Below, piece by piece: positions 1 to 61,953 of a DNA stretch of 61,953 bases. This DNA is from Candidatus Bathyarchaeia archaeon. GTDB taxonomy: Archaea > Thermoproteota > Bathyarchaeia > Bathyarchaeales > Bathycorpusculaceae. Location: the NCBI GenBank assembly GCA_049970895.1, contig JBMFMB010000007.1, positions 1 to 61,953 of the forward strand, in the 5' to 3' direction. A model generated the notes under the pieces. It did no database searches, was not told the origin of the DNA, and saw only the letters and a program-made list of their open reading frames with translations. The stretch's first letter is position 1; every line of letters begins with the position of its first letter. The translations under genes and the position numbers were made by a program.

Positions 1-1
1 A

Positions 2-355
2 ATGGGTTCTCCAACATATTATGGGCAGATGTCCGCTAGGCTTAAAGCTTTGATAGACGAGTCTGTGAAAATCCACGGCAAGCTTGAGGGCAAAGTTGGC
101 GCAGCCTTCACGAGTTCAGGCGGGACAGCCACAGGCGCAGAAACAACCCTATTGTCCATATTAAAGGCCATGCTTATCCATGGAATGATAGTTCAAGGAA
201 GAGCAGACGACAAGCATTACGGCGCGGCAGCTGTGGAAAAACCAGACAAGGAGGAGCTTGAATACTGCCGTGAACTTGGGAAAAGAACAGCCACCCTAGT
301 CAAAAAACTGAAAACTAAATTTCACGATGGTGGAGGTGGGCCCGGCCGGATTTGA
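2..355 (+). CDS. Flavodoxin/WrbA-like NAD(P)H:quinone oxidoreductase family, 5'-truncated by the window edge
   Basis: GSPTYYG and GKVGAAFTSSGG...GAETTL motifs; the 3' end overlaps the antisense tRNA. Confidence 0.85.
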   Translation: MGSPTYYGQMSARLKALIDESVKIHGKLEGKVGAAFTSSGGTATGAETTLLSILKAMLIHGMIVQGRADDKHYGAAAVEKPDKEELEYCRELGKRTATLVKKLKTKFHDGGGGPGRI

Positions 356-411
356 ACCGGCGACCAACAGGTTATGAGCCTGTCGCTCTAACCTAGCTGA
401 GCTACGGGCCC
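337..411 (-). tRNA. tRNA with CAU anticodon, most likely tRNA-Ile2 (agmatidine type)
   Basis: Reverse complement GGGCCCGTAGCTCAG...ACAGG-CTCATAA-CCTGT...GGTTCAAATCC...CGGGCCCA folds as a cloverleaf; GGGCCCG acceptor resembles archaeal tRNA-Ile rather than Met. Confidence 0.9.
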
Positions 412-574
412 CTACGGTTGATAGAATTTGTTGCGCCATTATGAAAGTTTTACGGTTAAAGGGTGATTTTGCACGGGAATCCTTTTTAGGAATTTGCAGC
501 TGGAATATTTGTTGCCGACGCTTTTCCAAATTTATGAGCCTTACAAAGCTCTGGAGAGGTGTGTGGGGTTAGGG

Positions 575-2893
575 ATGGGTGCTGAGGATAGGTTTAGGGT
601 TGAGCGGGCCCTAACAGATATGATGAAGGAGGCCCTTAGGGCTTTTCATAGGAGGCTCATTGTTGTTTGTGGTGAGAACTCCTCGGATGTTTTGGCTTAT
701 GTCATTTTGAGGCATTATGTGCTTAGGGGCGGCAGCGAGGAAAGGGTTGTTTTTGTGCATGGCGGTGGAGACAGCGAAAGGGGAGAAACAAAAGCCTTCA
801 AGGAGTTGGTTGAGAAGCTTGAGGGAATGGCCTATCCAGTGGCTAATGTTAGGCGCTACACTTTTGAGGATACACATAGGATTATGGGGACAACCAACGA
901 CATCCTAATCCTAGACATGAGTGTTGGGGCTAGACCAAACGATTTGGGACGCCTAATAGAAACTGTTCGAGGTGGGGGATTGGCGGTGCTTTACAATCTC
1001 GACTTGAAGGTTGAAAAACCATGGTGCACAAGCATCCATTATAGGTTGGCTTCTCCACCCTACACTATGCAAGACTTGAAAAACAGGTTTGAAAGACTTT
1101 TTGTGAGGAAGATTCTCGAAGACCCCAGCGTCTGGATTATTGAAAACTGGAAAATTGTTAAGGGAAACCTCCTAAACCCGCCAAAAATTGTTAGAGAAAA
1201 GCCAATCCCGCCGAGGAGAAGCAAAATCCCCCAGCCAATTCTTGAACAAGTGTTAACACGTGAGCAGATGGAAGCCATAAGGGCTTTTGAACTGCTCGTC
1301 AGCAAGAAGAGGGGGATAATGGTTTTGACATCCAACCGTGGTAGAGGGAAATCCGCCCTACTGGGGTTTGGAGCCGCTGCCCTCATGTCCCTAGGTTTTG
1401 AGAGGATAATTGTTACGGCTCCTGCTTGCGAGGAAACCCAAACAGTTTTTGAGATGGCTGAAAGGGGGCTTTCATCAATAGGCGAGCGGGTTAGACGCGA
1501 ATACATAAATGACTTAATCTACCGGCTGACATGCAAACGGGGAGTCTTGGAGTTTATTCCGCCATACAAGACTTTGGGAGAAAACGCCAACGCGGTCTTA
1601 GTTGACGAGGCCGGCGGAATCCACGTTTCGCTCCTATTCCAAATAGCTGAAAAATTTCCAAGGGCTATTTTCGCCTCAACAGTGCATGGCTATGAAGGTG
1701 CTGGCAGAGGCTTCTCTCTAAGATTCCTAAAAACCATAGAGAAGCTTGAAGACGTAAAACCCTACATTATAGAGCTTAAAGAACCAATAAGGTATGCCCC
1801 AGAAGACCCTGTTGAAAAGTGGCTTTATGAAACGCTACTTCTAAATGCTGAGCCAGCAGAACTGGAAGGCGAGAAAATAAGCCTTGAGGAATGCATTTAC
1901 ACAGAGCCAAACTTGGACTTGTGGTTTGAGGAGGACGAGGAGCGCCTCCGCCAGTTTGTAGGCATATACGTCCTCGCCCACTATAGAAATAGACCAGACG
2001 ACTTGCTAATTCTTGGGGATGCACCCCACCATTCGGCTAGAGCGGTTTTTTCGCCTTCTGGCAAGGTTCTCGTGGCTTTGCAGGTTGATGAAGAGGGGAG
2101 ATTGAGCGATGATCTTGTGGAGCAGGTCTTAACCGGCAAGCCTCCATCAGGGCATCTTATCCCATCATGCATTGTGAAGTACAACCCGCACTTTAGGGAT
2201 TTTTCGAAGCTTAGGGGTTTGAGGGTTGTTAGGATTGCAACCCATCCAGAGCTTATGCGCAGAGGCTTGGGGAGCTTAGCCCTAACAAGGCTTTGCGATG
2301 AAGCTTCCCAAGAAGGTTTTGAATGGGTTGGAGCTAGTTTTGGGGCAAACCCCGAGCTTGTGGATTTCTGGCTTAAAAATGGGTTCGTGCCAGTGCACAT
2401 AAGTCCGATGAGGAATGTGGCTTCAGGAGAGTTCAGCGTCATAGTCGTCAAACCGTTAAATGAGCAGGTGGAAAATGCCGTTAGAGAAATTCATAGGGAG
2501 TTTAAGCTTAGGCTTTTGGAGGCTTTGCCAGATACCTATTTTAACCTTGAACCCAAAGTTGCTGCGAGGCTTCTTAAAAAGCAAAAATGGACTAGCAGGG
2601 AAGCCCTAAACCTATCCCAGTCCCAGAAAGGGCGTTTGTTTCAGTATGCTGATGGAAACCTCGCCTATGAAGGGGCATGCGACGCCGTTAAACAGCTTTT
2701 AAGGCATCATTTTATGTGTTCTGGAGAAGCTAGAATGGACTTGGATGTGAACTTGGAAGCTAAGCTCGTCGCGAGGTGTCTTCAAGCCCGCTCATGGGGG
2801 CGCGTCACGAAAGCCTTCAAAACCCAGTCATCCAGCCTAAAAGCGGAAGTGCGCTCCCACATCGCCAATATGGTTAAATTTTACAGTGTTTAA
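575..2893 (+). CDS. tmcA: tRNA(Met) cytidine acetyltransferase TmcA/Nat10 family
   Basis: Helicase-like RGRGKS, DEA, STVHGYEGAGRGF and HYRNRPDDL motifs plus GNAT RIATHP...RRGLG; start could be slightly upstream. Confidence 0.93.
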   Translation: MGAEDRFRVERALTDMMKEALRAFHRRLIVVCGENSSDVLAYVILRHYVLRGGSEERVVFVHGGGDSERGETKAFKELVEKLEGMAYPVANVRRYTFEDTHRIMGTTNDILILDMSVGARPNDLGRLIETVRGGGLAVLYNLDLKVEKPWCTSIHYRLASPPYTMQDLKNRFERLFVRKILEDPSVWIIENWKIVKGNLLNPPKIVREKPIPPRRSKIPQPILEQVLTREQMEAIRAFELLVSKKRGIMVLTSNRGRGKSALLGFGAAALMSLGFERIIVTAPACEETQTVFEMAERGLSSIGERVRREYINDLIYRLTCKRGVLEFIPPYKTLGENANAVLVDEAGGIHVSLLFQIAEKFPRAIFASTVHGYEGAGRGFSLRFLKTIEKLEDVKPYIIELKEPIRYAPEDPVEKWLYETLLLNAEPAELEGEKISLEECIYTEPNLDLWFEEDEERLRQFVGIYVLAHYRNRPDDLLILGDAPHHSARAVFSPSGKVLVALQVDEEGRLSDDLVEQVLTGKPPSGHLIPSCIVKYNPHFRDFSKLRGLRVVRIATHPELMRRGLGSLALTRLCDEASQEGFEWVGASFGANPELVDFWLKNGFVPVHISPMRNVASGEFSVIVVKPLNEQVENAVREIHREFKLRLLEALPDTYFNLEPKVAARLLKKQKWTSREALNLSQSQKGRLFQYADGNLAYEGACDAVKQLLRHHFMCSGEARMDLDVNLEAKLVARCLQARSWGRVTKAFKTQSSSLKAEVRSHIANMVKFYSV

Positions 2894-2945
2894 GGCGTCC
2901 AGCATCAAAACAATTTTAAGGATGCTGCGCCGCTAATTTAGAACC

Positions 2946-3254
2946 ATGGAAGGCTTTAAGGCTCCGGAACTAAAAGTTTTCACAATGCCGACATGCTCAA
3001 GCTGCCCATCGGCAAAGCAAATAGCCATCGAAGTCGCCAAAAAATTTGGCTTGCCATACCGCGAGGTTAACATGAACACCCAAGAGGGCTTGGCTGAGGG
3101 GCTTGCCCACCAAATAATGAGCGTCCCAAGCGTGGTTTTGGGCGACGAGGTCATAGTTGTTGGACGCCTACTCTCTAGGGAAAAGCTTGAGGAAGAAGTC
3201 CGAAAAAGGTTGGAGAATTGGCGTGCCAGAGCCTCTTCAGAAACAAAGAGATGA
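2946..3254 (+). CDS. Thioredoxin/glutaredoxin family protein
   Basis: CSSC motif and MSVP cis-Pro loop. Confidence 0.85.
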   Translation: MEGFKAPELKVFTMPTCSSCPSAKQIAIEVAKKFGLPYREVNMNTQEGLAEGLAHQIMSVPSVVLGDEVIVVGRLLSREKLEEEVRKRLENWRARASSETKR

Positions 3255-3604
3255 AAACTTTGGAGGATGTTAAAAGGGCTGTAACTATCTTCAATTATGC
3301 GGAGAAGATTAAAACAAGCCTCTTAGAACTTCTTGGCGAAACGAGGGACGAAGTGGAAACCGTCGGTGCGGAAAAAATTTCGGTGGCCTATCTCAACGCC
3401 CTAATAGTTGAGGTTAATATTGCTGCTAATGCCTCTCAGGTTGAGGGCTTTAGGAATATAGCCTCAAAACTCCAAAAAGCTGCAGAACAGGTGAGACTTC
3501 ACAACTACACGGCTGTCCAGAGGTTCATTTCAGAAGCCATTTCTATGGCTGTAACTCAAGGAAACTGTGCGGCGGAATTTCTTAAGGAGAAAAACCTAAT
3601 CTAG
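3251..3604 (+). CDS. Hypothetical alpha-helical protein
   Basis: ATGA overlap with the thioredoxin stop codon; intact ORF. Confidence 0.6.
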   Translation: MKTLEDVKRAVTIFNYAEKIKTSLLELLGETRDEVETVGAEKISVAYLNALIVEVNIAANASQVEGFRNIASKLQKAAEQVRLHNYTAVQRFISEAISMAVTQGNCAAEFLKEKNLI

Positions 3605-4493
3605 CCGTGCTCCGCCCAGCCTTCATTCTTTCAAAGTGGAATAGGTATTCTTGGGCATAGCCAGCATAAACGCCAAAATACCTCCGCCCAAAAAGGCTAA
3701 GCCTCTCATAATCCGCTTTGCCCAACGATTTTTTAAGCGAAATTTTTCTGATAAACTCCTTTTCAAAATAGTTTGTGTAATGCCTCACCATCACACGTTT
3801 CATCCACACATCCACCGGAAAAGCCTCAAACTTTTCTAGAGCAAAAAGTGCCACACAATCTGCCACTTTTAAGCCTACGCCCTTTAAAGTCAGCAGCCTT
3901 TCTCTGGCTTCCTCATAGCTCCTCCTTTTTAAATCTTCAATTTCAAGCTCGCCACCGGCAACTTTTTTGGCAACCTCAGCCACATATTTGGCTCTGTAGC
4001 CCAAACCACACTTAGTCAACTGCCTTAGGCTTGCTCTAGCCAATTTTTCCGCTGTTGGAAAAGTGTAAAGGGCGTAGCAGTCCAACACTGTTTTTTCTCC
4101 GAAGTTTCTTGAAAGGTTTTGGAGCATCCTCTTTATGGCTGGAATATTCTTGTAAGTGGCGCATATGTAGGATATGAGGCACTCCCAAGGATCTTGGCGT
4201 AAAATCCTTAAGCCCTTAAGGGTTTTAACAGCCTTCTCAATATGGTTGTCTTTTGTGATTTGCAATAGAATTTTTGGCAAGTCGTCGCCTAATCCAAAAT
4301 AAGCCTTTACAAAGCTTGAGTCGACGTTCTCAAATTCGAGTATGTTGCGGATCTGTCTAATCTTTAAGGGCGTGTCTCCGACTATGCCGTACCACCAATC
4401 GCCAGCTTTCTCCCATCTGAAGGCTTGACCACAACATAGCGTCAAATCCAAGTTGAAGAGCTGGGATGGCTTCAAAACAATTTTCAATGACAT
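3582..4493 (-). CDS. 8-oxoguanine DNA glycosylase (OGG1-like, HhH-GPD)
   Basis: TLCCGQAFRW, LRQDPWECLIS, HhH motif LKGVGLKVAD, FPVDVW, YAGYAQEYLF. Confidence 0.9.
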   Translation of the reverse strand: MSLKIVLKPSQLFNLDLTLCCGQAFRWEKAGDWWYGIVGDTPLKIRQIRNILEFENVDSSFVKAYFGLGDDLPKILLQITKDNHIEKAVKTLKGLRILRQDPWECLISYICATYKNIPAIKRMLQNLSRNFGEKTVLDCYALYTFPTAEKLARASLRQLTKCGLGYRAKYVAEVAKKVAGGELEIEDLKRRSYEEARERLLTLKGVGLKVADCVALFALEKFEAFPVDVWMKRVMVRHYTNYFEKEFIRKISLKKSLGKADYERLSLFGRRYFGVYAGYAQEYLFHFERMKAGRSTARLGFSP

Positions 4494-4504
4494 TACGACA
4501 CCCC

Positions 4505-6715
4505 TTATTCCTCGTCTATAAACATTTCCGGAGTAGGCTTTTCCGGTGGCAGCCCCTTCCTTTCGCGTATTCGTCTAATAACTTCTGGAGCTATGTTTTC
4601 CGGAACCCTTTCCCAGTGGCTGAAGGTGCACTGCCAGAAGGCATGTCCAGAGGTGGCTGAACGCATCTCAGCCGACAAGCCGAAAGTCTCAGCAACTGGA
4701 ATATAACCCGTAATCGTTGTTAGGATACCCTTCTGTTCAGAAGCCAAAATTTTCCCCCGCTTCCGCGTTATTATGCTTGTGCACTCACCAACCCACCGGA
4801 CTGGAACGGAAACCCCAATTTTGTAGACGGGTTCGAGAAGCACCGGCTTAGCCGTCAGAAAAGAGCCTAAAATTGCACGGCGAATGGCTGGCATTATCTG
4901 GGCTGGTCCCCGGTGAACCGGGTCCTCATGAAGTTGGACATCCATAAGCTTGACTTTAACTCCGCGAATGGACTCCTCGCATAGTGGTCCAGCCCTGCAA
5001 GCCCATCTAAAACCGGCAATAATCATTTCCCTTGCTTCTCTGAGGTACTGGACGCCCTTTGTGGCGTCTATGAATATGTTGCGGTGCTCGTCTATGGCCC
5101 AAACATTCCGAGCCTCTTCAGCGGGCCATCCAGCCTCCTTGAAGAGTATGTTGCCGATTTGCTTTATCCCCACTTCTTCGGCGATTTCGCCAGCCTCTAT
5201 CAAGTTTATGGCCTTCTCGTCTAAGGGTTCAACCTGAACCCAGAACCTGTTGTGCTTGTTGGGGCTTTTAGCCATGGCCACTGCGCCTTTTCCAGCAACA
5301 CTTTCCCTATAAACAACTATTGGCGTTGAAGTTATAATCTCCAATCCGCCACCATAATCCCTTAAGAATTTGACAGCAATTTCCAAGTGGAGTTCGCCCA
5401 TTCCGCTAAGCAGGTATTCGCCAGTCTCCTTGTTAATAGTGGTTATAAGGTTTGGATCTTCAATGGAAAGCCTATTCATGGCGTCCACTAGACGCGGCAA
5501 GTCTCTCGGATACTTCGGCTCAATAGCAATTGTTATGACCGGTTCTGAAACATATTTTATGCGTTCAAAGGGAACCATGACGTCTTTGTGGGCAAAGTCC
5601 ACGAGGGTTTCCCCAGCCCGTGCCAAATCCAAACCTAAAAGGGCTGCAATGTTTCCAGCTGTTATTTTGTCCACAACTTCTCTGAAGGCACCCATGTACA
5701 TGGAAACTTGCTGTACACGGTAGTCTTTGCGAGCCCCAACCAAATAGACATGGTCACCCTCCTTAACAGAGCCTGAAAACAGCCTTCCAGTGGCCACAAG
5801 ACCAGCATGGGGGTCCATCTGAGCCATTGTTATGCACATTACCGTTGGACCGTTGTCATCGCAGTTTAGCATGGCTTGTCCAATTTCGGAGTTTAAGTCT
5901 CCCTTCCATATTCTTGGCAACCTATACTTTTGGGCTTCAATCGGGTTTGGAATGTTTTTCACAACCATGTCTAGGATGGCGTTGTGGAGTGGAATCAAAT
6001 CCGCAAGTTTTTGGTGTTCTCCCCTCATGTAAGCCTCCATTATATCGCTGAATTTTACGCCTCTTTCTTGGGCAATTTTTAGGGTGAAGCCCCATCGGTG
6101 CAGGGCGGAACCAAAAGCCACAGTTTCCTTCTGCGGGTCAACCTTCCACTTGTCTTTGAATTCTGGCTCGCCGTAAAGCTCTATCAAATTGTTGAAGTCT
6201 CTGATAATTCTCAAAAAATTGTCATGGATCTCGCTTGGAGTAAGCCTCAACTCCTTTATCAAACGGTCAACCTTGTTAATGAATAGGACTGGTCGAACCC
6301 TTTCCTCTAGGGCTTGACGGGTCACTGTTTCTGTTTGAACCATAACCTCCTCGACAGCGTCAACAACCACCACTGCACCGTCTATAGCCCTCAAAGCCCT
6401 TGTAACCTTACCTGTAAAGTCCACATGCCCAGGTGTGTCAATTAGGTTTATGACGTATGGATGTCCCTTAATCTCGTGCAAAAGCGAAATGTTAGCCGTC
6501 TTGATGGTTATTCCGCGTTTTTGTTCCTCTTCCAAATAGTCCAATGCTCTGGCTTCTCCGGCTATTTTTGGCGAAAGCAAGCCGGCCTCAGCCAAAAGCG
6601 AGTCCGTCATGGTTGTTTTTCCATGGTCTATGTGGGCTATTATGCCGATGTTGCGGATATCCTCCTTCCTATGCATAAGCCTTAGAATTTCCACGGTCTG
6701 CCTAAACTTTGGCAA
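4505..6715 (-). CDS. fusA: Translation elongation factor 2 (canonical-type switch I)
   Basis: AHIDHGKT, RGITI, DTPGH, NKVD, GMGELHL and diphthamide loop HEDPVHRGPAQI. Confidence 0.95.
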   Translation of the reverse strand: MPKFRQTVEILRLMHRKEDIRNIGIIAHIDHGKTTMTDSLLAEAGLLSPKIAGEARALDYLEEEQKRGITIKTANISLLHEIKGHPYVINLIDTPGHVDFTGKVTRALRAIDGAVVVVDAVEEVMVQTETVTRQALEERVRPVLFINKVDRLIKELRLTPSEIHDNFLRIIRDFNNLIELYGEPEFKDKWKVDPQKETVAFGSALHRWGFTLKIAQERGVKFSDIMEAYMRGEHQKLADLIPLHNAILDMVVKNIPNPIEAQKYRLPRIWKGDLNSEIGQAMLNCDDNGPTVMCITMAQMDPHAGLVATGRLFSGSVKEGDHVYLVGARKDYRVQQVSMYMGAFREVVDKITAGNIAALLGLDLARAGETLVDFAHKDVMVPFERIKYVSEPVITIAIEPKYPRDLPRLVDAMNRLSIEDPNLITTINKETGEYLLSGMGELHLEIAVKFLRDYGGGLEIITSTPIVVYRESVAGKGAVAMAKSPNKHNRFWVQVEPLDEKAINLIEAGEIAEEVGIKQIGNILFKEAGWPAEEARNVWAIDEHRNIFIDATKGVQYLREAREMIIAGFRWACRAGPLCEESIRGVKVKLMDVQLHEDPVHRGPAQIMPAIRRAILGSFLTAKPVLLEPVYKIGVSVPVRWVGECTSIITRKRGKILASEQKGILTTITGYIPVAETFGLSAEMRSATSGHAFWQCTFSHWERVPENIAPEVIRRIRERKGLPPEKPTPEMFIDEE

Positions 6716-6934
6716 TTATAGAATCACCAGACGCTGGCTTTTCCAATTTTATAAGTCAAGAGACAAGGTTTCCATAACCTTAAAAGTTTTATGGGTTGCG
6801 TGCAAAAAGTTAATATGGTTCATTTTTCATTTGCATGTAGCCTAACGCGGCAAGCGAATAACAATGTTTGCTATGAAACTGTGCAAACAACTTTCAGTTT
6901 TCAAGCTTTTGGTTAGTGTGGGGTATGCATAGCC

Positions 6935-9154
6935 ATGGGTCGTTATAGGCAGATAGAGGAAATAGTTAAACTGATGAGTCAAACCGAGAGGATAAGAAAC
7001 ACAAGCATAATAGCCCACGTAGACCACGGTAAGACGACACTTTCAGACAGCCTTTTGGCGGCTGCCGGTATTATTAGCGAGCAGGTGGCTGGGCAGAAGC
7101 TTTTCTTAGATTCTTGGGAACTTGAACAGAAGAGGCAGATGACGGTTTTTGCTTCCAACATAAGCCTAGTCCACACCTACAAGGGTGTGGATTACCTCAT
7201 AAACTTGATCGACACGCCTGGACACATAGACTTCAGTGGAAACGTGACGAGAAGCCTAAGGGCTGTTGACGGCGCCTTGGTGGTTGTTGACGCTGTTGAA
7301 GGTCCCATGACCCAAACGGAAACCGTTTTAATGCAAGCCCTCCGCGAAAGAGTTAAACCAATACTGTTCATTAATAAGGTTGACCGTCTAATCCGAGAGT
7401 TGAAGCTAACCCCAGAAGAGATTCAGAAGAAATTTGCAAGAATAATAACGAGGATAAACACCATAATTGAGAAATACGCGCCACCAGAGCATAAGAAGGA
7501 CTGGCAGGTTAAAGTTGAGGATGGACGTGTTGCCTTTGGTTCTGCACTCCACAAGTGGGGCTTAAACCTACCCCACATGAAGGCCAAGGGCATAACTTTC
7601 AGGGATATTATTGATGCTTACACTGGTGAGCCAGAAGAAATTGGGCGAAAGGTTGAGGCCCTAAGCAAACGCATACCCGTATACGAACCGGTGCTGGACA
7701 TGTTCTGCGAGCACCTCCCAAGTCCATTGGAGGCCCAGCCATACAGACAAAGCCAAATCTGGCCAGGAGACCCAAACAGCCCTGTTGGCAAGGCTATGGC
7801 TAAGGTTGACCCAAATGGGCCGCTTTTGATGTGTATAACCTTTATTGAGGTTGACCCTCACAGCGGTGTTGTCGCCATTGGAAGAGTTTTTAGCGGCACT
7901 GTGGAGAAAGGCAAAACCGTCCGCCTTGTGACAAGCCGCCAGAAGGGGAGCATACAGCAGGTTTACATGAGCATGGCAACAGACAGAGTCATAGTGGAGA
8001 GGATTCCAGCTGGGAACATTGCGGCACTCTCTGGTTTGCCATCCATCCACGTTGGCGAAACAATAGCGGAAGAAGGCGTTGAAACAGCACCCTTTGAAGC
8101 CCTAAAGTATGTTTCAGATCCTGTTGTCACCGTGGCCGTTGAACCTGAGGACGTTAAGGACTTGCCTCTTTTCGACAAGGTTATTCATAAGCTGACGCTT
8201 GAGGACCCGAACCTCCACTTTAAAATAGACAAGGAAAGCGGGCAATACTTGCTCAGCGGAATGGGCGAACTTCACTTGGAGGTTACGGCTTACCGTATGC
8301 AGGAGGCTGGCTTGAAGGTTAGGATGAGCAAGCCCATTGTGATTTACCGTGAAACCATAAGCCGCGACTATAAGGGTCCGCCAGTCATGGGCAAGAGCCC
8401 CAACAAACATAATAGGCTTTGGGTGACGGTTGAAAGGCTCCAGCCAGAAGTTATTGAGGCCATTAAGACTGGCAAGATTAATGAAATGCAAAGCCGTGAT
8501 GAACGCCAGAAAATCCTAATGAAGGAGTTCGACTGGCCAACCGAAGACGCAAGAAACGTGATCGCCATAGAAGGCACAAACGTGCTGGTTAACAGGATTA
8601 AGGGTAGGCAGTATGTTGAAGAAGTCCTAGACCATGTTAAGTCGGGCTTTAGGGATGCTGTTACCACGGGTGTTTTGGCAAAGGAACCCATGTACGGGCT
8701 TAAAGTAAACCTTGAAGATATCCTCATCCATGAGGACCCAGTCCACCGGGGGCCAGCTCAGATTCTGCCAATGACTTGGCGTCCAATTTGGGGCGCCTTC
8801 CTCCTAAGCGAGCCAAAACTTTTAGAGCCAATCCTAAGCTTTGAATGTAAGGTTCCCAACGACTTCGTCAGCCCAGTCATTACACTTTTGCAGAAGCGCC
8901 GAGGAAAAATCCTTGACATGGTTAACGAGGAGGACATGGTTATTGTTAAGGCTGAGTTGCCAGTGGCGGAATCCTTTGGAATAGCCGACGAGCTCCGCTC
9001 TTCAACTCAGGGGAGAGCCTTTTGGGCAACCCAGTTCAGCCGATGGGCACCAGTGCCAGAATCAATGCAAGCAGAGGTCATAAGGCAGATACGCGAAAGA
9101 AAAGGCTTGCCGCCAACACCGCCTGGACCAGAAGAATTTTGCGAAGAAGAATAA
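6935..9154 (+). CDS. Elongation factor 2 paralog (EF-2p-like)
   Basis: AHVDHGKT, DTPGH, NKVD, HEDPVHRGPAQI; switch I reads RQMTV instead of RGITI. Confidence 0.9.
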   Translation: MGRYRQIEEIVKLMSQTERIRNTSIIAHVDHGKTTLSDSLLAAAGIISEQVAGQKLFLDSWELEQKRQMTVFASNISLVHTYKGVDYLINLIDTPGHIDFSGNVTRSLRAVDGALVVVDAVEGPMTQTETVLMQALRERVKPILFINKVDRLIRELKLTPEEIQKKFARIITRINTIIEKYAPPEHKKDWQVKVEDGRVAFGSALHKWGLNLPHMKAKGITFRDIIDAYTGEPEEIGRKVEALSKRIPVYEPVLDMFCEHLPSPLEAQPYRQSQIWPGDPNSPVGKAMAKVDPNGPLLMCITFIEVDPHSGVVAIGRVFSGTVEKGKTVRLVTSRQKGSIQQVYMSMATDRVIVERIPAGNIAALSGLPSIHVGETIAEEGVETAPFEALKYVSDPVVTVAVEPEDVKDLPLFDKVIHKLTLEDPNLHFKIDKESGQYLLSGMGELHLEVTAYRMQEAGLKVRMSKPIVIYRETISRDYKGPPVMGKSPNKHNRLWVTVERLQPEVIEAIKTGKINEMQSRDERQKILMKEFDWPTEDARNVIAIEGTNVLVNRIKGRQYVEEVLDHVKSGFRDAVTTGVLAKEPMYGLKVNLEDILIHEDPVHRGPAQILPMTWRPIWGAFLLSEPKLLEPILSFECKVPNDFVSPVITLLQKRRGKILDMVNEEDMVIVKAELPVAESFGIADELRSSTQGRAFWATQFSRWAPVPESMQAEVIRQIRERKGLPPTPPGPEEFCEEE

Positions 9155-9189
9155 ACACAGCTTTTCCTCTTTTTAGCATGTTCTTTTAA

Positions 9190-9984
9190 ATGCGAGCCTT
9201 ATCCATGTCTAGTGTGGAAATGGGAACTGAAAGCCTAAAGATTTCTCTTGGTGGTCTCCGCGAAGAGTCATTCGCCTCAATACTATGCTATCCAGAACCC
9301 AGCAAAGCTGAAGTGGAAAAACGCCTAAAAGAGCTGGAAAAATTGGGCGTTACAGCGCTGGAATTTTGCGGAGAAAAACAAGTTGCCAATTTGAAAGTTT
9401 TGGGCAAAGGATGCGTTGGCATAGTTGTGAAGGCTTTCAGGGAAAGTGGCGAGGCTGTTGCCCTAAAAATTCGGAGGGTGGACGCCGACCGTGCCATGAT
9501 GCTGCATGAGGCTGAAATGTTGAAGGTGGCTAATTCTGTTGGTGTTGGACCACAGTTTTTGGGCGTTAGTAAGAACTTTCTTGTCATGCAGTTTGTTGAG
9601 GGCATTTTGCTTCCAGAATGGCTGGAAAAATGCCGGGGCAAAACACGTCTAAAAATGGTTTTGAGGGACATTCTAGAGCAGTGTTGGCGTCTTGACCGTG
9701 CCGGTTTGGACCACGGCGAATTAAGTCACGCCTCAAAACACGTAATTGTGGATAGCCATGGCAAGCCCGTTATAGTGGACTTTGAAACTGCAAGCCAGAA
9801 CCGCAAACCCTCAAATGTGACGTCTATTGCACAGTTCCTCTTCATAAGTGGAACTGTAGCCCAAAAAATAGCCCAAAAACTTGGTGAAAAGGATAAGGAG
9901 GCGGTTGTTGAGGCTTTAAGGCGTTATAAGGCTGATGGAAGCCGCCAAAACTTTGAGGCACTACTGTCTGTTTGCAATCTCTAG
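9190..9984 (+). CDS. Archaeal Ser/Thr protein kinase (RIO/Bud32-like fold)
   Basis: LGKGCVGIV glycine loop, VALK, HGEL catalytic loop, VDFE. Confidence 0.85.
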   Translation: MRALSMSSVEMGTESLKISLGGLREESFASILCYPEPSKAEVEKRLKELEKLGVTALEFCGEKQVANLKVLGKGCVGIVVKAFRESGEAVALKIRRVDADRAMMLHEAEMLKVANSVGVGPQFLGVSKNFLVMQFVEGILLPEWLEKCRGKTRLKMVLRDILEQCWRLDRAGLDHGELSHASKHVIVDSHGKPVIVDFETASQNRKPSNVTSIAQFLFISGTVAQKIAQKLGEKDKEAVVEALRRYKADGSRQNFEALLSVCNL

Positions 9985-10229
9985 GCAACATAGTCAATCT
10001 TAGGCTTTGCATTAGTGCCTGCGTTTCGCCCGCTTTTTCTATCATCAACAAGTTCAAGTTTCAACTCGTTCAAGAGCTGGGTCAAGTCCAGCCAAGTCTC
10101 CACTTGGAGCTGTCTGGCAACCCTCCTCTTCTCATAAAGAAGCGGAATGAAATCGATGAAAAGCCAGCCGTAGGATTCAGCCAAAGGTTTTCTCTCCCTT
10201 CCCCTTTCCCCAATAAGAGGAAAAGGCAC
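9981..10229 (-). CDS. Possible small hypothetical protein or gene remnant
   Basis: 82-codon ORF filling the gap; no motif recognised. Confidence 0.3.
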   Translation of the reverse strand: MPFPLIGERGRERKPLAESYGWLFIDFIPLLYEKRRVARQLQVETWLDLTQLLNELKLELVDDRKSGRNAGTNAKPKIDYVA

Positions 10230-10346
10230 TAACCATTTATAACCGTGTACGGAAGAATCTTCTATTGGAAAAGGCCGTGAAAGTTTTTAATGGTCGTGTT
10301 GAAAAGGTTTAAAACTGGCTTTCTGGAATTTAGCCACGGTGTTCCA

Positions 10347-11780
10347 ATGGTCATTAAAAGAGAGGAAATGAAGGAAATAGCCAAAAAATACAAAGAACCC
10401 ATAGGGCTTAATTTGGGTTCCCACTCGGCTTTGGATGCTTGGCAGGGGCAACGCAACTACGGCTTAAGGAGCATAATTTACACGACGCCTGGAAGAGCCC
10501 GCATTTACCTCCAAAACCCCATGGTTGGGAAGCCAGACGAGCCTGTTGAGGATTTGCCAAGCCTTGTTAGGCGGGACATCCGAGTTGTAAACGACCCAAA
10601 GGACATTAAGAAGAACGGTGACTGGAAAAGTGTAATAATCATTCTCGACAGGTATTCAGACATTGTTAAATATGTTGATGAGCTTGTGGACCTGGAGTGT
10701 TTGCAGATTCCGAATAGGGCTTTCTCAGTTTATGTCGGCGGAGACGAGTACTGCAGCGTGATTGAAAACCAGTTTGCAGTCCCAATTGTTGGCTCAAGAA
10801 CCCTCCTAAAAATTGAGAACCGCGGCGAAATCGAAAAAGACTACTACTGGTTTGCTGAGCAGGCGGGAATTCCTTACCCGAAATCCTACAAGTTTGAGGT
10901 GCGAAAGGGCGGAATACGCTTCAAAGAGTTTATTGATGAGCCGATGCTTTTGAAGGCTGAACACGCCCACAGAAAGTTCGAAAGAGAATTCATATTTGCC
11001 GCAGACTCGAAAGATTTGGAGGAGAAAGTTGAAAAAGAGGTTAAGGCTGGAAACCTAGACGAGGAGTCGCTTCGAAACGCCCGCGTGGAGCAGATTGTTC
11101 TAGGACCGCATGCCAACTTCAACTTCTTCTTCTCGCCATTGGATGCAAAAAGCGACTGGGGAGACGTAGACGACTGGTTCTCAAAGCTTTACAATGTAAC
11201 CATCGAGGAGGCTAGAACATGCCTAGCAAACCAGCTCCTTTCCATAGACGAGCGGAGAGAAACCATCCTAGACGGCTTGAAGAGACTCCCGTTAGAGGTT
11301 CAGCGGAAGCTAAAGAGGGTTCCATCCTTCGAGGTGACTGCCCACGCCATGCTAAGCCTAAGAGAATCCCTCCTAAAAGATGTGCAACGCTATGCAGACC
11401 GCTTCTTGCTGGCGTGCAGGGAACACGAACCTCCAGGAATAATTGGTGCATGGTGCCTCCAGACGCTTATCACATGGGACCGCATATCAAAATACGAGTT
11501 AAAACAAACAATAAAACTGGACTACACAAGTGGCATAGAAGCCAAAACAGCAGCAGATTACGGCTTATACGACGTGCCCGAAGAAAAAGACCCATACATG
11601 CATATACCGGTAACCCAAGACGTGGCATTACGCCACGGTGGAGGAACAAATGTCCACATGGGAATAGGCTCACAGTACGCCAACGCAAAGTACAAGAAGC
11701 CCATGAGCACAGGAGACCGCATAGCCCTAGAAATCCGACGGGCATGGAAAACAAAACAACTTCACGAAATAGTAACATAG
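10347..11780 (+). CDS. purP: PurP-like FAICAR synthetase family (ATP-grasp; DUF1246/DUF1297)
   Basis: GSHSALD, IPNRAF, IDERRE, PPGIIGAWCLQ, HGGGTN, MSTGDRIALE; close to purC/purE. Confidence 0.8.
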   Translation: MVIKREEMKEIAKKYKEPIGLNLGSHSALDAWQGQRNYGLRSIIYTTPGRARIYLQNPMVGKPDEPVEDLPSLVRRDIRVVNDPKDIKKNGDWKSVIIILDRYSDIVKYVDELVDLECLQIPNRAFSVYVGGDEYCSVIENQFAVPIVGSRTLLKIENRGEIEKDYYWFAEQAGIPYPKSYKFEVRKGGIRFKEFIDEPMLLKAEHAHRKFEREFIFAADSKDLEEKVEKEVKAGNLDEESLRNARVEQIVLGPHANFNFFFSPLDAKSDWGDVDDWFSKLYNVTIEEARTCLANQLLSIDERRETILDGLKRLPLEVQRKLKRVPSFEVTAHAMLSLRESLLKDVQRYADRFLLACREHEPPGIIGAWCLQTLITWDRISKYELKQTIKLDYTSGIEAKTAADYGLYDVPEEKDPYMHIPVTQDVALRHGGGTNVHMGIGSQYANAKYKKPMSTGDRIALEIRRAWKTKQLHEIVT

Positions 11781-11844
11781 TGCAACTGGGAAATATCACA
11801 ATTCTTTTTAATGATGTGCTGGTTAATATAAAAGTGGGATCAAT

Positions 11845-12243
11845 GTGGCTCTTATAGTGAAAGCGTTTGCTACCACGTGGGTAGGAGGACCCCCCTATCT
11901 TATAAAAGACAAAGCAAGTAGTTTTTATGTTAGCATTTCCTCTGCTTATCTTTCTGAGCCATATGAGCTTACAGCAGGCGACGAGCTGAAGGCAAAAATC
12001 CTAAGCGTAAAGGTAGATGATAAAGAATATCCGGAGTTTAAGGATAAAGAAATAACCCTCATTCTTTACCCATACATCGGTCTTGATTATCTTTTCCTTT
12101 CTAGAAAGGACTGGATAGAACATTTTAGAGAGTGCGGTCTGGTTAAAGGACTATTCAGGATCGCATTAAAAATTGAAAAGGCAGTTAAGAAAGATGGCGC
12201 GGAAATTCCTCTCTATACGAAGAGGGACCTTGAGGTTGAGTGA
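11845..12243 (+). CDS. Hypothetical protein, possibly AbrB-like swapped-hairpin
   Basis: FYVSISSAYL...YELTAGDELKAKI resembles the AbrB/MazE pattern; overlaps the next gene. Confidence 0.55.
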   Translation: MALIVKAFATTWVGGPPYLIKDKASSFYVSISSAYLSEPYELTAGDELKAKILSVKVDDKEYPEFKDKEITLILYPYIGLDYLFLSRKDWIEHFRECGLVKGLFRIALKIEKAVKKDGAEIPLYTKRDLEVE

Positions 12244-12634
12244 GGATATTTTAAAACGGGCAGTGGATTATAGGAACAGAGCCCAACTCTACCTCAAAAA
12301 TTTTGAAAAAGAGAAAATGGAGGGAAATAAAGAAAAAGCTGGCGAGGCTTTGTGGGGTGTAATTTCCTGCCTTATAAACGCCTTGGCTGTTCTTGAAGAA
12401 GGCAAGCCGATACCGGATCACAAGGAGCAAAGTAGATTTGCAACGCAGTTTATCTTAAGCACATATGAAGATGGCGAAGAATTGGCTAAGGCTTACAGTT
12501 ACGCTGAAAGGTTTCACGCCAATTTTTACCACGCTTTTCTCGGCCTTCAAGAGTTTGAAGCCATCAGTGCGGAAATTCTAAATCTTGCAGGGCGTTTAGA
12601 CGCTACATTAATGGAAAAAATTCGAAAACTATAA
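12236..12634 (+). CDS. PaREP1 family (HEPN-related) protein
   Basis: KAGEALWG...ALA and AERFHANFYH signature. Confidence 0.75.
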   Translation: MSEDILKRAVDYRNRAQLYLKNFEKEKMEGNKEKAGEALWGVISCLINALAVLEEGKPIPDHKEQSRFATQFILSTYEDGEELAKAYSYAERFHANFYHAFLGLQEFEAISAEILNLAGRLDATLMEKIRKL

Positions 12635-12644
12635 CCTTGCAAAT

Positions 12645-13694
12645 TTAAAGAGTCATAGCCTTTAGCTCTTTGACTACTTCTACAAGTTTTGGCGTCTCAA
12701 AAAATTCTTTTCCCGTAATTTCGTTTGTTGCTGCCTTGTACATTTGGCTTATCAGCGTTTTCAGTTTCGGTTCCAGTTTTGGCGGTCTAGCTTTAACAAG
12801 TGGTCTCCAGTCTTTTACGCCTTGTTCTTTTGCTTTCTGTCTGGCTTGCTCCACCTCTTTTGCCCATTCCGTCCGCCTATAGTATATACGGGCTATTTCC
12901 TTGCTCACATGAAATCCTTGATATGTGAATCTGCACTCGTCCAATGTGCCTACAACGTCTGCCACCATAAGCCTCCTTTCCTCGTCGAAGGCTAACTCTA
13001 TTTTGCCATCTTCATTAACAATGTTGGCTTTTGCTGCAATCTCTGTAATTGTCTCGTCAACTTTTAGGAGTATTGCCTTAACTTCTTCAAGTTCGCTGTC
13101 TGTTAAGCCCGTCAAGTTTTGGGCTTCCCTCCAAGTCAGGTAGCGGTCGCTCTCCTCAAACTTCGTGCTCACGTCAAAAATTGGTTTTGCAAGCCTCTCG
13201 CCTGTTTTTGGGTAGTGGTCTAAGCCCAAATCTTCAAGAGTCACTAAGCCTTGCTCAAGCCTTTTGAAGACTGATGAGCCTTCCGGCAAGCCGTTTCGGT
13301 AAATAATCTCCAATGGGATTAGGAAGTTCCTTAGCTTGGGCGTGTAAACGCCATAATCATACTTCAGTTTGCCTCCTTCCACGTAGGCTTTTGGCTTGTA
13401 AACGTTTACTAGGTGGAACTCCATAACGTTTGTTGGCTTTTCCAACTCGTCGAAGTGCACAACTTTGCCCTTCTCATCCACAAGCCCCCGATAGTGGGTT
13501 TTTATGCCCTTCTCCTCAAGCCTTTCAAAGCAGTAAGCCCCCATAAGGCATAGGGCGGCGCCTTTTCCCTCTATGTGGTCTGGCATTTCACCCCAGTCAA
13601 AAACCGAGTAGCGGTCTGAAAAGTGGAATCTGCCAATCCCCATCCGCGTTTTTGTCGGCTTCTTCACCACTTCAAGGTCTTTAACGCTACCCAT
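12645..13694 (-). CDS. purC: SAICAR synthase
   Basis: GSVKD, FSDRYSVFD, IPLEIIYRN, DGKIE, DVVGTLDECRF. Confidence 0.93.
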   Translation of the reverse strand: MGSVKDLEVVKKPTKTRMGIGRFHFSDRYSVFDWGEMPDHIEGKGAALCLMGAYCFERLEEKGIKTHYRGLVDEKGKVVHFDELEKPTNVMEFHLVNVYKPKAYVEGGKLKYDYGVYTPKLRNFLIPLEIIYRNGLPEGSSVFKRLEQGLVTLEDLGLDHYPKTGERLAKPIFDVSTKFEESDRYLTWREAQNLTGLTDSELEEVKAILLKVDETITEIAAKANIVNEDGKIELAFDEERRLMVADVVGTLDECRFTYQGFHVSKEIARIYYRRTEWAKEVEQARQKAKEQGVKDWRPLVKARPPKLEPKLKTLISQMYKAATNEITGKEFFETPKLVEVVKELKAMTL

Positions 13695-13718
13695 AAGTTA
13701 CCACCTCGCACGCCTTTT

Positions 13719-14201
13719 TCACAACTTCAACTTTTTAGCAGACGCGTCCGCCTTAACAATCTCCTCTTTCTTGGCTTTCTGATAGGCGTTCACCTGTTCC
13801 TCAAGCCCCTCATCCTCCAATGCGAAGATTTTCGCCGCGGCTAGGGCTGCCCCTTCAGGCTCGATGGTTACAACAGAGCCTACGCCGCTGGGCACCCTAA
13901 GCGATGAAAAAATGTCCACACCACCAAACTTCTCCGAGTATGGTGGGCAGGCGATTACGGGTTTTGTGGTGTTTGCGTCCACGAAGGCGCTTAGGGCATT
14001 AGACCTCCCAGCCACAGTTATGTAAACAACCTTTTCGCCCTCATACTCCTTGAGGATTTCAAGAACCTTCTCAGGAGTTTTGTGGGCTGAAGCCACCCGA
14101 AATGCATACTCTAAACCGAACTCCTTCAAATGTTTGGCTATTTCCTTTGCGAACTCCAAATCCCCCTCAGAACCCATAATTATGACAACTTTTCCCGCCA
14201 T
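13719..14201 (-). CDS. purE: N5-CAIR mutase / AIR carboxylase
   Basis: IMGSEGD, VASAHKTP, AGRSNAL, PVIACP, SSLRVPSG. Confidence 0.93.
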   Translation of the reverse strand: MAGKVVIIMGSEGDLEFAKEIAKHLKEFGLEYAFRVASAHKTPEKVLEILKEYEGEKVVYITVAGRSNALSAFVDANTTKPVIACPPYSEKFGGVDIFSSLRVPSGVGSVVTIEPEGAALAAAKIFALEDEGLEEQVNAYQKAKKEEIVKADASAKKLKL

Positions 14202-14306
14202 CTTCGCCTTCCTCTTTCGCTTTGCACGTTCCTTAAATAGCCAAGAGTGGCTAATTAAATTTTTAAGCCACTTTATTTACGCTTTAATTTTGAGGTGAAG
14301 CCTCCA

Positions 14307-14627
14307 ATGGCACATGAGAAAAGGCGTAGGAAAAGCATAATAGACGAGTTTTTCGGAGGCTCCTTCTTTGACGAGATAGATGAGCTTTTCAAAGAATTTC
14401 CGGAAGGCGAAATTGGCAGCGGCTACTCGATAAGTGTGACCCAAACTCCAGAAGGCACAAAGGTCAAGGCGAAGGTTGGAAAGGATGTGGACGTGAACAT
14501 GCTTAGGAAAAGGCTTCAGCAGCAGTATCCCGGAGCACAAATAGAAATTGAGGGCGGAAAGCAAGAGCCACTAATAAGGGAAATCTCAACAAAACAAGTA
14601 CGCGAAGAAGAGGAAAAAGCCGGATAA
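14307..14627 (+). CDS. Hypothetical protein resembling the N-terminal arm of archaeal small heat-shock proteins
   Basis: GAGGTGA RBS; RRKSIIDEFFGG.FFDEIDELF, GYSISVT, EPL. Confidence 0.65.
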   Translation: MAHEKRRRKSIIDEFFGGSFFDEIDELFKEFPEGEIGSGYSISVTQTPEGTKVKAKVGKDVDVNMLRKRLQQQYPGAQIEIEGGKQEPLIREISTKQVREEEEKAG

Positions 14628-14631
14628 AAGT

Positions 14632-15351
14632 TTAGGTGAGGTCTCCACAGGCGCATTTAACCTCGTAAAGCATTGTTAAAAGTTCGTCGAAGCCTTCTCC
14701 TGTTTTTGCTGAAACTATTGGAAACCTTTGGATGGGGATGACCTTACATAAAGCCCTTAGAATTGGCATGTAAATGTCGGCTAAAACTCCCCTCGCCTTA
14801 ATAGTTCTAGCCAAAATTTTCGGGTTCTGCAAATACTTCTTAAAACTTCTAAGTTCACGCTTGTCCAGCAAATCCACCTTATTCACAGTTATTATGGTGT
14901 TTATTCCAAGCCTATACGATGTGGCAAGCGAATATAGGTAGGCTGCTGGAAGATCATTAACCCCGACGGTGGCGTCGATGATGAAAATGCCCACAGGATC
15001 CGCCAGCTGACCAACAATTTTCGGACCGGAAGCGTGGAAGGCGAAGATTTCAAGCTGCCCTGGTGTGTCAACAAGCACAAAATCTCCATTAAGCAACGGA
15101 ATTCTCGTCTCACTAAGCATTTCCATAGCCCTCAGCATGGCGCCGTTTGGTCCCAAACCCTCATTACGCATTATACTCTCAACCGTAAACTTCTCCCTAA
15201 TGTCAAAATCGCACTTGTAAGGCAGAAACAAACATCCTGGGTCAAGGTTCAAAAACTTAACAGAATAGCCCTCCCCTGCTAGATATTTGCCAAGAGTTCC
15301 CGTGAGTAAGCTCTTGCCGCAGCCGGCACAACCCAAAACAACGACGTTCAT
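14632..15351 (-). CDS. GPN-loop GTPase
   Basis: GCAGCGKS, NLDPG, GLGPNGA, DTPGQLE, NKVD. Confidence 0.92.
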   Translation of the reverse strand: MNVVVLGCAGCGKSLLTGTLGKYLAGEGYSVKFLNLDPGCLFLPYKCDFDIREKFTVESIMRNEGLGPNGAMLRAMEMLSETRIPLLNGDFVLVDTPGQLEIFAFHASGPKIVGQLADPVGIFIIDATVGVNDLPAAYLYSLATSYRLGINTIITVNKVDLLDKRELRSFKKYLQNPKILARTIKARGVLADIYMPILRALCKVIPIQRFPIVSAKTGEGFDELLTMLYEVKCACGDLT

Positions 15352-15487
15352 AAGAAGCCACCATGTTATACACGTTTAAATTTGCTTTTCAGCCTTGTTG
15401 CCCTTAACGCTGCGTCAGAAGCCTTATCAATTCCCTTTTCTAGAATGACATCGCCCAAAACTTAATAGATAAAAAGAGAGAATGAGG

Positions 15488-16795
<1,308 letters not shown>

Positions 16796-17010
16796 CCCTT
16801 TTCCTCCATATTTTAAACCTTAAATTTTCCCTATTTTAGTGGATTCGTTTACACAACTGTTCATTCAATTATTTTAAGTTTATGATAAAAACTTTTGAGG
16901 GTTGAGTTTGTGATATTTGTGAAATTCTGTGGGCTTTTCGCCTTTATAATTTCTGCTCAAATGTTGGAAAATGAAAGTGGACTTTTAGATTTTGTGAGGG
17001 GAAGGTTGTT

Positions 17011-17523
17011 TTATGTTTCGCTAGGTTGTAGAATTGGTCGGAGGGTTTTCCAATATTCATATTCGCCTGTTAAGCCTTTAATTATGGCGTTTTCTGAGCC
17101 GTTGATTATTTCTTGGGCTCATGCCGTTGAGTGCGTAGCCTTCAGTCCATCCTGCCACGTAGTTTAGCCACAATGCCAGTGATTGCGCTTTTAGTTTGTC
17201 TAGCATTGTTGGGCGTCTTGGCATTTCAAGGATGCTGTATGCTTTTTGGAATTTCTTTCTCCTCGTGCTGTGAACTCCAAGACTTGGAATTGGCTGCTTA
17301 TTTGGTCTATGTAGTTTTCTAGGGTTTCTGCTGGATTTGGTTTTTCCTGGTTTGCTATGCATGGGACGTCTTAGTTTTTCCAGTAGCCTATTATGCGTGG
17401 GTAGCCTTTTGGTTTGCATTTTGTTCCTATTATGGTTTAGCATGCTACAAGTATTGTGCCTGTGTGGTTTGTAGTTGTTATTTCTACTGCTCGTGGGTTT
17501 GGGTTTACTATTTCCGTGCTTAA
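17011..17523 (-). pseudogene. Degraded fragment of a probable secreted/surface protein
   Basis: Manual translation gives ...GYPRIIGYWKN*...KLKAQSLALWLNYVAGWT...EYEYWKTL, with two in-frame stops and at least two frameshifts. Confidence 0.55.
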
Positions 17524-17603
17524 GACACCTTCACGGGGGCTAATCCCCAATTTAGTCCCCGGACACTGGCACACTTTTAACGTGCCACAGCGTCAAGGCA
17601 CGG
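17514..17603 (-). other. Candidate multi-stem structured RNA/DNA element
   Basis: Closing stem CCGTGC/GCACGG, GACGCT/GGTGTC, and two internal hairpins (17534-17561 and 17567-17587). Confidence 0.35.
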
Positions 17604-17708
17604 GTTTAGGCTGGCCTAACCAAATGGCACATGCATAAGTCCAACAAACGATGAAAATGTGGAAAGAACTGGAATAAGCATTATGAAAATAACTTCTAGA
17701 AGATTCCC

Positions 17709-18827
17709 CTAACTATTCACACGTCTGCTGAAAACCAAAAATGGGATAACCAACAAGCCGAGCAAGCCCAAAAGCATAAAATAACCCTAAAATCCCCAAC
17801 AGAAATAAAAATGCATGTAGGTATCAAGTTCGCTATTCTCCCAATCATTAAGCCTCACTCCATTACGACTAAAATGCTTGCGTATTGTTCTCGGCTGAAA
17901 GAGTCCCCATAATGGCGAGCCATGAAATTGTGAAGGCACTCGCCAAGCCCGATAAGGCTGATAAAAACACGATGTGGTGAGGGCATGGAGGCAAAGCCTA
18001 TAAGATAAAACCATAAAGCGTTCAAAACACACCTATAATGGTGAATTCAACCCTCCTCATTTTGATGTCTGAAAGCCAATTAACAAGAAAAGTTATGATG
18101 AAGACTGCCACACCGCTCAAGGCTAAAACAAAACCCATTCTGGAAAGTGTCTCCGAAACCCCTCTGACAAAAAGGGGATAAGCCAACCAGTGAGCCTCCA
18201 CCAACCCAAAAATGACAAATGTTGCAAAGAAAACTTTGAGCCTCCTGCTTCTTGGAATTGAAAGATTATAAGTCTCCTTTTCAAATTTTACTCGCATGAA
18301 AAAGTTAAAGAAACAAAATAAAGAGTCACAGAAGCCAAGAGGAGGGCGTGAAAACCAAAATTCTCTATGATTAGTCCTCCAACCGCTGGACCGACAATGC
18401 TGGCTATTGAGGGAATTATTATGGAGAATAGGCTCACAGAACGCGCACGAATATTTGACGCGCTAAGCCTAAACTGTAGGAGGTTGAAGCTGGGCCAGAA
18501 GGTGGCTATGCTTAACCCATAAGCAACGCCAAGCGCAACGGGATTTTTAACATACAACAAAAGTACATAGAAAACCATTGTGAAGAACACGCCAAGGCAA
18601 ATCAGCCGCTCAAAGTTTCTGACAAAATTTAGCAAAATGATGGGCAGAAGCCCAATAATCAAAAACGTGACTAAAAGCAACGCTGCTATTTGACTTATGC
18701 TAAGCCCAAGTATCACATAGTAAACTGGAAGAAATATGCCGGTCAAGTTGCTGGAGAAAAAGTATACACTTGAGGCAACCCCAAGACTTTTGAAATCGCT
18801 TAACTGCACACAAACCATCTCTTCCAT
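17709..18827 (-). pseudogene. MFS transporter pseudogene
   Basis: Continuous hydrophobic MFS-like sequence (ASIVGPAVGGLI, WLSD..RR) split over several frames by at least five small indels. Confidence 0.8.
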
Positions 18828-18831
18828 AGCG

Positions 18832-19335
18832 TCAATCAAGAAGTTTGCTATACCAGACATAAGTTTGGCTCTGTTTAAAGCCCAACTTCTCCATAAAACG
18901 CATGCCAGCCAAGTTTGTGCCTTCCACGTCAACTATGGCTATTCGTGCGCCTTTCTCCCTAAAACGCCTCTCTAACTCACGATAAAGCCTCTTCCCAACA
19001 CCTTGACGCCTACGCATCCGCCTAACACCAGCCCAAACAAAATAACCATAAGTCCAAGGACTAAAAGGACGCTTCAAAATAGTCCCCAAGGCAAAACCAA
19101 CAATCCTCTTAGAGCTTACATCCTCAGCCACAAGGCAGAGCTCCGGATCCTCCTGAAAAAGAGAAAGCAACTCATTAACATTCCAAGTACGATAAGTAAA
19201 CTGCAACTGAGAAGGCGTAAAAATCTTCTCGCTTAAACGCCAAACTTCTGGTAAATCCTCTAAGGTCATCTGCCTAACCTCAACCTCAAACCGCCGCCTC
19301 TTAGCCCTTTTACGCCTCTTAGTCTTTCCAACCAA
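18832..19335 (-). CDS. GNAT family N-acetyltransferase
   Basis: RRQGVG acetyl-CoA motif; N...FMEKLGF. Confidence 0.9.
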   Translation of the reverse strand: MVGKTKRRKRAKRRRFEVEVRQMTLEDLPEVWRLSEKIFTPSQLQFTYRTWNVNELLSLFQEDPELCLVAEDVSSKRIVGFALGTILKRPFSPWTYGYFVWAGVRRMRRRQGVGKRLYRELERRFREKGARIAIVDVEGTNLAGMRFMEKLGFKQSQTYVWYSKLLD

Positions 19336-19384
19336 AGCAAATCCTTCAAATCCCTAATCTGAAAATAGAGAATATAAAACCAGC

Positions 19385-19446
19385 GCCGTCCGAGTAACTC
19401 TGAAATTTCATCCAAACGTCAATCTAATGCCTTCTCATCATCCGGC
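19385..19446 (-). ncRNA. Box C/D methylation-guide sRNA (dual guide)
   Basis: GCCG-G-ATGATGA(C)-GAAGGCATTAGA-TTGA(D')-CGTT-TGGATGA(C')-AATTTCAGAGTTACT-CGGA(D)-CGGC with a terminal stem. Confidence 0.8.
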
Positions 19447-19592
19447 AAAACAACAAAAAGCAAACCAAAAATAAAAACATTTCAGCTGTCGGCTTTTACC
19501 GCAAAATCTGGAGGGGTTATTAGCTATTGGCTTTTCCAGCCCCAAAAAATGTTTTTACCAGCTGAACGCTTAATCTTGAGCTTGGTGATTAA

Positions 19593-21500
19593 GTGCAACC
19601 GTCCCCACTAAGCGACGCTGTCAAGCGAACATGCAACATACTAAAACATGGAGCCTCCATGCAAGTCCTAGACTATGAGCAACGCTTCTCATCCCTAAGA
19701 AGCTTCTACGAAAGCCTCCTATCAAACCTAATAAAAATGGATTTCCCAACAAAAGAGGCTTGCGAAACAGCAAAAGAATTCTTTGGAACAACATCCGTCC
19801 GCTTCGCTGGTATAGATGGCACCATGTACTCGCGACCCCTCTTCGACCTAGTGGTCTTCTTCGGAGGAGCCTACGCCTCAACAGGAACAATAACCTTCCA
19901 CGAGGATAAGCCACCAACAGTCAAATACGACGAGAGAACATCCCAACACGGTGCCGGCATATCAAGCGTTGTGCCAATCTATGTTAACGAAATTCCAGAC
20001 GTGGACCAAACCTTCTTTGAGGCCTCACAGCCAGACGAAATCAGCCTAGCAAAACCTCTAACAGAAGAGTCGATAATTAACAATGCAACAGTGGCTAATT
20101 GGATAATGACCTTCGCCGAATACTATTTGGCATACAAGCTCGCCACAGACAACGAACAAAATTTTCGAATAATCCTAATGGACAGAAGCCTATCCATAGA
20201 ACGCGCAAGCCTCCTCTACGACACTTCGAAGCGAGCCCTATGGGAAGCAAAAAGCAACATCCTAGGCTACAAAATTGACGGAGAACCAATAGACATGAAC
20301 GAACTAACATTGGCGAGGCATCTTGTCTGCAACACGCATCTGGGTTTGCCGCCACCAAGGGCAGACTACATACACTACGCCATAATAGACCTCCTAAAAC
20401 GCAAAGGCGCATTAACAAAAAAGCAGATAATAGCCGAATTCTGCATAAAAGATGAAAAAAGAATAAGAAGAGTAGGGCGAAGCCTAAAAAACCTAGTGAA
20501 AAAGGGCTTTCTAAACGAGAAAAACGAGATTTACACGCTAAACAGCAAGTATGCGAGAACATGGGAACGCGTAAAAAAGCTCGTGACAAGTATAGGCGAT
20601 AGATTCTTCTTCGCAGAAAACCCGGAAACGGCAAACCTAATGAAAATAGTCAAAAACGGAAAGGAGCACTGGCTAACAACACTGGATATCGCCTTCCTAA
20701 TACTTTTCACCCTGCACATGCTGATGGAGGAATGCTGGAGTAGGCACATACTCCTAATTGGCGTGACAAAAGACACAGCGGCAAGAGACTTCAAGAGGCA
20801 ACTCATCCCAATAATGGGCAACAACGATTTGCTAAACACCAACATTTCAAGAGAGGAATTGGAAAAGCTGCCCAACACAGACCGTATGATCCTCCAGTCG
20901 GCAAGCATCCTAAACGCCGAAAAAATAACGCCCCCATGGAGCCTAATAGAGTACGACTCAACCTTCAGAACAATGATTCCGGACAAGCAGAACAGGAAAG
21001 GCTACGTTTCAGGAGCCATAAAAAACAAGATAGGCTTAGAAAAGGTTTTCCTAAAAACCTATGTGCAACTAAGCCAAGCAAAAACAGATCCCATGCTGAG
21101 GAGCAACGTCCTCCTAGTAGACCGCCTCGTCTATCCGGAATATGATTACAAGCCTGAAAACATTGTGGAGTTTTGGAACGAGCTAAGCGACGGAACAAAA
21201 GAACCAGTAGAAGCCATCCTATTCATGGACAAAAACGTGCCCAATAGGCTGCAGAACCTAACCATGAACATTCTGGTGGCTATGGCGCCATCCAACATTC
21301 CAGAAGCCTTTGGGCATAACACGCCACTTTTTATCGCAGACAAAATTGCCAAGTGGAATTATAGCCAATTCAAGCGGGTGGTGGACACAACAGCCGAATG
21401 GATCCTCAATAACCATAAATTGAGAAAGTTCATATTCTATATGAGCACTTTCAGAGAGAGGCGAACAGCCATTGAAGCCGCAAGGAGAGAACAAATTTAA
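19593..21500 (+). CDS. nurA: NurA-family nuclease with an inserted winged-helix domain
   Basis: FAGIDGT, ILMDRSL, GVTKD, FGHNTPLFIADKIAK; directly upstream of HerA. Confidence 0.75.
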   Translation: MQPSPLSDAVKRTCNILKHGASMQVLDYEQRFSSLRSFYESLLSNLIKMDFPTKEACETAKEFFGTTSVRFAGIDGTMYSRPLFDLVVFFGGAYASTGTITFHEDKPPTVKYDERTSQHGAGISSVVPIYVNEIPDVDQTFFEASQPDEISLAKPLTEESIINNATVANWIMTFAEYYLAYKLATDNEQNFRIILMDRSLSIERASLLYDTSKRALWEAKSNILGYKIDGEPIDMNELTLARHLVCNTHLGLPPPRADYIHYAIIDLLKRKGALTKKQIIAEFCIKDEKRIRRVGRSLKNLVKKGFLNEKNEIYTLNSKYARTWERVKKLVTSIGDRFFFAENPETANLMKIVKNGKEHWLTTLDIAFLILFTLHMLMEECWSRHILLIGVTKDTAARDFKRQLIPIMGNNDLLNTNISREELEKLPNTDRMILQSASILNAEKITPPWSLIEYDSTFRTMIPDKQNRKGYVSGAIKNKIGLEKVFLKTYVQLSQAKTDPMLRSNVLLVDRLVYPEYDYKPENIVEFWNELSDGTKEPVEAILFMDKNVPNRLQNLTMNILVAMAPSNIPEAFGHNTPLFIADKIAKWNYSQFKRVVDTTAEWILNNHKLRKFIFYMSTFRERRTAIEAARREQI

Positions 21501-23352
21501 CCGCCTATGCTTCACAGACTTCGACGGAAAATTCCGGGCTAGACTAGCAGCCGTTATGCCCCGCTTCTTCGGAGGAGCAGATGAATCAAAACTGGCTGGA
21601 ACAAGCGCACGATATAGTTGCCGAATAAAAGTGGAATACCAAAAAGACTTGATGGGCTTGCTGGAGGAGGGCATGCTTCTAGCCGCAAAAAACTTCAAGC
21701 AGACACTTCTAGGCGAGGAACGCTATACGCTTATGGAGATAAGCCGAGTCTGGCCTGAACACTTTGGCTTGAGAGGCTTGTCTGATCATGGCTATTACCC
21801 AATGCAGTTCGAAATTATCGAGCAGTCCGAGGCTGATTGGCAGACAGACGACCGCTCAACAATGATGATCCAGATAGATGCCATCCCCATAAACTATGAC
21901 TTGGTCATAGGCGAAAACTGCGACTTCAGATTTGTCAAGGGCTTCTCCTACCCGGTGGTTGGCAGTCCAGTCTACATCCTAAACAGCGAAATGATAAACC
22001 GCATGTACAACCAGAAAATAACAGAAAAACTTGGCGTGGACCCATCCAAAACCGTTGAAGACGCAAGGCTCGACCCACGGCTCGGCGTTGTAAAAATGTT
22101 CCAGACAAGCAACACAGTCATCCCAATATATGTGGATTTTGAAAAGCTTGTGCGTTACCATTTCGGCGTTTTCGCCTTCACTGGCGGCGGAAAAAGCAAC
22201 CTAATGTCCAACATTTTAAGACGCATCCTCCTCCACACAAGCGACGTCAAAGTGGTTGTTTTTGATATAAGCTGCGAATACATATTCCTACTGCTTGACT
22301 TGCTTACAGATGAGACGGTTCCAGCTAAAGTCATCCTCGAGCATAGGATAGACTCCATTGAGCAGTTCTTCAACTCCGTTGTTAAGCCAAGGGAGTATGA
22401 GGCTGACGAACGGATAAAGTTCGGGCTGAAACGCATAATGGAGCATGGCAAAGTGGCATTTTACACCAGGCCAAAACAGAAAATTCCAACATATGCCCAA
22501 TTCTTGGAGGAGTTAAATGATCAGAGAAAAGGCGTCACCGACAGACCCCATTATTTGAATGCCATAGATCGGATTCATGACGCTATATTGGATTATATGG
22601 AGAAGCATGGGCTAAGCGAAAACCAGGAGGTAAGCGAAGACTTTGTTAAATACATAGATAGTGTATGCATGGCAACTGTGGAAGAGTTCAAAGTCCACGA
22701 CAAAAGCGGACTATACGGTTGGGCGACAACAAGAAACACGATCCTCGATCAAATAAAGAAACATCAGGAAGAAATAAAAAAGGAGACAGGCGGACTAACA
22801 GCGGAGGAAATAAGGAAACTTCTTGAAGGCGAGACTAGGCTTGTTTGCATTTCCATATCAGACCCAATAACAATAAAAGAGCTGGTGGTAACCCTAACAC
22901 AAGACCTGCTGATTCGAAGAAAACGCATGTTCCAGGTGAAGCCCTACATTCTCCTAGTCTTCGATGAAGCACAAGAATTCATACCAGAACTTTCGGGCGC
23001 GGCTGGCATAGACAAAAAGTGCAGCAAACAGGTGGAGACGCTGCTCCGTCAAGGACGCAAATATGGTTTGGGCGTTTGCATAGCGACACAGCGAATAGCC
23101 TACTTAAACACCAATGCCCTACAACAATTGCACACATACTTTGTTGGAACACTGCCCAGACCGTACGACCGTGCCCTAATCAGCGACACCTTCATGATAG
23201 ACAAGGGCATACTAGAAAAAACCCTAGAATTTGCGCCCGGCGAATGGCTTTTGTCCAGCTATATAGCAACAGGCATAGAAAACGTGCCAATATTCATAAA
23301 AGCCGACAACGCAGAAAAAGAAATAGAAAAATTCCTAAAAAACGCTGTTTAA
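21472..23352 (+). CDS. herA: HerA/FtsK-family ATPase (DUF87)
   Basis: HFGVFAFTGGGKS, VVVFD, LVFDEAQ, RQGRKYG, ATQR. Confidence 0.88.
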   Translation: MKPQGENKFNRLCFTDFDGKFRARLAAVMPRFFGGADESKLAGTSARYSCRIKVEYQKDLMGLLEEGMLLAAKNFKQTLLGEERYTLMEISRVWPEHFGLRGLSDHGYYPMQFEIIEQSEADWQTDDRSTMMIQIDAIPINYDLVIGENCDFRFVKGFSYPVVGSPVYILNSEMINRMYNQKITEKLGVDPSKTVEDARLDPRLGVVKMFQTSNTVIPIYVDFEKLVRYHFGVFAFTGGGKSNLMSNILRRILLHTSDVKVVVFDISCEYIFLLLDLLTDETVPAKVILEHRIDSIEQFFNSVVKPREYEADERIKFGLKRIMEHGKVAFYTRPKQKIPTYAQFLEELNDQRKGVTDRPHYLNAIDRIHDAILDYMEKHGLSENQEVSEDFVKYIDSVCMATVEEFKVHDKSGLYGWATTRNTILDQIKKHQEEIKKETGGLTAEEIRKLLEGETRLVCISISDPITIKELVVTLTQDLLIRRKRMFQVKPYILLVFDEAQEFIPELSGAAGIDKKCSKQVETLLRQGRKYGLGVCIATQRIAYLNTNALQQLHTYFVGTLPRPYDRALISDTFMIDKGILEKTLEFAPGEWLLSSYIATGIENVPIFIKADNAEKEIEKFLKNAV

Positions 23353-24327
23353 AGGCTCTCTACCCATTCCGCATTTTTTGAGGAGTTTTTGCCATCTCAA
23401 GTCTGTTATCCGCTGTATTTCTTCTATCAGCCTTTCATTTTTTGGTGTGAACAAGTGCCTGAAGCGTCCCTGAACCGCCAAATACTCTTTTACTGGCTTT
23501 TTCTTTTGGGGTGCCATGGCTATAACTTTGCTGGGAGCCGAAAGCTGGTATTCACCGTTTATGCACTCCCACAGTGGGAAAACGCATGTTTCCACTGCTA
23601 GGCGGGAAAGCTCTATGGACTTTGATGGGTCGCTTCTCCAACCTCTGGGGCATGGCGCGAAAACGTGGAGGAAGGCTGGTCCCTCCACTTCTAGGCCTTT
23701 GCGCACCTTTATTATTAGGTCCCGCCAGTAGTAGGGCGAAGCCGTAGCCACATATGGAATTTCATGGGCCACCATTATGTCGGCTATTGGCTTTTTGGGT
23801 TCCAACTTGCCTGGTATAACTTCGCCCGCTGGTGACGTTGTTGTGGATGCACCTAGGGGTGTTCCTCCGCTTCTTTGTATGCCAGTGTTCATGTAAGCCT
23901 CATTATCGTATAAAACGAAGAGGAAGTCGTGTCCCCTCTCCACCGCCCCTGAAAGGGCTTGTATGCCAATGTCATATGTGCCTCCGTCTCCGGCTATTGC
24001 GATAACGTCTACATGCTCGTACTTGATTCTTCCCTTCTTCTTCAGCATTTTTATGGCGGCTTCTATCCCAGAGGCGTTTGCGGCGGCATTCTCAAAGGCT
24101 GTGTGGAGCCATGGAACAGCCCAAGAAGTGTATGGGTAAATTGTTGAGACCACTTCCATACAGCCTGTAGCCTGCGTCACAATTGTTGGTCCCCTTAAGG
24201 CTTTCATTATTAGCCTCATGACGGTTGCTGGGGCGCATCCAGCGCATGCTCTATGCCCTGACATGAATAGGTCTGGCTTTTCAGCTATGTCCTTAGCCGT
24301 AAACTTCCATTCACTCTGCATGCCCAT
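23335..24327 (-). CDS. porB: Pyruvate/2-ketoisovalerate:ferredoxin oxidoreductase beta subunit
   Basis: GHRACAGC, ATGC, GDGGTYDIG, DNEAYMNTG. Confidence 0.93.
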   Translation of the reverse strand: MGMQSEWKFTAKDIAEKPDLFMSGHRACAGCAPATVMRLIMKALRGPTIVTQATGCMEVVSTIYPYTSWAVPWLHTAFENAAANASGIEAAIKMLKKKGRIKYEHVDVIAIAGDGGTYDIGIQALSGAVERGHDFLFVLYDNEAYMNTGIQRSGGTPLGASTTTSPAGEVIPGKLEPKKPIADIMVAHEIPYVATASPYYWRDLIIKVRKGLEVEGPAFLHVFAPCPRGWRSDPSKSIELSRLAVETCVFPLWECINGEYQLSAPSKVIAMAPQKKKPVKEYLAVQGRFRHLFTPKNERLIEEIQRITDLRWQKLLKKCGMGREPLNSVF

Positions 24328-24334
24328 TCGCCTC

Positions 24335-25570
24335 CTACTCCCTCAATCCAACATAGTTTATCGGGTTTTCAACACGTTTTTTCGCAAGAATCTCCTGAAG
24401 GTCCTTGTATATCATGCGGATTTGCGTTGGGCTTGTGTCCCTTCCGCCCAATCCATAAATGTAGTTTACAACGAAGGGTTTCTTTTCCAAGTCGTAAAGA
24501 GCGTGGCGAACCTCATGGAAGACTGCCCCGCCGAAACCTCCGAAACTCATGCTTCTATCCATGACGGCTACAGCCCTAACATTTTCAAGAGCCTTCTTTA
24601 TGCCCTCAACTGGCAATGGTCTAAAGGTTCGCATTCGCAACAGTCCCGCCTTAACGCCCTCAGCCCTTAACTCGTCTACGACTGTTTTCACTGTTCCAGC
24701 TGTTGAGCCCAAGCAGACTATGGCTATTTCAGCATCCTCCAGAAAATACGGGTCAAGCAAGCCGTCGCCATAGCTTCTACCGCTGATTCGCGCATATTCG
24801 TCGTGCACTTCTCGGATAACCTTAAGCGCGTTTTTCATGGCTTCCTCCTGCTGTCTCTTAAACTCGAAGTAGTAGTTTGGAAAAGCCAGGGGTCCCATAG
24901 TCATGGGATTTTCTGGATCGAGTTTGAGTGGAGCCATCTTCCCCTCATGGGTTAGCACCATTGGGAATTGGCGTACGCCAACAAACTTTTTCACAACTTC
25001 GTCTGGAAGTACATTAACATTTTCCACGGAGTGGCTTAGTTGGAAGCCGTCTAGGCAGACCATGGCTGGCAAAAGCACGTCTGGGTGTTCAGCTATGCGG
25101 AAAGCTTGAATAATCGAATCGTAGACTTCTTGGGCGTTTTCAGCGTAGATCTGTATCCAACCGCTGTCCCTTTGCGCCATTGTGTCGGACTGGTCACCGT
25201 GGATGTTTATTGGCGCCGATAGGGCTCTGTTGGCTATTGCCATAACAACCGGTGCACGACAGCCAGAAGTCACAAAGAGCATTTCATGCATAAGGGCCAA
25301 ACCAGCAGAAGCAGAAGCCGTAAAAGTTCTAGCCCCAGTGAGGGAGGCTGCAAGACAAGTCGTTAGGGCGCTGTGCTCCGACTCGGTGCAGATGAAGGCT
25401 GTTTCAACCTCACCGTTGGCTACGTACTCGCTGAACCTCTCAACAATTATGGTTTGTGGCGTGATGGGATAAGCAGCCACAACATCCACATCCGACTGCT
25501 TAACAGCGTAGGCAACAGCCTCATCACCGTTTAGGGCTAGGGTTTTCTGCTCAACAATAACGCTTTTCAT
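24335..25570 (-). CDS. porA: Pyruvate/2-ketoisovalerate:ferredoxin oxidoreductase alpha subunit
   Basis: AYPITPQT, ESEHSA, NRALSAP, GLGGRD. Confidence 0.93.
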   Translation of the reverse strand: MKSVIVEQKTLALNGDEAVAYAVKQSDVDVVAAYPITPQTIIVERFSEYVANGEVETAFICTESEHSALTTCLAASLTGARTFTASASAGLALMHEMLFVTSGCRAPVVMAIANRALSAPINIHGDQSDTMAQRDSGWIQIYAENAQEVYDSIIQAFRIAEHPDVLLPAMVCLDGFQLSHSVENVNVLPDEVVKKFVGVRQFPMVLTHEGKMAPLKLDPENPMTMGPLAFPNYYFEFKRQQEEAMKNALKVIREVHDEYARISGRSYGDGLLDPYFLEDAEIAIVCLGSTAGTVKTVVDELRAEGVKAGLLRMRTFRPLPVEGIKKALENVRAVAVMDRSMSFGGFGGAVFHEVRHALYDLEKKPFVVNYIYGLGGRDTSPTQIRMIYKDLQEILAKKRVENPINYVGLRE

Positions 25571-25591
25571 TTTGCACACCTTTTGCACACC

Positions 25592-25870
25592 TCACTCAAG
25601 CCTCATTTCTATGGCTTTCACGGGGCACTCGTTGGCGCATACCCCGCATCCCTTGCAGAAGTTGTAGTCAAACTCTATATCCTCCTTTTCAGGCTTCCAG
25701 TGGATTGCTCCGTCTGGGCAGAAAATGGTGCACAATAAGCATTTGGTGCACTTCTCCAAGTCCCGGACTGGCTTGTAGGTTTTCCAATCTCCAGTTAGGA
25801 ATTCTGTGCTGGATTTCCAGCATACAGCGGCTATGGAAATTTCCCTCCAACCCTTTTCCTCAGCTGTCAT
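25592..25870 (-). CDS. porD: 2-oxoacid:ferredoxin oxidoreductase delta subunit (2x[4Fe-4S])
   Basis: TGDWK motif and two CxxCxxCxxxCP motifs. Confidence 0.92.
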   Translation of the reverse strand: MTAEEKGWREISIAAVCWKSSTEFLTGDWKTYKPVRDLEKCTKCLLCTIFCPDGAIHWKPEKEDIEFDYNFCKGCGVCANECPVKAIEMRLE

Positions 25871-26427
25871 TCTGAACGAACCTCCTCATAGGCTTCCTTA
25901 ATAACTGCGAAGTTCTTCTCGGCGATGTCGCTTCTAAAGCGTTCCTTAACAGTCTTTCCAATACTTTCTAGGCTGACAACGCCGGTGACGCGGGCAACAG
26001 CCCCAAGCATGGCGGTGCTTGTTATTGGCAAACCTAAAATTTTTATGGCGATCTCCGTCGCTGGGACAGTCCAAACTTTCCCCCTATCCTCTTTAAGCAT
26101 TTTCTTAACTTCAGCTGGGCTATCCTTAAAATTAATTATTAGCGCACCGTCTTCGCTTAGCCCTTCGGTGACGGGCACCGTTTTAAGCAATGTTGGATCT
26201 AAGACAACAACAATGTCTGGATTATAAATGGCACAATGTAACCTAATAGGCTCAGTGCTTATCCTTGTAAAAGCTGCGACAGGGGCACCCATCCTTTCTG
26301 GGCCAAACTCTGGAAAAGACTGAATGTATTTCCCCTCGTAAACGGCTGCCCTTGCGAGCAATTCGCTGGCTGTCCAAGCCCCCTGACCGCCTCTACCATG
26401 CCACCTAACTTCCAACAATTTTTTCAA
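25867..26427 (-). CDS. porG: 2-oxoacid:ferredoxin oxidoreductase gamma subunit
   Basis: HGRGGQG, FPEFGPERMGAP. Confidence 0.92.
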   Translation of the reverse strand: MKKLLEVRWHGRGGQGAWTASELLARAAVYEGKYIQSFPEFGPERMGAPVAAFTRISTEPIRLHCAIYNPDIVVVLDPTLLKTVPVTEGLSEDGALIINFKDSPAEVKKMLKEDRGKVWTVPATEIAIKILGLPITSTAMLGAVARVTGVVSLESIGKTVKERFRSDIAEKNFAVIKEAYEEVRSE

Positions 26428-26506
26428 AGCTTAACTCTCCTGTGGCTTCATCAACATTGGAAAAACTTGAATATACATCTTTCTAGTGTAGAAGGCTTTT
26501 TTAGGC

Positions 26507-26860
26507 TTAAGAAATTAAATCTTTTAAAACCTCTTTCACGGGCATTTTGAGAAGCTCCTTAAAACGGTTTAAAACCATTAAACCTCTCTTGGTTGCAGAA
26601 TAGTATTTTATGCGCCTCCTCCCCTTCCTAACCCATTTTCCGGCTATCAGCTTGTTCTCCTCAAGCTCGTATAAGAGCGGGTAAACAACCCCAGAGCGAA
26701 AGCTCCAGCCCGTCAACTTTTTCAACTCCTTTGTGACGCTGTATCCGGACAAGGGTTTTTGGCTTAAAAGCCATAAAATTACAACTCTGCTGAAGCCTCG
26801 TATAGCAGACTTAACCAACTCGCTCTCCAAGTCCATCATTAAAGTCTTCGCCCTTTCCAA
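26507..26860 (-). CDS. PadR family transcriptional regulator
   Basis: ILWLL..KPLSGY, VVYPLLYELE, RRIKYY. Confidence 0.88.
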   Translation of the reverse strand: MERAKTLMMDLESELVKSAIRGFSRVVILWLLSQKPLSGYSVTKELKKLTGWSFRSGVVYPLLYELEENKLIAGKWVRKGRRRIKYYSATKRGLMVLNRFKELLKMPVKEVLKDLIS

Positions 26861-26926
26861 ACGCTAAACATCTTAGGCTTAAATTACATTTAAAGAGAGA
26901 TATAAGTGCTATTGCAAAGCGGAAAG

Positions 26927-26938
26927 TTGATATATCAA
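26927..26938. promoter_or_regulatory. Perfect palindrome TTGATATATCAA between the divergent PadR genes (candidate operator)
   Basis: 12-bp perfect inverted repeat in the intergenic region. Confidence 0.45.
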
Positions 26939-26968
26939 GAATTAAAATATACGCTTTCTGGGAAACCT

Positions 26969-27301
26969 ATGGTAAAAGTCGGTAACATTTTCTTGAGGGG
27001 CTTGGAGAAGCCAATAATCCTTTGGCTTTTGGCCCACAAGCCAAGGCATGGATACGAGTTAATAGTAGAGTTTGGGAGACTTACCGGGAGAAGGCTTAAG
27101 CCAAGCATAGTTTACCCTTTCCTTCACAAACTTGAAAAGGGCGGATTCGCAAGCGCAGAGTGGGTTGTAAAGGGGAGAAAGAGGATAAGGCATTACTCCC
27201 TAACCAAAAGGGGGGAGGATCTCCTCCGTAAAGTTAAAGAAATTTTCAGTAAATCCGTAAAGCATGTTCTCATGGACTTGATTGAGAAAGATGAAAAGTA
27301 G
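26969..27301 (+). CDS. PadR family transcriptional regulator
   Basis: KPRHGYEL, IVYPFLHKLE, RKRIRHYSLT. Confidence 0.88.
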   Translation: MVKVGNIFLRGLEKPIILWLLAHKPRHGYELIVEFGRLTGRRLKPSIVYPFLHKLEKGGFASAEWVVKGRKRIRHYSLTKRGEDLLRKVKEIFSKSVKHVLMDLIEKDEK

Positions 27302-27374
27302 TGTTCTGGTTAAAATTTATGTCAAAATTTAAATGTTTTATTTAACGATATATGTCGATTCGAGGGACCTGAAT

Positions 27375-28844
27375 TTGGCTGACATAATTCTAACGGCTGA
27401 CCGCACCTTGATGAGCGACTACCATCACAACGAGTTTATTGGCTTTGGAACATGCGCCCCTCCAAACGTCATTCCAGACTGGCTTTACAGCTTCCTATTC
27501 TTCCCACCAATAAAGACTAGGAATGGCATTCCAGTAGCTGCACCATACGGGTTAAGGAAGATTGAAGCCCAACTCTTAAGCGAAGGGTTCGATGTTTTAA
27601 CAGTGGACCCAGACCACATTGGGAAATATTTGGACGATGCTAAGGTTTTAGGCATACACGTCATGGACCCTTTTGGGCTTGGTCCAGCATCTAGCACCTT
27701 CGCTTCCATTCTGAAGAAGGAACCCTTCCTCGCACAGCACTTCCGCAATTTGCTTGCCAAACCAGAAATTAGAAGGGCGAAAAAACGCGGGTTAAAAATT
27801 GTTGTTGGGGGCTCCGGCGTTTGGCAGTTCCGTTATAGGGAGAAATTCGTGAAGAATTATGGAATTGACTGCATAATTGACGGGGAAGCCGAGAAAGTTG
27901 TTGGTAAAATTATGAGAGCCGCTATAAACGGTGAGGAGCTTCCCCAATACTATGAAGTTAGCGTCCAAGAAACGCCGAGCCTAGAGGAGATTCCAAACAT
28001 TGTGAATCCGTCCATTAACGGTCTGGTGGAGATTGGACGGGGCTGCTGCAGGGGCTGCAATTTCTGCAGCGTCACCTTAAGACCCCTGAGATGGTACCCT
28101 GTTGAGAAGATCCTTAAAGAAATAGATGTTAACATCAAATCTGGCTACGCTTATAACGCGTGTCTCCATGCGGAGGATGTCATGCTTTACGGTTCAAAGG
28201 ACACCATTCCAAACGATGAAAAAATCATAGAGCTTCATGAAGCTGTCATAAAGAAATGTGATGGCTTCAGCTGGAGCCACTGCTCATTAGCAACAGTTTC
28301 CGTGAAACCAAAACTTTTCGAAAAAGTGGCCCAAATAATACTTCAAAAACAGCCGTGGTGGGGCGCCGAAGTAGGGATAGAAACAGGCTCACCAGAACTT
28401 GCGAAGAAAATAATGCCTGCTAAGGCGCACCCCTTTAAGCCTGAAGAGTGGCCTGACGTTGTCCGCCAAGGAATGGGCCTAATGCATGATAATAAGCTTG
28501 TTCCAGCCTGCACGCTCATCGTTGGCGTGCCAGAAGAAACAGAAGAAGACCTTATTAAGACCATAGAGCTTGTCGAAGACCTCAAACATATAAAAAGCCT
28601 CATTGTGCCTCTCTTCTTCGTCCCGTTAGGAAGGCTAAAAAATGAGGACTGGTTTAAGGAGGCAAAAATGACAAAACTTCATGAAGAACTCCTAATAAAA
28701 TGCCTAAAACATGACTTCTACTGGATAGACGACCTTATAGGCTTATCCTTCGCGGGGAAGTGGTATGCGAAAGCCTTGCGTTTCCTCTACAGAATCTTTG
28801 TAAAAATCATCGAGCGCAAAGCAAAAAAGGAGGGAATTTATTAG
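27375..28844 (+). CDS. B12-binding-domain radical SAM protein
   Basis: APYGLRK, VVGG, EIGRGCCRGCNFC (CxxxCxxC), GIETGS. Confidence 0.88.
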   Translation: MADIILTADRTLMSDYHHNEFIGFGTCAPPNVIPDWLYSFLFFPPIKTRNGIPVAAPYGLRKIEAQLLSEGFDVLTVDPDHIGKYLDDAKVLGIHVMDPFGLGPASSTFASILKKEPFLAQHFRNLLAKPEIRRAKKRGLKIVVGGSGVWQFRYREKFVKNYGIDCIIDGEAEKVVGKIMRAAINGEELPQYYEVSVQETPSLEEIPNIVNPSINGLVEIGRGCCRGCNFCSVTLRPLRWYPVEKILKEIDVNIKSGYAYNACLHAEDVMLYGSKDTIPNDEKIIELHEAVIKKCDGFSWSHCSLATVSVKPKLFEKVAQIILQKQPWWGAEVGIETGSPELAKKIMPAKAHPFKPEEWPDVVRQGMGLMHDNKLVPACTLIVGVPEETEEDLIKTIELVEDLKHIKSLIVPLFFVPLGRLKNEDWFKEAKMTKLHEELLIKCLKHDFYWIDDLIGLSFAGKWYAKALRFLYRIFVKIIERKAKKEGIY

Positions 28845-28901
28845 GCGAATAAACTTAAATACGGCGTTAAAACCAGAACAAAAATGGAGCAAGCCATAAG
28901 T

Positions 28902-28975
28902 GCCGCCGTAGCTCAGAGTGGTAGAGCGGCTGGCTGTTAACCAGTCGGTCGTCGGTTCAAGTCCGACCGGCGGCG
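28902..28975 (+). tRNA. tRNA-Asn(GTT)
   Basis: GCCGCCG...GCTGG-CTGTTAA-CCAGT...GGTTCAAGTCC...CGGCGGCG cloverleaf. Confidence 0.95.
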
Positions 28976-28993
28976 CTTCTAACATTCTTTAAT

Positions 28994-29070
28994 GGGCCGG
29001 TAGTTCAGTTGGTATGAACGCCCGACCCGCACTCGGGAGGTCGCGGGTTCAAATCCCGCCCGGTCCACCA
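28994..29070 (+). tRNA. tRNA-Ala(CGC), CCA encoded, C at position 33
   Basis: GGGCCGG/CCGGTCC acceptor with G3:U70; anticodon arm CCCGA-CCCGCAC-TCGGG. Confidence 0.92.
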
Positions 29071-29080
29071 TTTCGCCGTT

Positions 29081-29593
29081 TTAAGCTTTTAGCTGATTCA
29101 GCAACTCTTCCAGCGCTTTTACAGTGTTTTCAATTTTAGTCTGCATTTTGCTAAGTTTCTCTTGAAGTTCAGCTTTTTCCCGCTTCTCTTTTTCGATTTC
29201 AGCCTTCAACCTCTCGAATTCCTCTTTTAGTGGTGTGGCTTCAGCCTCTTTGACCATGAATGTTAGGACTTTTTCGCCTTTTAGGAGCATTTCGTAGGTT
29301 TCCCTCACAAGCTTTCCAGCTTCAGTCTTCCCTGTTAAGTGGGCTCTTACGGTTTGTTCGCCTCGGCCGAGCTCGTCGGCTATCCTTGGAACGGTCATTC
29401 CGGCTTTTTCCCTTGCTATGGCGCCAGCTGCAACAGCCAGGGAGTCTATCCATGTTATGCGGTCTTTTGGGTCTGCGCTTCTCATTTTTTCGATAACATC
29501 CTTTCGCGAAACTGTTCCTAGGAGGAGGACTGCCTCAAGCTTTTGAATATCTTCTCGCCCTAACGGTTTTAGGGGAACCTCTATTTCGCTCAT
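29081..29593 (-). CDS. KaiC-associated HTH regulatory protein (near-KaiC domain) with C-terminal coiled coil
   Basis: [32 protein letters not shown]...HLTGKTEAG. Confidence 0.8.
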
Positions 29594-30357
29594 GGGCTTT
29601 CACCTCCACCTCCCTCAACAAATCCTCTCGGCGTAACTTTAACAGTTTTATCCGGATATACGATTATTCCTTTGCTTGTTATGTCAAAGGGATGCCTCCT
29701 CATAGAATGCCCCGTCCCACGCATTTTCCAAACAATTATTGAACGTTTAAGCTCTCCTTGAAACTCGTCCAAATCAAGCCTAATAATTCCGTCGGCAGCG
29801 TGCTCAACGCCTGGTCCGCCGAACCCCCGGTCTGTGACGCTTACTTGTGAAATGAGAAAGCCAGTACATCCTAGACCAGCCAAAACCTTTTTAATAAGCA
29901 TCAATGTTGACCTTGCCAACATAGGCTTGGTCATGTAAAGGGTTGAAACAGAGTCTATGACAACTCTTTGTGCATTCAAATCTGTTATGGCTTGCCGTAT
30001 AACATCCAAAAAGTTTGGGACATCATCTGGGTCCTTAACCACGTAGCGTTCCCTCTTCGCCGATTCACCAACACCAGAAGTGAAGGCGTCTACAATTGCA
30101 AACTTCCCCTCCTGCTCATACCTTCTAGGCTCCCAACCAAACCTATCCATGTTAATCCTAACCTGAACGGGATGCTCCTCCAAAGTCACAAGAACGCCGG
30201 GCTCGCCAAGCCTAAAGCCAGCATAAAGAAACTGTTGACCAAAAATAGACTTACCAGTTCCAGGCCCACCAGACAAAAGCACAATATTCCGCCTCGGTAT
30301 CCCACCGTAGAGTATCTCATTCATCCCGGGAATTCCCACATCAACACGATCACTCAT
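29590..30357 (-). CDS. Single-domain KaiC/RecA-family ATPase (PH0284-like)
   Basis: [33 protein letters not shown]. Confidence 0.9.
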
Positions 30358-30448
30358 AATGAAATCTCCAATTTTGATTGTTTCAGCATTTGTCACTAGC
30401 CAGTTTTAAATATTTTGCAAAGGGGTGTTTTAAATCTTTAAATTTATT

Positions 30449-31732
<1,284 letters not shown>

Positions 31733-31736
<4 letters not shown>

Positions 31737-32131
31737 GTGAAGTTGACGCTACTACCCTCTTTTAGCCATCTATAGATAGTTTTCAAGGGCACGCCCAAAT
31801 TCTCTGATATTTGTTTGGCACTGTATCCTTTGCTCTTTAATTCTTGCATCTGCCTTTTCTTTAGCCTTCTTTCAGCCTTATTGAATCTGGCCTTATTCTC
31901 AAAAATTACACGGTCCTCCTTGCCAAAGAGTGAAAGTGCCAACATGAAAGCTTTAAGGTAATTATATTCCCTATTAATATAGCCTATTAACTTAATGCGA
32001 TAATCTTCAGCAACATATTTTCTTAACTGATTTAGCGCCTCCTCCACCATATCAAAACTTATTGAAGGCCCAAACTCAACCTCAACCATCTTACTTTCAG
32101 ATTTGACCTCAATCGAGTACCTTCTGCTCAT
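31733..32131 (-). CDS. Protein with a C-terminal helix-turn-helix (putative regulator)
   Basis: KGYSAKQISENLGVPLKTIYRWL. Confidence 0.8.
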
Positions 32132-32273
32132 TTTGGTCACCTACATTTTAATACTGCCAAGTGTGCATGCTTATAAATTTTTCTCATTTTGAGATTTCTT
32201 TATAATGCGAAAAGCTTATATGCGCTATTCCCATATTACAAAAATGAAAAAATGAGATTACGAGGTGATCCCA

Positions 32274-32435
32274 ATGATAACAGAAAAAGCACTCAAACTG
32301 AAAATGCTTAGACATAAAGTAACCGATCGCGGGCCTCCAATAATCTTTTCAATCTACGCTCTGCATCAAGTGTTTTACCTGCAAAATAAACGTAAAATTT
32401 TAAAATTCTCGTTCCACAAGTTTTTGTGGCGATGA
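32274..32435 (+). CDS. Short ORF (53 aa) containing an RGPP motif; putative leader peptide
   Basis: GAGGTGA RBS just upstream; MITEKALKLKMLRHKVTDRGPP... Confidence 0.5.
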   Translation: MITEKALKLKMLRHKVTDRGPPIIFSIYALHQVFYLQNKRKILKFSFHKFLWR

Positions 32436-32498
32436 GGATATGCTCCTCCTCTCATGGCTGATACGGGATGAAGAGGGGGCATACATCCGAGCCAAAAA
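32421..32498 (+). ncRNA. Box C/D-like RNA with mutually complementary guide segments
   Basis: TGGC-GATGA...CTGA-TAC-GGGATGA...CCGA-GCCA; the inner arms pair with each other. Confidence 0.5.
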
Positions 32499-32515
32499 TA
32501 TGCAAAACTTGAGAT

Positions 32516-33466
32516 TTATAGGATCATCTGCATTATTATTAGCGCGATTATTAGCACGGAGAGGGCCTTCATGGCTTTGCTGTTGAACTTTGTGGCTTCT
32601 TCTGTTTTCTTGGCGTCTACAAGCTTCATGATGTAGACTGATGCTGAAAGGTTGTAGAGGAATATTATGTAAACTGATATCATCATTCTATCCGCAAATG
32701 TTAAATAACCTATTGGTGGTATGCCGCTGAGAAGGGATAAGTGGAAGGCTGCAGCTGACATCAGCGTTGTTACGCCTAAGCCTATTCTCTGACTGAAGTT
32801 TTGGGGCGATATGAAGAATGTAAGAAGTGATATCGTCGTTATCACAATTATTGGCAGTACGCTTTTGACGAAAGATGACAGCATGGGGCGCTTCAACTGT
32901 ATGCTGAAAATGAACCTCGAATAGGTTTCATCCCCATAGGAGTGTTCGGTTTCTGTGGCATTGTATCCCCCTATCTCCCAACCAGCAATGTTAGCAGCCT
33001 CATCTATTGCCGAATTCTGGTCTGCAACGTAGCGTAGGTGGGATATGTCAAGCTCTTTATGCTCCAGTTCTATGGTAAGCGTATGAGTTTCAAAGGGGTA
33101 TTTCGTGAAATCAAAGGTTTTTATAAAATCACCTTTAATACGGTACTCTACATAACCGCCAGTCTCATTTTCATCAATGGGTTTAAACTCTGCCACTGGA
33201 CCATTGACAAACTCAAATTTCTTCACGTCTGTTAGGCTAATTTCAGAAGGGTTAAACTTGAACCATAAATAGAAGTCTAGGCGGTAGCTGCTGGCGGCTA
33301 AATCCACCTTTTCAACATTCACAAGCCAAACTCCAACATAAACTTTCGCTGGGCTTGTTTGTGGTTTGGGTTTTTCAGCCATTGTCTGCGGGGTTAGCAT
33401 CAAAATTAGTGGCAGCATGAAGGCAAGCGTTACCATTAGTTGGTAGCGCTTTTTCATGACATTCAC
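32516..33466 (-). CDS. Pentameric ligand-gated ion channel (GLIC/ELIC-like, Pro-loop)
   Basis: Signal peptide; VYVGVWLVNV..VD, LDFYLW, FDFTKYPFE, GWEI; four TM helices with RIGLGVTTL and PPIGYLT.AD. Confidence 0.88.
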   Translation of the reverse strand: MNVMKKRYQLMVTLAFMLPLILMLTPQTMAEKPKPQTSPAKVYVGVWLVNVEKVDLAASSYRLDFYLWFKFNPSEISLTDVKKFEFVNGPVAEFKPIDENETGGYVEYRIKGDFIKTFDFTKYPFETHTLTIELEHKELDISHLRYVADQNSAIDEAANIAGWEIGGYNATETEHSYGDETYSRFIFSIQLKRPMLSSFVKSVLPIIVITTISLLTFFISPQNFSQRIGLGVTTLMSAAAFHLSLLSGIPPIGYLTFADRMMISVYIIFLYNLSASVYIMKLVDAKKTEEATKFNSKAMKALSVLIIALIIMQMIL

Positions 33467-33656
33467 CGGTCGAGTTTCAACTCGGATATAGAACTTGATA
33501 TATAAGTGTTAGGGCTGATAAACCACCTTTTTGGCATGGATTTTTATTGTTAATAAATATGTTTGTCTATTCCTAATGATACATTTTGAGGATTCGCTAC
33601 CTTTATTTATATAAAACTGCATTGAATAGGTTGAGAAAGTCGGGAGACGAAGAATC

Positions 33657-34223
33657 ATGTCGAAAAAGGCTCCATCAAAGGACGACGCGCTCGAAGCATT
33701 AGACTTCATAATTAATGTTTTGAGGGAGCATGAGAAGGATTTGGACCGCCTCATAAATGAGTTGGGCAAAATAACTGAAAGGCTTGGGGAGGCTGGAGAG
33801 CTAAGCGGCAAAATTGAAAACGTTGAAGATAGACTCACAAACCTTCAAAACGAAATTTCTAATCTTATTTCCTATCTTTCAACATCCCATGAAACGCCAA
33901 AAGCATTCGCACCACCAGCCACGCAGCCAACCGTGCAGATTCAAAAACCACAAGTCCTCGCATCTGAGGCGCGGGGTCCACCGGTCATTTTGCGATGCAA
34001 GCAGTGGGAGGATTTCCAAACCCTAGCCCGCCAAGCCCAGGCGCTTTCATTTCTATATAAGGAGGCGGAGAAAACTTTTCAGGCAGATGCCTTAAAAAAC
34101 AATCAGATTATAACTTATAGTGGGGAGCTTCCAAAACCTACAGCCCTTTTGAAGAGTTGGCTTTCTAAGCAGTTGGATGTTCCTGAAGAGAAGATTCTTG
34201 AAGGTATTTTGGCTGTCGGCTAG
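33657..34223 (+). CDS. Hypothetical protein with an N-terminal coiled coil
   Basis: Intact 188-aa ORF with heptad periodicity and a Pro/Gln-rich linker. Confidence 0.75.
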   Translation: MSKKAPSKDDALEALDFIINVLREHEKDLDRLINELGKITERLGEAGELSGKIENVEDRLTNLQNEISNLISYLSTSHETPKAFAPPATQPTVQIQKPQVLASEARGPPVILRCKQWEDFQTLARQAQALSFLYKEAEKTFQADALKNNQIITYSGELPKPTALLKSWLSKQLDVPEEKILEGILAVG

Positions 34224-34664
34224 AAGCCTTTAGGAAAGTTTGGTCTGTTTTTGTTATGTAGTAATGTTTATATATTTGCATGAGTATTAAGTCTTACGAT
34301 GCAGTATGGGGCGGAGGTTGAAGGCTGAACAAAAGCAGCCAAAATCGGTTTTTCCGTTTTCGAAGCCTTCTCCTTTCTCCTCGATGACGGAAATGGCTGC
34401 TTGTTCAGCCAAAAAACAATGAAAACCCCAACTAAGCCAAAACTGAAAGAGGCAAACAAGCTTGGACGAGAACAGAAAACCCTTGGAAAGGCTTTTTGAA
34501 GAGTTCGCAAAGTTCGAGAAAACCATGGAGGAGCTGCGCTTCCTAAAGCTGGTGGCTCAAAACCTCAAAAGCTTTAGGAAAATGCTAAGCTTCAGAAAAT
34601 ACGATTAGCCACGGGCAAAAGTAAAGCCTTTAAGCATTGTTGGCACTATCCTTTTAGACTGGAA

Positions 34665-36089
34665 ATGGAGCCAAAGCGTGGAGAAATTTTCTTCTTCAAC
34701 ACTTTGACGCGGAAGAAGGAGAAGTTTGTTCCACTGGAAGAGGGCAAAGTTAAGATTTACACTTGTGGTCCAACAGTTTATGATTATGCCCACATCGGAA
34801 ACTTTAGGACTTTCGTTTTTCAAGACTTGTTGAGAAGATGGCTGGAGTACAGAGGTTTTAGGGTAATACAGGTTATGAATATTACCGATGTTGATGACAA
34901 AACAATTAGGGGAGCCAGAAAAAGGAACATTCCATTAAGGGAATACACAGACTATTATATGAAGGCGTTTTTTGAAGATATTGAGGCGTTAAACCTCGAA
35001 AAGGCTGAGTATTATCCTAGGGCTACTGAGCACATTCCTGAAATGGTTGAGTTGATTAAGAGGCTTATGGAGAAGGGTTACGCTTACAGAGGCGAAGATG
35101 GCTCCATTTACTATGATATTTCAAAGTTTAAGGATTATGGGAAACTTTCAAAGTTGAAGATTGAGGAGTTGAAGCCCGGCGCCAGAGTGAAGGTGGACGA
35201 GTATGGGAAGGAGGAAGCCCGCGACTTTGCCCTCTGGAAGGCTTGGGACGAGGAGGACGGCGACGTTTTTTGGGAAACAGAAATTGGCAAGGGCAGACCG
35301 GGATGGCACATTGAATGTTCAACCATGGCTATGAAATATTTAGGCGAAACCATAGACATTCACAGTGGAGGCGTCGACCTAATCTTCCCACATCACGAGA
35401 ATGAGATTGCCCAGAGTGAGGCTGCCACTGGCAAGCCCTTTGCCCGCTACTGGCTCCATTCTGAGCATTTGCTTGTCGAGGGCAAGCGCATGGCTAAAAG
35501 ATATGGCAACTTTTACACTTTAAGGGATTTAATAGGGAAAGGCTATGACCCTAAGGCTATACGCTATTTGCTTATGTCAACCCATTACAGGCAACAATTA
35601 AACTTCACTTTTGAGGGGCTTGAGGGGGCGAAAGGTGCCGTTGACCGCCTAACAACTTTTGTTAGGAGACTGTTAGAAGCGGATGGTGTGGGCTGCGACG
35701 AAGAAATAAAACGCTTGATGACTGATGTGCAAAAGCGTTTTGAAAGCGCCATGGATGACGACCTAAACATAAGCGTGGCTTTGGCTGCTCTCTTCGACTT
35801 CGTTAGGGACGTGAATAAGCTTATGGACGAGAATAAGCTGAGCCGACGAGAAGCCGAAGAAGTTTATGGCTTGATGATGAAGTTTGACAAAGTTTTGGGA
35901 GTTATAGGAGAAATTAAAGCTGAAGAAAAGCTGCCCCCAGAGGCTGAGGAGCTGATTAAAAGGAGGGAGGAAGCCAGAAAAGCCAAGGATTGGGCGACCG
36001 CTGACAGAATTAGGGAGCAGCTTAGGGCTATGGGCATAATATTGGAGGACACGCCTCAAGGGGTTAAGTGGCGAATAGAAAAGCGTTAG
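34665..36089 (+). CDS. cysS: Cysteine--tRNA ligase
   Basis: YTCGPTVY, HIGN, DFALWK, PGWHIEC, DLIFPHHENE. Confidence 0.96.
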   Translation: MEPKRGEIFFFNTLTRKKEKFVPLEEGKVKIYTCGPTVYDYAHIGNFRTFVFQDLLRRWLEYRGFRVIQVMNITDVDDKTIRGARKRNIPLREYTDYYMKAFFEDIEALNLEKAEYYPRATEHIPEMVELIKRLMEKGYAYRGEDGSIYYDISKFKDYGKLSKLKIEELKPGARVKVDEYGKEEARDFALWKAWDEEDGDVFWETEIGKGRPGWHIECSTMAMKYLGETIDIHSGGVDLIFPHHENEIAQSEAATGKPFARYWLHSEHLLVEGKRMAKRYGNFYTLRDLIGKGYDPKAIRYLLMSTHYRQQLNFTFEGLEGAKGAVDRLTTFVRRLLEADGVGCDEEIKRLMTDVQKRFESAMDDDLNISVALAALFDFVRDVNKLMDENKLSRREAEEVYGLMMKFDKVLGVIGEIKAEEKLPPEAEELIKRREEARKAKDWATADRIREQLRAMGIILEDTPQGVKWRIEKR

Positions 36090-36201
36090 AGACAATGCGG
36101 TCTTGCACTTTTGTTTTCGAAATTGTTATTAAGGGTTGTTGGCTTTTCTGCTTTTGTTATGAGCCCGGCTCGAAGAGGTGAAATTAGGACAATGGGTGGT
36201 G

Positions 36202-39200
36202 ATGATGGTGAAAAGCCGGAATATAGAGTTTTCAAGTGTTGGCGAGTCTTCGAGCTGGGCTCTTCTTAGCAATGAAGAGATTTTAACTCTTCCAGTTGAG
36301 GAGCTTCTTAAGCGTTTAAATACTTCTTTGGCTGGGCTTTCTTCCGAGGATGCGGAAGAGCGTCTAAGGGTATTTGGCTACAATGAGCTTGTTAAGCGAA
36401 AGAGGAGAGCAGCCATTATCGATTTCCTCTACCATTTCAAAAGCCCGTTAATAGTTATCCTTCTTGTGGCTGGGTTGATTTCAGGCTTTTTTGGGGAGGT
36501 TGCAAACGCCATAATAATATTTGTTATAGTGACGTTCAGCGTTGTCCTAGACTTTTATCAAGAGTCTAAGGCTGAAAGGGCAGCGGAGATGCTTAAGCGA
36601 AGAGTGGCGACGACAGCCACTGTTTTAAGGGATGGCGTTAAACGGGAGGTTAGGCTTGCTGAAATCGTCCCCGGCGACATTATAAACCTTTCAGCAGGCG
36701 ACATTGTGCCTGCAGATGCCCGGGTTATAACCGCCAAAGATTTGTTTGTGAACCAGTCCGCATTGACTGGTGAGTCTTTCCCTGTTGAGAAGATCGCTTC
36801 GCCGTTGAAATCTTTTGAGCCTTCGATAACGGAGTGGAGTAACTACCTTTTTATGGGCACTTCTGTTGTGAGCGGAACAGCAACGGCTGTTGTTGTGAAG
36901 ACTGGAAGCCTAACGGAGTATGGGAAAATTGCCAAGAAGCTTGTGGAAAGGGAGGCTGAAACCGAGTTTCAAAGGGGGATTCGGAGTTTCGGCTATATGA
37001 TAATGCAGGTGACTTTCCTACTGGTCATATTTGTGTTTTTCATTAACGCCCTTTACATGCGAAGCGTTTTGGACTCGCTTCTTTTCGCTGTGGCTTTGGC
37101 TGTGGGCTTAACGCCAGAACTCTTGCCCATGATAATTTCAATTAACCTTTCCAAAGGCGCCATTGCTATGGCCAAGAGGGGCGTTATTGTGAAGCGTTTA
37201 GCCTCCATACAAAATTTTGGAAGCATGGATGTCCTATGCACGGATAAAACTGGAACCCTAACGGAGAACAGGATAAGGCTTGTTCTTCATGTTGACATTA
37301 ATGGTGATGAAAGCGAGAAGATTTTGCTTTATTCTTATCTTAACAGTTACTTCCAAACGGGATTGAAAAGCCCCTTGGACGAGGCGATATTGAATTTTAG
37401 GAATATTGATGTTAAAGATTATCGGAAAATTGACGAAGTGCCATTTGATTTTGTACGTAAGCGCTTATCCGTTGTGTTAGAATATCAAAACCAACGCTTT
37501 ATGATCACTAAGGGAGCCCCAGAGGAAGTTGCCAAAGTCTGTGCTTACTATGAAATTGGAGACATCATAGCTGACATAACCGACGAGGTGCGCGGAAAAA
37601 TTGAGCAAAAATATGTTGAGCTTAGCGCCGAAGGCTACAGGGTTTTAGGCGTATCCTACAAGCGTCTAAGGGAAGACAAGCCCGTTTATGCTGCTAGCGA
37701 CGAGAGGGAAATGGTGTTCTTGGGCTTTATTGCCTTCCTTGACCCACCTAAGGAAACGGCTAAGGAGTCGCTTCAGCTTTTGAAAAGCGCTGGCGTAGAA
37801 CTGAAAATTTTAACAGGCGACAATGAACTTGTAACTAGAAAGGTTTGCGAATACTTGGGCTTTGAAATAAAGGGAATCGTCACCGGAAGCGAAATTGCCC
37901 AAATGCATGATGACGCCCTTGCAAGGGTTGTTGAGGAGGCAAACGTTTTCTGCAGAGTGACACCGGCGCAGAAAGACCGCATAATAAACGCTTTGAGGAA
38001 TAATGGTCATGTTGTAGGGTTTTTGGGCGACGGGATAAATGATGCGCCATCCCTTAGAAGTGCAGATGTTGGCATATCTGTGAACAATGCTGTTGACGTT
38101 GCAAAGGAATCCGCAGACATAATCCTTTTACAGAACAATTTGATGGTGCTCCACGACGGTGTCTTAGAGGGAAGAAAAACCTTCGGCAACACCATGAAGT
38201 ATATCATGATGGGCGTCAGCTCAAATTTTGGAAACATGTTCAGCGTTGCCGGGGCATCCCTGTTTCTGCCATTTTTGCCAATGCTGCCGATACAAATACT
38301 TCTTAACAACCTTCTCTATGACTTTTCACAGTCAGCAATACCTACGGATGAGGTTGACCAAGAATACATTGAAAAGCCTAAAAGATGGGACATACACTTC
38401 ATCAGAAGGTTTATGGTGTTTTTGGGTCCGGTTAGCTCCCTCTTCGACTTCCTAACATTCTTTATTATGCTTTTCGCCTTCAAAGCCTCTGAGCCGTTGT
38501 TCCAAACAGCATGGTTTATTGAATCCCTCTCCTCGCAAACCCTTGTAATTTTTGTCATTAGGACAAGGAAGTCGCCCTTCTGGAGAAGCAAGCCAAGCAA
38601 GCCCCTACTATTAAGCAGCATAGCAATAATTGCGTTTGCATCAATACTGCCATACACACCTTTAGGAACAATTTTCAGGTTTGCAGAGCCTCCAGCAGCC
38701 TTCTTCATAGCCCTAGCCGCAATTCTAAGCTCATATTTGGCTTTAGCTGAAGTTGTTAAAAGATGGTTTTATAAGAGGTATGGCTATAGGCTTGAGCAAA
38801 CTCTGATACCGCCAAGAAAAATTGGCATTTACCTGAGCAAAACTGCCAAACTTGTGCAGAACATGGTTGCCGTAATATGCCTACGCTTTGAAAGTGAGTT
38901 TTCAATAGACTCCCTCATGGAAGATTTAAAGGTGTGCTTGGGCTATCCATTGGATGCAGAGCAGATTTTCCGCAATTTAAACCATCTGCGCCGAGGCGGA
39001 TTAATCAGCATAAATTGGCACGAGAGAACCGTTAAGCGGGAAAAGGCCATGAAAGAATATGTGACGAAACATGTGATGGGCGAGTTGTGGCCAAAAATAG
39101 TTGGTGACTGGCAGAGGGCAAGCGAAATTTTAAAAGCCAAATATGGAAGGCTTAACAGCGAATACTTGGAGCTTTTAAATAAGCAAATTTACCCTAAGGC

Positions 39201-39204
39201 TTAA
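36202..39204 (+). CDS. mgtA: Mg2+-translocating P-type ATPase (P3B) with a C-terminal extension
   Basis: TGES, AVGLTPELLP, DKTGTLT, PFDFVRKR, GDGIND, SSNFGN, NNLLYD. Confidence 0.92.
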   Translation: MMVKSRNIEFSSVGESSSWALLSNEEILTLPVEELLKRLNTSLAGLSSEDAEERLRVFGYNELVKRKRRAAIIDFLYHFKSPLIVILLVAGLISGFFGEVANAIIIFVIVTFSVVLDFYQESKAERAAEMLKRRVATTATVLRDGVKREVRLAEIVPGDIINLSAGDIVPADARVITAKDLFVNQSALTGESFPVEKIASPLKSFEPSITEWSNYLFMGTSVVSGTATAVVVKTGSLTEYGKIAKKLVEREAETEFQRGIRSFGYMIMQVTFLLVIFVFFINALYMRSVLDSLLFAVALAVGLTPELLPMIISINLSKGAIAMAKRGVIVKRLASIQNFGSMDVLCTDKTGTLTENRIRLVLHVDINGDESEKILLYSYLNSYFQTGLKSPLDEAILNFRNIDVKDYRKIDEVPFDFVRKRLSVVLEYQNQRFMITKGAPEEVAKVCAYYEIGDIIADITDEVRGKIEQKYVELSAEGYRVLGVSYKRLREDKPVYAASDEREMVFLGFIAFLDPPKETAKESLQLLKSAGVELKILTGDNELVTRKVCEYLGFEIKGIVTGSEIAQMHDDALARVVEEANVFCRVTPAQKDRIINALRNNGHVVGFLGDGINDAPSLRSADVGISVNNAVDVAKESADIILLQNNLMVLHDGVLEGRKTFGNTMKYIMMGVSSNFGNMFSVAGASLFLPFLPMLPIQILLNNLLYDFSQSAIPTDEVDQEYIEKPKRWDIHFIRRFMVFLGPVSSLFDFLTFFIMLFAFKASEPLFQTAWFIESLSSQTLVIFVIRTRKSPFWRSKPSKPLLLSSIAIIAFASILPYTPLGTIFRFAEPPAAFFIALAAILSSYLALAEVVKRWFYKRYGYRLEQTLIPPRKIGIYLSKTAKLVQNMVAVICLRFESEFSIDSLMEDLKVCLGYPLDAEQIFRNLNHLRRGGLISINWHERTVKREKAMKEYVTKHVMGELWPKIVGDWQRASEILKAKYGRLNSEYLELLNKQIYPKA

Positions 39205-40018
39205 TTGATTGGCAAGGCTCCTTTCCATGCAGGTTCCATTCTATTGTGGCGTATTTTCCACTACAAAGCTTTTCGGCTAGCTCCCTCTCGTACTTTGTTA
39301 AATCGCCGCTCTTTTCAAGCCTTACCCTTAACGCTTTTTGGAAACCTTCAATTAGGGCTTCGAGCACTGTGGCGTGGGGGATTTCCTTTCCAAGCTCCGC
39401 CCTTATCGAGGTTATCTTGTTTTTTGCTATGCCAACAACTTCCATGCATGTTTTTGCCCATGGAACTCTTAGGAAGGTGAACATCCTTTCAAGGTTGACG
39501 TCAACGAGTATTGTGCCGTGTTGTAGGACGACGTCGGATTTATGGTACTGGGCGCTTCCAGAAATTTTCCGCCCACCTATTGTTAGGTTTGGGCAAGTCC
39601 TCGCGTCGCCCTCGTTGAAGTCCGCCTTCAATCCGAGAATTTTTAGGGCTTCTACTATGCCAGCATAAATTTTTGCGTAAACTTCCGTTATGTCCCTGGC
39701 GCCCAAATCATCCTTGCTTGCAACTACGCTGTAGGTTATTTCGCCATCGGCGTCGTGGTAAACTGTGCCTCCACCAGTTATCCGCCTAACAACATCAACG
39801 CTATGCCTCTGACAGTTTTCCAGGTAAACCTCATTCTCCACCCTTTGAAATCGCCCAATAGAGACAGCCGAAGGATTCCAACGGTAAAACCTTACAGTGT
39901 TAGGCGCCAACCCTCTTATTCTTGCTTCCAGTACCGCCTCATCAGTAGCCATATTCATGTAAGCGTTATGCGTCTCAAACTTTAGCAGTCTCCAACCAGC
40001 CATTTCCAGCAAACTCAA
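39194..40018 (-). CDS. Lipoate-protein ligase family (single catalytic domain)
   Basis: NMATDEA, RRITGGGTVYHD, KISGSAQ, LQHGTIL. Confidence 0.9.
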   Translation of the reverse strand: MSLLEMAGWRLLKFETHNAYMNMATDEAVLEARIRGLAPNTVRFYRWNPSAVSIGRFQRVENEVYLENCQRHSVDVVRRITGGGTVYHDADGEITYSVVASKDDLGARDITEVYAKIYAGIVEALKILGLKADFNEGDARTCPNLTIGGRKISGSAQYHKSDVVLQHGTILVDVNLERMFTFLRVPWAKTCMEVVGIAKNKITSIRAELGKEIPHATVLEALIEGFQKALRVRLEKSGDLTKYERELAEKLCSGKYATIEWNLHGKEPCQSIKP

Positions 40019-40179
40019 ACTAACACCAGTCTTAAAGGTGTTTCCCTTATTTAGAAAATTTTGCTTTGGAGTCTTTCCAAGCCAATAGCCGCCTAGCCCC
40101 CTCTATATTTTGCTTTTATGCCACGTTCAGTTTAAATATTAGATGTGCGATTACACGTAGCGAGAGGAAAAAGTAGACT

Positions 40180-40620
40180 ATGGGTTCAAAGTCTCCAAGA
40201 GGCGAATTCGCCGCAAGACAACTCGTCGAAAAACGGAAGAAGTTCCGTTGGAGTAGCAGGTACTATAAAAGGCGAATGTTAGGTTTAGATGTTAAGGCTG
40301 ACCCCCTTGAAGGGGCCCCAATGGCAAGAGGCATAGTCCTCGAAAAGGTGGGCGTTGAAAGCAAACAGCCCAACAGCGCCATAAGAAAATGCGTCCGAGT
40401 TCAGCTAATTAAGAATGGTAAGGTTATTACTGCTTTTCTGCCTGGAGACGGAGCCCTAAACGTTGTAGACGAGCATGACGAGGTAATAGTTGAAGGCATC
40501 GGAGGCTCTCGTGGGAGGAGTATGGGCGACATCCCGGGCGTCCGTTGGAAGGTCATAATGGTTAATGGCGTTTCATTGAAGGAGCTTGTGCTTGGTAGGA
40601 AGCAGAAGCCAATGCGGTGA
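40180..40620 (+). CDS. rps12: 30S ribosomal protein uS12
   Basis: [22 protein letters not shown]. Confidence 0.97.
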
Positions 40621-40626
40621 TGAAGA

Positions 40627-41268
40627 ATGAGCAAGGAACAGAAAGAACAAAAAGAGGCAAAAGAAACGGAACAGAAGAAGGCTGAGCGGAAAGCCGAGGA
40701 AGAGAAGGAGATAAAACTTTTCGGAAAATGGAGCTTCAAAGAAGTCGAGGTTAGAGACCCGGGATTAAAGAGGTACATATCGCTTAAACCTGTTGTCGTA
40801 CCCCACAGCATGGGACGCCACGAGCACAAACGCTTCGGAAAGGCAAACGTCAACATTGTGGAAAGGCTCGTAAACAACCTTATGCGTCCCGGAAAAAATG
40901 CTGGGAAAAAGGCTAAAGCTATAAACATTGTTAAGCATGCCTTCGAAATAATCTACTTGCGAACTGGAAGGAACCCAATAGAAGTTCTCGTTAGGGCTGT
41001 TGAGAACTCCGCCCCATGCGAGGACACTACAAGAATCGCTTATGGTGGCATAGTCTACCACTTATCAGTGGACGTCTCACCCCAGAGAAGGGTTGACTTA
41101 GCCTTAAGATACATATGCGAGGGAGCCCGCCAAGCGGCAATGCATAATCCACGCTCAATTGAGGAGTGCCTAGCAGAAGAGCTTATTCTAGCGGCGAACA
41201 ACGACATGAAAAGTTATGCGGTTTCAAAACGCCACGAGCTTGAAAGGATAGCCATGGCTTCAAGATAG
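40627..41268 (+). CDS. rps7: 30S ribosomal protein uS7
   Basis: [28 protein letters not shown]. Confidence 0.97.
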
Positions 41269-41291
41269 CCATTGCCACTGCCACTTTCAGC

Positions 41292-42467
41292 CTATTTTGT
41301 GTGGATTTCAACAACATCCCCATCCTCAAGGGCGAAATTAGCCCCAACCTTTTGAGGACTGAAAACGAGGCGTTTAGCCCAAACCCTTGCGTAAGCAAAC
41401 TTCTCGCTGAAGTCGCTGTGGATACTCTTAGCCAAATCATAAACCGTTGAGCCCCTCTTCAAAACGAAGGGTTTATCCGAAAAGTCTCGCTCTCCAGGCT
41501 CCTTAGTGTAGACACGAATCAAATCCAAACTTTTGAATAGGGCTTCACCAATTTTATTTAAGCCCACCCCGGTTTTGCATGAAGCGGCAATTATTGGAAG
41601 TTGACCACTAACATAACCCTCCAAAGTTTTCAGTTTTGCCTCAGAGCCTTTTACATCGCATTTGTTTGCAACTATTATAGCCGGCTTGTAGGCTGTGCTT
41701 CCGAAGATGGCGTCTTCAACATCGTCTAATGTGGCTTCGCCGTAAATCTTCACAACAGCATCCATAACCCTATAACTTTTTAGAAGCTCCTCCACATCCC
41801 TAAAAGTGCAGTCCAAAAGCCCACCAAAAACGATTATCCGTAAGCCGGCGCCCATAAACTTCCTTTCAATCTCAACCCGCGCCTTAGGCTTGCTCACAAG
41901 TATCCTCGTCCTCTCCAACTCCCCAAGAATTGTGGACAACTGCCAAACAGGGTCTTGCACCAAATCCACCATTAGGATTAAGCCGTCAGCATTCCTAGCC
42001 AAAGCCAAAGTTTGAAGACCCCAAGCCCTTCCATCTGCAGCCCCTTCCATCAAGGCTGGAGCCTCAACAAGCTGGAACTGAATATCCTCGTAGGGAAGCA
42101 TTCCAGGAACAGGCTCCTTAGTTGTGTAAGGTGTTGGCGAAACCTCAACCTTCGCGTTTGTAGTAGCCGCCAAAAGACTGCTCTTCCCAACATTTGTCAA
42201 GCCCAAAATGACTATTTGGGCTGCTCCTTCCTTCTCTACGAAAAATTTTGGTCCACCCCTGCCAGCCTTCCGCCGCTTTCCCTCCTCAATCTCTCTCCGC
42301 AGAACAGCCATCTGCTTCTTAACTTGGGCACATAGCTTGGCGGTTCCCTTATGCTTTGGCACAAGGCTTAGAAACTCCTGCATAAGCTGAAGCTTCTCTA
42401 TAGGATTTCTTGCAGCTGAAACCTCAGCCCACTTACGCTTGGCTTCCGCGGGCAAGTTTGTAGGCAT
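41292..42467 (-). CDS. DRG/OBG-family GTPase with TGS domain
   Basis: PKHKGT, GLTNVGKS, PYTT, ANKCD, IRVYTKEPG, DGDVVEI. Confidence 0.92.
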   Translation of the reverse strand: MPTNLPAEAKRKWAEVSAARNPIEKLQLMQEFLSLVPKHKGTAKLCAQVKKQMAVLRREIEEGKRRKAGRGGPKFFVEKEGAAQIVILGLTNVGKSSLLAATTNAKVEVSPTPYTTKEPVPGMLPYEDIQFQLVEAPALMEGAADGRAWGLQTLALARNADGLILMVDLVQDPVWQLSTILGELERTRILVSKPKARVEIERKFMGAGLRIIVFGGLLDCTFRDVEELLKSYRVMDAVVKIYGEATLDDVEDAIFGSTAYKPAIIVANKCDVKGSEAKLKTLEGYVSGQLPIIAASCKTGVGLNKIGEALFKSLDLIRVYTKEPGERDFSDKPFVLKRGSTVYDLAKSIHSDFSEKFAYARVWAKRLVFSPQKVGANFALEDGDVVEIHTK

Positions 42468-42710
42468 AAACCCTTACGCTTCCCAAAAACTATTGAAAAA
42501 TGAACGCTAATATCCATTTCGAAAAGAATGCCTAACAACCTTTCAACTCCCCGCAGACACAACAACAGAAATCACTAAGGAAGGATGGGGAAAATCAGCC
42601 TTTGCTAAAAGCCATTTTCTAGGGGAGTTTGCCGGAAACTAGAGAGGGATAATATATTTGCTAAGCCGAACCAGCAAAATATGCCACACAAAAACCTTAA
42701 AAAAGGGCTG

Positions 42711-42747
42711 GTCAATTTTGCAGTTCTTCGCCTGAAGCAAAATTGAC
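42711..42747 (-). terminator. Stem-loop immediately 3' of the mvh/hdr operon
   Basis: Perfect 11-bp inverted repeat GTCAATTTTGC/GCAAAATTGAC. Confidence 0.45.
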
Positions 42748-42755
42748 ACGTGCCT

Positions 42756-43247
42756 TCATGGAAGAATAGACATCAAAAGATTCACAATTCTCCCAGCTGC
42801 AGCCTCAACTTCCCCAGATAAGCCTTCACCAAAATCTGTTTCTTTAGGCTCTATCAAAAGTAGGGCTATTTTTGCCTCTAATGTTTTGGAGAGGTAGTCA
42901 CAAAAAACCCTAAGCGGAAGTATATGCGTGGAAATGGCTGGAAAAACCTTGAGGTGTTCGGGCTTTACAAGCCTACAGTTGCCTGGCTCCAAACCCATAA
43001 CTGCAGCGTCAATGAGCAGAACATGTGTTGGCCTAAAGTCCAAAATCTGTTGAATAAAACTTTCAGGAACAGTTTCGCATTCAATCAGCAAAACTTTTTC
43101 AGAGACTTTTCCATGCAAGTCATGGACGATCTTCACGCCGACAAAGTCGTCCATGCGGATGGGGTTGCCAACGCCAGCGACAACAACCCTTTCCGCGTTA
43201 GAGAGCCATTCCCTAAGCTTTTTCTCGAAGGAACCTTCCACAGACAA
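42756..43247 (-). CDS. hycI: Hydrogenase maturation protease (HycI-like)
   Basis: GVGN..RMDD..G, ETVPE, IDA, STH.LPL. Confidence 0.88.
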   Translation of the reverse strand: MSVEGSFEKKLREWLSNAERVVVAGVGNPIRMDDFVGVKIVHDLHGKVSEKVLLIECETVPESFIQQILDFRPTHVLLIDAAVMGLEPGNCRLVKPEHLKVFPAISTHILPLRVFCDYLSKTLEAKIALLLIEPKETDFGEGLSGEVEAAAGRIVNLLMSILP

Positions 43248-43294
43248 AAGGGTTTCTCCAAAAATGAAATGGGAAAATGGGAGCTGTTTAGGGT

Positions 43295-44749
43295 TTATCT
43301 CTGCACCGTCTTTACGAGTTTTCCTTCGTGGTTATAGATTTCAACGGTTAGTGGCAGCTGTCCAAAAGCATAGTGGGTGGCACAACCAAAGCATGGGTCA
43401 TAAGCCCTAAAAGCCATCTCCACCATGTTAAGCAAGCCTTGGTCAACCTTGCTGCCGTGAATCAAGCCCTTAGCAGCGTTCCGAACAGACATGTTAATTG
43501 AAGGCGCATTATTAACAGTAGCCACAATCAAGTTGACATCCTTAACAAGCGCGTTCTCATCCAAAACATAGTGGTGAATCAACGTACCCCTAGCAGCCTC
43601 AACAACGCCAACGCCTTCGCCGGGCTTGCCAGGCTTATTCCTCACATTAGTGCTCGTTATCTCTGGGTCCTTAACAAGCTCAACAGCCCTCTCAGCAGCA
43701 TATAAAAGCTCAATGAGCCTAGCCCAATGATAAGCCAAAGTGAAGTGCACCGGTTTCCCGCCTAGAGTGGCGTACATTCGCTCGTATTCCTCTTGAGCTA
43801 AGGGCGTAGCCATACCCTCAGCTGCATTAAGCCTTCCAAGGGGTCCAACACGATAAACGCCGCTGTCTGTACCATCAACAAAGCCCTTCCAGCCAACCTT
43901 CTTTAAATACGGCTGCTTTACATAAGTCCATAGCTCCACATGCTCGGCGATGTGCTCCAAATAATCCTTAGCCTCAAACTTGGCGAACTCCTTGCCGTCT
44001 GGGGTTACAACGCGTATTTTGCCGTCGTAAAAGTTCACCTTGTTGTGCTCGTCCACCAAACCCATATAATAGGTGCGCAGTGTGTAGGCTTCACTCTTAA
44101 TTAGCTCCACATACTTGGTGTTTTTCAAGACAATGTCGTGGAAAAGCTTCAGTGAAAACTTTGCAAAGTCAACAGCAGAGGTAACCATCTTCTCAATTTC
44201 TTGGCGGTTCTCCTCGCTTAGAGGCTTTGATATGCCGCCCGGCAACCCGCAAACTGGGTGGGTAGCCTTTCCACCTATAAGCTCGACAATTCTCTGGCCA
44301 TAAGCCCTATGCTTAATAACCTCTTTGGCAACATCCAAGCCAGCCTTCTCAATAACGCCTAAAATGTTCCGTTTTTCTGGTGGCGCATCTGGTCCAACAA
44401 CAAAGTCTGGTCCGCCCAAATAGTAAAAATGCAACGTATGGTCGTAAATGAAGTAGCCACAATACATTAGCTCACGCAATTTCTTGGCTGGTTCCGGCGG
44501 CTCCACGTTAAAGGCGGCATCCAAAGCCTTTGTTCCAGCCATATGATGGGCAACTGGACAAACTCCGCAAATTCTGCTGGTTAAGAGTGGCATATCCTCG
44601 GCTTTGCGTCCAATACAAAACTTCTCGAAACCGCGGAGCTCTGGAATCTGTAGGTAGGCATTTTCCACCTCGCCAGCATCGTTTAGGAATATTGCTATTT
44701 TGCCGTGGCCCTCAAGTCTTGTTATTGGGTCTATGATTATCTCTTTCAT
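43295..44749 (-). CDS. mvhA: [NiFe] hydrogenase group 3c large subunit
   Basis: [25 protein letters not shown] plus a cleavable tail. Confidence 0.93.
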
Positions 44750-45729
44750 TCGCGGATCACCTTCCTCCTCAAAATTGAGGCTGGCAAAGCATACATGTAG
44801 AAGGTTCCAACGGGATCCTTAATCTGGTCGATTAGCTTTTCAACCTCTTCTTCAGTGTATTTCTCCTTCTCCTCCTCCAACCCAAGTATCGAAGCCAAAG
44901 CACTAATCATGGCGGCGCCCTGCTCCGGAACGTTGGGACATGGACCACCACAACCAGTGCATGGCATGTCAACCTTCAAGCATCTGGCGCCACAACCACC
45001 CCTCGTGGCTGGACCCATGCAGAGGATTCCCTGTTCCAATAGGCACCTTTCAGGGTCGGGAGCCTTCTCGTAAACGCGGTATATCCGCGATATCTTCTTG
45101 TTCTCCTTCTTCTTCGGACACTCGTCACAAACAGATTTTAAAGGCGCCAAAACAGAGCCTTTTGGCGGAAGCTCGCCCTTAGCTATGGCTTCTAGGGCGA
45201 AGAGTGTGCGCTCCACCGCTGGCGGGCAGCCGGGAACATAATAGTCAACGTCCACCGTCTGGTCGAGAGTTCTCACAGTGTCGTAGAATTCTGGAATTTC
45301 CAATTCGCCCTCCTTAACATGAACTTTTGGCTGTGGGGAAACCTTGTTGGGATTATCCGTCGAAAAGGTTTGAGCATAGACTTTTTCGAAGATTTCCTCC
45401 TTGTTGTGCAGATTAGCCAGCCCTGGAACACCACCAAGATGGGCACATGCACCATAAGCTACGAGAATCTTCGACTTTTGCCTTAGAAGCTTTGCCATGT
45501 GCTCTTGTTCGCTGTTTCGGATTCCACCATTAAAGAAGCAAACGTCAATGTATTTGTCAGGCATGTTTTCCACGTCTTTATATTTTATGTCCATGGCTAC
45601 GGGCCAAAACACTATATCTGCGATTTGCACTACATCCAAGATTTTCTCGTTAATGTCCAAAACAGCGATTTCACATCCGCCGCAGCTTGCAGCCCAGTAG
45701 AAGGCGAATTTCAATTTTTGCTTTGCCAT
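44746..45729 (-). CDS. mvhG: [NiFe] hydrogenase group 3c small subunit
   Basis: SCGGC, GACA, PGCPP, CMGPAT..GC, PCTGC. Confidence 0.92.
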   Translation of the reverse strand: MAKQKLKFAFYWAASCGGCEIAVLDINEKILDVVQIADIVFWPVAMDIKYKDVENMPDKYIDVCFFNGGIRNSEQEHMAKLLRQKSKILVAYGACAHLGGVPGLANLHNKEEIFEKVYAQTFSTDNPNKVSPQPKVHVKEGELEIPEFYDTVRTLDQTVDVDYYVPGCPPAVERTLFALEAIAKGELPPKGSVLAPLKSVCDECPKKKENKKISRIYRVYEKAPDPERCLLEQGILCMGPATRGGCGARCLKVDMPCTGCGGPCPNVPEQGAAMISALASILGLEEEKEKYTEEEVEKLIDQIKDPVGTFYMYALPASILRRKVIRE

Positions 45730-45740
45730 GACCCATCTCC

Positions 45741-46619
45741 TCATTTAATCTGGTTTAATAATTCTGTTGGCTTAACTCTAAGCTCGTTTAGGGCTAATTC
45801 CTCTGGCGGTAAGCCCATGGCTAAGCCTAAAAGCTGTGGGTAGTGGAGAATTGGCATGTTGAATTTTTCGTTGAAGGCTCTCTCTATGCGGGGCTGGTTT
45901 AGGTCGAACATTATATGGCAGAAGGGACAAACAGTTATAAGCGCTTGGGCGCCAACAGCCCTAACATGGTCAAGCTTTTCCTTAGCCATCTGGAAGGGCA
46001 CGTCCTCATTAACGCCTATTATTGGGTTGCCGCAGCACTCGGTTTCATCCATATAGTCTAGGCATTCGGCGCCAGTCAGCCTAATCAGCTCCTTAAGGGT
46101 TGTTGGGTTTTCAGGGTCATCCCGTCCCACATACTTGCGGGGTCTTAGAACATGGCATCCGCTGTGCTGGGCTACGCGAATACCAGCCAAAGGCTTTGTT
46201 ACAGTATCCTTTATCTTCTCGTATCCAACGTCCTCTGAAAGCACATAGATTAGGTGTTTAACTTCTATTGTGCCCTTAAACTCCATGCCAACCTCTTTCA
46301 AATAGCCGTTAATCTTCTCGCGAAGCTTCTTATCCTCTTTTAACAGTTTATTGGTTTCGTTTAGGCTGCAGAAGCACCCGTTACAGAGGGTCATTATTGG
46401 TAAGCCAACTTTTTCAGCTATGCATAGGTTTCTCGCCGCCAACGTCAACATCAATTCGTGGTTTATAACGTCCATTGGGTAGCCACAACAGTTGTATTCT
46501 GGCATTTCCACAATCTCAACGCCAAGCTTGGCGAGGACTTTTCTGGCGGATATCTCGTAGCTTGAAAGCCTATATGGAATTACACAGCCGGGAAACAACA
46601 AATATTTTGGGTTGCTCAT
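45741..46619 (-). CDS. hdrB: Heterodisulfide reductase subunit B
   Basis: Two CCG domains (NCCG..CNGC; ECCG..CPFC). Confidence 0.92.
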   Translation of the reverse strand: MSNPKYLLFPGCVIPYRLSSYEISARKVLAKLGVEIVEMPEYNCCGYPMDVINHELMLTLAARNLCIAEKVGLPIMTLCNGCFCSLNETNKLLKEDKKLREKINGYLKEVGMEFKGTIEVKHLIYVLSEDVGYEKIKDTVTKPLAGIRVAQHSGCHVLRPRKYVGRDDPENPTTLKELIRLTGAECLDYMDETECCGNPIIGVNEDVPFQMAKEKLDHVRAVGAQALITVCPFCHIMFDLNQPRIERAFNEKFNMPILHYPQLLGLAMGLPPEELALNELRVKPTELLNQIK

Positions 46620-47185
46620 TTGCTCTCCACCTTCGCAAAAGTTTGAACCTTCTCAAGCAAGCCTGCCGAACCAGTAACCTCAAAAATTTTCATAACTTCC
46701 TTCACGTTTGGCTTTGGCAGTGGCGGCAGTCCCTGCTCAACCCTTTTCTGAAGCCTTGACTCTGGAATCTCGTAGACGAAACCGCTTTTCATGAGGTTTG
46801 TGGCTAACTCCTTGTAAACTAGTGGAAGAATGTTTTTATCTGCAACAGCCATGTTCCGCAAAACGCGCACTATGCCGGCAATTTCAACACCTTGGGGGCA
46901 ATGGTCCACACACGTGAAGCATGATGAGCATAGCCACAAGGCTTTATCCAGCAGAAGCCTATCCTTCAAGCCTAATTGGACCATGCGGGCTATTCTGCGT
47001 GGTCTGTAAAACTCGCTGAATCTTGCTATGGGGCAGTCAGCCGTGCATGTGCCACATTGGAAGCAGACCATCACCTTTTCTGCGCCGTGCATCTTGCTCA
47101 TTTTATACTTGAACCTGGGGTCAAGCTCCTCAGCCCTAATCACTGGAGGAACGTATTCGCGGGCTTCACTTTTTGTTTCGCTCAT
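46616..47185 (-). CDS. hdrC: Heterodisulfide reductase subunit C
   Basis: CFQCGTCTADCP and WLCSSCFTCVDHCP. Confidence 0.92.
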   Translation of the reverse strand: MSETKSEAREYVPPVIRAEELDPRFKYKMSKMHGAEKVMVCFQCGTCTADCPIARFSEFYRPRRIARMVQLGLKDRLLLDKALWLCSSCFTCVDHCPQGVEIAGIVRVLRNMAVADKNILPLVYKELATNLMKSGFVYEIPESRLQKRVEQGLPPLPKPNVKEVMKIFEVTGSAGLLEKVQTFAKVESK

Positions 47186-47619
47186 TTCCTCTCCTCCATT
47201 TTCAACGGGTTCGGACCAAGCTTCTTAATCTGTTCAACCATGTCTCGGACAACGGCTGCAAATTTGTCTCCCTCGCTGGCGGAGACCCATTCCAGCCGCA
47301 CACGTTCGGGTTCTATCCCAAAATCTTTAAGCACCCTCTTTAATAGCGTTACCCTCCTCAAAGCCTTAAAATTACCACTAAGGTAATGGCAGTCGGATGG
47401 AAGGTGGCAACCAGCCAACAAAACACCGTCAGCTCCATTTTTCAGGGCTTCTAGTATGAAGGCTGGGTCTATTCTTCCACTACACATGACGCGGATAACA
47501 CGGATGTTTGGCGGGTATTGGATTCGGCTTACACCAGCCAAGTCTGCACCAGCATAGGCACACCAGTTGCATAGGAAACCAACAATCTTTGGTTCAAAAT
47601 CCTTTTGGGCTTCGCTCAT
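47182..47619 (-). CDS. mvhD: MvhD [2Fe-2S] subunit
   Basis: FLCNWCAYAGAD, RVMCSGR, GCH..DCHY. Confidence 0.94.
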   Translation of the reverse strand: MSEAQKDFEPKIVGFLCNWCAYAGADLAGVSRIQYPPNIRVIRVMCSGRIDPAFILEALKNGADGVLLAGCHLPSDCHYLSGNFKALRRVTLLKRVLKDFGIEPERVRLEWVSASEGDKFAAVVRDMVEQIKKLGPNPLKMEERK

Positions 47620-50600
47620 TTGGCAGCCACCTCCATCTCCTTCAAGACAGCCCTAACCTGGGCAAGAATCTCCTCAGTTGTGAAGTGTCCAAGGGTTATG
47701 GCTTTTGTTGGGCATGCTGTTCCGCAGACTCCGCAGCCCTTGCATAAGGCTTCAATCACGTGGGCAACCACTTTGCCATCTTTCTCCTTCATCTCAATCG
47801 CGCTGTAGGGGCATAGAAATTCACAGATTCTGCATCCACTACATAAATCTTCATCTACACTTGCCACGATTCCTTCCATCTCAAGGGCTTTCTTCGAAAG
47901 TATTGTGGCTGCTCTTGCTGCGGCTGCACATGCTTGGGAAATGCTCTCCTCAATATATTTTGGCGAGTGAGCCATTCCGCATAGGAAGACGCCGTCCGTC
48001 TGGAAGTCCACTGGGCGAAGCTTCATGTGCGCCTCCAAGAAGAAGCCATCCTTTGTCAATGGCACTTTTAGCATTTCGGCTATGCGCTTATTGTCCGGGT
48101 TCGGGATGGTGGCAGCACTTAAAATGACGTAGTCTGGCTCCAACTGAACCTCTTGCTTTAATACCGGCTCGTAGAAGGAGACTTTAAGCTTTCCGCCTTC
48201 ATTTGTGACTTTTGGCTTGCGTTCGTCTGAATAGTTTATGAAGATGACACCTTTTGCTGCTGCCTCCCGATAGTACTCCTCCTTAAAGCCGTAACTCCTA
48301 ACATCCTTGTAAAGGACGTAAACATCAGCGTCTGGGCTAAGCTCCTTAATTTTCAGCGCGTTTTTGATGGCTTGCCCACAGCATATGCGCGCACAGTTGG
48401 GGCGCTCCTCGTTCCTTGCGCCAACGCATTGAATCATAATAACCTTTTTGGCTTTGAACTCGCCTTTGGCAATTTTCTCCTCCAACTCGTGCTGGGTCAT
48501 GACTCTGGGGTCTTCGCCATACAAGTATTCTTTTGGCTTATACTCAACGGCACCAGTTGCAACAATAACTACGCCATGCTCCACCAGTTTTTCCTCGCCG
48601 TTGCTCAGCCTTATTTTTGATTTGAAGTTGCCGATGAAACCGCTTACCTCCACAACCTCCGCGCCTAAATAAACGTGGATAAGCTTGTTTTCCATAACAG
48701 CCTTAACAAGCCTTTTCAAGTGCACCTGTGGGTCTTCGCCCTCAAGCAAGTAATAGATTTTCCTTAAGTGTCCGCCAAGCTCTTTTTCGCGTTCAACAAG
48801 GTGAACCTCAAAGCCTTGATTGGCTAATTCTAGTGCTGCGGTCATTCCTGAGACCCCGCCACCAATTACAAGTCCTGCTGGAGTGACATTGACTGTTGGG
48901 TTTTTCAACGGTTTTAGAAGCCTCGCCTTAGCGACGACGGAGCGGACGAGGTCTTTTGCTTTTTCTGTTGCCGCGTCCGGCTCGTGCATATGAACCCAGC
49001 TGCACTGGTCTCGGATGTTTGCCATCTCAAAGAGGTATGGGTTTAGGCCAGCCTCTCGGAGGGTTTCTCTGAAAAGCGGTTCATGGGTTCTTGGTGTGCA
49101 TGAAGCTACAACAACACGGTTTAGGTTGTACTCCTTAATCTTCTCCCTAATCCGCTTCTGGGTGTCATCCGAACAAGTGTAAAGGTTGTCCTCGGCATAA
49201 ACAACATTTGGAAGTTTTTTGGCATATTCTACAACTTCTGGAACCCGCACTATTCCGCCAATGTTTATGCCACAGTGGCATATGAAAACGCCTATGCGGG
49301 GCTCTTCTTGGCTAACGTCCCGTTCTGGCGGATACTCCTTCACAGTTATGAGCTTGCCACGTTCTGGGGCTATTATTGCCATGGCTTTCGCCGCGGCGCC
49401 ACTTGCTTGAGCAACACTTTCCGGAATATCCTTAGGCGAGCTGAAGGCTCCGCAAACGTATATGCCTGGCTTTGAGGTTTCCAGCGGTGTGAAGGTATTG
49501 GTTTCGCAGAAGCGGTACTTGTTGAGCTTTATGCCAAAAGCCTTGGCTAGTTTTTCCACGTCCTTTGGCGGCTGCATTCCAGTGGAGAGCACAACCATGT
49601 CGAACTCCTCAACCCATGGAGTTTCATCCTCTCCAACATAGTGCACAAGCAAGTTGCCGGTCGCTGGGTCTTCGGTTATGCTAGCAACCCTTGAACGCAC
49701 AAAACGGATGCCATACTCCTCCTGAGCCCGCTTATAATAGGCGTCAAACTCCTTCCCATAAGCCCTAATATCCATATAGAAAATTGTGCAGTCCAACTTT
49801 GTTGGCACGTGTTCTTTGGCTATAATGGCTTCCTTAATGCTGTACATGCAACAAGCAGCAGAACAATAATTGTTCCCAAGCTGAGCATCCCGAGAACCAA
49901 CACACTGAATAAAGGCAATTTTTCGTGGAATCTCACCGTCAGAAGGCCTCAAAACAATTCCGCCGTAGGGTCCAGAAGCGCTTAGTATGCGTTCGAACTC
50001 TATGCTTGTCACAACATTTGCATAACGTCCGTAACCGTACTCGCTCTTAAGCCGCGCATCAAAGGGTTCAAAACCGGGAGCCAAAATCACGGCGCCAACA
50101 TTTAGAACGATTTCGCTGTCTTTTTGGTCGTATTCAACGGCGTTCGCCTTACAAACCTCTTGGCATGTTCTACAACCAATGCATTTTTCGCGGTCTATTT
50201 TGAAGCGAAGTGGAACCGCTTGCGGAAATTCGACGTAGACGGCGCTTCTGTCTGTCAAGCCCTTATTGTAGGTGTCTATGGCTTCAACGGGGCATTTTTG
50301 TGCACAAAGCCCGCAACCATTACATTTTTCCTCGTTTATGTAGCGGCTTCTTTTTCGAATCTTCACTTCGAAGTTTCCAGCCTCGCCGCTTAAGCCCAAT
50401 ACTTCGCTGTTCGTAATCAAGGAAATGTTGGGATGCCTCCCAGCAGCAACAAGCTTAGGAGCCAAAATACACATTGAACAGTCATTTGTTGGGAAAGTCT
50501 TGTCCAATTGAGCCATAACACCGCCGATGCTGGGCGACTGGTCAACCATGTACACTTTAAAGCCTGAATCAGCCAAGTCTAAGGCTGCCTGTATTCCAGC

Positions 50601-50648
50601 AACGCCTCCGCCTACAACAAGAACTGCTCCTACTTTTCCTTCAGCCAT
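47616..50648 (-). CDS. hdrA: Large heterodisulfide reductase subunit A with two FAD modules
   Basis: GGGVAG...DKTFPTNDC, ferredoxin insert, QCVGSR, internal CHCG/SCTPR/DQCSWVH block, second GGGVSG, C-terminal 2x[4Fe-4S]. Confidence 0.92.
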   Translation of the reverse strand: MAEGKVGAVLVVGGGVAGIQAALDLADSGFKVYMVDQSPSIGGVMAQLDKTFPTNDCSMCILAPKLVAAGRHPNISLITNSEVLGLSGEAGNFEVKIRKRSRYINEEKCNGCGLCAQKCPVEAIDTYNKGLTDRSAVYVEFPQAVPLRFKIDREKCIGCRTCQEVCKANAVEYDQKDSEIVLNVGAVILAPGFEPFDARLKSEYGYGRYANVVTSIEFERILSASGPYGGIVLRPSDGEIPRKIAFIQCVGSRDAQLGNNYCSAACCMYSIKEAIIAKEHVPTKLDCTIFYMDIRAYGKEFDAYYKRAQEEYGIRFVRSRVASITEDPATGNLLVHYVGEDETPWVEEFDMVVLSTGMQPPKDVEKLAKAFGIKLNKYRFCETNTFTPLETSKPGIYVCGAFSSPKDIPESVAQASGAAAKAMAIIAPERGKLITVKEYPPERDVSQEEPRIGVFICHCGINIGGIVRVPEVVEYAKKLPNVVYAEDNLYTCSDDTQKRIREKIKEYNLNRVVVASCTPRTHEPLFRETLREAGLNPYLFEMANIRDQCSWVHMHEPDAATEKAKDLVRSVVAKARLLKPLKNPTVNVTPAGLVIGGGVSGMTAALELANQGFEVHLVEREKELGGHLRKIYYLLEGEDPQVHLKRLVKAVMENKLIHVYLGAEVVEVSGFIGNFKSKIRLSNGEEKLVEHGVVIVATGAVEYKPKEYLYGEDPRVMTQHELEEKIAKGEFKAKKVIMIQCVGARNEERPNCARICCGQAIKNALKIKELSPDADVYVLYKDVRSYGFKEEYYREAAAKGVIFINYSDERKPKVTNEGGKLKVSFYEPVLKQEVQLEPDYVILSAATIPNPDNKRIAEMLKVPLTKDGFFLEAHMKLRPVDFQTDGVFLCGMAHSPKYIEESISQACAAAARAATILSKKALEMEGIVASVDEDLCSGCRICEFLCPYSAIEMKEKDGKVVAHVIEALCKGCGVCGTACPTKAITLGHFTTEEILAQVRAVLKEMEVAAK

Positions 50649-50651
50649 CTT

Positions 50652-51404
50652 TTATCGCACCTCTAAAGCCTTATACAACGGCGTGTAACCTTCAACATGG
50701 TCCAAGGCTATCATACCCTTCCGTCGCATGTTAGTCATGTGCCTCAAAACGGCAGAGGGCTTAATCCCAAGAATTTGGGCTAACTCCTTAACAGAGCGTG
50801 GCTTAACCCTTGTCAAGTAGTGAATTTTATAGCGGATGAACTCAGCCCTAACAACGTCGTCCAATAAGGCGTTAAACTCTTCTTCTGATATTTTCACGCC
50901 GTAAGCGTTCATGAATTCTGTTAGCTCTTCTTCTCTCCCCAGTAAAACGCGGAGTCTAAAGGCTGAGGCTGCCTCCTTAGCCGCTGTGAGGTTAGCTAAA
51001 AGCTCCTCCTTCCCAAGTGGAGAGTTTCCAAGCTTCCAAACTTCTTCTGAAAACTCCTTGGCATAGTGGCTGAAGCCTTTATACTCCAAAGGTGAAACTA
51101 GAAGAAGCTTCAACCTTTCAGGCTCAAGTCCAGCCAAAGCCAACAGTTTCTTCAACATTTTAACTGCTCGTTCGGCGTGGAGGTTTCCGTCGACAAAGTG
51201 GCAGTCTGGAGGCTTGCATCCGACAAGTAAGATGCCATCCGCCCCATTAATGAAGGTTTCAAGAACAAGTGCCGGGTCCATCCTTCCAACACACATAACA
51301 CGGATAATATTAACGTTGTATGGAACACGCATCTCCTCCTCACAGAAAGCCCAGTTGCACATGAAACAAACAATTTTTGGCGGGTTAGAGGATTCCATTT
51401 CCAT
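50652..51404 (-). CDS. MvhD-like [2Fe-2S] domain fused to a C-terminal winged helix
   Basis: FMCNW, RVMCVGR, GCKPPDCHF; tail PRSVKELAQILGIKPSAVLRHMTNMRRKGMI. Confidence 0.82.
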   Translation of the reverse strand: MEMESSNPPKIVCFMCNWAFCEEEMRVPYNVNIIRVMCVGRMDPALVLETFINGADGILLVGCKPPDCHFVDGNLHAERAVKMLKKLLALAGLEPERLKLLLVSPLEYKGFSHYAKEFSEEVWKLGNSPLGKEELLANLTAAKEAASAFRLRVLLGREEELTEFMNAYGVKISEEEFNALLDDVVRAEFIRYKIHYLTRVKPRSVKELAQILGIKPSAVLRHMTNMRRKGMIALDHVEGYTPLYKALEVR

Positions 51405-51405
51405 T

Positions 51406-53130
51406 TCACCTCTCCAAGGCTGTCAAAACCATGGTCAGAATCTGCTCATTGGAAAGCTTCTTCATGGTTATGGCTTGTTCTGGGCATCTTGCAGCACATA
51501 GGCCGCAGCCCTTGCAAAGCTCCTCGTTTACTTGGGCTACACCCTTCTCATTCTTTTTGATGGCGCCAACTGGGCATATTACTGCGCAGACGTTGCAGCC
51601 AACACACTTGCCCTCATCAACAACAGCCTTGTCACCCTCGCACAAGCCCATGCTTGCAAGGCACTCGGCACACGGTCCACATCCCAGACAGCGGAAAGCC
51701 TCAAATCTGGCTTGGCGCTTCAGCTTTTCAAGGTATTCCCTTGCCTCCTCAAAGCTTAGGTGGGGCTTCTCTATTGGCGCATCATATCTGCGCTCCTTCT
51801 TTTCCAAAAGCCGCCAGTCCTTAACCCAGGTGGTCTCCTCAATCTTCTCCTCTTCCCTATCCTTTCGCAGATCCTCGCCCCTCAAATAACGGTGTATGGA
51901 AACGGCTGCGCGTTTTCCAGCGCCAACAGCCTCAATGATGCTTGCCGGACCAGTGGCAACATCCCCACCGGCGAAAACTCCTGGAATGTTGGTTTCAAGG
52001 GTTAGTGGGTCAACCTGCAATGGTGGTCCCCGCTTTTCCTTGCTTATAAGTTCTGGTGGCAAGACTGATGTTTCAACCATCTGTCCCAAGGCTGGAATAA
52101 CCATGTCCACCTCATACTGGTGTTCTGAGAAGGCTATTGGGATTGGGCGTCTCCTTCCGCTCTCGTCTGGCTCACCGAGGCGCATTCTTAGGCACTCGAC
52201 AGCCTTAACCCTTCCATTCTCGCCAATAATTTGCTTTGGAGCCACCAAGAAATAGAACTTTATCCCGTCCTTCTCGGCTAGCTCCACCTCGTGGGGAAGG
52301 GCTGGCATCTCTTCGCGAGAACGCCTATAAAGAATCATAACCTCCTTGGCACCCAGCTTTTTGACGGTTCTTGCAGCGTCGATGGCTGTGTTGCCACCGC
52401 CAATGACGGCTACCCTTTCGCCAATGATGATTTTCTTTCCAAGGGCAATAGCCCTCAAAAAGTCAACAGCGTTTATCACGCCCGCTAAGTCTTCGCCTGG
52501 CACGTTTAACTTCATGCCCAATTGTGTGCCGATAGCGAAGAAGATTGCCTTATAACCGTCCCTTTTGAGGCTTTCGATGGTTATGTCCTTGCCGAACTCC
52601 ACGCCGGTTTTGATTTTAACGCCTATATCCTTGATGTACGCGATTTCATTTGCAACAACAAACTTTTCCAGTCGGAAGTCTGGTATGCAGTAGCGCATCA
52701 TGCCGCCAGGTTCAGCCATCCGCTCAAAAACAGTGACGGGATAACCCAACTTTGCAAGTTCATAAGCCGCCGTCAAACCGGCTGGTCCAGCACCAATTAT
52801 GGCAACCTTTTCGCTATACTTTTTGGGCACTGGTTCAGCAACAACTCGCCCCTGCTCGCGTTCAATGTCGGCTACAAGCCTTTTCAAAGCGCGTATGGCA
52901 ACTGCTTGGTCAAGGTTTACACGGGCGCATGCATCCTCACATGGGCTGAAGCAGACCCTTCCACAGATGGCTGGGAAGGGCATGTCCCGCCTTATAACCT
53001 CAACGGCTTCCTTGAACTTCCCCCTTTGGATGAGAGCCACATAAGCTTGAACGTTGACATGCGCTGGACATGTTGCTCGACAAGGAGGTAGTTTCCTAAC
53101 TTCCTGTAAAGGTTTTTCTGTCAAAGGCAT
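51406..53130 (-). CDS. NAD(P)H-dependent flavin/Fe-S oxidoreductase (GltD/NfnB/SudA-like) with an HdrA-type ferredoxin tail
   Basis: PPC..TCP, CGRVC..PCE..C, GAGPAG, GGGNTAIDAAR, YRR, FAGGD, terminal 2x[4Fe-4S]. Confidence 0.88.
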   Translation of the reverse strand: MPLTEKPLQEVRKLPPCRATCPAHVNVQAYVALIQRGKFKEAVEVIRRDMPFPAICGRVCFSPCEDACARVNLDQAVAIRALKRLVADIEREQGRVVAEPVPKKYSEKVAIIGAGPAGLTAAYELAKLGYPVTVFERMAEPGGMMRYCIPDFRLEKFVVANEIAYIKDIGVKIKTGVEFGKDITIESLKRDGYKAIFFAIGTQLGMKLNVPGEDLAGVINAVDFLRAIALGKKIIIGERVAVIGGGNTAIDAARTVKKLGAKEVMILYRRSREEMPALPHEVELAEKDGIKFYFLVAPKQIIGENGRVKAVECLRMRLGEPDESGRRRPIPIAFSEHQYEVDMVIPALGQMVETSVLPPELISKEKRGPPLQVDPLTLETNIPGVFAGGDVATGPASIIEAVGAGKRAAVSIHRYLRGEDLRKDREEEKIEETTWVKDWRLLEKKERRYDAPIEKPHLSFEEAREYLEKLKRQARFEAFRCLGCGPCAECLASMGLCEGDKAVVDEGKCVGCNVCAVICPVGAIKKNEKGVAQVNEELCKGCGLCAARCPEQAITMKKLSNEQILTMVLTALER

Positions 53131-53245
53131 CAGCCTTCTTGGAAGTATATTTGAATGTTAAACCAGATATATTAAGCCATCTAAACCAAGCTTAACACAA
53201 AATTAACATAAAAATTTGGACAGAAAAAGAGGGGAAATTGAGGGT

Positions 53246-53836
53246 TTATTCGCGAAGCCTTCCCTCAAGCTTGCTAACCCACTTGTTGTATTCCCTTGAG
53301 CTTAGAAGGCTTTTGAGTTCATCTTCAAGTGTCAGGGAATTTTTGGGCTTGATTTCGATTATCCAGCCCTCGCCATATGGGTCTTCATTTACCAGGTAGG
53401 GCTTATCCTTCAACTGTTCATTAACCTTAACAATCTTGCCGCTTACAGGTGAGTATAAGTCAAACATAAACATCCAGGTTTCAGCCACACCGAAGGGCTC
53501 CATTTTGGCTATTTCCTTCCCAACTGGTTCAGTTATTATGTTTGCAATTCCTTTGAGGTGTCTTTGAGCGTAGTCTGAAACACCCACACGGATGTTTCCT
53601 TCAGGGGTTATTTGAGCCCAAGTGTGCTTCGGCGTGTACAGCAGTTGCTCTGGAATTGCCAGAAGCTCTTCACGTTTGGCGGTTGGGATTCCCTCAGCCC
53701 TCATCAACTCTTCTAGGCGCAGCCTTATGGCTTCTGAGACGAACTCAGATATGCTCCTGTAACGCCCTGTTTTGAGGATTCTCTCGATTTCCTTTATCAG
53801 CTCCTGCCTTATACTTACGGTCTTCCATTCGGACAT
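53246..53836 (-). CDS. Ribbon-helix-helix domain fused to a GcvH-like domain lacking the lipoyl lysine
   Basis: WKTVSI..ELI..I...GRYRSISEFVSEAIR; YTPKHTW, RVGVSDYAQ, LYSPVSG, VNEDPYGEGW; VAETWMF in place of VESVKA. Confidence 0.85.
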   Translation of the reverse strand: MSEWKTVSIRQELIKEIERILKTGRYRSISEFVSEAIRLRLEELMRAEGIPTAKREELLAIPEQLLYTPKHTWAQITPEGNIRVGVSDYAQRHLKGIANIITEPVGKEIAKMEPFGVAETWMFMFDLYSPVSGKIVKVNEQLKDKPYLVNEDPYGEGWIIEIKPKNSLTLEDELKSLLSSREYNKWVSKLEGRLRE

Positions 53837-53962
53837 TTCACATCAACCTCCTTTACATCTGCGTGATATATAGAACAAAGCGAAAGATATATATCTAACG
53901 TAAATATAAAATATAGAATAAATAAATATGTCAAAGTAAATACTATAAATAGAGGAGTCCCT

Positions 53963-55036
53963 TTGGAAATTAGAAAAGTTCAAAGAGTAGGACGCTCAAC
54001 AATGACAGTTTCTCTTCCAAACAAGTGGATTAAAGAAAATGGCATAAAGCCACGGGACATCCTATTCATAATACCGGAAAGAGATGGCTCCCTAAAAATA
54101 ATGCCTAGGCACATAGCCCAGAGGGAAGAAGCCGAAGAATACATTGTGAATGCTGATGCATGTAACGAGCCAGGAATGCTGGAAAGAATTATCGTTGGAA
54201 GCTATATTCTGGGACGCGATGTTATACGGGTAATTTCCGCAAGCCGCATAGGCAAAAACCACATAGACGAAGTGCGGAGAATAGTTCAAAAGCTTATTGG
54301 GCTTGGAATTCTTGAAGAGACGTCGAAAAGCATACTTTTACAATGCTCCATAGACTCCACAAAGTTTAAGCTTGACATGCTCATCCGGAGGCTTGCCCTC
54401 ATAGCCTCAACAATACTTTCTGAGGCAATGCAGGGCTTTAAGGAGAAGAAATACGACATTGTTGAGGAAGCCATCGCACGTGAAGACGAGGCGGACAAAA
54501 TATACTATTTGGCGGTGCGTCTCCTCTTATCTGCGCAGGTGAAGCCTGCCATAGCCGAGGAGGTTGGCATGGTGGACGTGCTCTTCATACCTGCTGCTAG
54601 GCTGATTCTGCAGTATTTGGAGTTGGTTGCCGACTATTCTGAGGACCTTGCCAGAGAAGTTCTTGAAATGGAGATTTATAGGAATAGGCTTCCAGAAGAT
54701 GTTGTTGACAGAATCTTCCACCTAAGCGAGCTAACCCAGACAATTCTCCAGAAGTCTATTGAGTGCATTTTCACTAGGGATTTGAAGGCTGCAAACCGGC
54801 TTCTGGAGATGAGAAAAGTACTTGAAGTAGACTCTAACAGGCTTATGCGGGAAGCTCCAGAAATCCCATATATTCGCTCCATTCTCTCGTGTTTAAGCAA
54901 GATTGCAGACAAGGGTGCAACAATAGCTGAAATAGCCATAAACAGAGCCCTAGAAGACCCGAGTAAATATGTTGGCGATGTTGTCCGAGCAGTTAAGCAC
55001 GTTAGAACATTGCCCTTGACCATTGGAAAGAAATAG
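53963..55036 (+). CDS. AbrB-PhoU family regulator
   Basis: RKVQRVGRSTMTVSLPNKW; PhoU repeats EDEADKIY, LELVAD, LSKIAD. Confidence 0.88.
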   Translation: MEIRKVQRVGRSTMTVSLPNKWIKENGIKPRDILFIIPERDGSLKIMPRHIAQREEAEEYIVNADACNEPGMLERIIVGSYILGRDVIRVISASRIGKNHIDEVRRIVQKLIGLGILEETSKSILLQCSIDSTKFKLDMLIRRLALIASTILSEAMQGFKEKKYDIVEEAIAREDEADKIYYLAVRLLLSAQVKPAIAEEVGMVDVLFIPAARLILQYLELVADYSEDLAREVLEMEIYRNRLPEDVVDRIFHLSELTQTILQKSIECIFTRDLKAANRLLEMRKVLEVDSNRLMREAPEIPYIRSILSCLSKIADKGATIAEIAINRALEDPSKYVGDVVRAVKHVRTLPLTIGKK

Positions 55037-55093
55037 CTTTCAAAAAAATAATGCATTGTTCAGCTATGCTTAAAGTAACAAAGTTAAAATAGT

Positions 55094-55591
55094 ATGAAAT
55101 GTAAAATATTCACAGAGGAAGACGTCATGAGTGATGATTTTGAAGAAGCCTTAAGGAATATAGACGTCTTCTGTAAAGTTTTAGCCAAGAAACTGGTGGA
55201 AAGCCTTAAGGATGAAGAACCTAAGGATGAAAACCCCCTAGAACCCATGGATAAGCTTCTAAGAAAGAAGTATGTTTTTGAGGAGAGATTCGAGGAGAGT
55301 CCAACAGCAAAACACTTTATTCCGTTGCCCCATGTTGAAGAGCCCCTAATAGACATTTTTGAAGATGAAAATTACGTTAAGGTTTTAATGCAGTGCCGCT
55401 GCAGAGACCAGAGGGTAACCCTCCACAAATTTGATGATGGCTTACAAATATGCATGGAGGACACTTGTTGGAAGCTTAACCTACCCGTTGATGAGCTACA
55501 AGTGGAAAACATAGTTATGAAGTGCAATAACAATAAGGCTTTAGAGGTTGAGATTCCAAAACTGAAAACAGCAGTGAATTATAGGGATTAA
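55094..55591 (+). CDS. Hsp20/alpha-crystallin-like hypothetical protein
   Basis: EPLIDIFEDE.YVKVL, LPV, NN.ALEVEIPK; alternative start at 55127. Confidence 0.65.
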   Translation: MKCKIFTEEDVMSDDFEEALRNIDVFCKVLAKKLVESLKDEEPKDENPLEPMDKLLRKKYVFEERFEESPTAKHFIPLPHVEEPLIDIFEDENYVKVLMQCRCRDQRVTLHKFDDGLQICMEDTCWKLNLPVDELQVENIVMKCNNNKALEVEIPKLKTAVNYRD

Positions 55592-55602
55592 GGTGCTAAT
55601 GC

Positions 55603-55800
55603 TTATACTGTTACGCCTTTCTGCCTAATCCTCCTTCGGCAAGCCTCCTCCTCAGCACATTTTGCACACGTATATATAACGTCAAACTCGCTCCTGCTTG
55701 GATTTTCAGGATTAACAATGAAGACGAAGCATTCCTCGCCCTTTTTAATGGTGCCGCCGCAACAGAAGCATTTATGCTCTTTAAGGGCTGTAACTTTCAT
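55603..55800 (-). CDS. Small zinc-finger protein
   Basis: HKCFCCGGTIKKGE and YTCAKC. Confidence 0.7.
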   Translation of the reverse strand: MKVTALKEHKCFCCGGTIKKGEECFVFIVNPENPSRSEFDVIYTCAKCAEEEACRRRIRQKGVTV

Positions 55801-56172
55801 TCCAGCATCCTCAAAACCCTAATGCCCCTTGCTTTGCTTTTAACATTTTCTAAAATATTTCAAAATCGTTTAAGTAGTGAGAGCACTGTTTCCAGCCCCT
55901 CTCATCCGCCACCTTGTAGACTCCTTTATCGCTTGTGAAAAGTTTCAAAATCCCAAGAGGCCACCTGTTCTTTCATCCCTCATAGTCCTCACAAAAGTGC
56001 TTACAAGCCCACTTTTTGGCTTAACTGGTTCAAAATCTATTATGCTGGTTTTTCACTTTGGCCACGTATATGCTGCCTATATTGAATATACCGAAACCGT
56101 ATTTGAGTCTTCAGAAAAAAGAACAAATATAGTCTAGAAAACAAAGTTGGACATTAAAAAAATGGGGAAAAT

Positions 56173-57048
56173 TCAACCTATTTTCTCCAATACTCTGTCT
56201 ATTTTCACCTTGTGGAAATCTAAAGCTAACTCTTTTGGCTCTACTCCTAGGCTTAAGCTTAATAGTTCGGCGTAGTGGATTATTGGAAGGTTATATTCTT
56301 CCTTGTATGTTGATTTTATTAGCATTTGTCCAAGGTCAAGGGTCAAAAAGCAGAAGGGACAAAGCGTTGATATGCAGTCTGCTCCGGCGTTGTGGGCGTT
56401 TACAATTTTGTCCCTTGCTATGGCCAGTGCCACATCGTCAGCATAGCCCCTTAAAAGGCCTCCGCAGCATCGCAGCTTGTTCTTATATGGTATGCTTTTA
56501 GCTCCCAAAGCTTCGATAAGGTTGTCGAATGTGCGGGGGCGTTCTGGGTCGTCGAAGCGTAACAGTTCGCTTGGCCTCAGCAAGTGGCATCCGGAGAATG
56601 CTGCCACCTTAAGCTTGTCTAGGGGTTTGACGACGTTTTGTTTTAAGTTGTTTAAGCCAACGTCGTTCATGAGCACTTGTAGATAGTGCCTAACCTCTTT
56701 TGTGCCCTTGAATTCCTTTCCAGCGTTGGATAGGATTTTGTTCACTTTTTCGCGTAGTTTTGGCTTTTCTTTTAGTAGGTGGTTGGCTATTGCTAGGGAT
56801 TCGAAGCATCCAGTGCAGAGCGTAACTATGTTTAGGTCTGCTTCTTCTGCTAGGCAGATGTTGTAGGCTGCTATTGCTAGGCTTGTTTCTAAGTCTATTG
56901 ATTGTAAGGGTGGCGGTGCGCAGCAAGTCATGCCTTCCAAGTCTACTAGTTGTATTCCAAGTTTTGTTAGGGCTTTTCTCGCTGCAAGCTCGTAATGAGG
57001 TTGTCGGGCTGGTATTGTGCAGCCTAAAAATAGTGCGTAGCTTGTCAT
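56173..57048 (-). CDS. hdrB: Heterodisulfide reductase subunit B (second copy)
   Basis: FLGC, TCCA..CTGC, SGCH, RCCG..CPFC. Confidence 0.92.
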   Translation of the reverse strand: MTSYALFLGCTIPARQPHYELAARKALTKLGIQLVDLEGMTCCAPPPLQSIDLETSLAIAAYNICLAEEADLNIVTLCTGCFESLAIANHLLKEKPKLREKVNKILSNAGKEFKGTKEVRHYLQVLMNDVGLNNLKQNVVKPLDKLKVAAFSGCHLLRPSELLRFDDPERPRTFDNLIEALGAKSIPYKNKLRCCGGLLRGYADDVALAIARDKIVNAHNAGADCISTLCPFCFLTLDLGQMLIKSTYKEEYNLPIIHYAELLSLSLGVEPKELALDFHKVKIDRVLEKIG

Positions 57049-57551
57049 TGGGTTGCACCCTCCTTCTTAAACATGATTTTTTCGAAGCCCGTCGCGGCGA
57101 GAATCTTTTTTAGGGCTTCTATGCCTGTTGGCTTTAGCGGTGGCAAGCCATAGTCGGCTCTCTTCTTTTCTAGAAATTTTGATATTGGAACTATGCGTCC
57201 TTCGCTTAGGAGTCCAGCTGCGAATTCTGTGTAAATGGCTGGTATGTTGCCTTCGCGTATGGCGATGTTCCTTAAGGCATATATTATGTCTGCGACTTCG
57301 ACCTTTTGGGGGCATCGTTCTTGACAGTTGTAGCATGAGGCGCAAAGCCATATGGCATCGCCTTTAAGAACCTCTTCCCTTTGTCCCAGTAATGCGAGCC
57401 TTATGATTTGGCGTGGATTGTAGCGTTCTGTTGTTCTTGCGACGGGGCATGTGCTGGCGCATGTTCCGCACTGGTAGCAGTGGGTTATTGTTTCTCCGCC
57501 TAGCCGGCTGGTTATCTCCCTTGTAAAGTCGAGGGGTTTTTCTTCACTCAT
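57045..57551 (-). CDS. hdrC: Heterodisulfide reductase subunit C (second copy)
   Basis: CYQCGTCASTCP, WLCASCYNCQERCP. Confidence 0.92.
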   Translation of the reverse strand: MSEEKPLDFTREITSRLGGETITHCYQCGTCASTCPVARTTERYNPRQIIRLALLGQREEVLKGDAIWLCASCYNCQERCPQKVEVADIIYALRNIAIREGNIPAIYTEFAAGLLSEGRIVPISKFLEKKRADYGLPPLKPTGIEALKKILAATGFEKIMFKKEGATQ

Positions 57552-57587
57552 CTTTCGCCTCTCCCCACATTGGTGTTTCCGCTTCAG

Positions 57588-59999
57588 CTAAGCTAGTTGG
57601 AGCGAGCCTAGCCTTTCCACCTTTTCAGTCATGGTTTTGGCGGCTTCTGCGAATTTGTGACCTTCGATGAAGACTAGGTTGAACATTTCAAGCCTTTCTG
57701 GTTCTATGCCATAAGCCCCGAGCAGAGCCTTTGCCAAATCCACTTTTTGTTTGGCTTTTTGGCTTCCAACCTCGTAGTGGCATCCGTCGGGCTTGCACCC
57801 TACAACCATAACGCCTTGGGCTCCAGCCTTGAAAGCCTCCAGAATATGTTGGACTTGGATTACGCCAGTGCATGGAACTCGCAACACTCTTACATTGGCT
57901 GGGTAGCTCATCATAGCCATACCAGAAGAGTCTACGGCTGCGTGACCGCACTCTGAACAGCTGAATGCCAGCACCAGCGGTTTCGAGGTGCCATTAACTG
58001 ACAGTAACGCCTTTATTTGAGCTGTGATTTGGTTTGGCTTTAGGTGGCGGAGTTCTATGGCACCAACTGGGCATGTTCCAACACAGACACCGCAGCCTTC
58101 ACATATGAGTTCATAAACCTTAGCCGCAAAGTGCCCATTTCCTTTAGGTTCTAGGGTTATGGCGCCATAGGGGCATATTACTGGGCAGAACTGGCAGTTT
58201 CCACAATAATCTTGATTGACGACAGCCACCTTCAAGTCCTTAACAATTTTGCCATTCATGAGGAATTTGGCCGCCTTAACAGCTGCTGAATGGGCGTGAA
58301 GCGATGTTGTGGGGGCGTCTTTTGGGAAGACAGCGCCTCCACAGATGAATATGCCCCTCCGCTTTGTTTCGGTCGGCCGCAGTTTAGCGTTGTATTCTTT
58401 GAAGAAGCCGTCTTGGTCCAGTTCCAAGCCGAGAATTTGCGCCAGCTCCTTTGCGTCTTCTGATGGGACCATGGCTGTGGCTAAAACCACTAGGTCTGCT
58501 TCCAGCTCCAGAAGTCTTCTTAAAAGCTCGTCTTCAACCTCCACAACAAGCATGTTTGTGGCTGGGTCGTGGATTATTTCTGATGGTCTTCCCTTAACGA
58601 ATTTTACGCCCATCTCTCTTGCTCTCTCATAATAGTATTCGTGTTCCCGCCCAGTTGTGCGAATGTCTATGTAGCATATGGTCACGTCAGCATCTGGGAA
58701 AGCCTCCTTAATCATTGTGGCATGCTTCAGCGAAATCATGCAGCAAATACTCGAACAGTAGGGGTTCCAACGCCTGTCTCTTGAACCAACACACTGCACA
58801 AACACTATTCGTTTTGCTGGTTTCATGTCGGAAGGCTTGACTGGCACACCGCCCGTGGGGCCGAAGGCGTCAAGCATCCTTGCCAATTCCAAGTGGGTTA
58901 TCACGTCTGGATACTCGCCATAATGGTACTCTTTTATCACACTTGGGTCATATTCTCGGAATCCAGTAGCCACAATAATGCTGCCAACGTTAAGCGTAAC
59001 ATGCTCGGGTTTTTGGTCAAGCTCAATGGCCTTTGTTGGGCAGACTTCCACGCATTTGGCGCATTCGTGGAACTTGCAAGCTTTGGCGTCTATGGCATAG
59101 GCTGGCGGATAAACAAGGGGCTTGTTTATGTATATGGCTTTCCGCTTTGTGAGTTTAGCGTTATACTCATCTGGCACCTCAACTGGGCAGACGCTTGTGC
59201 ACAAGTCACATGCAACACACTTTTTCTCATTAACATAGCGGGGTTTACGCTCAACTGTTACATGGAAGTTGCCTGGTCCACCCTCAACCTTTACGACTTT
59301 GGCGTTTGTCAAAACGTTTAGGTTTGGAATTTCCGAAAAACCAGAACGGTAAACACATTTCCTCGAAGTTTGGGTTACAGCCTTCAAGTCTGTTGTTGGG
59401 GATTGGATGCATATAGCACAGTCATCTGTTGGGAAGAAGCGAACAGCCTTAGCCGCCAATCCTCCCAAGAAGGGCTCCTTCTCAACTAAGTAGACTTGAA
59501 AGCCCATATCCGCCAAGTCTTCGGCTGCCTGCATTCCAGCTAATCCGCCGCCGATGACGAGGACGGATTTGACAGCTGGAAACTCCGCCTTCTCGATGGG
59601 TTCTTGAAGTTTAGCCTTTTCAATGGCTGCTAGAAGCATTGCCTTAGCCTTTTCAGTAGCCTCTAGGGGCGTGTCCCTGTGGGGCCATGCACAATGGTCT
59701 TTGAGGTCTATAACTTCCACTAAGTAGGGGTTAAGCCCAGCCTCCTCCACAGCCTTTGCTACGGTCACTTCGCTGATTTTTGGAATGACTTCGGCCACAA
59801 CAACACGGTTTATCTTCTTAGCTTTAACAGCGTCCACTATGGTTTTTAGGCCCTCGCCACGCCAGAACTCGCTTCCCCGAGCTACAAGGGCGACTCCTGG
59901 AACATCCTTCACAAATTTTGTTAGGGCCTCGAAGTCTATGATTTTTGCTATTTGCCCGCCACAGTCGGATAGGAAGACTCCAACTTTTGCCTCTTCCAT
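57588..59999 (-). CDS. hdrA: HdrA-MvhD fusion
   Basis: GGGLAG, FFPTDDC, ferredoxin insert, QCVGSRD, CSSICC; C-terminal MvhD (RVPCTG, GCKPDGCHY). Confidence 0.9.
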   Translation of the reverse strand: MEEAKVGVFLSDCGGQIAKIIDFEALTKFVKDVPGVALVARGSEFWRGEGLKTIVDAVKAKKINRVVVAEVIPKISEVTVAKAVEEAGLNPYLVEVIDLKDHCAWPHRDTPLEATEKAKAMLLAAIEKAKLQEPIEKAEFPAVKSVLVIGGGLAGMQAAEDLADMGFQVYLVEKEPFLGGLAAKAVRFFPTDDCAICIQSPTTDLKAVTQTSRKCVYRSGFSEIPNLNVLTNAKVVKVEGGPGNFHVTVERKPRYVNEKKCVACDLCTSVCPVEVPDEYNAKLTKRKAIYINKPLVYPPAYAIDAKACKFHECAKCVEVCPTKAIELDQKPEHVTLNVGSIIVATGFREYDPSVIKEYHYGEYPDVITHLELARMLDAFGPTGGVPVKPSDMKPAKRIVFVQCVGSRDRRWNPYCSSICCMISLKHATMIKEAFPDADVTICYIDIRTTGREHEYYYERAREMGVKFVKGRPSEIIHDPATNMLVVEVEDELLRRLLELEADLVVLATAMVPSEDAKELAQILGLELDQDGFFKEYNAKLRPTETKRRGIFICGGAVFPKDAPTTSLHAHSAAVKAAKFLMNGKIVKDLKVAVVNQDYCGNCQFCPVICPYGAITLEPKGNGHFAAKVYELICEGCGVCVGTCPVGAIELRHLKPNQITAQIKALLSVNGTSKPLVLAFSCSECGHAAVDSSGMAMMSYPANVRVLRVPCTGVIQVQHILEAFKAGAQGVMVVGCKPDGCHYEVGSQKAKQKVDLAKALLGAYGIEPERLEMFNLVFIEGHKFAEAAKTMTEKVERLGSLQLA

Positions 60000-60027
60000 G
60001 GCTTTCACCTTCGCCTTCACTTTCCTT

Positions 60028-61485
60028 TTACCTTTTGATTGTTTGGATGAGCCTTTTCTCGCTGTCATAAATTTCCACCTCCAAGGGCATTTGACCCACT
60101 GCAAAATGGGTTGCACACGCAAAACAAGGGTCATAGGCTCTGAAGGCCATTTCAATCATGTTTAGTATGCCGTCTGTAACCCTTCCCTTCTTGATTAAGC
60201 CTTTAGCCGCATCCCTAATTGACATGCAAATGCCTGGGACATTATGTGTCGTAGCCACAATCAGGTTTACTTTTTTGGCAAGGGCGTTCTCATCCAACTG
60301 GTAATGGTGAATAAGTGTTCCTCTGGCGGCTTCAACTATGCCTACGCCTTCGCCTGGCTTGCCAGGCTTGTTTCGGACGTTTTTGCTTGTTATCTCTGGG
60401 TCTGTCACGAGTTCTAGGGCGCGTTCAGCAGCATACAACAATTCAATAAGCCTTGCCCAATGATAAGCCAAAGTGTTGTGGACTGGCTTTCCGCCCAGTG
60501 TTGCGTACATGCGCTCATATTCTACTTGGGCGAGTGGTGTTGCCATTCCGTCGGCCGCATTGAGCCTCCCAAGTGGGCCAACACGGTAGACGCCATTTTC
60601 CGCTCCGTCAACGAAGCCTTTCCAGCCAACTTTCTTCAAGTATGGAAGCTTAACATAGGTCCATGGTTCCACGCGTTCTTCTATAACGTCCAAGTATTCT
60701 TTCGGAGAGAATTTTACAAACTCCCGCCCGTTTGGGTCTACCACACGCACATTTCCGTCGTAGAAGTTGACTTTGTTGTTTTTGTCCACCAAGCCCATGT
60801 AGTAGGTTTTAAGCGTGTAAGCATCGCTTTTAATCAGGTCCATATAAGCCGTGTTTTTCAGCACTATGTTGTCGAAAAGCTTCAGCGAGAACTTGGCGAA
60901 TTCAAGGCAACTTCTTACCATACGCTCAATTTCTCGGCGTTCCTCCCCAGAAATTGGTCTTGCAAATCCGCCTGGGATGCCAGCGCTTACTGGATGGGTT
61001 GCCTTTCCGCCTAAAATTTCAGTTATTTTTTGGCCGTAGGCTCTATGCTTTATTACTTCCTTGCCTATTTCCAAGCCAGCTTTTTCAATAACCCCTAAAA
61101 CGTTGCGTTTTTCTGGTGGCGCATCCGGTCCAACAACAAAGTCTGGTCCGCCCAAATAGTAGAAGTGTAGTGTATGGTCGTAAATGAAGTAGCCACAGTA
61201 CATGAGTTCGCGGAGTTTTTTGGCTGGTTCTGGTGGTTCAACGTTGAAGGCTACGTCTAGGGCTTTGGCGCTTGCCATGTGGTGGGCCACTGGGCAGACT
61301 CCGCATATGCGAGGCGTTATTATAGGTAGGTCTTCGGCTCTACGGCCTTCGCAGAATTTTTCAAAGCCTCTGAGTTCTGGAACTTGGAAGTAGGCTTCGT
61401 CCACGTCGCCTTCCGCGTTTAAGAATATGGTTATTTTTCCGTGGCCCTCAAGCCTTGTTATTGGGTTTATAACTATCTCTTTCAT
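60028..61485 (-). CDS. mvhA: [NiFe] hydrogenase group 3c large subunit (second copy)
   Basis: TRLEGH, RICGVC, DPCFACATH. Confidence 0.93.
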   Translation of the reverse strand: MKEIVINPITRLEGHGKITIFLNAEGDVDEAYFQVPELRGFEKFCEGRRAEDLPIITPRICGVCPVAHHMASAKALDVAFNVEPPEPAKKLRELMYCGYFIYDHTLHFYYLGGPDFVVGPDAPPEKRNVLGVIEKAGLEIGKEVIKHRAYGQKITEILGGKATHPVSAGIPGGFARPISGEERREIERMVRSCLEFAKFSLKLFDNIVLKNTAYMDLIKSDAYTLKTYYMGLVDKNNKVNFYDGNVRVVDPNGREFVKFSPKEYLDVIEERVEPWTYVKLPYLKKVGWKGFVDGAENGVYRVGPLGRLNAADGMATPLAQVEYERMYATLGGKPVHNTLAYHWARLIELLYAAERALELVTDPEITSKNVRNKPGKPGEGVGIVEAARGTLIHHYQLDENALAKKVNLIVATTHNVPGICMSIRDAAKGLIKKGRVTDGILNMIEMAFRAYDPCFACATHFAVGQMPLEVEIYDSEKRLIQTIKR

Positions 61486-61953
61486 TTGCGGATCACCCTC
61501 CTTCTCAGAATCGAGTTAGCCAAAGAAAACTTGTAGAAGGTCCCAACTGGGTCGACGACTTGCGCTATGACTTTTGGGTCTGTGGCTATTGAGGCGAAGG
61601 CGCTTATCATGGCTGCCCCTTGGTCTGCCACTCGGGGTGCTGGTCCACCGCATCCAGTGCATGGTATATTTGCCTTCAAGCATTGGGCGCCGCATCCGCT
61701 ACGGGTGGCTGGACCCATGCATATTACGCCTTGATCCAAGAAGCAAGTTTTGAAGTCGTCGTTTATCTCGTAGATCCGCTTCACCTGGGTGATTTTTCTA
61801 TCTTTCTTCTCCCTTGAACACTCGTCGCAGACAGACTTATTGAAGAGGAGGTTGGCGCCTTTGGGTGGAAGTTTGCCGCTTAAAATGGCTTCTAGGGCGT
61901 CAATAACCCTTGGAACTGGGGGTGGACAGCCAGAAATGAAGTAGTCAACGTCG
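61482..61953 (-). CDS. mvhG: MvhG small subunit (second copy), 5'-truncated by the window edge
   Basis: SGCPP, VCDEC, CFLDQG..CMGPAT, PCTGC. Confidence 0.88.
   Translation of the reverse strand, partial: DVDYFISGCPPPVPRVIDALEAILSGKLPPKGANLLFNKSVCDECSREKKDRKITQVKRIYEINDDFKTCFLDQGVICMGPATRSGCGAQCLKANIPCTGCGGPAPRVADQGAAMISAFASIATDPKVIAQVVDPVGTFYKFSLANSILRRRVIRK

Follow-up and report, generated by a model that had tools for sequence, protein, structure and literature searches.

A ribbon-helix-helix protein fused to a lysine-less H-protein fold, a likely local regulator of hydrogenase and Hdr operons in Bathyarchaeia

We identified a fusion gene on the minus strand (53246..53836) of a 61,953-nucleotide stretch of DNA from a Candidatus Bathyarchaeia archaeon (contig JBMFMB010000007.1; hereafter referred to as the window). 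Its one open frame of 196 aa joins a ribbon-helix-helix (RHH) head to a GcvH-like domain that lacks the lipoyl lysine. We directly observed the domain fusion, the loss of the lysine and of the acidic surface, the conserved genomic position and two promoter motifs that track in opposite ways. A preliminary description of the locus had proposed a non-lipoylatable H-fold carried on a transcription-factor head and tied to hydrogenase/Hdr genes; this reading is supported by an invariant methionine at the lysine site, the adjoining hdr operon and a candidate operator that tracks the RHH. Comparison of promoter sequences makes it somewhat probable that the protein is a local regulator that would bind 7-base repeats (heptads) spaced 11 bases apart, with activation of the neighbouring hydrogenase/Hdr operons and autorepression as the predicted outcome.

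Both domains were recognized by sequence and by structure. When the N-terminus was scanned alone, Pfam RHH_1 matched residues 6-43 at its curated cut-off (20.5 bits, E = 0.00046), and GCV_H matched residues 65-188 of the fusion protein (E = 2.6e-30). The AlphaFold model (pLDDT 83.9) matched H-proteins with a Z of 21.7 and an rmsd of 1.1 over 128 residues, and its residues 1-50 matched ParD2, NikR, PutA-RHH and Omega with middling scores (Z 5.1-5.9). Sequence (Pfam RHH_1) and fold thus both showed the strand-helix-helix arrangement of an RHH, confirming the N-terminal RHH (residues 1-48; 53693..53836, minus strand) and the complete H-protein fold (residues 61-188; 53273..53656, minus strand) that had been described. 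Alignment to solved H-proteins placed Met122 at the lipoyl-lysine position, with its codon at 53471-53473 as claimed earlier. The former lipoyl hairpin (residues 119-126; 53459..53482, minus strand) is now aromatic and hydrophobic, and the protein has His-Thr-Trp where H-proteins conserve His-Glu-Trp. It contains no cysteine at all, which argues against the disulfide sensing suggested in the preliminary description.

Scoring of the lysine site across homologues, which that description had proposed, returned methionine rather than lysine throughout. Met122 was present in the query, in all 120 of the best homologues listed and in 79 of 79 loci, and E119, T120, W121, M122, F123, F125 and D126 were present in 121 out of 121 sequences (the best 120 homologues plus the query). 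The 52 fusion proteins encoded at these loci all lack Lys at the hairpin site. RHH-less copies with an intact hairpin persisted in several genomes, and some families had tandem pairs whose first copy carried a different, still aromatic hairpin. The genome of origin (97% complete) also encodes a canonical GcvH with the lysine on contig C2, together with GcvPA/PB, GcvT and one LplA, so the fusion gene is not required as an H-protein.

The best 120 homologues were 82-98% identical to the fusion protein and, where named, came nearly all from Bathyarchaeia. Across 401 sampled genomes of the class, the source's order was the only one with listed full-length matches; within it, the fusion was found in 58 out of 201 sampled genomes. 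To look for family members beyond the order, we fetched 20 of the next-best matches in the class; 17 had a gene call, and all 17 had the hairpin Lys. A quick tree, which omitted 14 near-identical rows of the family and 54 of the 99 outgroup rows and in which two Lys-less family members were mislabelled as outgroup, grouped the Lys-less fusions to one side of a branch with an SH-aLRT of 95, and the H-like gene of locus L101 fell on the other side. An atlas search returned nothing beyond the fusion family's own clusters, and a literature search that covered mostly open-access papers found no description of this protein.

The fusion gene lies 115 bases upstream of a same-strand hdr operon (GltD-like/mvhD-wHTH/hdrA/mvhD/hdrC/hdrB/mvhG/mvhA). 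This hdr/mvh operon 1, which also includes hycI (42756..53130, minus strand), is its likely target. The divergent partner is an AbrB/MazE-PhoU regulator (AbrB-PhoU; 53963..55036, plus strand), and both positions agreed with the preliminary description. Further along, hdr/mvh operon 2 (mvhG partial, mvhA, hdrA-mvhD, hdrC, hdrB; 56173..61952, minus strand) has its promoter outside the window, and lplA lies at 39194-40018. Among the 79 loci with a gene call (out of 80 fetched), AbrB-PhoU was the divergent upstream neighbour in 71; the GltD-like gene heading the hdr/mvh operon followed the fusion in 62, bearing out the expected hdr linkage, and TauE followed in 13, often leading into a Hox-type hydrogenase. 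Fusion labels that appear twice at a locus in this comparison stem from a shadow ORF. An AbrB-PhoU orthologue was found in 55 out of 58 fusion-carrying genomes. The earlier suggestion that the fusion acts with MvhD-wHTH fared less well: 39 of the 58 carriers had MvhD-wHTH and 19 had no match, while the fusion was missing from 26 out of 65 genomes with MvhD-wHTH. We rejected MvhD-wHTH as an obligate partner because co-occurrence was incomplete both ways.

Several neighbouring genes deserve mention in their own right. The MvhD plus winged-helix fusion of the window (50652-51404) is widespread in the order (65/201) and independent of the RHH fusion. A small DUF2061 membrane gene repeatedly stands between the two regulators (L044-L053 and others), and in another family the gene after the fusion is TauE; these neighbours hint at a sulfur-related link. 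Beside AbrB-PhoU, an Hsp20-like protein with several cysteines (55094-55591) recurs in 25 of 41 loci and a cysteine-rich small protein of 65 aa (55603-55800) in 16 of 41.

Promoter comparison revealed 7-base repeats of the form TRnnYYA, at an exact 11-base period, upstream of the fusion gene itself, of the hdr operon next to it and of further hydrogenase operons at these loci. Three heptads (53182..53210, minus strand) lie directly upstream of the inferred TATA box of hdr/mvh operon 1 (53168..53175, minus strand), which served as the alignment anchor, and constitute a candidate activator site. With a TATA box and a promoter motif of its own, the operon is probably transcribed separately from the fusion gene here. 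In the hdr promoter alignment, 51 out of 60 promoters were anchored on the TATA box and 48 distinct promoters were aligned. The end bases T and A of heptads 1 and 2 were found in 47-48 of these 48 promoters, and those of the third heptad in 48 (T) and 39 (A); the near-invariant ends fall at -35, -24 and -13. Two heptads with the same period (53860..53877, minus strand) lie just downstream of the fusion gene's own TATA box, forming a candidate autorepression site. A BRE-like purine run (plus strand) and a palindromic TATA-like element (53880..53895), both conserved alignment columns, are probably common to the two divergent genes. The second heptad of the fusion gene's promoter flanks a TATA-like spacer, so that it could in part represent a core promoter signal.

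A related arrangement was found in three genomes (G432, G469 and G471), in which an RHH 71% identical to that of the fusion is joined to DUF2096 instead (L097:5189-6064, L099:2987-3733 and L100). In all three, hdrA directly follows the RHH-DUF2096 gene and an intact or remnant AbrB-PhoU gene lies opposite it; none of the three has a full RHH-H-fold fusion. RHH-DUF2096 proteins form a family of their own, and the 120 matches listed carry PF23100, all with Ser at the strand position. Because DUF2096 replaces the H domain behind the same RHH, the RHH is the constant part and the C-terminal domain exchangeable. The shared RHH, the slot before hdrA and the heptad arrays described below give DUF2096 a first functional context; our literature search found no paper on this domain. 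In the genome of origin, DUF2096 was considered as an Hdr-linked gene and rejected, as its stand-alone copy follows rps13-rps4-rps11.

We trained a heptad matrix solely on the 48 hdr promoters and then applied it to held-out DNA. The hdr/mvh operon 1 promoter ranked best of 851 genome promoters, with close relatives of it in the training set. Held-out arrays were present just below the TATA box at all three RHH-DUF2096 promoters, with scores of 16.3-17.3. Scores above the 95th percentile of shuffles were obtained for 12 out of 16 mvhG, 5 out of 6 group-4 hydrogenase, 3 out of 3 hoxE and 14 out of 22 hsp20-like promoters, compared with about 4 out of 96 for other genes and 0 out of 6 for TauE. 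Heptad pairs also preceded mvhG of hdr/mvh operon 2 in relatives and on contig C40 of the source genome. The control specific to Hdr that had been proposed earlier was not supported, as the same heptads precede Hox-type and group-4 hydrogenase operons. In the window, the Hsp20-like gene with its weak array at 55049-55077 (55049..55591 together, plus strand) is a likely target, its name being an atlas lead only.

The heptads tracked the RHH. In Ser8 heads, the gene's own promoter had a heptad pair at period 11 in 78 out of 90 cases, against no more than 14 out of 90 at any of the periods 8-10 and 12-14. Where Arg or Lys replaces Ser8, such pairs occurred with 2 out of 27 heads, and about 5 of these 27 upstream regions may not be true promoters. 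Four fusion genomes with only distant AbrB-PhoU paralogues kept three-heptad arrays at both promoters (18.6-22.9), and three genomes with an AbrB-PhoU orthologue and no RHH match had no three-heptad array above 6.6. Strong arrays were absent from the hdr promoters of 20 loci without the fusion; the one exception elsewhere in these loci was L120, with an array scoring 17.7 before an unrelated gene. Thus, the heptads were kept without AbrB-PhoU or with the DUF2096 swap and were gone when Ser8 became Arg/Lys, and from this co-variation we predict that Ser8 on the recognition strand is the specificity residue. These loci come from related metagenome-assembled genomes, so the counts are not independent; the split between Ser and Arg/Lys largely follows family lines, the four genomes lacking AbrB-PhoU orthologues look like one lineage, and only the RHH-DUF2096 cases provide a contrast between families.

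The data did not support a heptad regulon spanning the genome. The third-ranked of the 851 promoters, on contig C15, precedes genes for an HdrA-like domain and ferredoxins, yet its heptads were unconserved in 19 out of 19 scored orthologues; with the failure of this trans candidate, the regulon is shown locally only. Across the window, the plain two-heptad pattern was not enriched (14 matches vs 9.75 by chance), and a sigma-70 promoter scan was set aside as unsuited to archaea. The C15 genes themselves form a three-gene unit (L245:2354-3411; G000 C15:30353-31410) encoding a stand-alone HdrA-like cysteine domain and two ferredoxin-like proteins, and 17 out of 21 genomes with its first gene also carry an RHH fusion. 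The array in L120 (L120:3230; G451, no RHH match) precedes an ATP-grasp-like gene beside a corrinoid-like gene, both named from sequence only.

The second motif, a 12-base palindrome with one mismatch (TAGTAWWTACTA, 53934..53945), followed AbrB-PhoU instead. It was the sole site with one or no mismatch in the 1.34-Mb genome, and sites at this threshold occurred in 13 out of 41 upstream regions, compared with 0.34 in shuffles. Where insertion or expansion had split the two promoters, a palindrome copy was found at both in 11 out of 13 loci. G339 and G430, which have no RHH match, kept the palindrome before AbrB-PhoU (G288 did not), and it was lost in the four fusion genomes whose AbrB-PhoU paralogues are 23-28% identical. 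As its presence follows AbrB-PhoU and not the RHH, we rejected it as the RHH operator; it most likely belongs to AbrB-PhoU, as a candidate operator. Its support is positional, since at two or fewer mismatches it was not enriched across the window (2 vs 5.3).

The preferred reading of these patterns is as follows. Each RHH dimer would take one pseudo-palindromic heptad, so that at 11-base spacing two or three dimers would be aligned on one face of the DNA. By position, heptads immediately above the hdr TATA box suggest activation, and heptads just below the TATA box of the fusion gene suggest repression. AbrB-PhoU likely binds the separate palindrome, and its control of both itself and the fusion gene would make up a cascade of two steps. 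For the H domain, a non-catalytic role in protein contact is most likely: the aromatic tip of its hairpin may touch an adjacent dimer or another protein and thereby gate DNA binding. We favour a contact role because W121-M122-F123 is invariant and hydrophobic, the protein has no cysteine or lysine arm, stand-alone copies are kept and the domain is replaceable.

The main rival to this protein-contact reading keeps the same DNA-binding role and makes the H domain a feedback sensor, docking on Hdr/Mvh or taking up a small ligand in the former lipoyl cleft and mimicking lipoyl-GcvH as a possible Hdr disulfide substrate. We regard it as possible, if rather doubtful. In its favour, a canonical gcvH paired with a pyridine-nucleotide oxidoreductase gene lies divergent from the second hdr operon in L109, L110 and L285; passages of PMC9723716 propose GcvH-HdrB interplay in Culexarchaeia, and passages of PMC7886697 describe the Hdr disulfide substrate in Bathyarchaeia as not known. 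A90, H93 and L94 in the helix beside the hairpin are strongly conserved in the fusion family, and some family members have a cysteine-rich tail. However, the fusion also heads Hox-type operons, 19 of the 58 carriers have no MvhD-wHTH match, DUF2096 can replace the H domain, and the protein has neither cysteine nor a lysine arm. We give slightly less credence to a de-lipoylated H-protein switch in which the aromatic hairpin would dock on Hdr/Mvh by mimicking lipoyl-GcvH as the missing Hdr disulfide substrate; docking would couple enzyme occupancy to RHH binding at the phased heptads, under an AbrB-PhoU tier and with an input domain swappable for DUF2096. As a separate observation, canonical gcvH pairs with a CoA-disulfide-reductase-like oxidoreductase, a possible L-protein substitute, at L001:124-1893, L109:8708-10476, L110:2088-3857 and L285:11616-13384.

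It is unlikely that the H domain is a dedicated partner of AbrB-PhoU, with both forming one regulatory complex. The high co-occurrence of the two genes in carriers (55/58) would fit such a complex, as would the Lys-less H genes without an intact RHH that adjoin AbrB-PhoU genes in L099 and L101, but their adjacency and common palindrome are enough to account for the co-occurrence. In addition, the intact fusion and its heptads persist in the four genomes with only distant paralogues, and in three genomes AbrB-PhoU is paired with RHH-DUF2096.

We consider it quite improbable that the domain is a decoy mimicking GcvH towards LplA, GcvP or GcvT and reporting lipoylation status, as had been proposed for lipoyl-protein partners. 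The H fold is complete, structural Glu119 and Gly133 are retained, and the genome encodes LplA, GcvP and GcvT. However, acidic residues conserved in GcvH are replaced in the fusion (for example, K70, T72 and K95-G96), and the net charge of the H domain is -2.3 (n = 41), compared with -11.2 (n = 21) for canonical GcvH of Bathyarchaeia. Passages of 10.64898/2026.10.01.755906 report an acidic surface as a main determinant of GcvH recognition by its ligase, and the loss of that surface makes a decoy unlikely. There is hardly any case for a functional H-protein of glycine cleavage, as the database name has it, or for an antitoxin of the ParD type: the GcvH name arose because the broad NCBIfam model NF002270 was passed (122.6 vs cut-off 117) though the equivalog TIGR00527 failed (102.9 vs 115.85), the match to ParD-type TIGR02606 was weak and below cut-off (20.4 vs 46.2), the lipoyl lysine is absent while a canonical GcvH stands on C2, and the neighbours in the loci examined were AbrB-PhoU and hdr/TauE genes, with no recurrent toxin-like gene.

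By membership criteria, the fusion falls outside GcvH, LbpA, NikR and ParD. It shares with GcvH (PF01597, TIGR00527) the whole fold, 34-39% identity and structural motifs, but has methionine in an aromatic hairpin, a lost acidic surface, an N-terminal RHH, a position away from gcvT/P and its own side of the tree. Like LbpA of sulfur-oxidising Hdr-like systems, it combines an H-like fold beside hdr genes with a surface less acidic than that of GcvH. The analogy with LbpA/sHdr drawn in the preliminary description nevertheless fails, since the strictly conserved lysine and usually two cysteines that parts of PMC6067878 ascribe to LbpA are both absent, and the fusion carries a DNA-binding head. 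GcvH-L (TIGR03077), GcvH_rel_desulf (NF045810) and Simiate/FAM206A likewise have a GcvH-derived fold in a role other than glycine cleavage, according to passages of PMC3859600; the fusion scored far below the cut-offs of the first two (47.1 vs 144.05 and 43.5 vs 150, respectively), and the parts of the descriptions compared name no RHH fusion for any of the three.

Among DNA-binding proteins, the fusion would work in the manner of NikR, as a one-component RHH regulator whose C-terminal domain is new. NikR is an RHH one-component regulator that is linked to nickel-hydrogenase genes and has a C-terminal metal-binding domain. The fusion likewise has an N-terminal RHH (Z 5.4 to apo-NikR) and a C-terminal domain proposed to be regulatory, but its C-terminus (residues 61-190) is an H-protein fold, it has no cysteine and its candidate operator consists of tandem heptads. 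The Omega repressor shares the RHH fold (Z 4.8-5.1), and the title of PDB 2bnw names direct heptad repeats; the candidate heptads of the fusion differ in lying 11 bases apart, and the fusion has a chromosomal metabolic context and an extra C-terminal domain.

Bathyarchaeia are abundant anaerobes for which our literature search found no described transcription regulon, and the locus supplies a named candidate regulator, two candidate operators and a predicted specificity residue, Ser8. It also offers a cofactor-carrier fold reused as a regulatory module. Recurring mis-annotation of the family as GcvH can inflate glycine-cleavage calls in metabolic reconstructions.

Other variants of the fold were encountered. 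A second, diverged RHH-H-fold paralogue in the genome of origin (L003:2-349; G000, C61) is cut by the end of its 592-base contig; its hairpin has an insertion and a Lys in ambiguous register, and in L049 and P0132 the second gene is a copy like it. A cysteine-rich C-terminal tail (four cysteines, a possible metal or Fe-S site) marks the Lys-less H-fold variants at L099:5021-5551, L103:238-723, L104:1730-2188, P0130 and P0149; they occur with or without an RHH, and the L104 copy is divergent from a group-4 hydrogenase operon. At L101:875-1378 (G397), between a distant AbrB-PhoU gene and hoxE/hoxF, lies a separate H-like gene that also lacks the Lys and whose hairpin has a long insertion; palindrome-like sites accompany it, and it may represent an independent or basal instance of this pairing. 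P0134, P0246, P0271 and P0142 contain further H-fold repeats or fusions, several without the hairpin Lys, including three copies joined to an FAD-oxidase/CCG enzyme, copies in tandem on a membrane anchor and a single copy that follows a long N-terminal region. Judging from these, the H-fold seems to have been reused repeatedly. Elsewhere in the window, two divergent EF-2/EF-G-type paralogues stand back to back (4505-6715 and 6935-9154).
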